From the IMG/VR virus record IMGVR_UViG_3300029431_000015: 35,770 nt of DNA; one strand, 5' to 3'. The notes beneath the pieces were generated by a model. It ran no database searches. It saw only the letters and a program-made list of their open reading frames with translations, and was not told the DNA's origin. This DNA comes from a virus. The translations under genes and the position numbers were made by a program. This document shows, one piece after another, positions 1 to 35,770 of the stretch. Every line of letters starts with the position of its first letter. Within the stretch, counting starts at the first letter, position 1.

Positions 1-123
1 CGCAGAAAGGGCGGCGTTGATATCCTGCTGACTGCCGTTTCTCACATAGCTTTCAGCCACCGCAACAGCGTCCTCGATACAGTCGGGCTTGATACCAAGC
101 TGCATAGCGGCTATCTGAGTTTT
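1..123. repeat. Terminal direct repeat, left copy (identical to 35648..35770)
   Basis: The 123 nt at 1..123 read identically at 35648..35770. This implies a circular or terminally redundant unit of 35,647 bp. Confidence 0.95.
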
Positions 124-411
124 GAGCCTGAGTATCTCCTGGTCTTTTTCGTCAGGTGCGTTCTCAGCATTGTCCTGCTTGTCGGACTTATCCTCGTTTG
201 GCTGTTCCTGCTTATCTTCCGCAGGCTTGTCGGCACCCTCACCGTTCTCGTCAGCCTGACTATCGTCCACCGCAGGCTGTTCATTGTCGGCAGAGTTCTC
301 ATCTGCCTTGTCCGCAGGCTTTTCCTCAGCCTTTGGCTCGTCCTTTTTCTCCTCGTGAGTATCGGGAGTTTTCTTCTCCTCCTCATCAGGGAGTTTCTTT
401 TTCTCGTCCAT
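1..411 (-). CDS. Scaffolding protein, N-terminal part. The ORF exits the left edge and continues at 35489..35770 through the terminal repeat, about 189 aa in total.
   Basis: ATG at 411 is preceded by GAGGT. The translation MDEKKKLPDEEEKKTPDTHEEKKDEPKAEEKPADK... is acidic and Lys-rich. It reads in frame into MQLGIKPDCIEDAV..., the start of the 35489..35752 track ORF. It lies directly upstream of the capsid gene. It is missing from the ORF track because no stop falls inside the left edge. Confidence 0.75.
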   Translation of the reverse strand, partial: MDEKKKLPDEEEKKTPDTHEEKKDEPKAEEKPADKADENSADNEQPAVDDSQADENGEGADKPAEDKQEQPNEDKSDKQDNAENAPDEKDQEILRLKTQIAAMQLGIKPDCIEDAVAVAESYVRNGSQQDINAALSA

Positions 412-440
412 TTTCTGACCTCGCTTTCTTAAATTTGTGT

Positions 441-467
441 ATGAAAAAAGCACCCGTTAAGGTGCTT
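441..467 (-). terminator. Intrinsic terminator (second of a tandem pair)
   Basis: On the minus strand AAGCACC-UUAACG-GGUGCUU is followed by UUUUCAU. Confidence 0.6.
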
Positions 468-483
468 AGTTCCGATATTTGGG

Positions 484-516
484 TATAAAAATACCGCCTC
501 GCCGTAGCGGAGCGGT
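484..516 (-). terminator. Intrinsic terminator directly after the 79-aa ORF
   Basis: On the minus strand a GC-rich hairpin ACCGCUCCGC-UACG-GCGAGGCGGU (9 of 10 pairs) is followed by AUUUUUAUA. Confidence 0.6.
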
Positions 517-755
517 CAAGAAAAAATATTATCAAGATCTATTTCTGATTTAACGAACACAGCCCCAACGTCATAATCATCATATACATCAATGTCCTTA
601 CCGTCTTTTGTATATGTCTGAATCGTAGAGCCGTCAACATCAATTAACAGCTTATTTTTCTTTGCGTCAGGAAAACTACGCTCGATCAGTTTGCAAGCTT
701 TTTTAAACTCACTTTGACTATTATCCTTGAAAATCGTATAATCAAATTTTGTCAT
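516..755 (-). CDS. Hypothetical small acidic protein (79 aa); candidate immunity-like partner of the MuF C-terminal extension
   Basis: RBS AAGGAGGG lies 6 nt before the ATG. The ORF is AT-rich relative to its neighbours. It sits immediately downstream of the MuF gene and is followed by two terminators. Confidence 0.7.
   Translation of the reverse strand: MTKFDYTIFKDNSQSEFKKACKLIERSFPDAKKNKLLIDVDGSTIQTYTKDGKDIDVYDDYDVGAVFVKSEIDLDNIFS
714..742 (+). promoter_or_regulatory. Promoter-like TTGACT-17-TATAAT, antisense to the start of the 79-aa ORF
   Basis: TTGACT at 714..719, a 17-nt spacer, and TATAAT at 737..742. It has one mismatch to consensus, lies in AT-rich coding sequence, and has no clear downstream terminator. 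Confidence 0.3.
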
Positions 756-768
756 ATCAAGCCCTCCT

Positions 769-2310
769 TTATAAGCCGTAGTTCTTGTTTACTTCGTCAT
801 TTGTTTTTGACGCAGTTTCTAAAATATCTTTTAAAGCTTCGTCTTTTGTCATGTTCTTGCGCTTCATTTTATCCTTTAATAACTTTTCAAACGTTGGCGC
901 AGGACGTTTTTCATCAAGCATCATAGCCGTTTTCTTATCAGACATAGCAACGCGAGCTTCGTGTTTATAGTAATTTCTCAGTTCAAAAGCCTGCTTGACC
1001 TGTTCTTCAAAGGGTTTTGTTTTATCTATCTGATTAGGGATATCCGTTACATTTGCATAATACCATTCACGAACATGCTGACTGTCAGCTTGTGTTATCG
1101 GTTTTCCAAGATATTTTTTCAACGTATCTTTGTCTACCTCTATTATACCACTTTTCCCCGATTTGTCAACACCACCACCATAATACTTCTCCCTGCTATG
1201 ATCCCTATGCAGCACCTCATTATGCTCCTCAGCGAACACCTTTAATTCGTGCTGAGCCTGCCTGAGCTTTCGGCGGTATTCCTTGGCTGTATCAGGGTCG
1301 CAGGTGCCTGCCGCAAAGCGTTTGAGCTTGCGTATCTTCCGCTCCATTGCACGCTGTTTCTGTTCAAGCTGTCGCTGCTCTTTTATCTTCTCCGCCGGTA
1401 TCGGCTCAGGTATCTGCGTTCTGCCGTGTATATACTGCGTCATTGTGTGACGGCAGTTGGGGTGGAAAAGCCCGTTCTTTACGGCGTATGACAGCAGCCA
1501 AAACCACTCACCGCAGTAATTTGACTTGCCTTGAAACTCGTCCTTTTCCCCCTCCCATACTGTGAACACATCATCAATGTATACTTGACCTTGCCAAGGC
1601 TCACAGGTCTTTGAACAGCCGCCATACTGCGACACAAGCACCGTATCATACCCAAGCTCTGCAAAGCGTTTCGCCGCACCCTGCAATGCCGCCCTTGTGG
1701 AAGTTGTCCGCAGAGCCATTCGCACATAGTCGGCAATGTTCACTCGCTTGCCGTCAGCGTATACGATACAGTTTATGCCCTTGTCGAGGAAGTCCCTTGT
1801 GGCAAGGTCGATAGCCTCGTTAAGCGTCATAGAGCCTGTTCCCATTGCAAGCTGTACCCTATTCAAAGTCTGCCTGTAAATATCGTCTGTCATTCGCAGA
1901 GCGGCTGTTTCAGCGGTCTTTTCAAGGGTGGTGACGTCTTCCATAAGCTTTGCCATTTTCTTTTCGTTCACGCCAAAGAAATGCTTGTCGGGGATAGGTG
2001 TTATAGGCTCGTCAGAAAGCTCCTGGGCACTCCTTTGTGCCTGCTGCTGACCCTCTTGAAACTGCTCCGTCATAAGCTGTCTTGTCTGATCGTCGATAAC
2101 GTCAACGTACTCGTTCATAATGTCGAGGTTTTCACGGCGGAAGTTCTCCATATTTTTCAGTTTCTCAGCCTGCCAAGCAGACCATTCAAAGCCGTAACGC
2201 TGTTCCTCCGCCTTGTGCCTTTTGAGATTGCGTTTCAGTGAAGATATGAGCCTTAGCTCTATCTCCTCAAATATTTTTGCGATGTCCTTAAAATTAAGCG
2301 TACTCATCAC
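769..2310 (-). CDS. Minor head (head morphogenesis) protein, Phage_Mu_F / SPP1 gp7 family, with a C-terminal extension of about 130 aa
   Basis: The HPNCRHT motif and the NCIVYADGKRV...YGGCSKTCEPWQG region are typical of MuF-like proteins. It follows the portal gene with an overlap. The start is GTG at 2310 or ATG at 2307. Confidence 0.85.
   Translation of the reverse strand: MMSTLNFKDIAKIFEEIELRLISSLKRNLKRHKAEEQRYGFEWSAWQAEKLKNMENFRRENLDIMNEYVDVIDDQTRQLMTEQFQEGQQQAQRSAQELSDEPITPIPDKHFFGVNEKKMAKLMEDVTTLEKTAETAALRMTDDIYRQTLNRVQLAMGTGSMTLNEAIDLATRDFLDKGINCIVYADGKRVNIADYVRMALRTTSTRAALQGAAKRFAELGYDTVLVSQYGGCSKTCEPWQGQVYIDDVFTVWEGEKDEFQGKSNYCGEWFWLLSYAVKNGLFHPNCRHTMTQYIHGRTQIPEPIPAEKIKEQRQLEQKQRAMERKIRKLKRFAAGTCDPDTAKEYRRKLRQAQHELKVFAEEHNEVLHRDHSREKYYGGGVDKSGKSGIIEVDKDTLKKYLGKPITQADSQHVREWYYANVTDIPNQIDKTKPFEEQVKQAFELRNYYKHEARVAMSDKKTAMMLDEKRPAPTFEKLLKDKMKRKNMTKDEALKDILETASKTNDEVNKNYGL
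1142..1169 (-). promoter_or_regulatory. Exact consensus promoter TTGACA-16-TATAAT inside the MuF ORF
   Basis: On the minus strand TTGACA lies at 1169..1164 and TATAAT at 1147..1142. This is around codon 380, at the boundary between the MuF core and the C-terminal extension. Confidence 0.4.
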
Positions 2311-3772
2311 CTACCGCAGTAGGCTCACCCTCTGTAAGCCCCTTTTCCTGCATTATCCGCTTGACCTCTGCGGCTTTCCAATCGTCCTCTTTAGAACTGC
2401 CCCACAGCTCCTCCACCTGCGTTTCAACTGACATAATACCATACGTGCTTGCCTTGCCCACAGTCTCAACTCTGCTGTCAAAGTCAGGCGCACCGTACTC
2501 GCCGAAGTCAACTGTCACCTCATAAGTCTCAGGGGCTTTGCCCTGCATATTGTCATAGGTCATAAGCACTGCAGAAACAAGCTGCGGCAGAGCCTTTTCA
2601 AGAGCCGTTGTGATAGTGTTTCGGGTGTTGCCTGTGACGTCTTTCTTCTCTCGTTGAGCGTCCGCACTTGACATCTTGCCCACATCTATGCCAAGCGTGG
2701 CAGGAGATACAAGCCCTTGCAGACACATAAGCAGGCAATTCGTATAGCTTGCCACAAACGCTTCATACTTGATATCAGGCTGAACTACTTCTATCTTAGG
2801 TGCCGCACCCTCTGCCGAAAGCGGTGGGTCAATGCTTATGTAACTGTTGCCGAACTGGTTAGGCGCTTTAAGCTTACCGCTTGCAGGGTCTCTAGGTATC
2901 ATGCTTTCGGGAATATACTGCTTTACCCTGCCTGCTCTGATAGCGTCCCACCATTGTGAGATGACCTCGTCCAAAGCGTCAAAGCAATCAGACTTACCGC
3001 CGTCAAAAATGCTCTTGCCCCTGTTCGGATACTTTCGTGATGAAAAGAATTTCAGCGGCACAGCCATTATATACTCGCCCTCAAACTCAGTTCGGGGCGG
3101 TATCTGTGCAAGGCAAGGCACGTTGTCCAAACCGACCTCGTGACCGTTATCGTCATACAGACGGCTTTCTATGTATCCCTTGCCGTAATGCTCTTCAAGG
3201 TGAAATCTCTTTGAGCCTGCATAATGCACAGAATGAAAAACGACCTCGTTCAGCAGACCTCGTACAAAGTTATACTCCACTTTGTCAGCACCGATAAACT
3301 CGACTATTGGCGTATCAGAAAGCTCAGTATCCACCGATATCTTGAAAGCTCCGTCGCCGTCAACAAGTGCGGTAACTATCGCCTTGCCTGTCAGCTCTGT
3401 GAAGTCTATATGCTCGCAGATATTCTCAAAGTCAGCCTTTGCTTTGTCCCCTGTGACCTTGATATCGTCCATATCAGAATAGACAATGTATGAAAGCGTA
3501 TCGGCGATTATTGCAGGCAGACCGCTATGTATCTTGCGTATCTTTTCATTCTCAGGGACGCTGCTCCAGAATGAATTTGTGCCTAAGTTAAGCTGACGAA
3601 AGAACTGTGAAAGTTCTGCGGCGTCACCACGATACCAAAGCTGCGACCTTATCACATCTGTCATAAAACCTGTTTTCTCTGTTATAGTTATGCTGTATTC
3701 GGGTGCAGGCTGGATATCAAGCCAGTTTCTTATCATATTTTTCACCTTGCTTCCTATGCTGAATTTAGTCAA
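2294..3772 (-). CDS. Portal protein
   Basis: A 492-aa ORF between terL and the MuF gene, overlapping both. Size, position and sequence character resemble SPP1 gp6-type portals. Confidence 0.85.
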   Translation of the reverse strand: MTKFSIGSKVKNMIRNWLDIQPAPEYSITITEKTGFMTDVIRSQLWYRGDAAELSQFFRQLNLGTNSFWSSVPENEKIRKIHSGLPAIIADTLSYIVYSDMDDIKVTGDKAKADFENICEHIDFTELTGKAIVTALVDGDGAFKISVDTELSDTPIVEFIGADKVEYNFVRGLLNEVVFHSVHYAGSKRFHLEEHYGKGYIESRLYDDNGHEVGLDNVPCLAQIPPRTEFEGEYIMAVPLKFFSSRKYPNRGKSIFDGGKSDCFDALDEVISQWWDAIRAGRVKQYIPESMIPRDPASGKLKAPNQFGNSYISIDPPLSAEGAAPKIEVVQPDIKYEAFVASYTNCLLMCLQGLVSPATLGIDVGKMSSADAQREKKDVTGNTRNTITTALEKALPQLVSAVLMTYDNMQGKAPETYEVTVDFGEYGAPDFDSRVETVGKASTYGIMSVETQVEELWGSSKEDDWKAAEVKRIMQEKGLTEGEPTAVGDEYA

Positions 3773-5102
3773 TCTTCACACTTCCTATCTTGTCACGATA
3801 CGGCAGCCAAGCATACTGACAGGAATTGATAAGGTGGTCATTGCCGTCCTCAGGCTCAGCCTTATCCTCCTTCCAACTGTATATGTTAAGCTCGTCTGCG
3901 TACTCCTTGCAATGCTCAAGGATATAAAAATCACCTGCCGCCAGCCAAGCTGACTGCAAGTGTATTCGGTCGATTATTTTCGTTTTCTTGAATGCCGGGA
4001 TAAAGTTATATATGCTGCCTGTGAGCCGTCCAAACTTCTGACATTCAAGTATGGTCGCCTGATCTGCGCTGTCGATATACACATCTCGTGCAAAGCCCCA
4101 CGTTCTGCGGTTTTTCTCCAAGAACGCCGTGAATATTTTCGGTATGTCGGAGGGCGTGAGAGGCACTTGTCTGTCACGATTGTTATACACTTCCTCGTCA
4201 AGAGTGATGCACTTTCTGTCAGCCGTTATGCCCACAAAGGTGAACGCTATGGTATCAGGTGAGGATTGCGAGTAAGCGGTGTCAAGCCCGGCTGAGAAGT
4301 ACACATAATTGAAAGCTTTCGCCTGCTCCGCTGTCAAGATATTTCGCTTTTGCAGGTCAAACACAAGCCCTGTTGCACGTCCTCTCAGACCGAGTATCTT
4401 GTTCTTATACAGCTTTGTGCCTTTCGGAGCGGCAGCCATTTTCCGTTTGATATCCTCATCAGTAAGTGAAAGATTATCACGAAAAGTAAAGAACCAGTAC
4501 CGCCAATTGGGTACAGGTTCTTCTGTAAGCTCTTTCATTATCTCCGCAGGCACGTCACAGGCGTATTTTTGATACGGACGTGAGCGGTTTACAAACTCTT
4601 TATACACAGGAAGAGAGGGGTCGTCAGGGTTGAGGGTCGCCATAAGGTAATCGTTACGGGTTGACATCTCACGGACAAACTCGATATCAGCGGTATTTAT
4701 CTCGTCGATATAAACGCAGCCGAACTGAGCGCCCAGCACCATTTCCCACTTATCCTTGTTGTCATATCCCAGAACATAGATTATCTTGCCCTCAAACTTG
4801 ATATGCGGCAGTTTGTAGTCCTTATCGCCGTTGCCGAAGTACCGAGCATTGGTGTGCAGGTCAAGAATGCCGTTATCCTGCTGAATGATAGTTTCCTCAG
4901 CCTTTCCCGTAGTCTTAGCGGCAATGACGTGAAGCTTTTTCCTGCTTGCCGACACCATACGCATGAACTTTATGCCTGCGCCCACAGTTGTTTTGCCGCT
5001 TGCGGTAGTCCCCTCAAGAAAATCCGCAGACACACCCCGAACGCTGTTGATGAAGTCCATATACTTCTGCGACAGGGGAAACTTACTCGTCAAGCCCCTC
5101 AC
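3765..5102 (-). CDS. terL: Terminase large subunit
   Basis: 445 aa with an N-terminal Walker A-like GTTASGKT. It overlaps terS by 20 nt. Its character is PBSX/Terminase_3-like. Confidence 0.9.
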   Translation of the reverse strand: MRGLTSKFPLSQKYMDFINSVRGVSADFLEGTTASGKTTVGAGIKFMRMVSASRKKLHVIAAKTTGKAEETIIQQDNGILDLHTNARYFGNGDKDYKLPHIKFEGKIIYVLGYDNKDKWEMVLGAQFGCVYIDEINTADIEFVREMSTRNDYLMATLNPDDPSLPVYKEFVNRSRPYQKYACDVPAEIMKELTEEPVPNWRYWFFTFRDNLSLTDEDIKRKMAAAPKGTKLYKNKILGLRGRATGLVFDLQKRNILTAEQAKAFNYVYFSAGLDTAYSQSSPDTIAFTFVGITADRKCITLDEEVYNNRDRQVPLTPSDIPKIFTAFLEKNRRTWGFARDVYIDSADQATILECQKFGRLTGSIYNFIPAFKKTKIIDRIHLQSAWLAAGDFYILEHCKEYADELNIYSWKEDKAEPEDGNDHLINSCQYAWLPYRDKIGSVKID

Positions 5103-5466
5103 CGCCTATCTGAGCGAAAACGTCTGAAAGCTTTTCAGAGGTTTTGACCTCCGCCTGTATCTTAGCCACATACTCTCCTGTCATTTTATTGAGGGTATCG
5201 ACGGCTCTGATACGGTCAGCAGGGTCATTCTTGCCGTCCTTAGCGATATCTGACAAGAGTGCCTGCCGCTCCTTAGCGGTCATTATACGCTCATCCTGAG
5301 CTTTCTCGGACAGCACACGGATATACTCCGCAACACTAGGATTATCTAGGATTTTGCAGGCGTCAGCTTTCGCATACTTCTCGCTGTATCCTGCCTTTAT
5401 AGCACTCTGAACGGTGTTGCCGCTCTGAGCATAGTATTCTGCAAATTTCTTTTGCCGTGCTGTCAT
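5083..5466 (-). CDS. terS: Terminase small subunit
   Basis: 127 aa. The N-terminus MTARQKKFAEYYAQSGNTVQSAIKAGYS is typical of Terminase_2 small subunits. Confidence 0.85.
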   Translation of the reverse strand: MTARQKKFAEYYAQSGNTVQSAIKAGYSEKYAKADACKILDNPSVAEYIRVLSEKAQDERIMTAKERQALLSDIAKDGKNDPADRIRAVDTLNKMTGEYVAKIQAEVKTSEKLSDVFAQIGGEGLDE

Positions 5467-5489
5467 GAGGGCACCGTCCTTTCTTTAGG

Positions 5490-5524
5490 GGATAATAAAA
5501 GAGAGCACAAATCTGTACTCTCTT
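5490..5524 (-). terminator. Intrinsic terminator after the AT-rich moron
   Basis: On the minus strand AAGAGAGUAC-AGAUUU-GUGCUCUCUU is followed by UUAUUAU. Confidence 0.55.
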
Positions 5525-5544
5525 ATTGAAAACATTCTCTTTAG

Positions 5545-5829
5545 TTACTCAATTTCTTGAATGTATAATTCTAGCATACATGGAATACAAGGTTGAAATA
5601 CTCTTTTGGTTACCCTATAAGTTTTTCCGTTCATCATTGAGATATGGGTTGCAGAATTATACATATTAATTTTGCAATCATCCTCTCCGAATATTAAATC
5701 TTCAAAAAATCCATAATCCAAAGATGTACAGTCTTCATCTCCGGCACGGTATGAATAATCTTTAAGTTTAAGTTCATTGCCATTAACATCATAAGGATGC
5801 ATGAATATTCGAATTGACTTATTTTCCAT
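5545..5829 (-). CDS. Hypothetical protein (94 aa), AT-rich moron
   Basis: ATG at 5829 (MENKSIRIF...) is preceded by GGGGGTGA. The upstream part of the track ORF lacks an RBS. The gene has its own promoter-like and terminator-like signals. Confidence 0.65.
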   Translation of the reverse strand: MENKSIRIFMHPYDVNGNELKLKDYSYRAGDEDCTSLDYGFFEDLIFGEDDCKINMYNSATHISMMNGKTYRVTKRVFQPCIPCMLELYIQEIE

Positions 5830-5850
5830 TTTATCACCCCCGTTGCGTAC

Positions 5851-5879
5851 ATAATACCACAAAAAATTAATCAAATCAA
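5851..5879 (-). promoter_or_regulatory. Promoter-like TTGATT-17-TATTAT upstream of the moron
   Basis: On the minus strand TTGATT lies at 5879..5874 and TATTAT at 5856..5851. A second extended -10, TGATATAAT, lies at 5942..5934. Confidence 0.45.
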
Positions 5880-6195
5880 GTTTTTAATTCTAAGTTCTCT
5901 ACATTGCATAAAACACAATTGTATTTTTTATGCATTATATCAAAAATTCGACATTTATGAACCTTTTGCGACACAACGCAAAAGCGACCGCAAAATGCAG
6001 CCGCCCTTGTGAAAATATTATAAGGAGTTTTGTAAATGGTGGAGCAGATGTTGAGCTGGCACGCTCTCGACCTGCATAGCCCCTTACGGGGCTTAGAAAA
6101 TTGGAGGTGACTTCATGAAAGTACAAGTCTGAGGTACATCTACACTTTCCTCAGTTTAAATTATAACATAGGTAAAACGAACAGAGCGAACAAGT

Positions 6196-6576
6196 TTAAG
6201 CATTTTGCAAAAATCTTTTGACTGCCATTCTACAGCCGTCCGCTGTACCTCCGACCTTGTGTCCTATCTGTATCCAAGTCAATCCTTTTACAAACCTGAG
6301 TACAAATATCTTCCTCATCTGTCTATCCTCTATCCCCTTGATAAACTCCTCCACAGCCCTCTGTTCACGCTCCAAACGTGCCTGCTCACACAGCAGCGAA
6401 AGTGTATCGCCGCTTGGCAGAAAGCCGTCTATGCGTGTGCTGTGGGGCGTGTAGGACGGTGGCGTGCATACGCTGATACTGTCGGCAACGTACTTGCCTG
6501 AAAGCTCTGCCTTAATGTCCTCAATGGCTGAGGCGTTCCTGCGGTAGGCTTTCAGGCGTATGTCCTGATATCTCAT
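6196..6576 (-). CDS. Putative late-gene transcriptional activator (sigma-70 region 4-like HTH; ArpU/RinA/DUF1492-like)
   Basis: The C-terminal region MRKIFVLRFVKGLTWIQIGHKVGGTADGCRMAVKRFLQNA resembles region-4 HTH late activators. It is the last gene before the packaging module. Confidence 0.55.
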   Translation of the reverse strand: MRYQDIRLKAYRRNASAIEDIKAELSGKYVADSISVCTPPSYTPHSTRIDGFLPSGDTLSLLCEQARLEREQRAVEEFIKGIEDRQMRKIFVLRFVKGLTWIQIGHKVGGTADGCRMAVKRFLQNA

Positions 6577-6757
6577 GTTTTGCGTGTTCTATTACTGTAC
6601 CATTCAAGCTATGATAAGACTTTCCGTCAGTCGGTATAAATCTTATCAGATCTCCCGTCTGAAAACCCCTGTCATTCTTTCTGACCTCGAAGGTTTTCTC
6701 ACCGCTCAGAACGGCGTCACAGAATTCTATGCTAAGTTTCAGATTATGTGTTTTCAT
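6521..6757 (-). CDS. DUF3850 / ASCH-like PUA-fold protein
   Basis: MKTHNLKLSIEFCDAVLSGEKTFEVRKNDRGFQTGD matches the hallmark N-terminus of DUF3850. Its 3' end overlaps the next gene by 56 nt. Confidence 0.6.
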   Translation of the reverse strand: MKTHNLKLSIEFCDAVLSGEKTFEVRKNDRGFQTGDLIRFIPTDGKSYHSLNGTVIEHAKHEISGHTPESLPQERLSH

Positions 6758-7866
6758 TTTTTTGCCTCCTCGATATCCAACAAGCTAAGCTGGTTATTTT
6801 TCATATCAAATACTCTGTCACGCCATTCAACGCCGATATAGTCAAGAACTCTTCCCCAGCCGTACTTTGTGCCGTCAGCATCTTCACAACACTTGTTCAT
6901 CCAGAAATCCCACTCTTTTTCATTTCTTTCACGAAGCCTGTCAAATCGGTGAGGACGCTGTTCCATATGTATGCCGAAACCGCACATTGAGCAGCCTGTA
7001 CGCTGAGCCTTTGTTGTGCAAAGCTTTCCGTCAAAGTCACGTTTTATCTCGCCATAGATTGTAGGCACAGGCACATTCAGGTCAAGTGCAAGTTGTAGCA
7101 AGTCCTGCCTTGTAAATATAGCAAATGGTGCTGAACGTATCGTGCTTTTGCCAAAGTAATTGCAGCCGTTAAGCATTAGCGATTTTTCACGTCTGCCACC
7201 CTCACTTGCCATAAGTCCTAAGAACGGCACGCTCTTGTGTTGCTTTGCCCAATCATCACACGGCTTTTCTTTCATCCAGAAACAGCATTGTGATGATACC
7301 TTAAACGGCGGTATCTTGTAGTCAACGCCCTCGTTTTCATTTTCGTAACCGCCAAACAGTTCAAGCCAGCGCTGAGAAAGCTGCATTCTTGTATGCTTGC
7401 GAAAACCGCCATACTCTCCCGTTTCACCCGTTATGATAGCGTGACGAACTGTCTTGTTCTTGTCCGTAGGGTGTGCAAGCAGTTCTATTTTTGCGGCTGT
7501 TTCTTTTGATAGTACAGGAAAACCATATTCCCGTATGATATCTATTTTTGACTTGTATGGGCTTAACTTTATCACACCAAGTTGCTCGTGTATCTGCTGA
7601 ATAGATTTGTCTTCAAGACTAGATACCGATACACCTGGAACATAACTGAAACCACAGTAATCATGTATAAATTTTAAAAGCGTTATGCTGTCAAGTCCGC
7701 CTACCGATATGTGCGTATTCAGATTTCTTTTGTCACACTCACGAATGAACTCCCTTACTCTGACCTCAGCGTATTTGACCTTGAACTCATACGGCATTTT
7801 CTGCTTAGTTTGGAAAGCCGCTATCTTCTGTTCATTGTCTTTGGTACGCTCCTCATAGCTTTTCAC
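6754..7866 (-). CDS. PAPS reductase-like PP-loop protein (DUF3440/IbrA-like)
   Basis: It has the PP-loop-like motif SVGGLDS and a C-terminal Cys motif, CSMCGFG. At 370 aa its size is typical of phage PAPS-reductase family proteins. Confidence 0.65.
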   Translation of the reverse strand: MKSYEERTKDNEQKIAAFQTKQKMPYEFKVKYAEVRVREFIRECDKRNLNTHISVGGLDSITLLKFIHDYCGFSYVPGVSVSSLEDKSIQQIHEQLGVIKLSPYKSKIDIIREYGFPVLSKETAAKIELLAHPTDKNKTVRHAIITGETGEYGGFRKHTRMQLSQRWLELFGGYENENEGVDYKIPPFKVSSQCCFWMKEKPCDDWAKQHKSVPFLGLMASEGGRREKSLMLNGCNYFGKSTIRSAPFAIFTRQDLLQLALDLNVPVPTIYGEIKRDFDGKLCTTKAQRTGCSMCGFGIHMEQRPHRFDRLRERNEKEWDFWMNKCCEDADGTKYGWGRVLDYIGVEWRDRVFDMKNNQLSLLDIEEAKK

Positions 7867-7868
7867 TT

Positions 7869-8087
7869 TTACCCCTCCTCAAACTCAGGACACCCCGTCA
7901 CAGTATACGAATGTATCATGCCGCCCTTTTGCGCTTCGTACATTCTGTGCTGACACGTCCTCCAACCCTCAACCGGTTTGCGGTCTATGGACCATGCACA
8001 GCCTGTGAGGTATTCTCCTGTTATCTTGTCCTTTGTCGGTACTGCGTGGCGGCAGTGCCAGCATAGGGTGTGGTCAGTGTGTTTCAT
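7869..8087 (-). CDS. Hypothetical Cys-rich (zinc-finger-like) protein, 72 aa
   Basis: ATG at 8087 (MKHTDHTLCWHCRH...) is preceded by GGGGAGGGG. The longer track ORF overlaps the upstream gene. Confidence 0.6.
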   Translation of the reverse strand: MKHTDHTLCWHCRHAVPTKDKITGEYLTGCAWSIDRKPVEGWRTCQHRMYEAQKGGMIHSYTVTGCPEFEEG

Positions 8088-8445
8088 TGGCTTTGCCCCT
8101 CCCCATACCGCATAGGATATCATTGAGCCTCTTGCAAACCTCGCAGCCGTCATGATGTATCTCGTACTGACATTTCTGAAACACCTTAGCATATTCCCCA
8201 TATGTCTGCCATAGATCAAGTGCATAAGCCCCATTGATGTATGCCCTGTATAGTTCCTGCTTTTCATCAAGCGCCTGTTTCTTGTCTATCTGCCCTGCCT
8301 TGAACTCTCGGTACACAATGCAAAGCGACTTGTATAAAAGCTGTTCCACCTGCGTCAGTCCCTCTGGCAGTGGCAGAAGCTTTGCCGCCATTCTGTTCAG
8401 CTCGTCTGCCTTCTTTACGACTTCAGCTTTGACCAGCATTATCAT
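8074..8445 (-). CDS. Hypothetical protein
   Basis: The ORF sits in operon context. The track start at 8454 is TTG. ATG codons lie at 8445 and 8439. Confidence 0.6.
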   Translation of the reverse strand: MIMLVKAEVVKKADELNRMAAKLLPLPEGLTQVEQLLYKSLCIVYREFKAGQIDKKQALDEKQELYRAYINGAYALDLWQTYGEYAKVFQKCQYEIHHDGCEVCKRLNDILCGMGRGKANETH

Positions 8446-8806
8446 CACCGCCAAGATAGTGCATTAGCATATCAGCCGCCTGCTTCCAGCCGTAGCATAT
8501 CGCCGCCAAATAGTTCTGCCTGCCAAGCTCCGCAAACCACCACATCTGATTATCTGACGGCTTGCCATTCTCTGCTTTGAGTTCTATGAACAGCCCTTTG
8601 TTTTTGCCCCGTGCCACAGGTAAAAACAGGTCAGGAACACCTGACTTTACGCCCATAAGCTTTAGTCTTTTACCCTCTCTTGGGTCACAATGACGTTCGT
8701 TCGGTATGTGAAAGAGCAGCTTGAGTTCAGGATAAGCCTTGCGTATGCTTGCCTGCTGTGTCCACTTGATAAGGGTCATTTGCTCTCTGTCTTCATTTCT
8801 TGCCAT
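8423..8806 (-). CDS. VRR-NUC domain nuclease
   Basis: It has PD-(D/E)XK-type motifs GVPDLFL and FIELK. At 127 aa it sits next to a helicase, as is usual for VRR-NUC proteins. Confidence 0.75.
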   Translation of the reverse strand: MARNEDREQMTLIKWTQQASIRKAYPELKLLFHIPNERHCDPREGKRLKLMGVKSGVPDLFLPVARGKNKGLFIELKAENGKPSDNQMWWFAELGRQNYLAAICYGWKQAADMLMHYLGGDDNAGQS

Positions 8807-8810
8807 ATCA

Positions 8811-10337
8811 TCACCCTTTCATTATCCTGTTGAGTATCTGACTTGCTTCAAATTTTGTCAAATTTTCTATGTCGATATCCGAATTGTTGAGATACTTCCT
8901 GCCTCGTCTGCGGATAAGGTTTTTCTGATTATCAGTAGCAGGTGCTTTGCCCCACTTTCGGCAAATATTCAGATCCCACAAGCATTTGCTATCTGCTTCA
9001 CGTTCGCAGAGAATAGTGTACGCCTCGTCAAGTGCTTGTTGCATAGGTAATTTCTGACCTTGCCATACTGCCATGCCCAAAGCGTCAGGTGCAGATATCC
9101 TCAGCGTTTTTCCCTTGCCTAGACTACATTTCATATCGCCATCCGGCAGCTTAAACCAGTTCACGTCATGGGTATTATACTTCTGCTCCTGCGCCCACAA
9201 GTCAACGATACGAACATTCTTTATCCAGCTTTCAGGACAATCCGACATCATAGTAGCCTTTTCAGGAAGTTCAAAGAGCATTCCCTCCATTTTGTCCTGA
9301 CTCTTCTTTGGTAATTCTGAAATGTCAATACCGAGCAAACTTGGAGCTGTTCTCAGACTTGCTTTGCCTGTTACTCCTACGCAGTCGATGAGTGTGAGCC
9401 TGTCCTTGTCAGGGTGCAGCCTCAACCCTCTGCCTACCATTTGCGTATACAATGCATCTGATTGTGTAGGCCTCGCTATGATAACAGTTTCCACAAGGGG
9501 TATGTCAGTACCCTCAGTGAAGACCATGCAATTCACAAGACAAGGTATCTCACGATGAGTAAAACGGCGTATAATATCGGCCCTATCCTTAGTCTGACCT
9601 GTGACCACCTCCGCCCCCTCGATGCGTTTCGCTATCTCGTAGCACTGTTCTACAGATACCGCAAAAATAAGTGTTGCACCTTTGGCGTGTTCTCTATACG
9701 CTTGTGCTATAGCGTCCGCAGTGCCGTCCATTGCTTCTGCCAGCTCACCCGGGGCGTAGTCGCCAAGCCGTGTATGTACCGCTGAAAGGTCATAGCCTAT
9801 GTCAGCACGTTTGCAGAGGATATCACACAGATAACCATGTTCAATGCCCCAACGCAGGTCACGTTGAAATATGATATCATCAAACACATCATTCAGCCTA
9901 CATTTGTCAGCCCTGTTAGGCGTTGCCGTGAAGCCCAGCAGAAGACGTGGTGTGAAGTGATCTATGACAGTTTTATAGCTGTTTGCCGCTGCATGGTGAG
10001 CCTCATCTACTATGATGATATCAAAATCATTAGGTGAAAACCTGTCAAGCCTGTGTGTCATGGTCTGAATACTTGCCGATACCACTTCTTCACTGCCGTC
10101 AGTATGGTACTTTGACATTTCAACACCCTTTGTGCAGTCAAAGTATTTCAGAGGCTGATTTACAAGTTCCTCTCTGTGCGACAAAATGAGCATACGTCCA
10201 TGACGTGGTATATTCGCAAAGGTCACTGTCTTGCCAAGACCTGTCGCCATCTGCACAAGATGCTTTCCCTGCCTTGCCTGCGTTATTTTATCTATACACT
10301 CCTGCTGATAGTCACGGAGTTTTATTCTTGCATTCAT
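8811..10337 (-). CDS. SF2 DEAD/DEAH-box DNA helicase
   Basis: Motif I is ATGLGKT and motif II is IIVDEAHH. The start is placed at ATG 10337 (MNARIKLRDYQ...), downstream of AAGGAGGT. The track extension to 10460 runs through the iteron cluster. Confidence 0.8.
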   Translation of the reverse strand: MNARIKLRDYQQECIDKITQARQGKHLVQMATGLGKTVTFANIPRHGRMLILSHREELVNQPLKYFDCTKGVEMSKYHTDGSEEVVSASIQTMTHRLDRFSPNDFDIIIVDEAHHAAANSYKTVIDHFTPRLLLGFTATPNRADKCRLNDVFDDIIFQRDLRWGIEHGYLCDILCKRADIGYDLSAVHTRLGDYAPGELAEAMDGTADAIAQAYREHAKGATLIFAVSVEQCYEIAKRIEGAEVVTGQTKDRADIIRRFTHREIPCLVNCMVFTEGTDIPLVETVIIARPTQSDALYTQMVGRGLRLHPDKDRLTLIDCVGVTGKASLRTAPSLLGIDISELPKKSQDKMEGMLFELPEKATMMSDCPESWIKNVRIVDLWAQEQKYNTHDVNWFKLPDGDMKCSLGKGKTLRISAPDALGMAVWQGQKLPMQQALDEAYTILCEREADSKCLWDLNICRKWGKAPATDNQKNLIRRRGRKYLNNSDIDIENLTKFEASQILNRIMKG

Positions 10338-10662
10338 TTGATGTTTTTTTACCTCCTTATGTGGGACGTGGGGGACAGTGTGGGACAAACGTCCCACACG
10401 AAAACTATGCGTATTTACGCACTTTTCAGGGTGTTGTGGGACTGTGGGACAAATTCGCACATTTTCCTATATAGGAAAACACACATATATTTTAACAATG
10501 TGTGAACAAAGCCGTGATTCTATATCACCTATTTAAAGCAGGTATATATAGGGGGAAAATGTCCCACAGTCCCACACTATGCAGAAAACCACGCATTTAC
10601 GTTGTTTTCCTCGTGGGACTTATGTCTCACAAAATGCCGAAATCCGATATATCCGTCCCACG
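10338..10662. repeat. Iteron and palindrome cluster (GTGGGAC repeats); candidate replication origin or regulatory region
   Basis: GTGGGAC occurs on the plus strand at 10361, 10380, 10436, 10444 and 10613. Its complement GTCCCAC occurs at 10391, 10561, 10569 and 10655. A variant GTGGGGGAC lies at 10368. A 17-bp perfect inverted repeat pairs 10435..10451 with 10560..10576. An AT-rich palindrome TTTTCCTATATAGGAAAA lies at 10462..10479. Confidence 0.7.
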
Positions 10663-12588
10663 CATTTCTTCTTCGGTGTAATAATCTGGTGTTTCATCTG
10701 GCAATCTCAGCACAACGCACTCAACGTTCACGCCACCGATGCGCTTGCCACGAGTATTGTTGCGCCCTCTCACAAGTATCTTTCCGTTAGATTTCAGCCA
10801 ACTAAGCAACGCCCTTGTGTCGAAGCCCTGTTTTGAAGCCGCTTCATCGAACTTTGAGCGAATGACATATGCGAAATCGCCCTGGATAAGTCCAAACACT
10901 TCACCGTTATTGTCTTCGCCTGTAGCAAAGCGTTTGCTGTTGGACGCCACCCAATCGCACATATACTGATAGCCTCGTTCACCTGCTGATACCGATTTTT
11001 TGGTCTGCAAATACGGTGAGATATCGTCAATTGTTAGTGGCTCATTCGTTTTGAACACGGACGCTTCTGCAATCATATCAGCCGTGAGTATCATTGCCGC
11101 TGCCATTGCCTGTTTCTCTGTTGTATCCGACTTGCAGAGCTTGGTGAAATAATCGTTATAGACCTCTTGTGCCATTGTCAAGGCTTTTTGAGAGGACAGT
11201 TTTGCAACGAACTCTCGCCCTGCAAAGCCATAGTTTTGTTTTATCACTGCTGATACTGCCATGCCGTCTGCTATCACGATATTGTTTGCCGTACATTCAA
11301 TGTCGATAACTCTGTTTACCGCTCCTGCACCTGCTGAACCGCCCACTATGGGGCTTTCGCCTGTGGTAAGGATAGTATTTCGCCATGTCGGTGTACGCTC
11401 TATGCCGCCTGTTTTCGTGCCCCTAGAACGTCCAACACCCTGAGCAAGCTGATAAACGTCAAATCGGCTTCTGCCGTGACTATCTTTGCTCAGCTGGAGT
11501 TCGTCAATGAGAAACGGCAGGCTGTTGAGAAACGCTGCTGTTCGCTCGTGGCCGACAACTGTGCTGTTGAACGTCTGAATGTATTCGCCCATTTCGGGGG
11601 TTCCCCAAACAGAAGCCGCAAGCATTAAAGCAACTGTCTTGCCTGTGCCTGAATCAACGCCCCATAGATGAACGAAGAACGGCAGACCGCCAAGTGGCTG
11701 AATAAGCGCACTTGCGAAGCTCGCCGCAAGAAATATCTTTGCGATCACGCTTTTCCTGCGGCAATCTATAGCGGCTTTTTTCCATTTCTCATAACTGCCA
11801 TGACTTTTTATAGCACTAAAAATGGTGGAATAATTCTGCTCTCCGTCAAATGTCAGCCCCTCAACGTATGGTGAAAAGCCTGCGCCGTTTATGTAGCCAA
11901 GCCTGCCCACTGATCTTTTCAGTGGCAGAGAATTGCGGTTAAGGCTCTCTATCTCCTGAAAGTATGAGACAAGCTCTTTGGCAGTTTCAGAAGATACGTC
12001 AACACCGCATTTAACTAACTGTGAAATGTTTCGGCTGTTGTAAAGTATCTCCTTTGAAACGACTTTTTCCTGCCACTCTCCACGAGTGCGGTAAGCTATG
12101 TTGAGCTTTTCCTCACCTGTGTCAATGTTCTGCAAGCATTCAAAGGGTATGATCGGGTGGTGGCAGATAACGTGATAGTTGCCGCTTTCGTCGATAAGAT
12201 ACACACCGCCGTCATCAACATTGTATTTGCCTGCGTCAAGCTGCATATATGGACCTGAGAACGCAGTGGGGTTATTGATGATAACATTCGCCCCACGCTG
12301 CATTTCTCGCATTTTGACGTAGTTTTTATACAGTCCTTTGAACGTCTTTACACCCACCTCTGCCGCCTGTTGAGCCATTTGCTCAATTTTCAGATTGTGC
12401 ATGAAAGGGTCGTTTTTGTAATCGTATATCGCTTCGTATGGCTTTTCTGTATAGAGGAAATCGTCTTTTGTATACTTTACAGCAACGGCGTTTTTCACCG
12501 CTTCTGCATCGCCCATGTCGATATCAAAATGCTTTTCCTCGTTCACATCAACGTCAATGATATCGTCAGAATGGCGTTCCCTCATCAT
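10627..12588 (-). CDS. DUF927-type (SF3-like) replicative helicase / primase-associated protein
   Basis: Walker A is GVDSGTGKT and a Walker B-like motif is LIDELQ. It is 653 aa, has DUF927-like sequence character, and lies in the replication module. Confidence 0.6.
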   Translation of the reverse strand: MMRERHSDDIIDVDVNEEKHFDIDMGDAEAVKNAVAVKYTKDDFLYTEKPYEAIYDYKNDPFMHNLKIEQMAQQAAEVGVKTFKGLYKNYVKMREMQRGANVIINNPTAFSGPYMQLDAGKYNVDDGGVYLIDESGNYHVICHHPIIPFECLQNIDTGEEKLNIAYRTRGEWQEKVVSKEILYNSRNISQLVKCGVDVSSETAKELVSYFQEIESLNRNSLPLKRSVGRLGYINGAGFSPYVEGLTFDGEQNYSTIFSAIKSHGSYEKWKKAAIDCRRKSVIAKIFLAASFASALIQPLGGLPFFVHLWGVDSGTGKTVALMLAASVWGTPEMGEYIQTFNSTVVGHERTAAFLNSLPFLIDELQLSKDSHGRSRFDVYQLAQGVGRSRGTKTGGIERTPTWRNTILTTGESPIVGGSAGAGAVNRVIDIECTANNIVIADGMAVSAVIKQNYGFAGREFVAKLSSQKALTMAQEVYNDYFTKLCKSDTTEKQAMAAAMILTADMIAEASVFKTNEPLTIDDISPYLQTKKSVSAGERGYQYMCDWVASNSKRFATGEDNNGEVFGLIQGDFAYVIRSKFDEAASKQGFDTRALLSWLKSNGKILVRGRNNTRGKRIGGVNVECVVLRLPDETPDYYTEEEMRGTDISDFGIL

Positions 12589-12982
12589 TCAACACCTCCT
12601 CAAAGTCGGAAAGGTCACCGCCTAGCTCTTGCGGGGGTGCTGCTTCTGCGGTAGGCTGTACAAAAACGGCTTCGCACACAAGATGTACGTCAACTTTTTC
12701 TTTACCGTCTTTGCCGGTATATGGCTTTTTCTCCACCTTGCCCACACAAAACACAACGTCAAATTTTTTCAGCGCCTTTGTGACTCTTGCTACAGAGTGC
12801 CAGCACTGGCAGTTCACCCATACGGCTTCACCACGCTCACCTTGCACCTTTGGCTGACGTTCGCCCACTTTTACTGCAAACTTGGTGAGCGACGAGTTAT
12901 TGCCGCCCACCTGTTTGTATTCTGCGTCCTTTGCGAGAAAACCACTGATGATAACAGAGCCGTCAGGTAATTTTGCCTGCAT
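12566..12982 (-). CDS. ssb: Single-stranded DNA-binding protein
   Basis: It has the size of an OB-fold protein. Its acidic C-terminal tail ends ...LNDEGTPF, resembling the canonical SSB tip. It is adjacent to the annealing protein. Confidence 0.8.
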   Translation of the reverse strand: MQAKLPDGSVIISGFLAKDAEYKQVGGNNSSLTKFAVKVGERQPKVQGERGEAVWVNCQCWHSVARVTKALKKFDVVFCVGKVEKKPYTGKDGKEKVDVHLVCEAVFVQPTAEAAPPQELGGDLSDFEEVLNDEGTPF

Positions 12983-13836
12983 TAAAGCACCTGCTCTTTC
13001 TCGGTCTGAAGCTGGTCGATTTCTGCTGAGATATCTGTAGATATCTTCTCATACTCAAACCACTCAGAAACCTTTGTGTTCTTGTCTTTCAGTGAATTGA
13101 AAATGCCGATATAATCGGTGAGATCTTCGGCTGTCATGGTGTCAAGACCTCTGTCAAGACGTTTTTCTATCATATCCTGCGTCACGCCCAGCTTTTCAAA
13201 CTCCACCACCATTTTTCTTACCCTATCCGTGAGCGGTACGTTATTTTTGCCTGCAAGAGTTTTTCTGCATTCGGCGACAGCCTCTTCCACAAAGTCCGCA
13301 GGAAGTACCGCAAGTATTCTTGCTCTGAGCCTGCGCCCTGCCATATTGGCGTTGTTCTCATAGATATCACGCAAGCTCGTGAGGGTCTTTATCTTGCCTC
13401 TGACTTCCTTTGCGTGTGGGTTCGTGAAATTCTGCACCGACATTGTGTTCGTCTCCAAGTCCCAAGCATATGCCTGCATTTCTGACTTGCCGTTGTCCTG
13501 CGAAAGCTCCTTGATGCCGAAGTCAATATTTCCCCAGCACCTTGCAAGTTCTTCGGCAAGTCTTATAGTCGGTCCTGAAACTGTTTCGTTTCCTCTTGGA
13601 TAGCTGTAAAATGCCTTGTTTGCAAGCCCTGTACGCTGGCAAGCTTTCTTCATGTTAGCAAAAGCCTGTATCTCATTTCTCGGAAATCTCTTTGCGATGA
13701 CAAGCTTGCCTTGGGCTTCTGCAATGGCTCTGCTTGCTTCGATTGCTACAGTGCCCTGATTGATGTTGTCAAGAGGCATAGTGCTGTTCTGCGGTACTTC
13801 CGATGTTACTGCTACTGCATTTGTTATTTCATCCAT
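12982..13836 (-). CDS. Single-strand annealing protein (RecT/Redbeta-superfamily-like recombinase)
   Basis: A 284-aa ORF between the exonuclease and SSB genes, the classical exo-SSAP-SSB synteny. The exact family was not resolved by eye. Confidence 0.55.
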   Translation of the reverse strand: MDEITNAVAVTSEVPQNSTMPLDNINQGTVAIEASRAIAEAQGKLVIAKRFPRNEIQAFANMKKACQRTGLANKAFYSYPRGNETVSGPTIRLAEELARCWGNIDFGIKELSQDNGKSEMQAYAWDLETNTMSVQNFTNPHAKEVRGKIKTLTSLRDIYENNANMAGRRLRARILAVLPADFVEEAVAECRKTLAGKNNVPLTDRVRKMVVEFEKLGVTQDMIEKRLDRGLDTMTAEDLTDYIGIFNSLKDKNTKVSEWFEYEKISTDISAEIDQLQTEKEQVL

Positions 13837-13847
13837 ATCGTTTTCTC

Positions 13848-14654
13848 CTATTCGTATTCTCTAGCCAGCCAACCCGGCAGGCTTATGACGTTCAAATCGC
13901 CGTTTTTGCCGTTGTAGCTGTACCAGTTATCAGTTTCAAGACACTCTTTGAGAGTGTAAAGATAGTCGTTAAGGTCTTTTGTGCCTTTCTGTATGATAAA
14001 ATCGTCAGCCTCAAGGACATTGCAGGCATAAGGCGGTGATTTTTCCACAGCGATAAAAACAAATCTATGCTGTTTGCCTTCCACCTCTGACACACCCTTT
14101 GTGTACATAGCTGCCTGCAAGTCATAGCCGTACTTTATGCAGCTGTGCATAAAACTGTCTGTATCGGCATTCTCAGTAGTCTTGAGGTCAACTATGACTG
14201 ACGTTGATTTGAGGTCTGTGCGGCAGTCAGGACGGCATTTGAGTTTAAGCCCCGTGAGCTTGTCCGTCCAGAAGTATGATTTTTCATGTTCACCACCGTT
14301 AAGCAAAGCGGCAGCATACTTGTTTGACATCACACTTTCAGCCATTGCCTGTATCTGTGCAAAAGCGTCCTCGCTTATGGGTATCTTACCGCTCGCCTCT
14401 ATCTGAGCCGCAAGTGCCTTGCCCTCTTTGGTGCGCCTATCAAGTTTTGGAGCGACTATGTACTCGCTGTCGAACTTGTCCTTTTCAAGAACATAAGCGT
14501 GAAAGGCTGTACCGAAAGCAAGCGCAGGGGTCTCTACTTCGGGATTTTCAAGGGCGTACTTGAAGTGTGCAGGCGACTTTGACAGCTTGAAAAGCTGTGA
14601 GCGGCTGAATGCTCCGTCATTGCGATAATCTTCCGCAGACATTTGTTTTTTCAT
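13848..14654 (-). CDS. PD-(D/E)XK exonuclease (RecE/DUF3799-like)
   Basis: A VIVDLKTT-type (D/E)XK motif and the sequence FGTAFHAYVLE are present. It is paired with the annealing protein. Confidence 0.65.
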   Translation of the reverse strand: MKKQMSAEDYRNDGAFSRSQLFKLSKSPAHFKYALENPEVETPALAFGTAFHAYVLEKDKFDSEYIVAPKLDRRTKEGKALAAQIEASGKIPISEDAFAQIQAMAESVMSNKYAAALLNGGEHEKSYFWTDKLTGLKLKCRPDCRTDLKSTSVIVDLKTTENADTDSFMHSCIKYGYDLQAAMYTKGVSEVEGKQHRFVFIAVEKSPPYACNVLEADDFIIQKGTKDLNDYLYTLKECLETDNWYSYNGKNGDLNVISLPGWLAREYE

Positions 14655-14956
14655 TCGTCATAGTTCTCCTCGTCATAATCATAAAGATCATCTTCTTTGT
14701 AGTCCAAAGCTAGCAGAGCAGCCAGATCACTTATTTCTACGTCTTCGTTCTCAGATATGCGGTCGATAAGCATTTCCCTGAAACAATCCTTGCAGTACTC
14801 CACATTCTCACAGATGTACATACACTCTGATTCAGGGTCTATCTCGTTGCCACATTTGTCACAGTTGTATGCAGTGACGTTGCGGTCAAGTCCGCAGTGC
14901 TTGCAAGGCAGACCTAAGGCTGTACAGCCCACGCAGGTATTGTATTTGCTACGCAT
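14651..14956 (-). CDS. Hypothetical Cys-rich zinc-ribbon protein with an acidic tail
   Basis: It has several CxxC pairs (CVGC, CKHC, CDKC, CKDC). ATG at 14956 has better RBS spacing than the GTG at 14965. Confidence 0.65.
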   Translation of the reverse strand: MRSKYNTCVGCTALGLPCKHCGLDRNVTAYNCDKCGNEIDPESECMYICENVEYCKDCFREMLIDRISENEDVEISDLAALLALDYKEDDLYDYDEENYDE

Positions 14957-15353
14957 TTGGAACACCGCCTCTCCCTATCCTCTCAAGCTCCTTTTTCACC
15001 TCAAGCATTGCCCGATATGACTGCCCCAGGTCGAAGGCTTTCTGCTCGTTATCGTCCATACGTTCGTAAATTTCCAGTATCAGTTCGCAAGCCTTGTAAG
15101 CCTTTTCTACCTCTTGACAAATCTGCTCTTTTGTGCTATCATCAAACTGTAATATTGAACAGGTATCATCTGATACCTCCGAGCTTGTACCTGTTGCCGC
15201 AGGTGCAGGCTCGTTTTCTTTTAGGTACTCTGCAAAATACGCACCACACATCAAATCTTTTTTACTGAGCGGACAATCTTTGCAATTAATGCAATTAATA
15301 GTAAATTCTGTACAGTACTCCACCGCCTTTTCAAACTCCTCTTTCGATATCAT
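14949..15353 (-). CDS. Hypothetical protein
   Basis: ATG at 15353 (MISKEEF...) is preceded by AAGGAGGA. Confidence 0.65.
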   Translation of the reverse strand: MISKEEFEKAVEYCTEFTINCINCKDCPLSKKDLMCGAYFAEYLKENEPAPAATGTSSEVSDDTCSILQFDDSTKEQICQEVEKAYKACELILEIYERMDDNEQKAFDLGQSYRAMLEVKKELERIGRGGVPNA

Positions 15354-15416
15354 CTTTATCCTCCTTTTCAATAGGTCTTACGCTCATATACTGCCTGCCG
15401 TCATAGTCCATCTTCT

Positions 15417-15650
15417 TCACAGGTCAAGCCCCTTATCCCTCAGCGACCTTGCGGCATCGCCAAGCCCTCTGTCGAAATCCTCACGGGTCTTGTAGAATGC
15501 ACATCTACGGCAGTAGTCCTTCGTTGGCGTTACTGTCAGCGCACCACACTCGCCAGGATTGACATTTGAATGGAACACGCAAAGGCTTACCGCTCCGCTG
15601 CCGTTGTCAAGGGGCTTGTCCCTCTTAAATACCTCTCTCATCACTATCAT
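15417..15650 (-). CDS. Hypothetical small Cys-containing protein (77 aa)
   Basis: ATG at 15650 (MIVMREVF...) is preceded by AAGGAGGA. The longer track ORF is an unsupported 5' extension inside the upstream gene. Confidence 0.6.
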   Translation of the reverse strand: MIVMREVFKRDKPLDNGSGAVSLCVFHSNVNPGECGALTVTPTKDYCRRCAFYKTREDFDRGLGDAARSLRDKGLDL

Positions 15651-16332
15651 CGTTATCCTCCTTAATATTTCCCCATTGTTCAGCCATTGCTTGTGCGATG
15701 CCTGAAAATGTTTTGGACTTTGTCTTGCTGTCACGAAACGACATTCCGCAGTTTGTGCGTGCAGTGCCGTCCGCCTTTTTGCTACCGCCTGACACCCATG
15801 AACATATGGGTTTAACAATATTTGTCGGTGTCAATTTAGGCAGATTTTTCAGCCACAAACACGTTTTTTTACTGTATGGGTGTCCGTATTCATATGGTTG
15901 TATAGTCTGCGTATATTTCGGCAACTCGAACACCTTTGACGGTATCGGGTTTTCAATAGCTATTTTCTCAACAGGTGCATGAATAAATTTCAGAAAAAAT
16001 TCTTTTGCGTCTTTTCCTTTTTTGAATCTTTCAAAATCAATGTAGCTTTTTCCATTAATTTTTTTGTGCAGGCGTGCTGCTCCTGCGTTGCTAAGATATG
16101 TACACGGTGGGTGTGCGATAATCATATCCCATGTTTCAACAGTATGCTGCTTGCCGTCACAGGTGAAGAAATCGGTATTGCCATTGATAATATCCAAAAC
16201 ATCATTGCATATATGCCATTCAGGGTGACCGCCTGAACACATCTGAATGTCGCAGCTATATGCTTCGTGTCCTTTCGCACGGAACGCTTTGCAGACCTCT
16301 TGAGATTCCTCACAGGCTATCAGAACTTTCAT
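15625..16332 (-). CDS. DNA (cytosine-5) methyltransferase-like protein (atypical)
   Basis: AHPPCTYLS is motif IV-like (PC) and AIENP is motif VI-like (ENV). No FxGxG SAM-binding motif occurs at the N-terminus (MKVLIACEESQ). The start at ATG 16332 follows GAGGAGG. Confidence 0.5.
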   Translation of the reverse strand: MKVLIACEESQEVCKAFRAKGHEAYSCDIQMCSGGHPEWHICNDVLDIINGNTDFFTCDGKQHTVETWDMIIAHPPCTYLSNAGAARLHKKINGKSYIDFERFKKGKDAKEFFLKFIHAPVEKIAIENPIPSKVFELPKYTQTIQPYEYGHPYSKKTCLWLKNLPKLTPTNIVKPICSWVSGGSKKADGTARTNCGMSFRDSKTKSKTFSGIAQAMAEQWGNIKEDNDDSDERGI

Positions 16333-16462
16333 CGTTTTCGTCCTCCTCTTTCTCAAAACCTTTCTCCCAGTGCCTATCCACCACGCTCAGCACAAGATAC
16401 ATCACTACATCTATCCCTGCAAGCACAGCTATTGTTATCAGCAGTATTCCTACAATGTTCAT
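16310..16462 (-). CDS. Small membrane protein (50 aa), not in the ORF track
   Basis: The translation is MNIVGILLITIAVLAGIDVVMYLVLSVVDRHWEKGFEKEEDENDESSDSL. Its ATG overlaps the upstream stop (TAATG). Confidence 0.5.
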   Translation of the reverse strand: MNIVGILLITIAVLAGIDVVMYLVLSVVDRHWEKGFEKEEDENDESSDSL

Positions 16463-16671
16463 TACCACTTTCCTTTCGTCTGTATCTCGACCTTGACCAC
16501 AGGTCTTGCGGTTTCCTTCATCGCTTTCTCCAGTTCCTCACGGATTGCGGTTTCGGCGGTTTCTTTAACATTTCGATATAGTCCATAGACCGCCAGTGCG
16601 AATAGCGCCACGCACAGTGCTATGGCTGACGCATATCTGATGATCTCCAGCGTTGCTATCATGTTGTTCAT
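16462..16671 (-). CDS. Small membrane protein (69 aa)
   Basis: It has one hydrophobic helix, ASAIALCVALFALAVYGLY. An RBS AAAGGA precedes the start. Confidence 0.6.
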   Translation of the reverse strand: MNNMIATLEIIRYASAIALCVALFALAVYGLYRNVKETAETAIREELEKAMKETARPVVKVEIQTKGKW

Positions 16672-16675
16672 TTTC

Positions 16676-16876
16676 TCACGTCCTTTCTGATCTCTCTGCT
16701 ATCCACTTGTCAAGCAGCGTTGAGTATATCTCATACACATACTCATTAAGCTTAATGGCGCACCCAAAAGGATACACGCCCTGTCTGAGCCCTGCGTTCA
16801 GCCTGTTCGCGTTGGTGTTGAAGCCTGCGGCTTTCAGACGTTCCACCGCTTCTGCCGATGATATCACTTTGAGCAT
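16676..16876 (-). CDS. Hypothetical; possibly an excisionase/HTH_17-like DNA-binding protein
   Basis: It is 66 aa with RBS GGAGGA. Its pattern loosely resembles MerR-type excisionase HTH proteins. Confidence 0.4.
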   Translation of the reverse strand: MLKVISSAEAVERLKAAGFNTNANRLNAGLRQGVYPFGCAIKLNEYVYEIYSTLLDKWIAERSERT

Positions 16877-16917
16877 TTTTTAGTCCTCCTCATTTTATTT
16901 TTAGTGGTTGTTGGGTG

Positions 16918-17151
16918 TTATTGTCCGTCCTCGTCTGTCAGCTCAAAAAGCAGCTTGCCTGTCAAAGACCAATACTGAATGACCTCTCTACAGGGGTCAT
17001 CTTCTGTTCCTGCACCTTTCAAGGCTCTTGTTACGATCACCTGCTCAACTCTGGCATTGTCACACCCTCTTGGAATAGCAGTAATTTTCTGTTTCACTTT
17101 CTCACACCTCTCATTTTCTGTCCGTTCAATCGGACTGTTAGCTGTTGACAT
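16918..17151 (-). CDS. Hypothetical protein (77 aa)
   Basis: ATG at 17151 (MSTANSPIERT...) overlaps the end of the cro-like gene. The track start at 17253 lies inside cro. Confidence 0.55.
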   Translation of the reverse strand: MSTANSPIERTENERCEKVKQKITAIPRGCDNARVEQVIVTRALKGAGTEDDPCREVIQYWSLTGKLLFELTDEDGQ

Positions 17152-17413
17152 TTTCAGCGTTCTGAGTATAATTAATGTCAAGAGATTCATTATACGCAAT
17201 CTTGTCTGTAAGTGCTTTCTCCTGCTGTACGATCTCATTGAAAGACACTCCAAAAATGTCAGATAACTTTGTCATAAGCGTTATGTCCATTTTCTTTTGT
17301 CTTTCATGAGCTTCGATTAGTTGGTAATACTGTTTTGATATTCCAAGCATATCGGCAACATTCTGTTGAGTAAGCTGCTTGTTTTCACGGAGAGTTTTTA
17401 ACCATTCTCTCAT
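17138..17413 (-). CDS. Cro-like XRE-family HTH regulator
   Basis: HTH_3 pattern LTQQNVADMLGISKQYYQLIE. ATG at 17413 is preceded by AGGAGGTG. It is divergent from the repressor gene. Confidence 0.75.
   Translation of the reverse strand: MREWLKTLRENKQLTQQNVADMLGISKQYYQLIEAHERQKKMDITLMTKLSDIFGVSFNEIVQQEKALTDKIAYNESLDINYTQNAENVNS
17145..17172 (+). promoter_or_regulatory. Exact consensus promoter TTGACA-16-TATAAT, antisense to cro and directed toward the repressor gene
   Basis: TTGACA at 17145..17150 and TATAAT at 17167..17172. Confidence 0.5.
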
Positions 17414-17448
17414 TTGTTTCACCTCCTTGTAAACGTTTTGTTGTCTAT

Positions 17449-17477
17449 ATAATAACATATAAAAGCTCAAATGTCAA
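17449..17477 (-). promoter_or_regulatory. Early lytic promoter (cro operon), TTGACA-17-TATTAT
   Basis: On the minus strand TTGACA lies at 17477..17472 and TATTAT at 17454..17449, about 35 nt upstream of the cro RBS. Confidence 0.7.
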
Positions 17478-17569
17478 CACTTTGTTGCTAAATTAAATAA
17501 ATTTGTGAGTTTTCAATAAATTCAGACAACAATTTGATGACACTATTGACAAGTCAACAGAAAGTTGAT
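17472..17569. promoter_or_regulatory. Operator-like imperfect inverted repeats of the immunity switch
   Basis: GTCAACA-N4-GTTG(A) units lie at about 17472..17488 and 17553..17569, and a weaker one at about 17524..17541. They overlap the -35 of the cro promoter and the spacer of the repressor promoter. Confidence 0.55.
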
Positions 17570-17574
17570 ATAAT
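17546..17574 (+). promoter_or_regulatory. Repressor promoter, exact TTGACA-17-TATAAT
   Basis: TTGACA at 17546..17551 and TATAAT at 17569..17574. Confidence 0.75.
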
Positions 17575-17601
17575 TTAATCAATGACAAGGAGTTGAAAAA
17601 T

Positions 17602-17934
17602 ATGTATAACGATATATTAAGACAGCTAAGAAACGAAAAAGGAGTATCTCAACAGGTTGTAGCTGATTATCTTAATATCACTAAACAGGCATACAGTTTG
17701 TATGAATTAGGAAAGCGAGAGCCTGATTTTGAAACATTATTGAAATTAGGTGAATACTTTGACGTTTCCACCGATTATATTCTCAGGGGTGAAAAGACCG
17801 AAGACGACACCGATGATAACATCAAGTTCGCCCTATGGGGAACATCAGACGTTGATGATGATGTGTTGGCAGATGTAAAACATTACGCTCAGATAGCACG
17901 TCAGATGAGAGAGGATAAAAAGAACAAAGAATAG
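17602..17934 (+). CDS. XRE-family phage repressor (CI/ImmR-like)
   Basis: HTH_3 pattern VSQQVVADYLNITKQAYSLYELGKREP. ATG at 17602 lies 9 nt after AAGGAG. The track start at 17593 is a TTG abutting the RBS. Confidence 0.8.
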   Translation: MYNDILRQLRNEKGVSQQVVADYLNITKQAYSLYELGKREPDFETLLKLGEYFDVSTDYILRGEKTEDDTDDNIKFALWGTSDVDDDVLADVKHYAQIARQMREDKKNKE

Positions 17935-17945
17935 AGGCGGTACAT

Positions 17946-18359
17946 ATGGATAGTGCTGAACTACGCAGCTTTGCGGAGGACAGGGACATTATAGTTATCG
18001 ACGGAAAATTAAGAAATGAGCAGAAGTCCATATCCATTAGCGATAGAGGGCAATGTGCGATTGTGGTAGACCCTAAGAAAATCGCCACGAGAGCAGAAGA
18101 AACTGTCATAATGGCTCACGAGCTGGGGCATTGTGAAACAGGTGCATTTTATAACGAAAGAACGCTGGAGCTTCGTTCTCGAATGGAGTTTCGTGCGGAT
18201 AAATGGGCAATAAAAAAGCTCGTCACAGAGGACGAGCTGATAGAAGCATTTGAAAATGGTATCCTTGAAATATGGGAACTTGCCGAGTTCTTCGGTGTGA
18301 CCGAAGATTTTATGGTCAAGGTCTGTGAATTGTACGGATATTATAACAGGGTGATATAA
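17946..18359 (+). CDS. ImmA/IrrE-family metallopeptidase (anti-repressor protease)
   Basis: It has an HEXXH motif (MAHELGHC). At 137 aa it lies immediately downstream of the XRE repressor, as in ImmR/ImmA modules. Confidence 0.8.
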   Translation: MDSAELRSFAEDRDIIVIDGKLRNEQKSISISDRGQCAIVVDPKKIATRAEETVIMAHELGHCETGAFYNERTLELRSRMEFRADKWAIKKLVTEDELIEAFENGILEIWELAEFFGVTEDFMVKVCELYGYYNRVI

Positions 18360-18426
18360 AAAAAGTCCCTGTCAGCACCGCAAATACTGGCAGGGATAAC
18401 ACACAGAAATTTTTCTGTATGGTTAC
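18357..18426 (-). ncRNA. Candidate small RNA A (about 68 nt), an orphan promoter-to-terminator unit
   Basis: It lies downstream of the 18461..18433 promoter. It contains the hairpin ACAGAAA-AA-UUUCUGU and a terminator UCCCUGCCAG-N11-CUGACAGGGA followed by CUUUUUUU. There is no ORF. Confidence 0.4.
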
Positions 18427-18432
18427 AAATAC

Positions 18433-18461
18433 ATTATATCACCAATTTAAGACATTGTAAA
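18433..18461 (-). promoter_or_regulatory. Promoter TTTACA-17-TATAAT with a TG extended -10
   Basis: On the minus strand TTTACA lies at 18461..18456 and TGATATAAT ends at 18433. Confidence 0.45.
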
Positions 18462-18511
18462 TGATTTCAATAAATTGTTTACAAAAGTCGGTTTATAGGG
18501 AGGAAAAAAAT

Positions 18512-18904
18512 ATGACTTGTCCAAATTGTAAAGGCGAAAACGCACCAGGCGTAGCAGTATGTGAATATTGCGGTCACGAACTGCCGCAGCCGCAGAAAAT
18601 TGATAACCACGTTGAGCATAACAGCAATATCGTTCAGCACATCACATACGTTACAAACGTCCAGCAGGTCGCACCGCAAGCTCCTGTTGAGCAGATAAGC
18701 CCTAAGAGCAAAAGCACAGCTGAAATACTTTGCCTGCTGACCTTTTTAGGCTTGGGTGGTTTGAACAGATTTTATGTAGGCAAAGCTGGCACAGGTTTGC
18801 TGTACTTCTTTACTTTCGGAGGTTTCTTTATTGGAGCAATAGTTGATATGATAAATTTGTTTCAGGGAAACTTCACTGACGCTCAGGGCAGAGTGTTAAA
18901 ATAA
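18512..18904 (+). CDS. Zinc-ribbon plus TM2-domain membrane protein
   Basis: The N-terminus has CPNC...CEYC. The C-terminus LCLLTFLGLGGLNRFYVGKAGTGLLYFFTFGGFFIGAIVD is a typical TM2 domain. ATG at 18512 follows GGGAGG. Confidence 0.75.
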   Translation: MTCPNCKGENAPGVAVCEYCGHELPQPQKIDNHVEHNSNIVQHITYVTNVQQVAPQAPVEQISPKSKSTAEILCLLTFLGLGGLNRFYVGKAGTGLLYFFTFGGFFIGAIVDMINLFQGNFTDAQGRVLK

Positions 18905-18947
18905 AATCCCCTGCTGATACTTCAAATATCAATTAGGAGAAACGTAT

Positions 18948-19976
18948 ATGGGTAAAAAGAAACGCAAATCAGAGCCAGGCTGCATTGCCACTATATTCGG
19001 CTACACAATATTAGCTTGTATTGTATTTACTATTTTTAATTTAGCCAAAACACATCTCTCTACTAAAGCCAAAATAATCATTTTATCGGTTATTGGCATA
19101 CTTCTTATTCTCAAAATATTCGGATTTTTTAATCGAAAATATACAATGTCTCAGCTTGATAATATGGAAGGTCATAGATTCGAATTTGCTTGTGCTGATA
19201 TCTTGAAGATGAACGGCTTTTATGACGTAAAAGTTACACAAGGCTCTGGAGACTATGGCGTCGACATTATTGCAAGAAAAGGTATGCGAAAATATGCTAT
19301 ACAATGTAAATGCTATAGCCACAAACTTGACAATAAACCTATACAAGAAGTAATTGGCGGACTTGCATATTATGGTTGTAATAAAGGCGTTGTTATGACA
19401 AATCAATACTTTACTGAGCCGGCAAAACAGTTAGCAAAAGTTAATGGAATAGAGCTATGGGACAGAAATGTTTTGTCTCATATGACCAAAAGAACAAGCA
19501 AAATAAAAATGCGTCTCAAAAAGGAAGAGCATTTACAAGAGCATAATCCTTCTTCCAAAGCAAAGCAACCAGTTACCGAAACCAACAGCTTTCAAATTTA
19601 TTCTACCCCTAAATATGCAGAAAAAGCTACAATGATGAATGACCTTGATGATTACCCCCGTATTTGTAAAAAGTTCATGAAAGAAAATGCCGAATATATA
19701 GTCTGCTACTATAAAACGACTTTTGATGTAGTTCTAAAATTAGAAAAGATAGATGTTTTATACAAGCAAAATTCAGTTTCATTCGAGTTCTTGCATACGC
19801 CGCAACTTCCTGTAAGCAAGCTAAAAAAGTCGCTTAAAGACTTATCAGAATACATAAGCATTGATAATATTTCATTGCATTCATCTTGCACTACTCCTGG
19901 CTGCTTTGCAATACAAATGCCAATGCCTGATTACTTGGCTAAAACATCCAGGTTTATTGATAAAAATAGTAAATAA
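18948..19976 (+). CDS. Membrane-anchored Mrr_cat-type restriction endonuclease-like protein with an uncharacterised C-terminal domain
   Basis: It has two N-terminal hydrophobic helices. The nuclease core is FEFACADILKMNGF...GSGDYGVDIIA...AIQCKCY (D...QxK). A further 150 aa or so are of unknown function. Confidence 0.7.
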   Translation: MGKKKRKSEPGCIATIFGYTILACIVFTIFNLAKTHLSTKAKIIILSVIGILLILKIFGFFNRKYTMSQLDNMEGHRFEFACADILKMNGFYDVKVTQGSGDYGVDIIARKGMRKYAIQCKCYSHKLDNKPIQEVIGGLAYYGCNKGVVMTNQYFTEPAKQLAKVNGIELWDRNVLSHMTKRTSKIKMRLKKEEHLQEHNPSSKAKQPVTETNSFQIYSTPKYAEKATMMNDLDDYPRICKKFMKENAEYIVCYYKTTFDVVLKLEKIDVLYKQNSVSFEFLHTPQLPVSKLKKSLKDLSEYISIDNISLHSSCTTPGCFAIQMPMPDYLAKTSRFIDKNSK

Positions 19977-20086
19977 AAAATCTCGCCCCCAAGTGCTACC
20001 AACACTCAGAGGCGAGCAGAGCGGATACTACCAATATCAGCTCAAAAATTCACACCCAAACTAGTTAATAAAGGGCGAATTCTGCC
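19977..20086 (-). ncRNA. Candidate small RNA B (about 105 nt), an orphan promoter-to-terminator unit
   Basis: It lies downstream of the 20120..20092 promoter. It ends at a 14-bp hairpin (19981..20015) followed by AUUUUUUAUUU on the minus strand. No RBS or ORF is present. Confidence 0.45.
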
Positions 20087-20096
20087 CTTTTATTGT
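20070..20096 (+). terminator. Intrinsic terminator after the Mrr-like gene
   Basis: AAGGGC-GAATTCT-GCCCTT is followed by TTATTG. Confidence 0.5.
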
Positions 20097-20120
20097 AGCA
20101 CACTTTCTAGGAAGTGTCAA
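20092..20120 (-). promoter_or_regulatory. Promoter TTGACA-17-TACAAT with a TG extended -10, divergent from and overlapping the int RBS region
   Basis: On the minus strand TTGACA lies at 20120..20115 and TGCTACAAT ends at 20092. Confidence 0.5.
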
Positions 20121-20135
20121 GAATAGGAGGAATAT

Positions 20136-21317
20136 ATGCTATGTAAAAAATGCCGTAAGGAAATTCCTGACGGCTCTATTTATTGCAACTACTGTGGCAA
20201 GAAGCAGGAAACTACCAAAAGAAAAACACGTCGCAGAGCAAGAGGAACAGGCACGATAAGATACAAGCCTGAATACAAAAACCGCCCATATGTGGTTTTC
20301 AGCCCTCGAACAACGTCCGGCACAGGTGAAAAGTACATCGGCTGCTTCAAAACGGCAGCAGAGGCACAAGCCGCACTTGATAGTTACTTCAACTCTACGC
20401 ACATAGATCACTCCAGCCTAACTCTTGCACAAGCGTATGAGAATTGGAGTTCCGAGCATTTTGAAAGCCTTACAAAGAGTGGTGAGCAGGGCTACAAGAC
20501 CGCATGGAGATACCTTGATAGTATCGCAGGCAGGAAGATGTCAGAGCTTAAAACAGCAGATTATCAGAGGTGCATAACCGAATGTGCCAAACGTTTCAGC
20601 CGTTCGCAATGTGCAAAAATCAAGCAGCTATGCTCACAGCTCTGTAAGTACGCCGCCCAAAATGACATCATAGACAAAAACTATGCTGAATACATAACAC
20701 TTCCAAAAGAGGTTAAGAAAGAGAAAAGAATTTTTACAGCGGAAGAGCTTGAAAAGCTGTGGAAACACTCTTCGGATAGATCTGTCCAAGTCATTTTGTT
20801 TATGATCTACACAGGCTTTCGTATCGGTGAGGTGTTCACGATACTTAAAAAGAATGTCCACCTTGCCGAGAACTACATGATCGGCGGCATCAAGACCGAA
20901 GCGGGCAAGGACAGACTTGTGCCGTTTCCGTCACAGATACCCGAAATAAAGACGTTTGTACAAGATTGGTACAATGAAAGCAAGACAGATTTTTTGCTGA
21001 ATGGAGATGTAAACAATTTCAGAAAACGCAATTTTTACCCTGCACTTGCCGAATGCGGTGTGATACCTGAGCCGACAGTTACAGAGCTAAAAAGCGGCAA
21101 AACGACAAAGAAATATGACACAGAGATAACGCCACATTGTTGCCGTCACACTTTCGCCACCCTCTCAGCAGATTGCGGTATGCAGCCCGAAAAATTACAA
21201 CGTATCATCGGTCATGCCAAGTATGAAACAACGGCAGATATATACAATCACTCAGGGCAGGACGCAAAAGCACTAGCGGAAGAAATGTCAAAGTTAAGAA
21301 AGCCAGTGGAACATTAG
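20136..21317 (+). CDS. int: Tyrosine integrase with an N-terminal zinc ribbon
   Basis: The C-terminal catalytic region is HCCRHTFATL...GHAKYETTADIYNH (R, HxxR, Y). RBS AGGAGG. The N-terminus has CKKC...CNYC. Confidence 0.9.
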   Translation: MLCKKCRKEIPDGSIYCNYCGKKQETTKRKTRRRARGTGTIRYKPEYKNRPYVVFSPRTTSGTGEKYIGCFKTAAEAQAALDSYFNSTHIDHSSLTLAQAYENWSSEHFESLTKSGEQGYKTAWRYLDSIAGRKMSELKTADYQRCITECAKRFSRSQCAKIKQLCSQLCKYAAQNDIIDKNYAEYITLPKEVKKEKRIFTAEELEKLWKHSSDRSVQVILFMIYTGFRIGEVFTILKKNVHLAENYMIGGIKTEAGKDRLVPFPSQIPEIKTFVQDWYNESKTDFLLNGDVNNFRKRNFYPALAECGVIPEPTVTELKSGKTTKKYDTEITPHCCRHTFATLSADCGMQPEKLQRIIGHAKYETTADIYNHSGQDAKALAEEMSKLRKPVEH

Positions 21318-21325
21318 TGGAACAT
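21305..21325 (+). repeat. Two tandem copies of AGTGGAACAT (candidate integrase arm-type sites); a third copy lies at 21514..21523
   Basis: Exact 10-mers at 21305..21314, 21316..21325 and 21514..21523 flank the tRNA-like core. Confidence 0.5.
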
Positions 21326-21365
21326 TTCACCGATAAGCGCCGATTTTACGGCATTTCTTGATTGG

Positions 21366-21410
21366 TTGGTAAGGACGAGGTCACCGGTTCAAGCCCGGTT
21401 AGCAGCTCCA
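21366..21410 (+). other. attP core: 3' portion of a tRNA-Thr(GGU) gene (anticodon loop through CCA)
   Basis: TTGGTAA-GGACG-AGGTC-ACCGG-TTCAAGC-CCGGT-TAGCAGC-T-CCA reads as anticodon loop (GGT), 3' anticodon stem, variable loop, T arm, 3' acceptor strand and CCA. The 5' half is absent and the upstream sequence is not complementary. It lies directly downstream of int. Confidence 0.6.
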
Positions 21411-21412
21411 GC

Positions 21413-21470
21413 AAAACAGCTATTAAATTGCGTAAATGCGTGGTTTGATAGCTGTTTTTGTTTTGTGTGA
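21413..21470 (+). terminator. Hairpin with a T-run downstream of the tRNA fragment
   Basis: AAACAGCTAT...ATAGCTGTTT (10 bp, long loop) is followed by TTGTTTTG. Confidence 0.45.
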
Positions 21471-21566
21471 TGTTCTGTGATATTCCTTGAAAATTTACGA
21501 TAAGGGACTATGTAGTGGAACATAGATTATGATGTCAAAGCTTTTTTTCGTGCAAGAATTGTATAG

Positions 21567-21607
21567 CAAAAAAAACAGCCGACAGAGAATAATAACTCTG
21601 TCGGCTT
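21567..21607 (-). terminator. Intrinsic terminator ending the hicA-hicB-secB-like operon
   Basis: On the minus strand AGCCGACAGAG-UUAUUAUU-CUCUGUCGGCU is followed by GUUUUUUUU. Confidence 0.75.
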
Positions 21608-21610
21608 TGA

Positions 21611-22039
21611 TCAAGCTTCATCATCCGTAACATCAGTCGAATCAACAAATTCACATGGTGTTAGTAGCGGTGGCATAAATGCCGCTTTCGTTAATTGTGA
21701 AATAACAAAAACAGATTCTGCGATTGAAGTAAAACATAAAGTATTAATTTCCTCGTTATTCCAATTATCGATTTTTTCAACTAATTGCGGAAAATTTTCT
21801 TCTTTAATATCCCATGAAACTAAATATTCAACTGTAATAGCAAAAAGCTGCGGTGGATTCATTGAAATATTTCTGGAAAATACAACTAATAATTTATCAC
21901 CTGATTTACTGAGTTTAGAATGAAAATTATCTGCTACATCAACATTTAATTCATCATTTTCAGTATCTGTTGGTAAGGACTTATATTCAATTTTTTTGAG
22001 AGACAGCTGCGGATTGCTTATAATTTCCTGTAAAACCAT
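21611..22039 (-). CDS. SecB-like chaperone candidate (142 aa, acidic C-terminus)
   Basis: ATG at 22039 follows GGAGGTG. The C-terminal region ISQLTKAAFMPPLLTPCEF parallels E. coli SecB [20 protein letters not shown]. The N-terminal LSLKKIEYKSL parallels FQIQRIYTKDI. It has an acidic tail. The alignment was done by eye only. Confidence 0.5.
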   Translation of the reverse strand: MVLQEIISNPQLSLKKIEYKSLPTDTENDELNVDVADNFHSKLSKSGDKLLVVFSRNISMNPPQLFAITVEYLVSWDIKEENFPQLVEKIDNWNNEEINTLCFTSIAESVFVISQLTKAAFMPPLLTPCEFVDSTDVTDDEA

Positions 22040-22529
22040 TAAATACACCTCCGTTATATGACAAAAAAGTTCTATGACCAACCATTGATCTACTTGTGTT
22101 AACTTTTTCAAAAGCTCTTTCTATATTGGCGGCCTTACAACCTACGGAAAGTACCGGAGAATACATTTTTAAACACTCACTAAATCCGCTTGCTTTTCCT
22201 ACAAATTTACTAAGAGCCAAGTTGATACATTGGTTAATGCTAACGCCCTCAATAATTGAAAGTTCAGCAATTTCACGATGCAAAGACTTTGGTATTCTCA
22301 GTAAAATTTTGCCGCTATATTCAATATTTTTAGTAACGATTTCTTCTGGAATTGGTATGCCATACTTTTTTGAAGTTTTAATGCACTCCTGCTCCAATTC
22401 TTCAAAAAGCTTTAATGCTTCATCTACAGTTTCGCCTTGAGCCACGCAACCTTTTAAGCATTTGCTCTTAATACAATAGAACTCGTGCCCCTCAACTTCC
22501 ATTTTTTGAACATCAAATCCATATCTCAT
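21987..22529 (-). CDS. hicB: HicB-family antitoxin with a C-terminal extension of about 65 aa
   Basis: It has an N-terminal HicB-like domain and an RHH segment, GKILLRIPKSLHREIAELSIIEGVSINQCINLAL. The 4-nt overlap with hicA is typical. The extension overlaps the next gene by 53 nt. Confidence 0.75.
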   Translation of the reverse strand: MRYGFDVQKMEVEGHEFYCIKSKCLKGCVAQGETVDEALKLFEELEQECIKTSKKYGIPIPEEIVTKNIEYSGKILLRIPKSLHREIAELSIIEGVSINQCINLALSKFVGKASGFSECLKMYSPVLSVGCKAANIERAFEKVNTSRSMVGHRTFLSYNGGVFNGFTGNYKQSAAVSQKN

Positions 22530-22777
22530 GTTAATTCCTCCCTTATCATATCAAGCAAATCCTTCAACTGCTTTATGTAAACCTCGCCAACACATTTTCC
22601 GTGTTTTGGAACGGGTATTACATAACCTAATTTAGGATAAACAATTTTGGGATGATTTCCACCACTATCTAAAATACAACCGAAATGCGTCATTACACTA
22701 ACTACTTCATCGAACGTTATATCATTAGGTATAGGTTTATTATAAAACTTTTTCATTGCCTTATCAATTTTTGACAA
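22526..22777 (-). CDS. hicA: HicA-family mRNA interferase toxin
   Basis: It is 83 aa with the HicA-like pattern ...GCILDSGGNHPKIVYP...VPVPKHGK. It is translationally coupled to hicB. The start is TTG 22777 or ATG 22756. Confidence 0.7.
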   Translation of the reverse strand: MSKIDKAMKKFYNKPIPNDITFDEVVSVMTHFGCILDSGGNHPKIVYPKLGYVIPVPKHGKCVGEVYIKQLKDLLDMIREELT

Positions 22778-22805
22778 ATTACAAGCACCGCCTCAAAAGC
22801 TCAAT

Positions 22806-22846
22806 ATGATATTATATATAATATCATTGGTTGAATCGTTTGTCAA
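22806..22846 (-). promoter_or_regulatory. hicAB promoter TTGACA-17-TATTAT overlapped by a perfect 22-bp palindrome (operator)
   Basis: On the minus strand TTGACA lies at 22846..22841 and TATTAT at 22823..22818. The palindrome ATGATATTATATATAATATCAT lies at 22806..22827. Confidence 0.7.
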
Positions 22847-22899
22847 TAGGTTTTATTAAAATAATATGAAAAAAATAATGGCATTTATTCCTTAAGAAC

Positions 22900-22942
22900 A
22901 AAAAAACAGCCGCCTCAGACCCATAAAAGTCCGAGACGGCTG
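22900..22942 (-). terminator. Intrinsic terminator after the lysis cassette
   Basis: On the minus strand CAGCCGUCUCGGAC-N8-GUCUGAGGCGGCUG is followed by UUUUUUU. Confidence 0.75.
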
Positions 22943-22951
22943 AAATTCTAC

Positions 22952-23632
22952 CTACTTAATCTTCTTTGTAATCTCGTCGCTGAGCTTCTTGATGAAGTTC
23001 ACGCCTGCAATGCCATTCTCGCTGTACCCCCACTTTTTCAGCAAGGTATTAACTGCCTTTGCAGTACCTTTTCCGTATGTACCGTTCTTATCCATACCTA
23101 CGTTGTGAAGCTTGACCGCCTTTGCAATAAGCAGCAGCTCCTTGAGCGCAAGCACACCGTTTGTTTTGTTGCCCTGCTTGTAGCCTGTCTTGTCAAGCAC
23201 TTTCGCACTTATCTTGCTCTGGTTCTTTGGTCTCAGGAAGCCTGCAATGTGGTCGTAAGTATGCTTGACCTTAGTGCAAGCTTTTCCGCTCCAGTTTTGG
23301 TCATACGAATAAAAATAACTCGTGTTGCCCTCACCGGTGCAGATTGCTATGTGACCCCAGCCGCCATTCAACGTGCCTGACCATATCGCTACATCACCCT
23401 TTTTCGGCACGAAACTTGGCGTGTTCTTTACCTTTGTGAAATTTGCTTTCAGCCAAGTGTTCTTATCGAATAAATCCCAAAAATGGTGAGCGTCATACCA
23501 GAAATTCTTGATACCTGATCCGAAGACCTCGTTGAAATATGCCGTTGCAAGGTCTACACACTGTTTGCCTGCTGCTCCGTCATAGTCAACGGCTACGCCA
23601 TTGTGCTTCTTGATAAACTCATCGTAATTCAT
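22952..23632 (-). CDS. Endolysin: N-terminal CHAP domain plus C-terminal peptidoglycan-binding domain
   Basis: The catalytic Cys lies in the context GKQCVDL and the His in the context GWGHIAI. The C-terminal NGVLALKELL...GKGTAKAVNTLLKKWG is PG_binding_1-like. It directly follows the holin. Confidence 0.85.
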   Translation of the reverse strand: MNYDEFIKKHNGVAVDYDGAAGKQCVDLATAYFNEVFGSGIKNFWYDAHHFWDLFDKNTWLKANFTKVKNTPSFVPKKGDVAIWSGTLNGGWGHIAICTGEGNTSYFYSYDQNWSGKACTKVKHTYDHIAGFLRPKNQSKISAKVLDKTGYKQGNKTNGVLALKELLLIAKAVKLHNVGMDKNGTYGKGTAKAVNTLLKKWGYSENGIAGVNFIKKLSDEITKKIK

Positions 23633-23634
23633 TG

Positions 23635-24090
23635 TTATTCCTCACTTTCGTTTGTATCCACTTTGTTTTCAACTGTGATTTTAAGCTTGTGTACTATCTT
23701 CACCAAGAATGACGGCAGTGGTATACCTATCACCGCAAGATTTTCCAAGATTGAAATGCACTCGTTGATGATAAACCATACCGTCACGATAAGACCGAAG
23801 TAAAAGCTGACGTTTACTTCAATGCCTATCTGTGAAAGTCCTGAGATAAAGAGCCAATCAAGCACGCCCGACACCGCCACCACAAATATGTAGCCGACCT
23901 TTTTGAAAAGCCCTTTAAGACCGACACGGCTTGACAGCTCGCCCCTGTTCCATGCTTTCCACATACCTGTAATGTAGTCAATGATCATCACAAGCACCAG
24001 AATGACTATAGGTATCGCCATAACACGGAAATACGCTGACAGCCCTGCGGCTATCGCTGATATGATGATTTTTGCTGTGTTTTCTTTCAT
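23635..24090 (-). CDS. Holin (phage_holin_4_1 / toxin-secretion holin family)
   Basis: It is 151 aa with multiple transmembrane helices. The motif IIDYITGMWKAW is typical of this holin family. Confidence 0.8.
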   Translation of the reverse strand: MKENTAKIIISAIAAGLSAYFRVMAIPIVILVLVMIIDYITGMWKAWNRGELSSRVGLKGLFKKVGYIFVVAVSGVLDWLFISGLSQIGIEVNVSFYFGLIVTVWFIINECISILENLAVIGIPLPSFLVKIVHKLKITVENKVDTNESEE

Positions 24091-24236
24091 TACTGTTCCT
24101 CTCTTTCGTATGTTTGTCCCGTGATTGTTGTATACTCCTCAGCCGTGATCCACTTGCCGACGGCGGTGTGCACCATAGCAACCGACCACAAACGGGTGTC
24201 ATAGTATCTCTTGACCTTTGCATAGTTTTTACTCAT
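24090..24236 (-). CDS. XkdX-family small protein (48 aa), not in the ORF track
   Basis: MSKNYAKVKRYYDTRLWSVAMVHTAVGKWITAEEYTTITGQTYEREEQ carries the XkdX hallmark YYD..LW....V...V.KGWIT.EEY..ITG. RBS GGAGGTGA. Its stop overlaps the holin ATG. Confidence 0.65.
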   Translation of the reverse strand: MSKNYAKVKRYYDTRLWSVAMVHTAVGKWITAEEYTTITGQTYEREEQ

Positions 24237-24384
24237 CGCCGCTCACCTCCAACTCAACACCGTTCAACATAGCCAGAAAATCAACATTTGCCTTTATCCT
24301 GTCTATCTCGGTGACCTTTGGTTTGTTGAAATTATCTTCCGTCAGCCCCATGCTCTCAACCATAGATTTTTCTAACTTCGTCAT
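24229..24384 (-). CDS. Hypothetical small protein (51 aa), not in the ORF track
   Basis: Its ATG overlaps the tail-fibre stop (ATGA). RBS AGGAGGT. The translation begins MTKLEKSMVESMGLTEDNFNKPKVTEIDRIKANVDFLAMLNGVELEV... Confidence 0.5.
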   Translation of the reverse strand: MTKLEKSMVESMGLTEDNFNKPKVTEIDRIKANVDFLAMLNGVELEVSGDE

Positions 24385-26516
24385 GTTGTACCTCCTACTT
24401 CACTCAGCTTCACGATATATTCTTCTTCTGACGGCACTGGTATTCTGTAATCATCACCATTGCTGTTTTTAAATGTCACGCTACCCTTTGCCTCAACCTC
24501 AATATTTCGCAGGAAGTCATCTGGTATTAACGATGAAATGTCGGTTACGATAGGGGTTTCCAATTCGTAATATAACATAACGCCCTGCATAGCCTGTTTG
24601 AATGCGGTGGCATCGGTGTAGGCGGTGTCGTTTACATAGACATATCCGTCAATAGTCGCATTGGTTGCTATGCCCACAGGTGCTGCGTCACTCCATACCT
24701 CATTTTGCGATTTTGCTAAATATTTTGAACATAATATATTCGATGCAATAGCAGAATTATACGACAATTTCTGTCCACAAATTTTCCGTGACGATGCTAT
24801 GAAAACTGTCCGGGAGCTAATTCCACCACCAGCAGTCCACGTCAGCGTTCCCAAATCAACGCTGTTCACACACTGAACGTATCGTTTATTTTCATAGTCC
24901 ACGTAGTTTCGTGCCGTTCCTGCCGACCAGCCGTAGCCAGGCAGTGCCTTGATAACTTCGGGTATCTGGTAAACGTTGCGGTGGAAGGGGGCATAGGTTG
25001 TAGGGGTGTCGCCTAGTTCGATCTGGATATCTCTAACTATCACATCTCCAGTGCCTTGTCCATATGTCATCGATAGTGTATCCTTTTGTGTTTTTGGCGT
25101 AAATGTCAATTTTGCGATACCCGTAGTATTCGCAAGAACTCGCTCGCCTTTTGCATAGGAACTTTCAATTCGAGCACCGTCTATTCTAGCTACCCAAAAA
25201 AAGCTAGTTAGTTCAGGCGGAACAGTAGCCTTAAGAGTGGCAACGAGTGTTTTACCTATATATTTTCCGACAGGAATGTTTATGCTTGCAAAACCCATAA
25301 AGTTGTTCACATAACTACCATCAGACTGCTTATATGATACGTAATAGTCATCTGCATTTAGCAAATTCTTTCCCTGCTCAACGACGCTCTCTGTTTCAGC
25401 GCTGACTATTTCGCCGTCAATGACCTCAGAATGACCACCTATCGACTTCACGCTCATCAACTTCGCCCCAGTCGGAACTGTCTTGGCATATGCCGTATCT
25501 GTATCGGTTTCAAATTTATGCGTCACACCCTGACCAATGTCGTACAGTGCATTTACACGTCTTGTCAATTCTTTATCCGTCAGCTTTAGGTTAGCTATTT
25601 CAGCGATTTTTCCGACAGCTGTCACATAATCGTCTGGCAGACTATCAGCTATGGATTGTGCTGTCTGAGCAGCAGTTTCAGCGGCTTTGCGGTCTGTGGT
25701 GACCTGTGCGGCATGGTCTGCCACTGTAGCCTTGTCGGCTGTCACCTGCGTTGCCAACGTCTGCACCGCCTGTCTGTCTGCCGCAGTGCTGTCAGCATTT
25801 GTCTTGGCAGTTTTAGCGTATCCTGACGTTATTGTCTTGTCAGCTTCGGTTTGCTGTGCTGCCGTTGATGCTTGAGCTGCTGATACCTTGGCATCATTCT
25901 GAGACTTGACTGCCTCAGCACGTGCGGTTTCTGCACCCTGCTTGGCTGTTTCTGCCTGTGTTGCGGACGTTTCAGCCGCCGCCTGTGCAGTTTCAGCACG
26001 TTCAGCCGCCTGCGTTGCCGTATCGGCTGATTTCTCTGCGGCTGTGGCAGATTTTTTTGCGTTTTCTGCCGCTGTAGTAGCCGTTTCTGCGGCGGTGACG
26101 GCGGTTTGCATATCTGCGTGTGTCTGCCTGCCTATGGCGTCTATGCGGTCTAGTGCGTCAGCTGCCACACTTGGTGACGGCACGGCATTATCACCTATAG
26201 CCGCACCTATTCTCAGACGGAATATGCGTGATTTTTTAACTAATATATACTCATTGCCTGCTAATTTTTTCGCCGCTATCTGGCAGCTGACTGTCTGCGC
26301 TGACCGCAGTATATCAGCCGTTGGCGTCCACTGTCCGCCTGTGATATCGACCTCGTACTGAACGCCATCACCGTAGTCTATCGTCATTACATAGCGGTCT
26401 GCGCCGTCTACTGTCAGCCCTTCGACCGACACGGGTCTAGCGTTCGTTTCGCCGACGTAGCCCAGCAGGGCTGTGTTCAGTGTTACGTCATAATCTGCAT
26501 TTAATGTTATCGTCAT
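24381..26516 (-). CDS. Tail fibre / receptor-binding protein with an Ala/Thr/Gln-rich coiled-coil shaft
   Basis: A 711-aa ORF lying after the baseplate genes and before the lysis cassette. It has a roughly 170-aa low-complexity A/T/Q/E segment and a distinct C-terminal globular region. Confidence 0.7.
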   Translation of the reverse strand: MTITLNADYDVTLNTALLGYVGETNARPVSVEGLTVDGADRYVMTIDYGDGVQYEVDITGGQWTPTADILRSAQTVSCQIAAKKLAGNEYILVKKSRIFRLRIGAAIGDNAVPSPSVAADALDRIDAIGRQTHADMQTAVTAAETATTAAENAKKSATAAEKSADTATQAAERAETAQAAAETSATQAETAKQGAETARAEAVKSQNDAKVSAAQASTAAQQTEADKTITSGYAKTAKTNADSTAADRQAVQTLATQVTADKATVADHAAQVTTDRKAAETAAQTAQSIADSLPDDYVTAVGKIAEIANLKLTDKELTRRVNALYDIGQGVTHKFETDTDTAYAKTVPTGAKLMSVKSIGGHSEVIDGEIVSAETESVVEQGKNLLNADDYYVSYKQSDGSYVNNFMGFASINIPVGKYIGKTLVATLKATVPPELTSFFWVARIDGARIESSYAKGERVLANTTGIAKLTFTPKTQKDTLSMTYGQGTGDVIVRDIQIELGDTPTTYAPFHRNVYQIPEVIKALPGYGWSAGTARNYVDYENKRYVQCVNSVDLGTLTWTAGGGISSRTVFIASSRKICGQKLSYNSAIASNILCSKYLAKSQNEVWSDAAPVGIATNATIDGYVYVNDTAYTDATAFKQAMQGVMLYYELETPIVTDISSLIPDDFLRNIEVEAKGSVTFKNSNGDDYRIPVPSEEEYIVKLSEVGGTT

Positions 26517-26530
26517 TTAATCACCCCTCT

Positions 26531-26893
26531 TTACTCTATTGCAATATAATCAACATAGTATGTTCCTGTTGGAACGGTTTCCAATGTTGGCCCGTTATTA
26601 GCTCCCATGCAGACACTCATATAGTATGACGTTCCTGACCCATAAACGTGGGTGCAGTAGTTCTGATATGGTGTTGGTGTGTCTGTCTGCCGTAGCGTTG
26701 CTATTACCTGTTTAGGCGCAAAGGTCAGTCCAAGCGGTATCTGCATCAATGGATTCGCTTTCGTCATCTTGTATTCCACAGTGCCATAGTGTATCTTGCC
26801 GGCTCGGCTCAGTATCTCATCGATTTCCTCGCCTGCGTGTTGCATAGGATAGTCGTTGATATCTTGCGCCAATGTCAAATTTTCATCAGCCAT
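26531..26893 (-). CDS. Hypothetical tail/baseplate-associated protein (120 aa)
   Basis: Its RBS is GGGGGG-rich. It lies between the Tal-like and fibre genes. Confidence 0.6.
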   Translation of the reverse strand: MADENLTLAQDINDYPMQHAGEEIDEILSRAGKIHYGTVEYKMTKANPLMQIPLGLTFAPKQVIATLRQTDTPTPYQNYCTHVYGSGTSYYMSVCMGANNGPTLETVPTGTYYVDYIAIE

Positions 26894-26906
26894 TATCTCG
26901 CCCCCC

Positions 26907-28073
26907 TTAAAGCTGTTCTTCTACCGACAGACCTACCGCAGAAATATCAGCACTCAGTCCGCCGTCAAAAGTAAATTCTAAATTTGTTATTGGTATGTCA
27001 TAGCTGTCTGCACCGTTGGTGTAGGTCACCACGTCACCTATGTCGAAACGTGGGTCACCAAGTCTGTGGTATAGCTCAGTGGTGTACCACGAAAATCCAC
27101 CTATCCTGCGCCACAGAGATTGTAGCAAAGACTCTGTCATGTATGGATTTTCAAACTCTAAAACTCTACCCTGCGTTGTATCTGTCACACCAAGCGACAG
27201 CGTTACATCATCACTCACTTTGCAGATAATGCCCACGATAGCGTTCTGCCTTTCAGACAGTGTTGGCAGGTCTATTGTGTTGTTATCAAGCGTTTTCACG
27301 CTCGAGCCGTACCATTTTCGGACGTACCGCCCGAAGCGGTCAACATACCCGAACTGCCCCTGAGCTGAGGCAAGGTAAGACAGCATTTGCCGCATGGTCA
27401 CGTCCTTTGGCACTGAGCTGACCTTGAAATAGAAATACTTTGAGTACAGCACCTTGCCGTTCTTATCTATCAACCTTCTGCCGTTCTTGTCACGCAGTAG
27501 TCGCACCTCTGTGTAGTCATTGCCGTTCTGCAATCCTAATTGTCTGCAAATGTCGTCTTCGACGGCTTTATTCCAGTTTGGCATAGGGATATGCGGTACA
27601 TATGGCTTGTCCGAGAAGTACAGCCTGTCCGCCATTGTCAGCTGGACACTGCCGCCCGACTTTTTCGACTTAACGCAGGTGAAACGTCCCATTGGTATTT
27701 TTTCGTCGCCAAGCATCTCTCCAAGCTTGCTTATCTGCTCCACTGTCAGCTTTGAAAGCTCAGCGTAGGTGTAGGATTCTAGGGTGGAGTAGGTGGTAAA
27801 TGCCGAGCTGTCTTTCATATACAAACTGAAAACATACTCATTCCCAAGATACTTAGTTCCGTCGTCAACCAGTTCCGCCGTCACACTCTGAGAGCAGACA
27901 GCTCCAAGCTCTATATCATCACTTAGAGAGGTTGATTGAATGTCTGTCTGAACGTTCTGAATGCCGTCATATGCCACAGGTTCTCCGCTCTGAACGTCCT
28001 CTATCCACATACCCCACAAGGCTTTGTAACTCTCTATCCTGCTTGTTATCTCATTGCTTGCTATGGTGTACAT
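26907..28073 (-). CDS. Tail-associated (Tal / baseplate hub, Prophage_tail-like) protein
   Basis: It is 388 aa with RBS AGGAGGG. It is the second gene after the tape measure, the canonical Dit-Tal order. Confidence 0.55.
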   Translation of the reverse strand: MYTIASNEITSRIESYKALWGMWIEDVQSGEPVAYDGIQNVQTDIQSTSLSDDIELGAVCSQSVTAELVDDGTKYLGNEYVFSLYMKDSSAFTTYSTLESYTYAELSKLTVEQISKLGEMLGDEKIPMGRFTCVKSKKSGGSVQLTMADRLYFSDKPYVPHIPMPNWNKAVEDDICRQLGLQNGNDYTEVRLLRDKNGRRLIDKNGKVLYSKYFYFKVSSVPKDVTMRQMLSYLASAQGQFGYVDRFGRYVRKWYGSSVKTLDNNTIDLPTLSERQNAIVGIICKVSDDVTLSLGVTDTTQGRVLEFENPYMTESLLQSLWRRIGGFSWYTTELYHRLGDPRFDIGDVVTYTNGADSYDIPITNLEFTFDGGLSADISAVGLSVEEQL

Positions 28074-28081
28074 ATGCCCTC

Positions 28082-28453
28082 CTAACGTTCTGCGAATGTG
28101 ACAGTACAGCTCTTGTAATACTCACCACCGTCAAGTCTGACAAGCCCCTGCGGTACATAGTCGCTTGCGTTGGCAGATATAGAATAATACTTGCCATTGT
28201 GCCAAAACTCCAGTTCTGCAAAGTCGGGTCCGTCCTCGATAAGGGATTGTATCTCGGCCGAATCTGCGACAGGAAGCATTGTCCACTTGCAAGGCAGTTT
28301 ATATTTGCAGAACTTTCTTGCACCCACAAACAGACCTGTTGTATTCACTCGTCCTGAACCTGCCGTCCATTCGTAACAGTTTACAGGGCTCCAGCTATCA
28401 GGGTCAGGGTCTGTCACCCACACGCCGTTTATCTTTAGCAATGTTCCTGTCAA
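28082..28453 (-). CDS. Putative distal tail protein (short Dit-like)
   Basis: It lies directly after the tape measure and is translationally coupled to it (TTG start overlapping the TGA stop). At 123 aa it is shorter than typical Dit proteins. Confidence 0.4.
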   Translation of the reverse strand: MTGTLLKINGVWVTDPDPDSWSPVNCYEWTAGSGRVNTTGLFVGARKFCKYKLPCKWTMLPVADSAEIQSLIEDGPDFAELEFWHNGKYYSISANASDYVPQGLVRLDGGEYYKSCTVTFAER

Positions 28454-31416
28454 AATGCACTCACTCCCGTCTTACGTTTATACTGATTGTTGCTGTCCTG
28501 CATACACTTGAAAAGCACCTTGCTGTCAACTGTTCCGAAGAACACAGGGTCATAAGCTTTCAGCCAATCAAGTATAGCGTTCAGCACCCTTAACACCTCG
28601 TCAAGCTTGCCGTTATCAAGCATACCTTGCAGTTTGCTCAGCGGTGAGATCACCTCCGGGTCTGCCTTTGCGTTCCTGTTATCGCCCACCATTGCAAGGG
28701 TCGGTGCTGTCGCAATTCCGCCTGTGGCAAGCTTTGGTATCTCAGGTATGCTTATTGTGTCAAGGTCAAAGCCAAAGGTTTCTCCGCCTATGCCAGGCAC
28801 CCAATCAGGCACATCAAAACTCAGGCTGTTAATGCCGTCGATTATCCAGTTGACCGCACTTTCAATAGCACTGGTCATTTTGTTTACTGCACCGATAATT
28901 AGGTTTATAGGTGCTTTCACAACGCTGTAAAGCGTATCCCACACGCCTTTGAAGATCTTCTTTACACCCTGCCAAGCCTTTTTCCAATTGCCTGTAAAAA
29001 TGCTCTTGACGAACATTATAATGCCGTTGAGAATGGTCTTTACGCCTCCGAAAGCGTCTGAAAAGGTCTTTTTGAACCACTTGCCTATGCCTTTGAAGAC
29101 GCCCTTGACAGCGTTAAGAAGCTTTGTGAAGATCTCCTTTATCTTTGCAATACCCTCAGATACGGCATTGTACAGACCTTGTATGATATATCCGCCCATT
29201 TCAGCCATGACCTTACTAGGGCTGTGAATACCAAAACAGTTCTTGAAGCCCTCAATAAATGGTGTAAGAACATGGTCATAAAGCCAAGTGCCTATGCCCT
29301 TGAAAGCGTCAACGATACCTGTGAAAAGCCCCTCAACGATATTGCCGCCACAGTCCTGAATTTTCTCTGTGAAGTAATCACGGATACTGAAAACAGCGTC
29401 CTTTATAAAACCCCACAGCACCGATACCGCACCGCCAATGGCTGAGCCTATGGCTTTGAAAAGCTTTGTGGCAATGCCGCTCCAATCTATTGTAGAAATG
29501 AACGTCCACAGCTTTTCACCTATGCCCTGCCAATTTACAGTTTGCAGGAAGTTTATTGCCGTATCAAGCAGACCTTTCACGCCCTCAGAGATAGTCGTTC
29601 CTGCTTTGCCCCAATCAATCTCATCAAACCAGCCGTTCACAGAAGTGCCTATGGACGAGCCAAAGCCCGACCAATCAAAGGTGGTAACGAATGAATAAAG
29701 ATAGTCGATGATAGCTTGCCATTTTGAAGCAAGGGTCTTGCCGATAAGCGACCAATTCGTTTTCTTTATACCGCCGTTAAGAAAATTAGCCGTACCCTTG
29801 CCGAAGCCTGCCCAATCAAACTTCTTCATAAAGCGGTATCCTGCGCCAAAAATAGTGTTTATACCGCCGCCGAAGCTGTCACCAAGTCCTGTCCAATCAA
29901 CGCCGTTTATAAAGCTGTTCAGACCGTCTGTAAGCTTATCCACAAAGCCATTCAGCTTTTTCTGAATACCGTCCCAGTTGATGTATGCGAAAGCTCCGTT
30001 GACCTTTTCAGCCACAAGAGAGCCAACTCCTGCCCAATCGCCTGACTTAATGGCGTCTTTCATACGCTCCGCCCAATCTGGAAGCTGAACGTTGTCGCCG
30101 TTTATGGCTGAGTAATCAATGCCACCCTCTGAACTGTCTGTATCGGACTTGCTCTGATCCGGTGCAACTCTTACAACGTCAAAGTCTGCAAGGTAAGTGT
30201 CCTGAGTTTTCTTTATCTTCTCCGCTGACTTCTGTGCCTGCTTTGTCGCCTGCAAGGACTTCTGATAGGTGGTGCCGAAAAGCTCAGAGATAAACGCCGC
30301 CACAGTTTTTGTCGCCGTTGCTATGCCCGTCATAAGCGTATTGAGATACGGCATTACTGTGTTCATTATCGGCGTGAAAGCTATGGTGAGGTTGGCTTTT
30401 ATCTCGTTTAAGGACTTGGCAAATTCTTCGTTGCCTGAAACAGCGTTTGCAACAGCGGAACGTATTCCTTTCAGCAAAACAAGCACGCCTGCCATTAAGA
30501 ACACTCTTTTTGCCGCAGATTTGAGCGAATGTGTAAACTTGCTCAGCGGTTTTGAAGTGCTGTCGATAGTTGTTTTAAGCCTGCTGAATTTGGATTTAAC
30601 TGCGTCAACAGCCTTCGAGCCTGCCGAACGCATTGTCTTGAAAGCTCCGCCGAGAGTTGACTTCACCGCCTTGCCTGCAAATGAAGCGACTTTTTTTAGT
30701 TTCTCAATAGCAGTTGTCCCTGTTTTTCCGCAGTTGCTAAATGTTTCCTCATATTCGCTAAGTTTTGTTTGAGTTTTATCTATAACTCCCTGCTGACTTA
30801 TAAGCTTACTTTCAACGCCATTAAGTTCTGAAACTATCTTTGCAGCTTCTTCGTCTGAACTAGCGTTTGCAAGAGCAGCTTGTAGCTCTTTATACTTAGC
30901 CTGCAACAGGCTCATTTTTTCTGTTGCATTTTCGAGTTGGAGATTAAGCCTTTCAAATTCACTTTCAGGTATTTCAAAATCACCAAAGCTCTCTGTCGCT
31001 GTTTTAGCCGCCTCGTCAGCTTTTGCCGTAATTTGCTGAGCGATATCATCAACCTCAGCCTCTATCTTATCAGGGTCATACTCAGGATTGTAATGTATCT
31101 GCACAACTTTAGGCTTGATGTTTTCGATTTGATCGGTGGTGTTTTTTATATGCTCATTGGCTTTATCAATTTCAGACACCACCTTTGCAGTAGCCTCCTG
31201 CATACTCTTCTGGGCGATCTCCGACGCACTGCCAAAGCCCTCGTCTATGGCTTTAGTGGTCTTATCCATAGCGTTCTCAACAGCTTTCTCTGCCTGCTCT
31301 ACTGGCTTTGAAAAACCGTTCTGTATGCTTGCAGATATCTTGTCAAGCTGCTCCTGCACCTTGTTTTTTATCACAAGGTCAAGAGATATAACACCAACGC
31401 TTGCTCCGTCTGCCAT
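28450..31416 (-). CDS. Tape measure protein
   Basis: It is 988 aa and the largest ORF. It has N-terminal coiled-coil character and central hydrophobic segments. It carries repeated D/N-W-x-G-[FIL]-G motifs. Its position after the chaperone pair fits. Confidence 0.9.
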   Translation of the reverse strand: MADGASVGVISLDLVIKNKVQEQLDKISASIQNGFSKPVEQAEKAVENAMDKTTKAIDEGFGSASEIAQKSMQEATAKVVSEIDKANEHIKNTTDQIENIKPKVVQIHYNPEYDPDKIEAEVDDIAQQITAKADEAAKTATESFGDFEIPESEFERLNLQLENATEKMSLLQAKYKELQAALANASSDEEAAKIVSELNGVESKLISQQGVIDKTQTKLSEYEETFSNCGKTGTTAIEKLKKVASFAGKAVKSTLGGAFKTMRSAGSKAVDAVKSKFSRLKTTIDSTSKPLSKFTHSLKSAAKRVFLMAGVLVLLKGIRSAVANAVSGNEEFAKSLNEIKANLTIAFTPIMNTVMPYLNTLMTGIATATKTVAAFISELFGTTYQKSLQATKQAQKSAEKIKKTQDTYLADFDVVRVAPDQSKSDTDSSEGGIDYSAINGDNVQLPDWAERMKDAIKSGDWAGVGSLVAEKVNGAFAYINWDGIQKKLNGFVDKLTDGLNSFINGVDWTGLGDSFGGGINTIFGAGYRFMKKFDWAGFGKGTANFLNGGIKKTNWSLIGKTLASKWQAIIDYLYSFVTTFDWSGFGSSIGTSVNGWFDEIDWGKAGTTISEGVKGLLDTAINFLQTVNWQGIGEKLWTFISTIDWSGIATKLFKAIGSAIGGAVSVLWGFIKDAVFSIRDYFTEKIQDCGGNIVEGLFTGIVDAFKGIGTWLYDHVLTPFIEGFKNCFGIHSPSKVMAEMGGYIIQGLYNAVSEGIAKIKEIFTKLLNAVKGVFKGIGKWFKKTFSDAFGGVKTILNGIIMFVKSIFTGNWKKAWQGVKKIFKGVWDTLYSVVKAPINLIIGAVNKMTSAIESAVNWIIDGINSLSFDVPDWVPGIGGETFGFDLDTISIPEIPKLATGGIATAPTLAMVGDNRNAKADPEVISPLSKLQGMLDNGKLDEVLRVLNAILDWLKAYDPVFFGTVDSKVLFKCMQDSNNQYKRKTGVSAF

Positions 31417-31829
31417 TACTTATCACCTGCCTTTCCGAACATTCCCTTGAACAGCCTTTCAAAGTATCTCGCAGTTTCAAGCTTGTCTTGCTCTGTGAAC
31501 GTTTCTCTTACTTTCTGACTTCTGAACGCCGTCCATTCTGAGCGTATCTGCTTTTCAAACCTGTCGAAATTCTTTATGATATCCTTGTTGTCCTCGCTCC
31601 TGATACGAACGATCTGACCCAGTGGTGTATCGTGCATAAGCCCTGCAACGAGCCTGTACCAATCGCTGTAATGCAGATTTTCCTGCTCTGAGGGCAGGAT
31701 ATTGTACTGCTTTGCAATGGATTGTATGATAAGCTCTCGGTCATAGTCAAGATCGTACCAGCTTTCTTCAAACTTACTCTGCGTTTTCCTGCGGAAATCG
31801 AGCCTCTGTCTTTTCTGCGTCCTCGCCTG
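31416..31829 (-). CDS. Tail assembly chaperone T-like extension (Gp15-like), no start codon of its own; presumably made by frameshifting from the 31774..32100 ORF
   Basis: The frame is open from 31829 with no ATG, GTG or TTG before 31637. Yet the upstream part encodes the conserved-looking ...FEESWYDLDYDRELIIQSIAKQYNILPSEQENLHYSDWYRLVAGL. It is in the +1 frame relative to G. Confidence 0.6.
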   Translation of the reverse strand, partial: QARTQKRQRLDFRRKTQSKFEESWYDLDYDRELIIQSIAKQYNILPSEQENLHYSDWYRLVAGLMHDTPLGQIVRIRSEDNKDIIKNFDRFEKQIRSEWTAFRSQKVRETFTEQDKLETARYFERLFKGMFGKAGDK

Positions 31830-32100
31830 TTACCGCTGAGATAACAAGAGTGAAAAGCTGCTGATATGCCGCCCAAGGCATATTCATTGCCTCTATCTCC
31901 TTGTAGTCCTTTGGTGCGAACGCAAGCTTGAAAACCTCGTCTATCATATCAAGGTCTTTCTTTTCAGCGTTCTTGTCGCAGATGTCAAGTATCTTCTTGA
32001 CAGCTTTCTGCCTGTCGTCCACAGGGTAGACCTTGTCGCCTACTCTTATCTCAGGTGTACCTGTAAGAAGCTTGCTGTCGAGTGTATACATCTTTGCCAT
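31774..32100 (-). CDS. Tail assembly chaperone (G-like), 108 aa
   Basis: ATG at 32100 (MAKMYTLDSK...) follows AAAGGA. The track start at 32193 has no RBS and lies in the sRNA/terminator region. Confidence 0.7.
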   Translation of the reverse strand: MAKMYTLDSKLLTGTPEIRVGDKVYPVDDRQKAVKKILDICDKNAEKKDLDMIDEVFKLAFAPKDYKEIEAMNMPWAAYQQLFTLVISAVTGEDAEKTEARFPQENAE

Positions 32101-32121
32101 AGTTATTATCCTTTCTGATTT

Positions 32122-32160
32122 TGGGTATAAGAAAAGCACTCCGCTATAAACGAAGTGCTT
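32122..32160 (-). terminator. Intrinsic terminator (second, distal) downstream of the small hydrophobic ORF
   Basis: On the minus strand AAGCACU.CG-N7-CG.AGUGCUU is followed by UUCUUAUA. Confidence 0.5.
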
Positions 32161-32187
32161 GACATTGTTGTTTTGCTGTGATATAAT
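32159..32187 (+). promoter_or_regulatory. Exact consensus promoter TTGACA-17-TATAAT (TG extended -10) for the antisense RNA
   Basis: TTGACA at 32159..32164 and TATAAT at 32182..32187. Confidence 0.65.
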
Positions 32188-32193
32188 GAACAT

Positions 32194-32285
32194 AAAGAGA
32201 GGTACTGCGATAAGCGGTTTACCTCCAGTTGGTCAATTTAAATTATAACCGTCCTTTGGCAGAAGGGCGGTTATTTCTTTTTATT
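32194..32285 (+). ncRNA. Candidate antisense small RNA (about 90 nt; antitoxin-like)
   Basis: It runs from the predicted transcription start near 32194 to the hairpin at 32247..32272 plus ATTTCTTTTTATT. It overlaps the 3' end of the 28-codon ORF and contains TACCTCC, which is complementary to that ORF's SD. Confidence 0.5.
32247..32272. terminator. Bidirectional terminator hairpin shared by the small ORF and the antisense RNA
   Basis: AACCGTCCTT-TGGCAG-AAGGGCGGTT forms 10 bp including one G-U pair. It is U-rich on the plus side and has AUAAUUUAAAUU on the minus side. Confidence 0.6.
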
Positions 32286-32357
32286 GCAGACATTGAGCAC
32301 AAGCCCAATTATGTTTGTTATAAGTAGAAGTAAAGTTAAGACTTCCATAACGCTCAT
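32271..32357 (-). CDS. 28-aa hydrophobic peptide (type I toxin-like), not in the ORF track
   Basis: The translation is MSVMEVLTLLLLITNIIGLVLNVCNKKK. A strong SD TAAGGAGGTGA lies 6 nt upstream. It has its own consensus promoter and terminator. Confidence 0.55.
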   Translation of the reverse strand: MSVMEVLTLLLLITNIIGLVLNVCNKKK

Positions 32358-32435
32358 GTGTCGCTCACCTCCTTAGCCATGAGGCTTTTGGAGGATTATT
32401 TAAACCGCCTACCGTTATTTGCAGTACCCAAAGTC

Positions 32436-32464
32436 ATTATATCACAGATAGTTTTTCTTGTCAA
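32436..32464 (-). promoter_or_regulatory. Exact consensus promoter TTGACA-17-TATAAT (TG extended -10) for the small hydrophobic ORF
   Basis: On the minus strand TTGACA lies at 32464..32459 and TATAAT at 32441..32436. Confidence 0.65.
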
Positions 32465-32474
32465 ATATTGTTGT

Positions 32475-32933
32475 TTACGCTGCCGCCTCTGTAAACTCAG
32501 GCTTGCCGTCGGAAGCAAAGTCGAACGCAAGCGGCGCAACTGCTGTCGAATCTCCGCCGCCCCATTCCGTTACGCTGACAACGCCCTTGATAACAAGCTT
32601 TGCTCCGCTTGGGAAGTTCCACACAAGGGTTGTGGTCGCCGCAGCACCTGTTTTGAGTGCAAGGCTCTCGATGTAGTCATTGCCTGCGTCACCGACGTTT
32701 CTCTTGCCTGAGATACTGATAGTGATAGACTTACCAGTGAGCAAACGTCTTGTCCACCCCTGCTGATCAAAAGGCTTCCACTCCTCGATATTGCCGTCAA
32801 TGGATACTGAAAAGCTCTCCATATCGGCAATAGTCACAAGATTGCTCTCTGTCGAGCCGTCGCCGCCTGTCTTGTCTATCTTGAACTGGTTTTCATATAC
32901 GGGATAAACTCCTGTTGTGTTTGCCATACTCAT
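32475..32933 (-). CDS. Major tail protein
   Basis: At 152 aa its sequence character resembles TP901-1/phi13-type major tail proteins. It lies after the neck genes and before the chaperones. Confidence 0.8.
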   Translation of the reverse strand: MSMANTTGVYPVYENQFKIDKTGGDGSTESNLVTIADMESFSVSIDGNIEEWKPFDQQGWTRRLLTGKSITISISGKRNVGDAGNDYIESLALKTGAAATTTLVWNFPSGAKLVIKGVVSVTEWGGGDSTAVAPLAFDFASDGKPEFTEAAA

Positions 32934-33322
32934 TCATTCCTTTCGTAATATACTGTTGCCTCGATAACATATTCACACACGCCTCGCTCGTCCCTGCCAA
33001 CAGAAACAGGCTCTTTGCATTCGAGATACTTTACCATAAAGCCGTCAGCCTTATGCTGACGTATATCGGATAGGATATCAAGAACGCTTTGTGCCTTTAT
33101 CTCTGCCTGCGTGGGAGCATCAGTCCAATGAATAAGCACCGAGATATGTTTTTCAAGTGTTTTTGTGCAGGCTTTTCCGCCTATGCAGATACGCTGTGGC
33201 TTTGAGGTCTTTGCGTTGTACACGCCTACGCACTTGTCAAGGTTGCCGTCAATAGTGCCTGCATACACGTCCTGCAATTCAAGGATATCGCTCAGCATAT
33301 CCGCTATGTTAAGTAAAGTCAT
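32930..33322 (-). CDS. Tail terminator / neck protein (Minor_capsid_3-like position)
   Basis: It is 130 aa, translationally coupled (ATGA), and the last gene before the major tail protein. Confidence 0.55.
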   Translation of the reverse strand: MTLLNIADMLSDILELQDVYAGTIDGNLDKCVGVYNAKTSKPQRICIGGKACTKTLEKHISVLIHWTDAPTQAEIKAQSVLDILSDIRQHKADGFMVKYLECKEPVSVGRDERGVCEYVIEATVYYERNE

Positions 33323-33681
33323 ACGCCTGTCCTCTTTTTGAACTCTGCCACAAACTCATTCTTGGCAAGGTCCTTTTTATTGCCTGTGATATATGGTTCG
33401 AGCCAAGCCGCACCTGCGTTAGGGTTATTGCCTTTCTGAAAATGATACTCAGGGTGATAGTACAAACGTCTTGCCTGCGGAGAGCCTGTCACAAGACTTG
33501 CACCGCTTTCGTCAGCGTGGACAAAGGTCTGATTATTCTGCATATCGCCTGTATCGAACGGCATTGTCTGAGCACTCACAAGGTCTGCCCTCACCTGCTC
33601 CATAGCCACCTCAGCGGACTTCACAGAGGCGTCCTCGATAGCCTTTATCGCCTGCATATCAAGCTTTATTTCAATGCCCAC
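33319..33681 (-). CDS. Tail completion / HK97 gp10-like neck protein
   Basis: It is 120 aa with a GTG start overlapping the upstream stop. Sequence and position resemble the Minor_capsid_2 / gp10 class. Confidence 0.55.
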   Translation of the reverse strand: MGIEIKLDMQAIKAIEDASVKSAEVAMEQVRADLVSAQTMPFDTGDMQNNQTFVHADESGASLVTGSPQARRLYYHPEYHFQKGNNPNAGAAWLEPYITGNKKDLAKNEFVAEFKKRTGV

Positions 33682-34013
33682 TATATCAACTCCAATCTTG
33701 TGTAATTCACCCTGCCGTCAGGGTCTTTGGCTTTCTCAGAGCCATATATCTTGTACGTCCTGCCGCCTATGACCGCATAGCCCTCTATAACAGCGTTATC
33801 AGGGGCTATATCTCCGCAGAAAAGAGCCTCGCCTGACAAGGTTATAAGCTGTTTCTCTGCGGATAATTTCTGCCTTGACTTCTCAGAGTGAAAGCATTTG
33901 CCCTCAAATATGACCGTCTGCTTCTTTGAGCCGTCACGATTAAGTCCGTCCGTTCGATAGACCTTGCATGGCGTTTTGCATACCCTTTCAGGTACAAGCT
34001 GAGGAAACTTCAT
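33681..34013 (-). CDS. Head closure / head-tail adaptor protein
   Basis: It is about 110 aa and coupled to its neighbours. It is the second gene after the capsid gene. Confidence 0.55.
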   Translation of the reverse strand: MKFPQLVPERVCKTPCKVYRTDGLNRDGSKKQTVIFEGKCFHSEKSRQKLSAEKQLITLSGEALFCGDIAPDNAVIEGYAVIGGRTYKIYGSEKAKDPDGRVNYTRLELI

Positions 34014-34384
34014 CACATCAGCCCCCTATAACATAGTCCTGTCTGCATAAGCACATTGTAGACCTGACGTGTTGTGATAACGCCGTCAAGAGATACCACC
34101 TTTGACTTATCGAATGACATTGAAACTCCGCTTATGCTGTAAGCGCTCAGAGGGCTTTCTAACAGCTCCGAATTGTCATAGATGAATTTCATCTGCAAGG
34201 CTGTGGAACGCTTTATACGCTCTCTCTGAAAGTCTGTAAAGCTGTCAATGCCCTCTGCTGTTATGCGGTTGAAAGTCAGCGTGTCGATATCGCTTTCTGC
34301 TCTTTGCCGAATTGCTGAGAACTGTTCTTCGGAGATATCACACTCAGGACAGATATTGCAAAACTCAGTAGAAGTGAGGTACAT
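34013..34384 (-). CDS. Head-tail connector (gp6-like) protein
   Basis: It is the first gene after the capsid gene. ATG at 34384 follows AAGGGGTGA. The track GTG at 34393 abuts the RBS. Confidence 0.55.
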   Translation of the reverse strand: MYLTSTEFCNICPECDISEEQFSAIRQRAESDIDTLTFNRITAEGIDSFTDFQRERIKRSTALQMKFIYDNSELLESPLSAYSISGVSMSFDKSKVVSLDGVITTRQVYNVLMQTGLCYRGLM

Positions 34385-34396
34385 ATCCCTCACCCC

Positions 34397-35470
34397 TTAC
34401 TCGCTGTACTCTGCTGTGTCAACGTCAGCGTAAATGCTGTCTATCTTTCCGTCCTTGCCGTTCGGGAAAGTGAAAACATCTGAGAACGCTCTGTTCTGAT
34501 AGAGCCAGCCGTCACCCTCTGTGTGTCCGCCCGGAGCAAAGCTGTAAATGCTGTTGATCTTAGGTACTATCTTTGTGGTCTCAGGTGTTGCGATAAGCAC
34601 GTTTATCTTATGCGAACCTGCGACTTTTTCATAGTATGTATCAAGTGCAGACTTGCTCGGTGTGCCTGATACCTTAGTGTAAGAACCGCTTGATTCGGTG
34701 TAATACTCCTTGCCGCTCACGATATCGGTATCAGCGGTCTTTACATAGCTTGCAGCGCAAGGCTCAAAGCCGCCGTCCTCAGGGTCAAAGTTGAAGCGGT
34801 CATAGAAACGCTCATCATCAATGACCTCCATGATAGGCACTCCGTCAATGTCGGTCACTCTTGTTCTAAGACCAAGTCCTCCCTCTGCGATCTGCGTCAT
34901 TTCTATCTTTCTCGTGAACTTGTCAGACTGCTCCAGCAGGTCCATAATTGTGGAAGTCACATACATAATGAGCGAGCCATTAGACTTATATCTTCTCAGC
35001 TTGCCTGATGAAAGAAAGCCTTTGAGCTTGTCGAACACGTTACCCTTTGTGTATGATGAAGCGGCTGTTGATGAGTGATAGCCCTCAAGCTCTGCCGCTC
35101 TCTGAGCTGTCTTTGAGAAGAACAGAGCGTCCGTTTCGGGAGCAGACTGTGTTTTCTCAAATACCTCTGAGATGTTTTTGATAGACGCTGATGAGTTCGT
35201 TTCGTCAACGTCAGCCTTATCCACAAGAAACTCAACATCACGGTCGTGTGTGAGTGTGAAAGGCACGTCCGTCTGAACATACTTACCTGTGTTCCAGCCG
35301 CCGTTTCTGTTGTGGCTCTTGTAGCCTGATGTTGACATCTGTGTGAAGTGGAAAGTCTTTGCGTCAAGCCACCTAACGTTCTGTGTGATGAACGGACTTG
35401 ACAGTGTTTCCTGGATCCTTATCTCCAAGAGCTCGGGATTCCATACTTCTGCATAATTAAGATTTGGCAT
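34397..35470 (-). CDS. Major capsid protein
   Basis: It is 357 aa with RBS AGGAGGA. It lies directly after the scaffold gene and before the connector genes. Confidence 0.85.
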   Translation of the reverse strand: MPNLNYAEVWNPELLEIRIQETLSSPFITQNVRWLDAKTFHFTQMSTSGYKSHNRNGGWNTGKYVQTDVPFTLTHDRDVEFLVDKADVDETNSSASIKNISEVFEKTQSAPETDALFFSKTAQRAAELEGYHSSTAASSYTKGNVFDKLKGFLSSGKLRRYKSNGSLIMYVTSTIMDLLEQSDKFTRKIEMTQIAEGGLGLRTRVTDIDGVPIMEVIDDERFYDRFNFDPEDGGFEPCAASYVKTADTDIVSGKEYYTESSGSYTKVSGTPSKSALDTYYEKVAGSHKINVLIATPETTKIVPKINSIYSFAPGGHTEGDGWLYQNRAFSDVFTFPNGKDGKIDSIYADVDTAEYSE

Positions 35471-35488
35471 GATTCATTCCTCCTGTTT

Positions 35489-35770
35489 TTACTTGAATTT
35501 GTTCCAGCGTTTCTGCGCTGTTGGTTTGCTCTGTGGCTTCTTTTCATCAGTATCCGAAGATCCTGCACCGACCTTAAAACCGCCCTGCTTTTTGCCGTCG
35601 GACTTTTTGCCACCCTCGCCTTTCATGTCTGGATACTTCTTCACAACCGCAGAAAGGGCGGCGTTGATATCCTGCTGACTGCCGTTTCTCACATAGCTTT
35701 CAGCCACCGCAACAGCGTCCTCGATACAGTCGGGCTTGATACCAAGCTGCATAGCGGCTATCTGAGTTTT
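35489..35770 (-). CDS. Scaffolding protein, C-terminal part (5' part lies at 124..411 after circularisation)
   Basis: The reading frame stays open upstream of the track's Met at 35752 through to the window end. It joins in frame to 1..411 through the 123-nt repeat. The C-terminus is Lys/Gly-rich. Confidence 0.75.
   Translation of the reverse strand, partial: KTQIAAMQLGIKPDCIEDAVAVAESYVRNGSQQDINAALSAVVKKYPDMKGEGGKKSDGKKQGGFKVGAGSSDTDEKKPQSKPTAQKRWNKFK
35648..35770. repeat. Terminal direct repeat, right copy (identical to 1..123)
   Basis: It matches 1..123 exactly over 123 nt. Confidence 0.95.

Follow-up and report, generated by a model that had tools for sequence, protein, structure and literature searches.

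The locus considered here raises the question of whether two small genes, lying between the immunity genes and the integrase gene of a prophage-forming virus, work together as a defence system or are separate passengers of the lysogeny module. The window, that is, the whole stretch of DNA analysed, comprises 35,770 nucleotides of the IMG/VR record IMGVR_UViG_3300029431_000015. Its carrier is a temperate siphovirus and the order of the module is repressor, ImmA, cargo and integrase. The rightward lysogeny operon is opened by a gene encoding a Cro/CI-type HTH repressor (17593..17934, plus strand; Pfam HTH_3, 2.9e-16), at which a promoter-like site with a perfect TTGACA-17-TATAAT arrangement was identified (17546-17574). 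The partner of the repressor follows, an ImmA/IrrE-type metalloprotease (Peptidase_M78; 17946..18359, plus strand; Pfam 1.1e-06, 28.9 bits against a cut-off of 22). Gene 1 (18512..18904, plus strand), encoding a 130-aa membrane protein with a zinc ribbon and a TM2 domain, and gene 2 (18948..19976, plus strand), encoding a 342-aa membrane-tethered Mrr-like nuclease, occupy the cargo slot, and beyond them lies the gene of a tyrosine integrase (20136..21317, plus strand; Pfam Phage_integrase 1.2e-15) with an N-terminal zinc ribbon (Zn_Ribbon_1, 24.5 bits against a cut-off of 25). The original prediction had described two ORFs of these lengths between a repressor/ImmA pair and an integrase; both are real, and the HTH_3, Peptidase_M78 and Phage_integrase matches in the flanks bear out their placement. 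Each start is preceded by a purine-rich motif, GGGAGG 8 nt 5' of the ATG of gene 1 and AGGAG upstream of gene 2.

Both edges of the slot consist of conserved intergenic DNA. The upstream region of the TM2 cassette (18360..18511, plus strand), which includes a hairpin at approximately 18367-18397, is conserved in loci L016 and L018, where DNA alignment gave about 97-99% identity to the DNA upstream of the TM2 gene despite a different repressor and a different recombinase. The boundary element (19977..20135), which separates the cargo slot from the recombinase gene, contains a conserved hairpin at 19982-20016, whose sequence was found exactly in 20 loci differing in cargo and recombinase, as well as a terminator-like hairpin with a T-run on the plus strand (approximately 20071-20095) and a promoter-like site on the minus strand (20120..20092). 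The minus-strand RNA of this element, predicted to be about 110 nt long (20086..19972), had a folding z-score of -5.55, and an Rfam search of the window found no known RNAs. A HicA/HicB-like pair is encoded near the cargo slot, and the phage does have addiction-type genes. The megablast comparison with GenBank phages matched only two short unannotated faecal contigs.

The product of gene 1 belongs to the TM2 domain family (PF05154; 4.9e-14, 52.7 bits against a cut-off of 27.9), the domain spanning residues 64-114 (nt 18701-18853). The cysteines of a zinc ribbon (C3xxC6...C17xxC20) are visible within residues 1-25 (nt 18512-18586), and the Pfam zinc-ribbon models stayed under their gathering cut-offs (Zn_ribbon_3, 22.5 bits against 27). 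The earlier call of a zinc ribbon fused to a TM2 domain was therefore correct. A PHROG of unknown function, phrog_10292 (1e-14), covers residues 1-114, ribbon and TM2 domain alike. No PADLOC match was obtained for gene 1, and NCBIfam was uninformative for both proteins. Since the TM2-domain family is without established function (PMC3861447), membership tells little of the role of gene 1, and our literature searches found no functional study of TM2 proteins in phage. Regarding composition, both genes had been described as low in GC. This holds for gene 2, with a GC content of 0.339 (14 of 695 windows of equal length are as low), and not for gene 1, whose GC content of 0.44 is the same as the window mean (0.45).

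Gene 2 encodes at its N-terminus a transmembrane hairpin (residues ~9-61; 18972..19130, plus strand), for which the AF2 model shows helices at residues 11-36 and 39-61 and windows of high hydrophobicity begin at residues 9 and 36. Both ends of the protein are predicted to be cytoplasmic from the KKKRK motif at the N-terminus and from R63/K64 past the second helix. Relatives with a single transmembrane helix carry a K/R cluster behind it, indicating that their C-terminus is inside. The hairpin is followed by an Mrr_cat PD-(D/E)XK nuclease core (residues 70-179; 19155..19484, plus strand) matching Pfam PF04471 at 7.3e-32, with 110.3 bits against a cut-off of 21, and carrying the motifs GDYGVDIIA and AIQCK. 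In structural searches with Foldseek the core matched MspJI, AspBHI, Can2 and the nuclease domain of Avs4. These data support what had been proposed for gene 2, namely two N-terminal transmembrane helices joined to an Mrr_cat core. A lack of conservation of the catalytic residues would have spoken against that proposal; on the contrary, E79, D102, D106, Q119 and K121 are invariant in all 78 distinct domain sequences of relatives, as are the core cysteines C82 and C120. With its catalytic site conserved in this way, the enzyme is probably active.

The remaining part of the protein had been regarded as a single C-terminal domain of about 150 aa that could not be assigned. It is not one domain: residues 184-220 (19497..19607, plus strand) form a basic/polar disordered linker (pLDDT < 50), and only residues 221-341 (19608..19970, plus strand) are folded. 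This folded part can now be assigned with AF2 and Foldseek. Its AF2 model, made with the domain only, reached a pLDDT of 88.9 and a pTM of 0.80, and its best Foldseek match in the PDB was the FtsK motor 6t8b_A (E 1.9e-4, TM 0.62, rmsd 1.9 A over 88 columns), followed by TcpA (6o1z, TM 0.50), the next fold class lying at a TM of about 0.3. At sequence level, Pfam FtsK_alpha matched the homologous domain of L033 (25.0 bits, cut-off 22.9), was below threshold in relatives P0017, L039 and P0130, and gave no match on the window protein itself. When the domain profile was compared by hhalign with the true FtsK alpha domain present in L099, the alignment was in register and not significant (probability 1.5%, E 0.033), and a profile search with the domain had no meaningful match among PDB sequences. 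The domain may thus be described as FtsK-alpha-domain-like, an assignment resting mainly on the modelled fold, plus weak Pfam matches. It is also rare. A word-indexed search with the domain alone recovered one fragment, the same search with a nine-sequence profile recovered seven proteins, and exhaustive phmmer confirmed 10 representatives, all of them Mrr fusions or fragments.

The relation to FtsK is clearer among the relatives of the nuclease. According to Pfam, the window protein has no gamma winged-helix domain (PF09397); this domain is present in P0011, P0012, P0017, L037, L049 and L070 and in the L164 and L170 types. In P0011 and P0017 it is inserted at the position of the linker (FtsK_gamma 2e-20 and 2.8e-22), giving a TM-Mrr-gamma-alpha architecture, and many TM-gamma-Mrr and TM-Mrr-gamma architectures were observed as well. 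The RecA-like P-loop motor (beta, PF01580) is likewise absent from the window protein (Pfam), and among the relatives it was found only in L059, which combines Mrr with FtsK_SpoIIIE (1.2e-48) and gamma, and in L099, which combines FtsK_alpha (1.9e-18), FtsK_SpoIIIE (9.4e-47) and Mrr. In these architectures, FtsK gamma or a whole FtsK/SpoIIIE motor supplements or replaces the alpha-like domain.

We then considered whether both genes form a unit. The original prediction had paired the nuclease with the small membrane protein, and this pairing fails because the genes are not co-conserved across the loci, contigs and genomes examined. An obligate two-gene defence, in which the TM2/zinc-ribbon protein would be sensor, pore or anchor of the Mrr nuclease, could be suspected since the genes are neighbours on one strand, separated by 43 bp, and since the tandem recurs. 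Of 47 close IMG/VR contigs, 17 have both genes; in this one Ruminococcus-type phage group the tandem is seen with either of two Mrr alleles (342 or 290 aa) and with three types of repressor. All seven listed loci of the exact window nuclease have it too. However, the collection index lists the exact TM2 protein in 12,181 blocks, the window nuclease in 75 and the 290-aa allele in 1,130, and in all eight loci listed (L016-L023) TM2 has an S24 repressor on one side and a serine recombinase on the other, without the nuclease. The nuclease in turn occurs without TM2 in the other 30 of the 47 contigs and in L001-L015. In L001 it does so at the insertion site where L016-L023 have TM2 alone, one insertion site thereby accepting either gene by itself. 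Also P0001, a nuclease 98% identical, has the repressor directly upstream and no TM2 gene, and a TM2 homologue was found within 4 kb in none of the 80 species-representative genome loci of the nuclease. Finally, in the DNA alignment the nuclease ORF is a clean insertion of about 1.07 kb that has a GC content of its own, with the TM2 cassette on one side and the conserved pre-integrase element on the other. With these data an obligate system of two genes is very improbable. The recurring tandem looks like modular shuffling, with which an optional synergy of TM2 and nuclease remains compatible.

From these sequence comparisons we read the interval as two separate, independently mobile cargo genes. 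Gene 1 is an independent cassette, a separable second membrane cargo that is possibly an exclusion factor in its own right. The proposal that the slot is a cargo site of the lysogeny module has stood: the genes lie on the same strand between the immunity genes and the recombinase, and their presence varies among related prophages, which hold TM2 alone, Mrr alone or both. Other residents of the slot are a GIY-YIG-like protein, TPR, DUF898, LRR+fn3, Zn-ribbon+DUF4352, RNase_T+BRCT and bPH proteins.

What is conserved, across numerous unrelated prophages of Clostridia, is the position of the nuclease directly 3' of the repressor and 5' of the recombinase. Among the candidates gathered by word-indexed search, 685 proteins were related to the nuclease at E <= 0.001, and relatives are encoded on 204 IMG/VR viral contigs. 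In a series of loci (L001-L015, L031, L033, L035, L037, L041, L059, L070, L089 and L090) and in Roseburia phage Jekyll, the nuclease starts 10-55 bp past the stop codon of the repressor or ImmA gene, ahead of a tyrosine or serine recombinase. For the TM-Mrr-alpha form, with 68 loci, a repressor-type gene was found no more than three genes upstream in 64 and a recombinase no more than three genes downstream in 54. Database records name these relatives simply as "restriction endonuclease", and no functional study of Mrr/FtsK prophage nucleases was found in the literature searches.

We propose, with about even confidence, that gene 2 is by itself a lysogen-expressed, membrane-tethered and cytoplasm-facing defence nuclease of putative function. 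Its spacing suggests that it would be co-transcribed with the repressor and hence made in lysogens. The FtsK-derived domain could then grip double-stranded DNA, or oligomerise the protein, at the inner face of the membrane, and the nuclease would cut DNA appearing there, either that of an incoming phage or other foreign DNA, giving rise to exclusion. Alternatively, it might cut all DNA upon a membrane or infection trigger, as in abortive infection. By either route the lysogen and its resident prophage would be protected; an anti-phage role of gene 2 is probable. A further idea, which we hold only tentatively and regard as unlikely, is that the family consists of FtsK mimics, mostly motor-less and sometimes motor-bearing, whose alpha-like and gamma modules would let the tethered nuclease ring or grip dsDNA passing through the membrane or in contact with it, or plug into the FtsK/SpoIIIE/SftA hexamer of the host. 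If this were true it would constitute a new exclusion mechanism, in which confinement at the site of DNA entry, and not modification, separates self from non-self. It could also explain an Mrr-type enzyme in a phage whose own methyltransferase (15625-16356) modifies its DNA.

The same domains would also suit an enzyme of DNA handling, acting for the prophage or the host at the membrane or septum together with FtsK/SpoIIIE translocases or with Xer/integrase recombination; its possible tasks are the clearing or resolving of septal DNA, an aid to integration or excision, and DNA repair. In FtsK, the gamma domain recognises polar motifs of the chromosome and is an activator of XerD. The fused domains derive from FtsK, a recombinase gene always adjoins the nuclease gene in the loci examined, and Mrr_cat is close to Hjc-type resolvases, the Mrr_cat proteins giving weak Hjc and RusA-PHROG matches. 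Small TM-Mrr relatives of Butyrivibrio are moreover chromosomal and translationally coupled to the gene of an OGG repair glycosylase, so the nuclease clade is not intrinsically a phage-defence clade. Nevertheless, the nuclease is dispensable, being absent from close prophages with the same insertion site and recombinase; its neighbours include unrelated tyrosine and serine recombinases; it is swapped like other cargo and has a foreign GC content; and its variable accessory domains would be typical of conflict genes. For these reasons we find this reading unlikely. The more specific idea that FtsK gamma activates the neighbouring integrase, as it does XerD, was rejected as a general account, given that the window protein is without gamma and that relatives lie beside serine as well as tyrosine recombinases.

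The cassette-like behaviour of gene 2 could likewise be that of a selfish or addictive element. Being a toxic membrane protein, the nuclease would either stabilise the prophage or be propagated through recombination at the flanking hairpins, and the lysogen would gain nothing. The clean insertion of the ORF between conserved intergenic elements of many prophages, the low GC content and the nearby HicA/HicB-like pair agree with it, but no conserved adjacent antitoxin or immunity partner was observed in the loci examined, and the wide spread and the invariant catalytic residues fit selection for function, so we judge it quite improbable. A membrane anchor with a nuclease domain might, furthermore, belong to a DNase of lysogenic conversion that is exposed on the cell surface and degrades extracellular or transforming DNA. 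It would then resemble the DNases of streptococcal prophages, such as the secreted ones encoded in Streptococcus pyogenes, or the competence and surface nucleases that are anchored in the membrane. This is the least credible of the readings, and an extracellular topology was rejected on the charge distribution: the positive residues at the N-terminus and past the second helix predict cytoplasmic ends, and those behind the helix of the one-helix relatives put the C-terminus inside. In addition, there is no signal peptide, the core cysteines are invariant, and FtsK gamma, alpha and motor are cytoplasmic modules.

Little is understood about the prophages of abundant Clostridia of the human gut (Ruminococcus/Hominimerdicola, Roseburia, other Oscillospiraceae and Lachnospiraceae), and the lysogeny cargo of these prophages probably shapes the entry of phages and mobile elements into the bacteria. 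The nuclease family is common and is absent from PADLOC as a system. The association of a membrane-anchored restriction-type nuclease with pieces of the FtsK pump suggests that DNA may be attacked by location rather than by modification. If this were confirmed, a portable type of defence made of one gene would be added, together with a rationale for Epona-like TM-nuclease proteins. The independent shuffling of TM2 and nuclease also advises caution against calling systems from adjacency in a single genome.

Concerning known systems, the original prediction had recognised no named defence system in this pair, and PADLOC agrees, as gene 2 gave only matches at the level of the nuclease domain (ZorD, PDC-S02, LmuA and mREase_IV). 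These covered positions 937-1063 of the 1071 of ZorD (2.4e-20) and positions 235-341 of the 390 of PDC-S02. Membership in Zorya, Lamassu or PDC-S02 was rejected, the matches being confined to the nuclease region and the neighbours being repressor, ImmA, TM2 and integrase. Gene 2 has the catalytic domain family in common with Mrr and the Mrr_cat effectors (ZorD, LmuA, some Avs and PDC-S02), but differs from the effectors in being tethered to the membrane and in having no helicase, STAND or SMC partner. Unlike the type IV Mrr of E. coli, it has a transmembrane hairpin at its N-terminus, and no Pfam match to Mrr_N was obtained at E up to 0.1. Against the proposed defence role stands that gene 2 is without a methyltransferase partner, an immunity gene or this modification-reading domain by which the host chromosome might be spared. 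With FtsK/SpoIIIE and TcpA, gene 2 shares a membrane anchor and a linker, their alpha fold was the best structural match of its C-terminal domain, and its relatives share with FtsK/SpoIIIE a genuine gamma domain or the full motor. However, gene 2 has neither ATPase (beta) nor gamma, the nuclease stands in the place of the motor, and the sequence similarity of its alpha-like domain is marginal. In position, predicted lysogeny-operon expression and membrane association it is like Sie2009 of Tuc2009 and Ltp of TP-J34, superinfection exclusion proteins of Gram-positive temperate phages that are encoded between the repressor and integrase genes and block DNA injection; these have no nuclease domain and no sequence relationship to gene 2. 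The closest named analogue, when compared by description, would be Epona, a single-gene cassette of the Vibrio cholerae chromosomal integron that encodes Mrr_cat and a 2-TM "holin" domain and was anti-phage when cloned (Darracq et al., bioRxiv 10.1101/2024.07.02.601686). Epona is described as a holin-like TM domain and Mrr_cat only, whereas gene 2, which has no holin family match in Pfam, adds an FtsK-alpha-like module and relatives add gamma; the former belongs to a Gammaproteobacterial integron and the latter to the lysogeny module of Clostridia prophages. Both nevertheless fuse a two-helix membrane domain to Mrr_cat in a single polypeptide, and the integron cassette of Epona, like the slot of gene 2, is a shuffling platform.

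The window is roughly a complete temperate siphovirus genome, and codes for portal, large terminase, major head protein, tape measure protein, CHAP lysin and holin, as well as for primase/helicase, exonuclease and a DNA methyltransferase. The lysogeny module is read rightward from 17.6 to 21.3 kb and comprises an HTH repressor (17593–17934), an ImmA/M78 protease (17946–18359), a 130-aa zinc-ribbon/TM2 protein (gene 1, 18512–18904), a 342-aa nuclease with a TM hairpin and an Mrr_cat domain (gene 2, 18948–19976) and a tyrosine integrase with an N-terminal zinc ribbon (20136–21317). The integrase ribbon (CxxC...CxxC, 20136–20210; Pfam Zn_Ribbon_1 24.5 bits, cut-off 25) and that of the TM2 protein are alike in form. 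The DNA methyltransferase gene (15625–16356, minus strand; phrog_757 at 1.2e-59, PPC motif) belongs to the early/replication module. That the same phage carries an Mrr-type nuclease in its lysogeny module prompts two questions: does the nuclease depend on modification, and how does the DNA of the phage itself avoid cleavage? In addition, the minus strand carries, from 21987 to 22777, an antitoxin-like gene of the HicB family (180 aa) with a small HicA-like gene (83 aa) upstream; the two separate the integrase/att region from the lysis genes. The GC content there is low as well (0.33–0.35) and, for this reason, it looks like a second cargo region; the corresponding gene of L028, a 269,855-bp bacterial contig, has Pfam HicB on record. 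The window-type prophage sits beside gltD/gltB in most contigs (L024–L027 compared with L028). L028 has HicB, CHAP and holin genes after the integrase, as does the window; this arrangement is a circular/replicative junction or a tandem prophage inside the contig.

The original prediction regarded genes 1 and 2 as two low-GC partners of one membrane/nuclease system. Low GC was evident for gene 2 (0.339, equally low in 14 of 695 equal-length windows) and not for gene 1 (0.44 against a window mean of 0.45). With respect to the pairing, 12,181 blocks of the searched collection are indexed for the exact TM2 protein, and in 8/8 of the TM2 loci listed no other gene separated an S24 repressor from a serine recombinase. 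At the same insertion site as these TM2-only loci (Mn-catalase, VTT and sortase neighbours), locus L001 carries the nuclease alone, and P0001, a nuclease 98% identical to that of the window, is encoded directly after a repressor. Among 47 closely related IMG/VR contigs, TM2 and Mrr occurred together in 17 and Mrr alone in 30, TM2 adjoining Mrr genes of two different alleles and repressors of three types; no TM2 homologue was detected within 4 kb in 80 species-representative genome loci (0/80). DNA alignment revealed that the TM2 cassette and its 150-bp upstream region are nearly identical in the window and in TM2-only prophages, this identity ending about 12 bp past the TM2 stop codon, and that the hairpin element 3' of TM2 in those prophages is the one found 3' of the nuclease in the window (19977–20095). 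Since the hairpin directly follows TM2 there and the nuclease here, the nuclease ORF is a discrete insertion of ~1.07 kb. The hairpin is exact in 20 loci despite their differing cargo and recombinases and therefore delimits a cargo hot spot on the right; the other occupants of this hot spot are heterogeneous (GIY-YIG-like, TPR, DUF898, LRR_5+fn3, Zn-ribbon+DUF4352, RNase_T+BRCT, bPH and HslV-like proteins). The Zn-ribbon+DUF4352 occupant of L049 is a 212-aa protein. The existence of TM2-only and Mrr-only loci, together with the modular DNA alignment, evidences that both genes are separable cargo and not an obligate system; an optional TM2/Mrr synergy is possible in the single group of phages that often has them side by side.

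The conserved element 3' of the slot (19972–20120, minus strand), located before the recombinase gene, resembles a small minus-strand transcription unit. It has a promoter-like site at 20120..20092 (TTGACA-17-TACAAT, extended TG) and a terminator at 20016..19982 (16-bp stem, T-run), and the predicted RNA of ~115 nt folds at −45.6 kcal/mol (z-score −5.55). The element gave no Rfam match, and recombinases of the Tyr and of the Ser type both occur among its exact-hairpin loci (L001, L004–L006, L015–L030). Its role may be that of a regulatory antisense/small RNA or of the boundary at which the cargo slot recombines.

The domain content proposed for gene 1 was also found here: its product showed a TM2 domain (Pfam, 4.9e-14) and a visible CxxC...CxxC ribbon, with Pfam ribbon models under their cut-offs, and the gene is preceded by a strong ribosome-binding site. 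Upstream of it (region 18360–18465) lies a second hairpin, at about 18367–18397, which an A-run precedes on the plus strand; its partner is a promoter-like site on the minus strand (18461..18433, TTTACA-17-TATAAT with TG). A similar hairpin sequence (ATCCCC...AATACTGACAGGGA) lies on both sides of the TM2 cassette in the TM2-only prophages L016 and L018, and these hairpins may be repeats that bound the cassette. No study of phage TM2 proteins came up in the literature searches.

The position of gene 2 within the lysogeny module, as originally predicted from the window, is kept by its prophage relatives. In all prophage contexts examined the nuclease gene lies just 3' of an immunity gene (HTH plus ImmA in some, an S24 CI-like repressor in others), often with a gap of a mere 10–55 bp. 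The recombinase lies 3' of it with zero to two further cargo genes between, and is a serine recombinase or a tyrosine integrase, the latter being of several unrelated kinds. The isolated Roseburia phage Jekyll has an identical layout, its nuclease being annotated only as 'putative restriction endonuclease'.

The two hydrophobic helices and the Mrr_cat domain (Pfam, 7.3e-32) of the gene 2 product were both recovered, and AlphaFold2 modelled a TM hairpin (11–61), a nuclease core (67–184), a disordered linker (184–220) and a confident domain (221–341). The C-terminal stretch of about 150 aa, left unassigned in the original prediction, is thus in part linker and in part a folded domain. Modelled by itself (pLDDT 88.9, pTM 0.80) and compared with the PDB using Foldseek, this domain ranked FtsK motor structures first: 6t8b_A (E 1.9e-4, query-normalised TM 0.62, rmsd 1.9 Å over 88 columns), 2iut and 2ius, then TcpA, an FtsK-like conjugation coupling protein (TM 0.50). 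Ribosomal S24e/S6-type sandwiches, next among the fold classes, reached a TM of about 0.3 at most with rmsd of 6–12 Å. Pfam FtsK_alpha matched the homologous domain of L033 with 25.0 bits, above the cut-off of 22.9, and those of P0130, L039 and P0017 with 22.7, 19.2 and 17.3 bits, always through the C-terminal half of the model. The window domain itself gave no Pfam match and no match among PDB sequences, and its hhalign alignment with a genuine alpha domain was in register and non-significant. As the sequence-only tests are weak, the domain is named FtsK-alpha-like by fold, with marginal sequence support.

This assignment becomes much more credible because fusions to every FtsK module occur in this single Mrr clade. 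The word-indexed search yielded, among its candidates, 685 proteins at E ≤ 0.001, and architectures were drawn from these and from fetched loci. The window form, TM-Mrr-alpha, is shared by P0002, P0006, P0010 and P0100, the latter a very abundant 290-aa Ruminococcus allele. Other orders were TM-Mrr-gamma (P0012, L037, L089), TM-Mrr-gamma-alpha (P0011 and P0017, FtsK_gamma at 2e-20 and 2.8e-22), TM-gamma-Mrr (L049, L164 and L170 types) and gamma-Mrr-TM (L070). The alpha-like variant is rare, with 10 matches in an exhaustive phmmer search of 1.84 billion representatives, and all full-length matches were Mrr fusions. Two loci encode complete FtsK motor-nuclease chimeras, of which no description was found: Mrr with an FtsK_SpoIIIE motor (1.2e-48) and gamma (1.4e-22) in L059 (3965–5596), between HTH/ImmA and a tyrosine integrase, and FtsK_alpha (1.9e-18) with the motor (9.4e-47) and Mrr in L099 (2729–4396), where Mrr_cat occupies the place of gamma.

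In the census of collected loci, 64 of 68 TM-Mrr-alpha loci had a repressor-type gene within three genes upstream and 54 a recombinase within three genes downstream, the exceptions to the latter being mostly truncated contigs. The small TM-Mrr proteins of 145–200 aa without FtsK modules are chromosomal, 40 of 43 having neither neighbour; FtsK-derived modules are therefore a signature of the prophage-borne forms. In Butyrivibrio, small (about 150 aa) one-helix TM-Mrr_cat genes have a conserved chromosomal neighbourhood (L077 3890–5167; L104 4016–5274) and show translational coupling to the gene directly 3', which encodes an OGG-type 8-oxoguanine DNA glycosylase; the 3-nt gap or 4-nt overlap suggests that glycosylase and nuclease act as a coupled pair, in repair or in defence against modified bases. 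L170 and 20 similar IMG/VR loci (L168–L188) encode a 271-aa TM, gamma-like and Mrr_cat protein after a 722-aa minus-strand gene, in a different, unannotated viral context; neither a repressor nor a recombinase was detected close by, and the family is therefore not restricted to the slot between repressor and integrase.

The gene 2 product is apparently an active PD-(D/E)XK nuclease, to judge from its residues: E79, D102, D106, Q119 and K121 were invariant in 78/78 distinct domain sequences, the catalytic conservation on which the original prediction depended. Its gene combines a membrane anchor, an FtsK-type accessory module, a lysogeny-operon position and cassette-like mobility, and its most parsimonious role would be prophage-encoded defence. 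This reading is favoured because the gene occupies the classical exclusion-gene slot of Gram-positive temperate phages, because the accessory domains are highly variable around an invariant catalytic core, because the same-clade motor-nuclease fusions resemble translocating restriction enzymes, and because the Epona cassette of Vibrio cholerae integrons restricts phages. The nuclease would be made in the lysogen, expressed along with the repressor; the alpha-like domain would serve to oligomerise the protein or to engage DNA on the inner side of the membrane, the gamma domain supplying DNA binding in the relatives that carry it, and DNA appearing at the membrane would be cut, either as exclusion of entering DNA or as abortive infection. 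For the sparing of the host chromosome in either case, the locus offers no methyltransferase partner, no immunity gene and no Mrr_N reader domain.

A rival explanation is a DNA-handling role linked to FtsK/Xer or to repair. Less probably, the gene could be a selfish or addictive cassette. A further, unlikely rival is an extracellular DNase; the charge distribution, with KKKRK at the N-terminus and R/K following helix 2 in the window nuclease and a K/R cluster past the single helix in 1-TM relatives, predicts a cytoplasmic nuclease in both forms.

We consider gene 2, accordingly to its anatomy and context, a candidate single-gene, prophage-borne nuclease defence. PADLOC, PHROGs and NCBIfam searches of both genes gave no system-level or functional name, in agreement with the earlier view that this is not a named defence system, and literature searches found no study of Mrr-FtsK-module fusions or of this prophage nuclease gene. 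The general theme is familiar; the anatomy of the putative defence nuclease is unusual, and its family is abundant in the human gut. The product belongs to the Mrr_cat domain family. It was rejected from the Mrr type IV enzymes because it has no Mrr_N domain, from the FtsK family because it has no motor, and from any PADLOC system. With Epona, a phage-restricting cassette encoding a single TM and Mrr_cat protein (bioRxiv 10.1101/2024.07.02.601686), it has its domain architecture in common; however, the gene 2 product adds an FtsK-derived module, and host and vehicle differ.

Follow-up and report, generated by a model that had tools for sequence, protein, structure and literature searches.

The window (the whole 35,770-nt stretch of DNA analyzed here) belongs to a temperate phage that infects gut bacteria and encodes a three-gene toxin-antitoxin unit on its minus strand. 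The genes are arranged in the order hicA (22526..22777, 83 aa, TTG start), hicB (21987..22529, 180 aa), and a third gene (21611..22039, ATG start) that encodes a 142-aa acidic protein, our candidate for the chaperone of a toxin-antitoxin-chaperone (TAC) system. Every element of the preliminary description was recovered, with coordinates that were exact or a few bases off. The three genes form one promoter-to-terminator unit, in which hicA overlaps hicB by 4 nt and hicB in turn shares 53 nt with the third gene, an unusually long overlap compared with the 1 to 26 nt found at other loci. The GC content of the unit is 33-34%, compared with approximately 43-47% in the flanks. A megablast search of the module against GenBank phages returned no match.

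The unit had been described as bounded by strong terminators, and minus-strand hairpins were found on both sides. A predicted intrinsic terminator located 3′ of the endolysin gene (22897..22942, minus strand) shields the module from late-gene transcription; its hairpin (22942..22907) has a 16-pair stem with 9 GC pairs, a 4-nt loop, and a run of seven T residues (TTTTTTTGTT). At the end of the operon, a second predicted intrinsic terminator (21567..21606, minus strand) has a hairpin (21606..21577) with an 11-pair stem containing 7 GC pairs, an 8-nt loop, and a run of eight T residues (GTTTTTTTTG). The latter terminator was also picked up in the repeat listing (repeat I3).

Transcription of the module is assigned to a sigma-70-type promoter (22818..22846, minus strand) in which TTGACA (22846..22841) and TATTAT (22823..22818) are separated by 17 nt, with 11 of 12 consensus matches and an extended -10 (TG). 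Equivalent TTGACA or TTTACA promoters are located upstream of hicA in three related loci (L001, L002, and L003). As proposed earlier, the -10 element is embedded in a perfect 22-bp palindrome (22806..22827; ATGATATTATA/TATAATATCAT) composed of two 11-nt arms with no spacer. All other perfect palindromes in the window are shorter, and arms of at least 11 nt arose in 1 of 300 simulations of the whole window and in 1 of 2,000 simulations of the module. Related palindromes of the TGATA-N10-TATCA type cover the -10 element in L001, L002, L003, L005, and L013, and a different palindrome occupies the same position in L008 and L010. The palindrome is probably the operator for the ribbon-helix-helix (RHH) domain of HicB, through which the operon would be autorepressed.

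The module is the final phage cargo before attR at a tRNA-Thr attachment site. As its attP core, the phage has the 3′ portion of tRNA-Thr(GGT), at 21366..21412 (plus strand), 165 nt from the stem of the operon terminator (21577). Homology between the window and integrated prophage copies breaks off at 21366, within a tRNA-Thr gene completed by the phage, and this bears out the earlier placement of the module next to attP. ARAGORN detected no tRNA in the window and a complete tRNA-Thr(GGT) spanning the junction in L014 (6630-6705). On the opposite side of attP from the module is the gene for a tyrosine integrase with an N-terminal zinc ribbon (20136..21317, plus strand; PF00589, 58 bits; PF13240). 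Source names point to gut Clostridia as the hosts of the phage (Hominimerdicola aceti and Ruminococcus bicirculans).

The product of the first gene is probably a HicA-family toxin and is predicted to be an mRNA interferase. It matches PF07927 with an E value of 2e-5 at 25 bits, slightly below the curated cut-off of 27, and PHROG 8887 ("toxin") with an E value of 6.6e-7, and its homologs in L008, L010, and L013 have precomputed HicA_toxin matches. By-eye alignment alone places the GGNH and PKHG motifs of HicA opposite GSNH and PRHP of E. coli HicA. Searches against PDB sequences returned noise only for both HicA and HicB, with no match to any HicA. Matches to PPR repeats in these searches were discarded as one DEALKLFEE-like segment matched repeatedly.

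HicB, encoded downstream of hicA, is a HicB-family antitoxin with an RHH domain. Residues 69-106 match PF05534 at 36 bits (cut-off, 21), its PHROG matches are HicB-like and Arc-like, and the entries in the source records are named HicB family antitoxin. The core of the protein (residues 1-111; 22197..22529, minus strand) comprises the HicB N-terminal domain and the RHH DNA-binding domain, and can be aligned end to end with HicBs of 120 aa. Past the RHH domain, the protein continues for approximately 67-69 residues, close to the 65 or so estimated earlier and overlapping the third gene as then described. The boundary of this tail (residues 112-180 plus the stop codon; 21987..22196, minus strand) is sharp in the alignment. 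We consider it a candidate chaperone-addiction (ChAD)-like tail. The extension is not a frameshift artifact, because 347 contigs encode the identical 180-aa HicB protein; likewise, all 15 variants read within its cluster are 180 aa long.

When nine HicBs linked to the third gene were aligned with 120-aa HicBs, tails of 48-69 residues were seen to begin directly after the RHH domain. The tail is variable in sequence, but it is present in every HicB linked to the third gene and missing from the short HicBs, whether two-gene or solitary. In the HicB of the window, the tail has a net charge of +6, an aromatic content of 12%, and a C-terminal run of 39 residues free of acidic residues. Eight of the nine tails carry a net charge between +2 and +7, and in eight of nine the aromatic fraction is higher in the tail than in the core (0.07-0.19 across tails compared with 0.05-0.11 across cores).

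The third gene is preceded by a GGAGGT ribosome-binding site (RBS) 7 nt ahead of its ATG. A longer reading in the same frame, a 166-aa ORF with a TTG start, was rejected because the homologs start at the RBS-bearing ATG. The 142-aa product has a net charge of -14, and the third proteins compared range from -4 to -14. A full HMMER scan of cluster representatives placed it in a small family of approximately 135-aa members with 35 homologous clusters (E ≤ 1e-3), whereas a word-indexed search recovered its own cluster only. Conserved features of the family are D37, R56, and a PLITPP motif.

Pfam, NCBIfam, PHROGs, and PADLOC gave nothing meaningful for the third protein, and neither a single query nor the family profile found anything among PDB sequences, the profile recovering no SecB. 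PF02556 (SecB) matched none of 31 family members at E ≤ 1. Using hhalign, alignment of the family profile with E. coli SecB, with Rv1957 (the SecB-like chaperone of the Mycobacterium tuberculosis TAC), and with a narrow SecB profile yielded probabilities below 1%; the narrow profile, built by a contig scan from E. coli SecB, comprises Enterobacterales orthologs only (at least 89% identity, Neff 1.45). The parallels to E. coli SecB drawn by eye in the preliminary description therefore find no statistical support, and only its fold links the third protein to SecB. Because Rv1957 itself scores 17.2 bits against PF02556, under the cut-off of 26, the missing sequence signal weighs less than it seems.

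To model the third protein, we used AlphaFold2 (AF2) with the family alignment, which included no recognized SecB sequences, and no templates. The resulting model was confident (pLDDT 90.4, pTM 0.84) and was used instead of the model from the single sequence, which was unusable (pLDDT 43). In a Foldseek search of the PDB, the best 22 matches were all SecB or SecB-like (probability 1.00, TM 0.44-0.66), and at E < 1e-3 only SecB and SecB-like structures were found. The top match was chain D of 5mtw, Rv1957 bound to a ChAD peptide (E = 2.4e-6, TM 0.63-0.65); the sequence identity between Rv1957 and the model is only 13-14%. Among viral structures (BFVD), the best matches were phage proteins named SecB. 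The protein is thus predicted to have the SecB fold, and a TM of approximately 0.6 with an rmsd of approximately 4 Å indicates that the modeled fold is the same as that of SecB but distant. A structure unlike SecB, which would have undone the earlier proposal, was not what the model gave.

One could suppose that the resemblance is incidental, the third gene encoding an unrelated small α/β protein, for example one related to hot-dog folds, or being a misannotated ORF, with the HicB extension a read-through or frameshift artifact. The third protein's lack of any family, defense-system, or PDB sequence match and the poor single-sequence model would agree with this, and hot-dog folds do appear among the weak Foldseek matches. 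However, these begin only at an E value of 0.025, where the first unrelated fold enters the list, and have TM values below 0.3, whereas the SecB matches lie at 1e-6 to 1e-4 with TM values of 0.5-0.65. The 35 homologous clusters with their conserved residues, the confident alignment-based model, the RBS ahead of the ATG, and the constant length of HicB also speak against an incidental resemblance. This explanation is already contradicted by our results, and we regard it as highly improbable.

We then examined the loci that carry the third-gene family. At all 10 loci examined, a C-terminally extended HicB (158-180 aa) is encoded directly upstream of the third gene, with overlaps of 1-53 nt, and a gene of approximately 80-100 aa (HicA) precedes hicB wherever the contig reaches that far. 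Neither of two 120-aa HicB relatives (P0045 and P0047) is accompanied by the third gene. Phages and chromosomes alike keep the trio together, across unrelated genomic contexts. These observations agree with the partnership between tail and third gene that had been suggested.

Another explanation is that the SecB-fold protein is not an antitoxin chaperone and that HicAB is an ordinary two-component system, the tail serving for docking or regulation and not for addiction. The third protein might then hold a phage or host protein, act as a second regulator or adaptor of HicA, or sense phage proteins without stabilizing HicB. Such roles would be compatible with the fact that no known TAC chaperone of the SecB type is homologous in sequence and with a Gram-positive host clade that is not known to have a SecB export pathway (PMC3581621). 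Moreover, two streptococcal SecB-like structures deposited as proteins of unknown function (2hng and 2o2a) match the model too. Set against this are the co-occurrence of the third gene and the tailed HicB, in overlapping frames, at all 10 loci examined in unrelated contexts, the short HicBs that have no third gene, and the complementarity of tail and third protein in charge and aromatic content. We therefore consider a non-chaperone role unlikely, although clearly less so than an incidental resemblance.

Taken together, the module is probably a self-contained, phage-borne tripartite TAC of the HicAB type. The toxin, antitoxin, and chaperone genes are co-oriented in the TAC order with overlapping antitoxin and chaperone genes, the antitoxin has a C-terminal extension that is missing from 120-aa relatives without the third gene, and the predicted structure of the third protein is of the SecB type. 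One trait of TAC chaperones, sequence homology to SecB that is detected by PF02556 or reachable by PSI-BLAST, was not observed. The third gene also differs from a housekeeping secB: it gives no PF02556 signal, and it is linked to hicAB on a phage, not to sec genes or a housekeeping neighborhood. SecB prefers aromatic and basic stretches, and ChAD recognition is aromatic (PMC6377645; bioRxiv 10.1101/2024.02.24.581848); judged from their composition, the basic, aromatic-rich tails and acidic third proteins fit both. The toxin-antitoxin-chaperone reading first put forward from the DNA is thus supported by the fold and by the pairing of tail and third gene, and from it we infer addiction and defense.

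In the mechanism that we propose, HicA would be a ribosome-independent, mRNA-cleaving toxin, poorly translated from its TTG start and neutralized by the N-terminal domain of HicB, and the RHH domain of HicB would repress the operon by binding the palindrome over the -10 element. The tail would lead to aggregation or degradation of the antitoxin unless it is held by the acidic SecB-fold protein. If the chaperone were lost or titrated, possibly by structural proteins of an incoming phage, HicB would decay and HicA would stop translation. For the lysogen, the outcome could be superinfection exclusion by abortive infection, stabilization of the prophage, or both.

Several characterized systems resemble the module. 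Mmet-TAC of Methylomonas methanica MC09 (HicA Metme_2813, HicB Metme_2812, and SecB-TA) is an experimentally validated TAC of the HicAB type (Bordes et al. 2016, PMC5105189). It shares with the module the toxin-antitoxin-chaperone order, HicAB with an RHH-type HicB, a third protein of SecB fold, and an antitoxin extension of approximately 40-70 residues that is not conserved in sequence (the Mmet-HicB ChAD is residues 119-159). However, Mmet-TAC is chromosomal, in a gammaproteobacterial host that also has a housekeeping SecB, whereas the module resides in a temperate phage of gut Clostridia and has a candidate chaperone family without PF02556 signal, a HicA that starts at TTG and is extended at its N terminus, and a 53-nt overlap of hicB with the third gene.

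The M. tuberculosis TAC, HigB1-HigA1-SecB-TA (Rv1955-Rv1956-Rv1957; structure 5MTW, PMC6377645), has the same operon logic and an acidic chaperone, whose structure the model of the third protein matches best. There, the antitoxin tail confers chaperone dependence, and the tail of the module's HicB is the candidate equivalent. In contrast to the module, this system is a HigBA with an HTH antitoxin, encoded on the chromosome of an actinobacterium, and the relationship of Rv1957 to the family was not significant by hhalign. Classical two-gene HicAB systems (for example, those of E. coli and of Treponema denticola, TDE0482-0481) have hicA upstream of hicB and an RHH HicB, as in the module, and a palindromic operator over the promoter, to which the palindrome of the module probably corresponds, but neither a HicB tail nor a third gene, a state illustrated by P0045 and P0047.

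TAC systems are the best-understood case of chaperone gating of a toxin-antitoxin switch, and in E. coli prophage TACs the chaperone is the sensor of incoming phage proteins. These prophage systems, HigBAC of strain NT1F31 and CmdTAC, defend against phages (Mets et al. 2024, bioRxiv 10.1101/2024.02.24.581848; Vassallo et al., PMC9519451, PMC11618068). As in the module, the TAC is accessory cargo at a variable prophage locus; however, the toxins are a HigB RNase and the CmdT ADP-ribosyltransferase, the hosts are proteobacterial, and it was PSI-BLAST with a SecB-like query that uncovered the chaperones. Defense has been demonstrated for HigBAC and CmdTAC, and for the module we infer it: by analogy, its role is likely defense of the lysogen, with the chaperone as phage sensor.

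Since both HicAB-type and prophage-borne TACs have been published, the module is a new example of known TAC systems. The earlier view of it as noteworthy cargo at the prophage end stands, but its novelty is less than was implied, and it extends an established concept without introducing a new one. To our knowledge, published TAC surveys all began from SecB sequence similarity. On the predicted fold, there would exist HicAB-linked SecB-fold chaperones that SecB-sequence searches miss, in temperate phages whose hosts are abundant Clostridia of the human gut. More tentatively, and with the balance somewhat against it, the third gene may found an unrecognized clade of chaperones that have the SecB fold, escape PF02556, are dedicated to HicAB of Clostridia and their temperate phages, and sense phages for the lysogen in Gram-positive TAC abortive infection. 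If so, chaperone-gated toxin-antitoxin immunity would extend from Proteobacteria and Actinobacteria to the dominant human-gut Firmicutes.

The family is also a compact three-gene candidate cassette for defense or addiction in a clade with few characterized phage-defense systems, and it offers a very divergent new chaperone/tail pair for studying the evolution of ChAD recognition. When the tail is compared with that of its closest relative, the best-conserved stretch, GG..NG...NY, coincides with the RBS and ATG region of the third gene. Dual coding, and not binding to the chaperone, may be the reason why this stretch is conserved, and it explains part of what the two tails have in common.

The module lies on the minus strand between two minus-strand terminator hairpins, one of 16 pairs (22942..22907) and one of 11 pairs (21606..21577), each followed by a T-run. 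Between both terminators is an extended -10 promoter, TTGACA-17-TATTAT (22846..22818, minus strand; 11 of 12 matches), and the three minus-strand genes are hicA (22526..22777; TTG start, 83 aa), hicB (21987..22529; 180 aa) and the third gene (21611..22039; 142 aa), whose ATG is 7 nt downstream of GGAGGT. The layout of terminators, promoter, palindrome and three genes given in the preliminary description was thus recovered in full. The GC content of the module is 33-34%, compared with approximately 43-47% in the flanks and most of the window, which is compatible with horizontally acquired cargo (a "moron").

A perfect 11+11 palindrome (22806..22827) encloses the promoter -10 and is the longest perfect palindrome in the 35.8-kb window. 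Palindrome arms of at least 11 arose once among 300 simulated windows and once among 2000 simulated versions of the AT-rich module. The second-longest, a 9+9 palindrome at 10462-10479, sits at the junction of ORFs 8811-10460 and 10627-12588. Operator-like palindromes of the TGATA-N10-TATCA type lie over the -10 in five related loci (L001, L002, L003, L005, and L013), and L008 and L010 carry a different palindrome at the same position. This recurrence supports a predicted autoregulation through the ribbon-helix-helix (RHH) domain of HicB.

HicA scored slightly below the cut-off for PF07927 (E 2e-5; 25 bits, cut-off 27) and matched a PHROG "toxin" family (E 6.6e-7), and the homologous upstream genes in related loci have precomputed HicA_toxin matches. 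By eye, its GGNH...PKHG...IKQL aligns with GSNH...PRHP...LKQL of E. coli HicA. The hicA start is TTG or GTG in all eight readable loci (the window at 22777, L001, L002, L003, L005, L008, L010, and L013; L001 was hand-read from a six-frame translation), and hicB starts with ATG. A weak hicA start codon is conserved in the family and would limit toxin translation and skew the toxin:antitoxin ratio.

HicB matched PF05534 at residues 69-106 (36 bits, cut-off 21) as well as PHROG HicB-like and Arc-like families, and the exact 180-aa protein is labelled a HicB family antitoxin in public sources. The third protein had no match in Pfam, NCBIfam, PADLOC or PDB sequences. When 1.84 billion cluster representatives were scanned in full with HMMER, 35 clusters reached E<=1e-3, almost all of them proteins of 130-148 aa. 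In the family alignment (A1), D37 and R56 are invariant, and a PLITPP-type motif is found at the C-terminus. One further protein, P0054 (203 aa; precomputed match to PF13707, RloB-like), fits the family profile over part of its length (E 8.5e-14) and may be a fusion or another context for the fold.

To model the third protein, we ran AlphaFold2 on A1 with no templates, which yielded a pLDDT of 90.4, a pTM of 0.84 and a beta1-beta2-beta3-beta4 topology followed by helices. All 22 Foldseek matches in the PDB at E<=1e-3 were SecB or SecB-like. The best was Rv1957, the toxin-antitoxin-chaperone (TAC) chaperone of Mycobacterium tuberculosis, with its chaperone-addiction (ChAD) peptide (5MTW; E 2.4e-6, TM 0.63/0.65), followed by H. 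influenzae and E. coli SecB (TM ~0.6) and then the streptococcal SecB-like structures 2HNG and 2O2A. The first non-SecB fold was a hot-dog, from E 0.025 (TM <0.3). Phage proteins named SecB were among the top matches in a viral structure library. At the sequence level, PF02556 matched none of 31 aligned family members, and A1 was aligned by hhalign to E. coli SecB, to Rv1957 and to a narrow Enterobacterales SecB profile with a probability of <1% each time. Known TAC chaperones are themselves at the edge of sequence detection, since phmmer with E. coli SecB fails to detect Rv1957, and Rv1957 scores 17 bits against PF02556, under the 26-bit cut-off. The SecB likeness first proposed holds at the level of the fold, whereas the motif parallels drawn by eye are no evidence on their own.

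We compared the module with loci reached through HicB homologues (n = 4: L001, L002, L003/L004, and L005-L007) and through third-protein homologues (n = 5: L008/L009, L010/L011, L012, L013, and L102; L012 is a 1.1-kb contig on which hicB is cut short and which ends before hicA). Each locus keeps the order of a gene of ~80-100 aa, a HicB of 158-173 aa and a protein of 119-143 aa without a Pfam match, with HicB and third-gene frames overlapping by 1-26 nt. The surroundings are unrelated (after a GH25 lysin, ahead of terminase genes, opposite an amidase-holin cassette, after chromosomal rplT and beside flagellin); therefore, the trio moves as a unit.

In an alignment of nine HicBs with relatives of 120 aa, the short forms stopped directly after the second RHH helix, and every HicB preceding a third-gene homologue had 48-69 residues more. 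The third gene was absent beside both 120-aa relatives (n = 2). The tails have next to no sequence in common, and published ChAD regions are likewise described as differing widely in both length and make-up (PMC5105189). Tail net charge is +2 to +7 in eight of the nine HicBs, with acidic cores, and the aromatic fraction (0.07-0.19 in tails versus 0.05-0.11 in cores) is higher in the tail in eight of nine. The window HicB ends in an acid-free run of 39 residues containing RTFLSYNGGVFNGFTGNY. SecB favours segments in which aromatic and basic residues abound (PMC6377645), and aromatic patterns are what TAC chaperones recognise in ChADs (bioRxiv 10.1101/2024.02.24.581848).

The preliminary description had allowed that the extension might be a frameshift artefact. 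Independent assemblies yielded 347 contigs that encode the exact 180-aa HicB, and all 15 cluster variants read are 180 aa, with 3 variable positions in the tail versus 11 in the core; a sequencing artefact is thereby ruled out and the extension is genuine. Dual coding of the hicB tail and third gene spans 53 nt in the window (21987-22039) and 26 nt in its closest relative, L012 (454-479), and the two frames overlap by 1-11 nt at other loci; the hicB stop falls 9 codons later in the window than in L012. The tail segment GG..NG...NY is common to these two, and the same nucleotides form the GGAGG ribosome-binding site and ATG of the third gene, so dual coding may have caused its conservation.

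These results show how the unit is built, to which families and fold its proteins belong, and that the tail goes together with the third gene; the module very probably is a HicAB pair with a linked SecB-fold protein. In the proposed mechanism, HicA would cleave mRNA, and HicB would neutralise HicA and use the palindrome to repress the promoter. The tail would make the antitoxin dependent on the SecB-fold protein, a chaperone addiction that we consider likely, and loss or titration of the chaperone would set HicA free. By analogy with the prophage TACs HigBAC and CmdTAC (bioRxiv 10.1101/2024.02.24.581848; PMC11618068), the chaperone may also sense incoming phage structural proteins; such an antiphage role is tentative. 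Prophage stabilisation could be an alternative or added role.

HicAB-containing TACs have been in the literature since 2012 (PMC3581621), one, Mmet-TAC, with experimental validation (PMC5105189), and antiphage prophage-borne TACs are already published (bioRxiv 10.1101/2024.02.24.581848; PMC11618068). New here are an unannotated chaperone sequence family that PF02556 does not detect and a TAC host range of gut Clostridia and their phages. Minor novelties are the 53-nt overlap, the TTG-start toxin and the location beside a tRNA-Thr attP.

At ~35 kb, the window is the genome of a temperate, siphovirus-like phage and encodes a minor capsid protein, holin, CHAP endolysin and tyrosine integrase, with an XkdX gene also present in integrated copies. 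The same gene is on four IMG/VR contigs (34.7, 35.3, 36.8, and 6.5 kb). In each of six long bacterial contigs, the phage cargo ends with the module, which comes after the endolysin and is followed by host genes. Source names indicate Hominimerdicola aceti and Ruminococcus bicirculans, human-gut Clostridia, as hosts. Homology of integrated copies to the window stops at 21366, a junction spanned by a complete tRNA-Thr(GGT) predicted by ARAGORN (bacterial contig L014, 6630-6705), and window positions 21366-21412 correspond to the 3'-terminal 47 nt of that tRNA; therefore, the attP core is the tRNA-Thr 3' end. The core ends 165 nt from the operon terminator stem and is followed by a terminator-like hairpin (21413-21458; 20 pairs, T-run). 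In lysogens, the host tRNA at attR is made whole by this fragment; the phage therefore integrates into tRNA-Thr, supplying the tRNA end and the hairpin. A prophage variant (L018, 1-5088 versus window 22963-27501) has a GH25-LysM endolysin, other small lysis genes and an 848-aa tail fibre, and its module and att region are 99% identical to the window. This comparison shows mosaic exchange around a conserved end cassette, and the terminator that precedes the module marks the breakpoint.

The tyrosine integrase (20136-21317) has an N-terminal zinc ribbon (PF13240, residues 3-23). Upstream of it, a plus-strand stretch of 35-41% GC (17946-19976) carries genes for an M78/ImmA-like peptidase (17946-18359), a zinc ribbon and TM2 domain protein (18461-18904) and a 342-aa Mrr_cat restriction-endonuclease-like protein (18948-19976; PF04471, E 7e-32), which might add a second defence cargo to the lysogeny region. 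Further low-GC patches, at 5401-6000 (34%; its 109-aa ORF, 5545-5874, has no Pfam match) and 601-1200 (37%), may be other inserted cargo.
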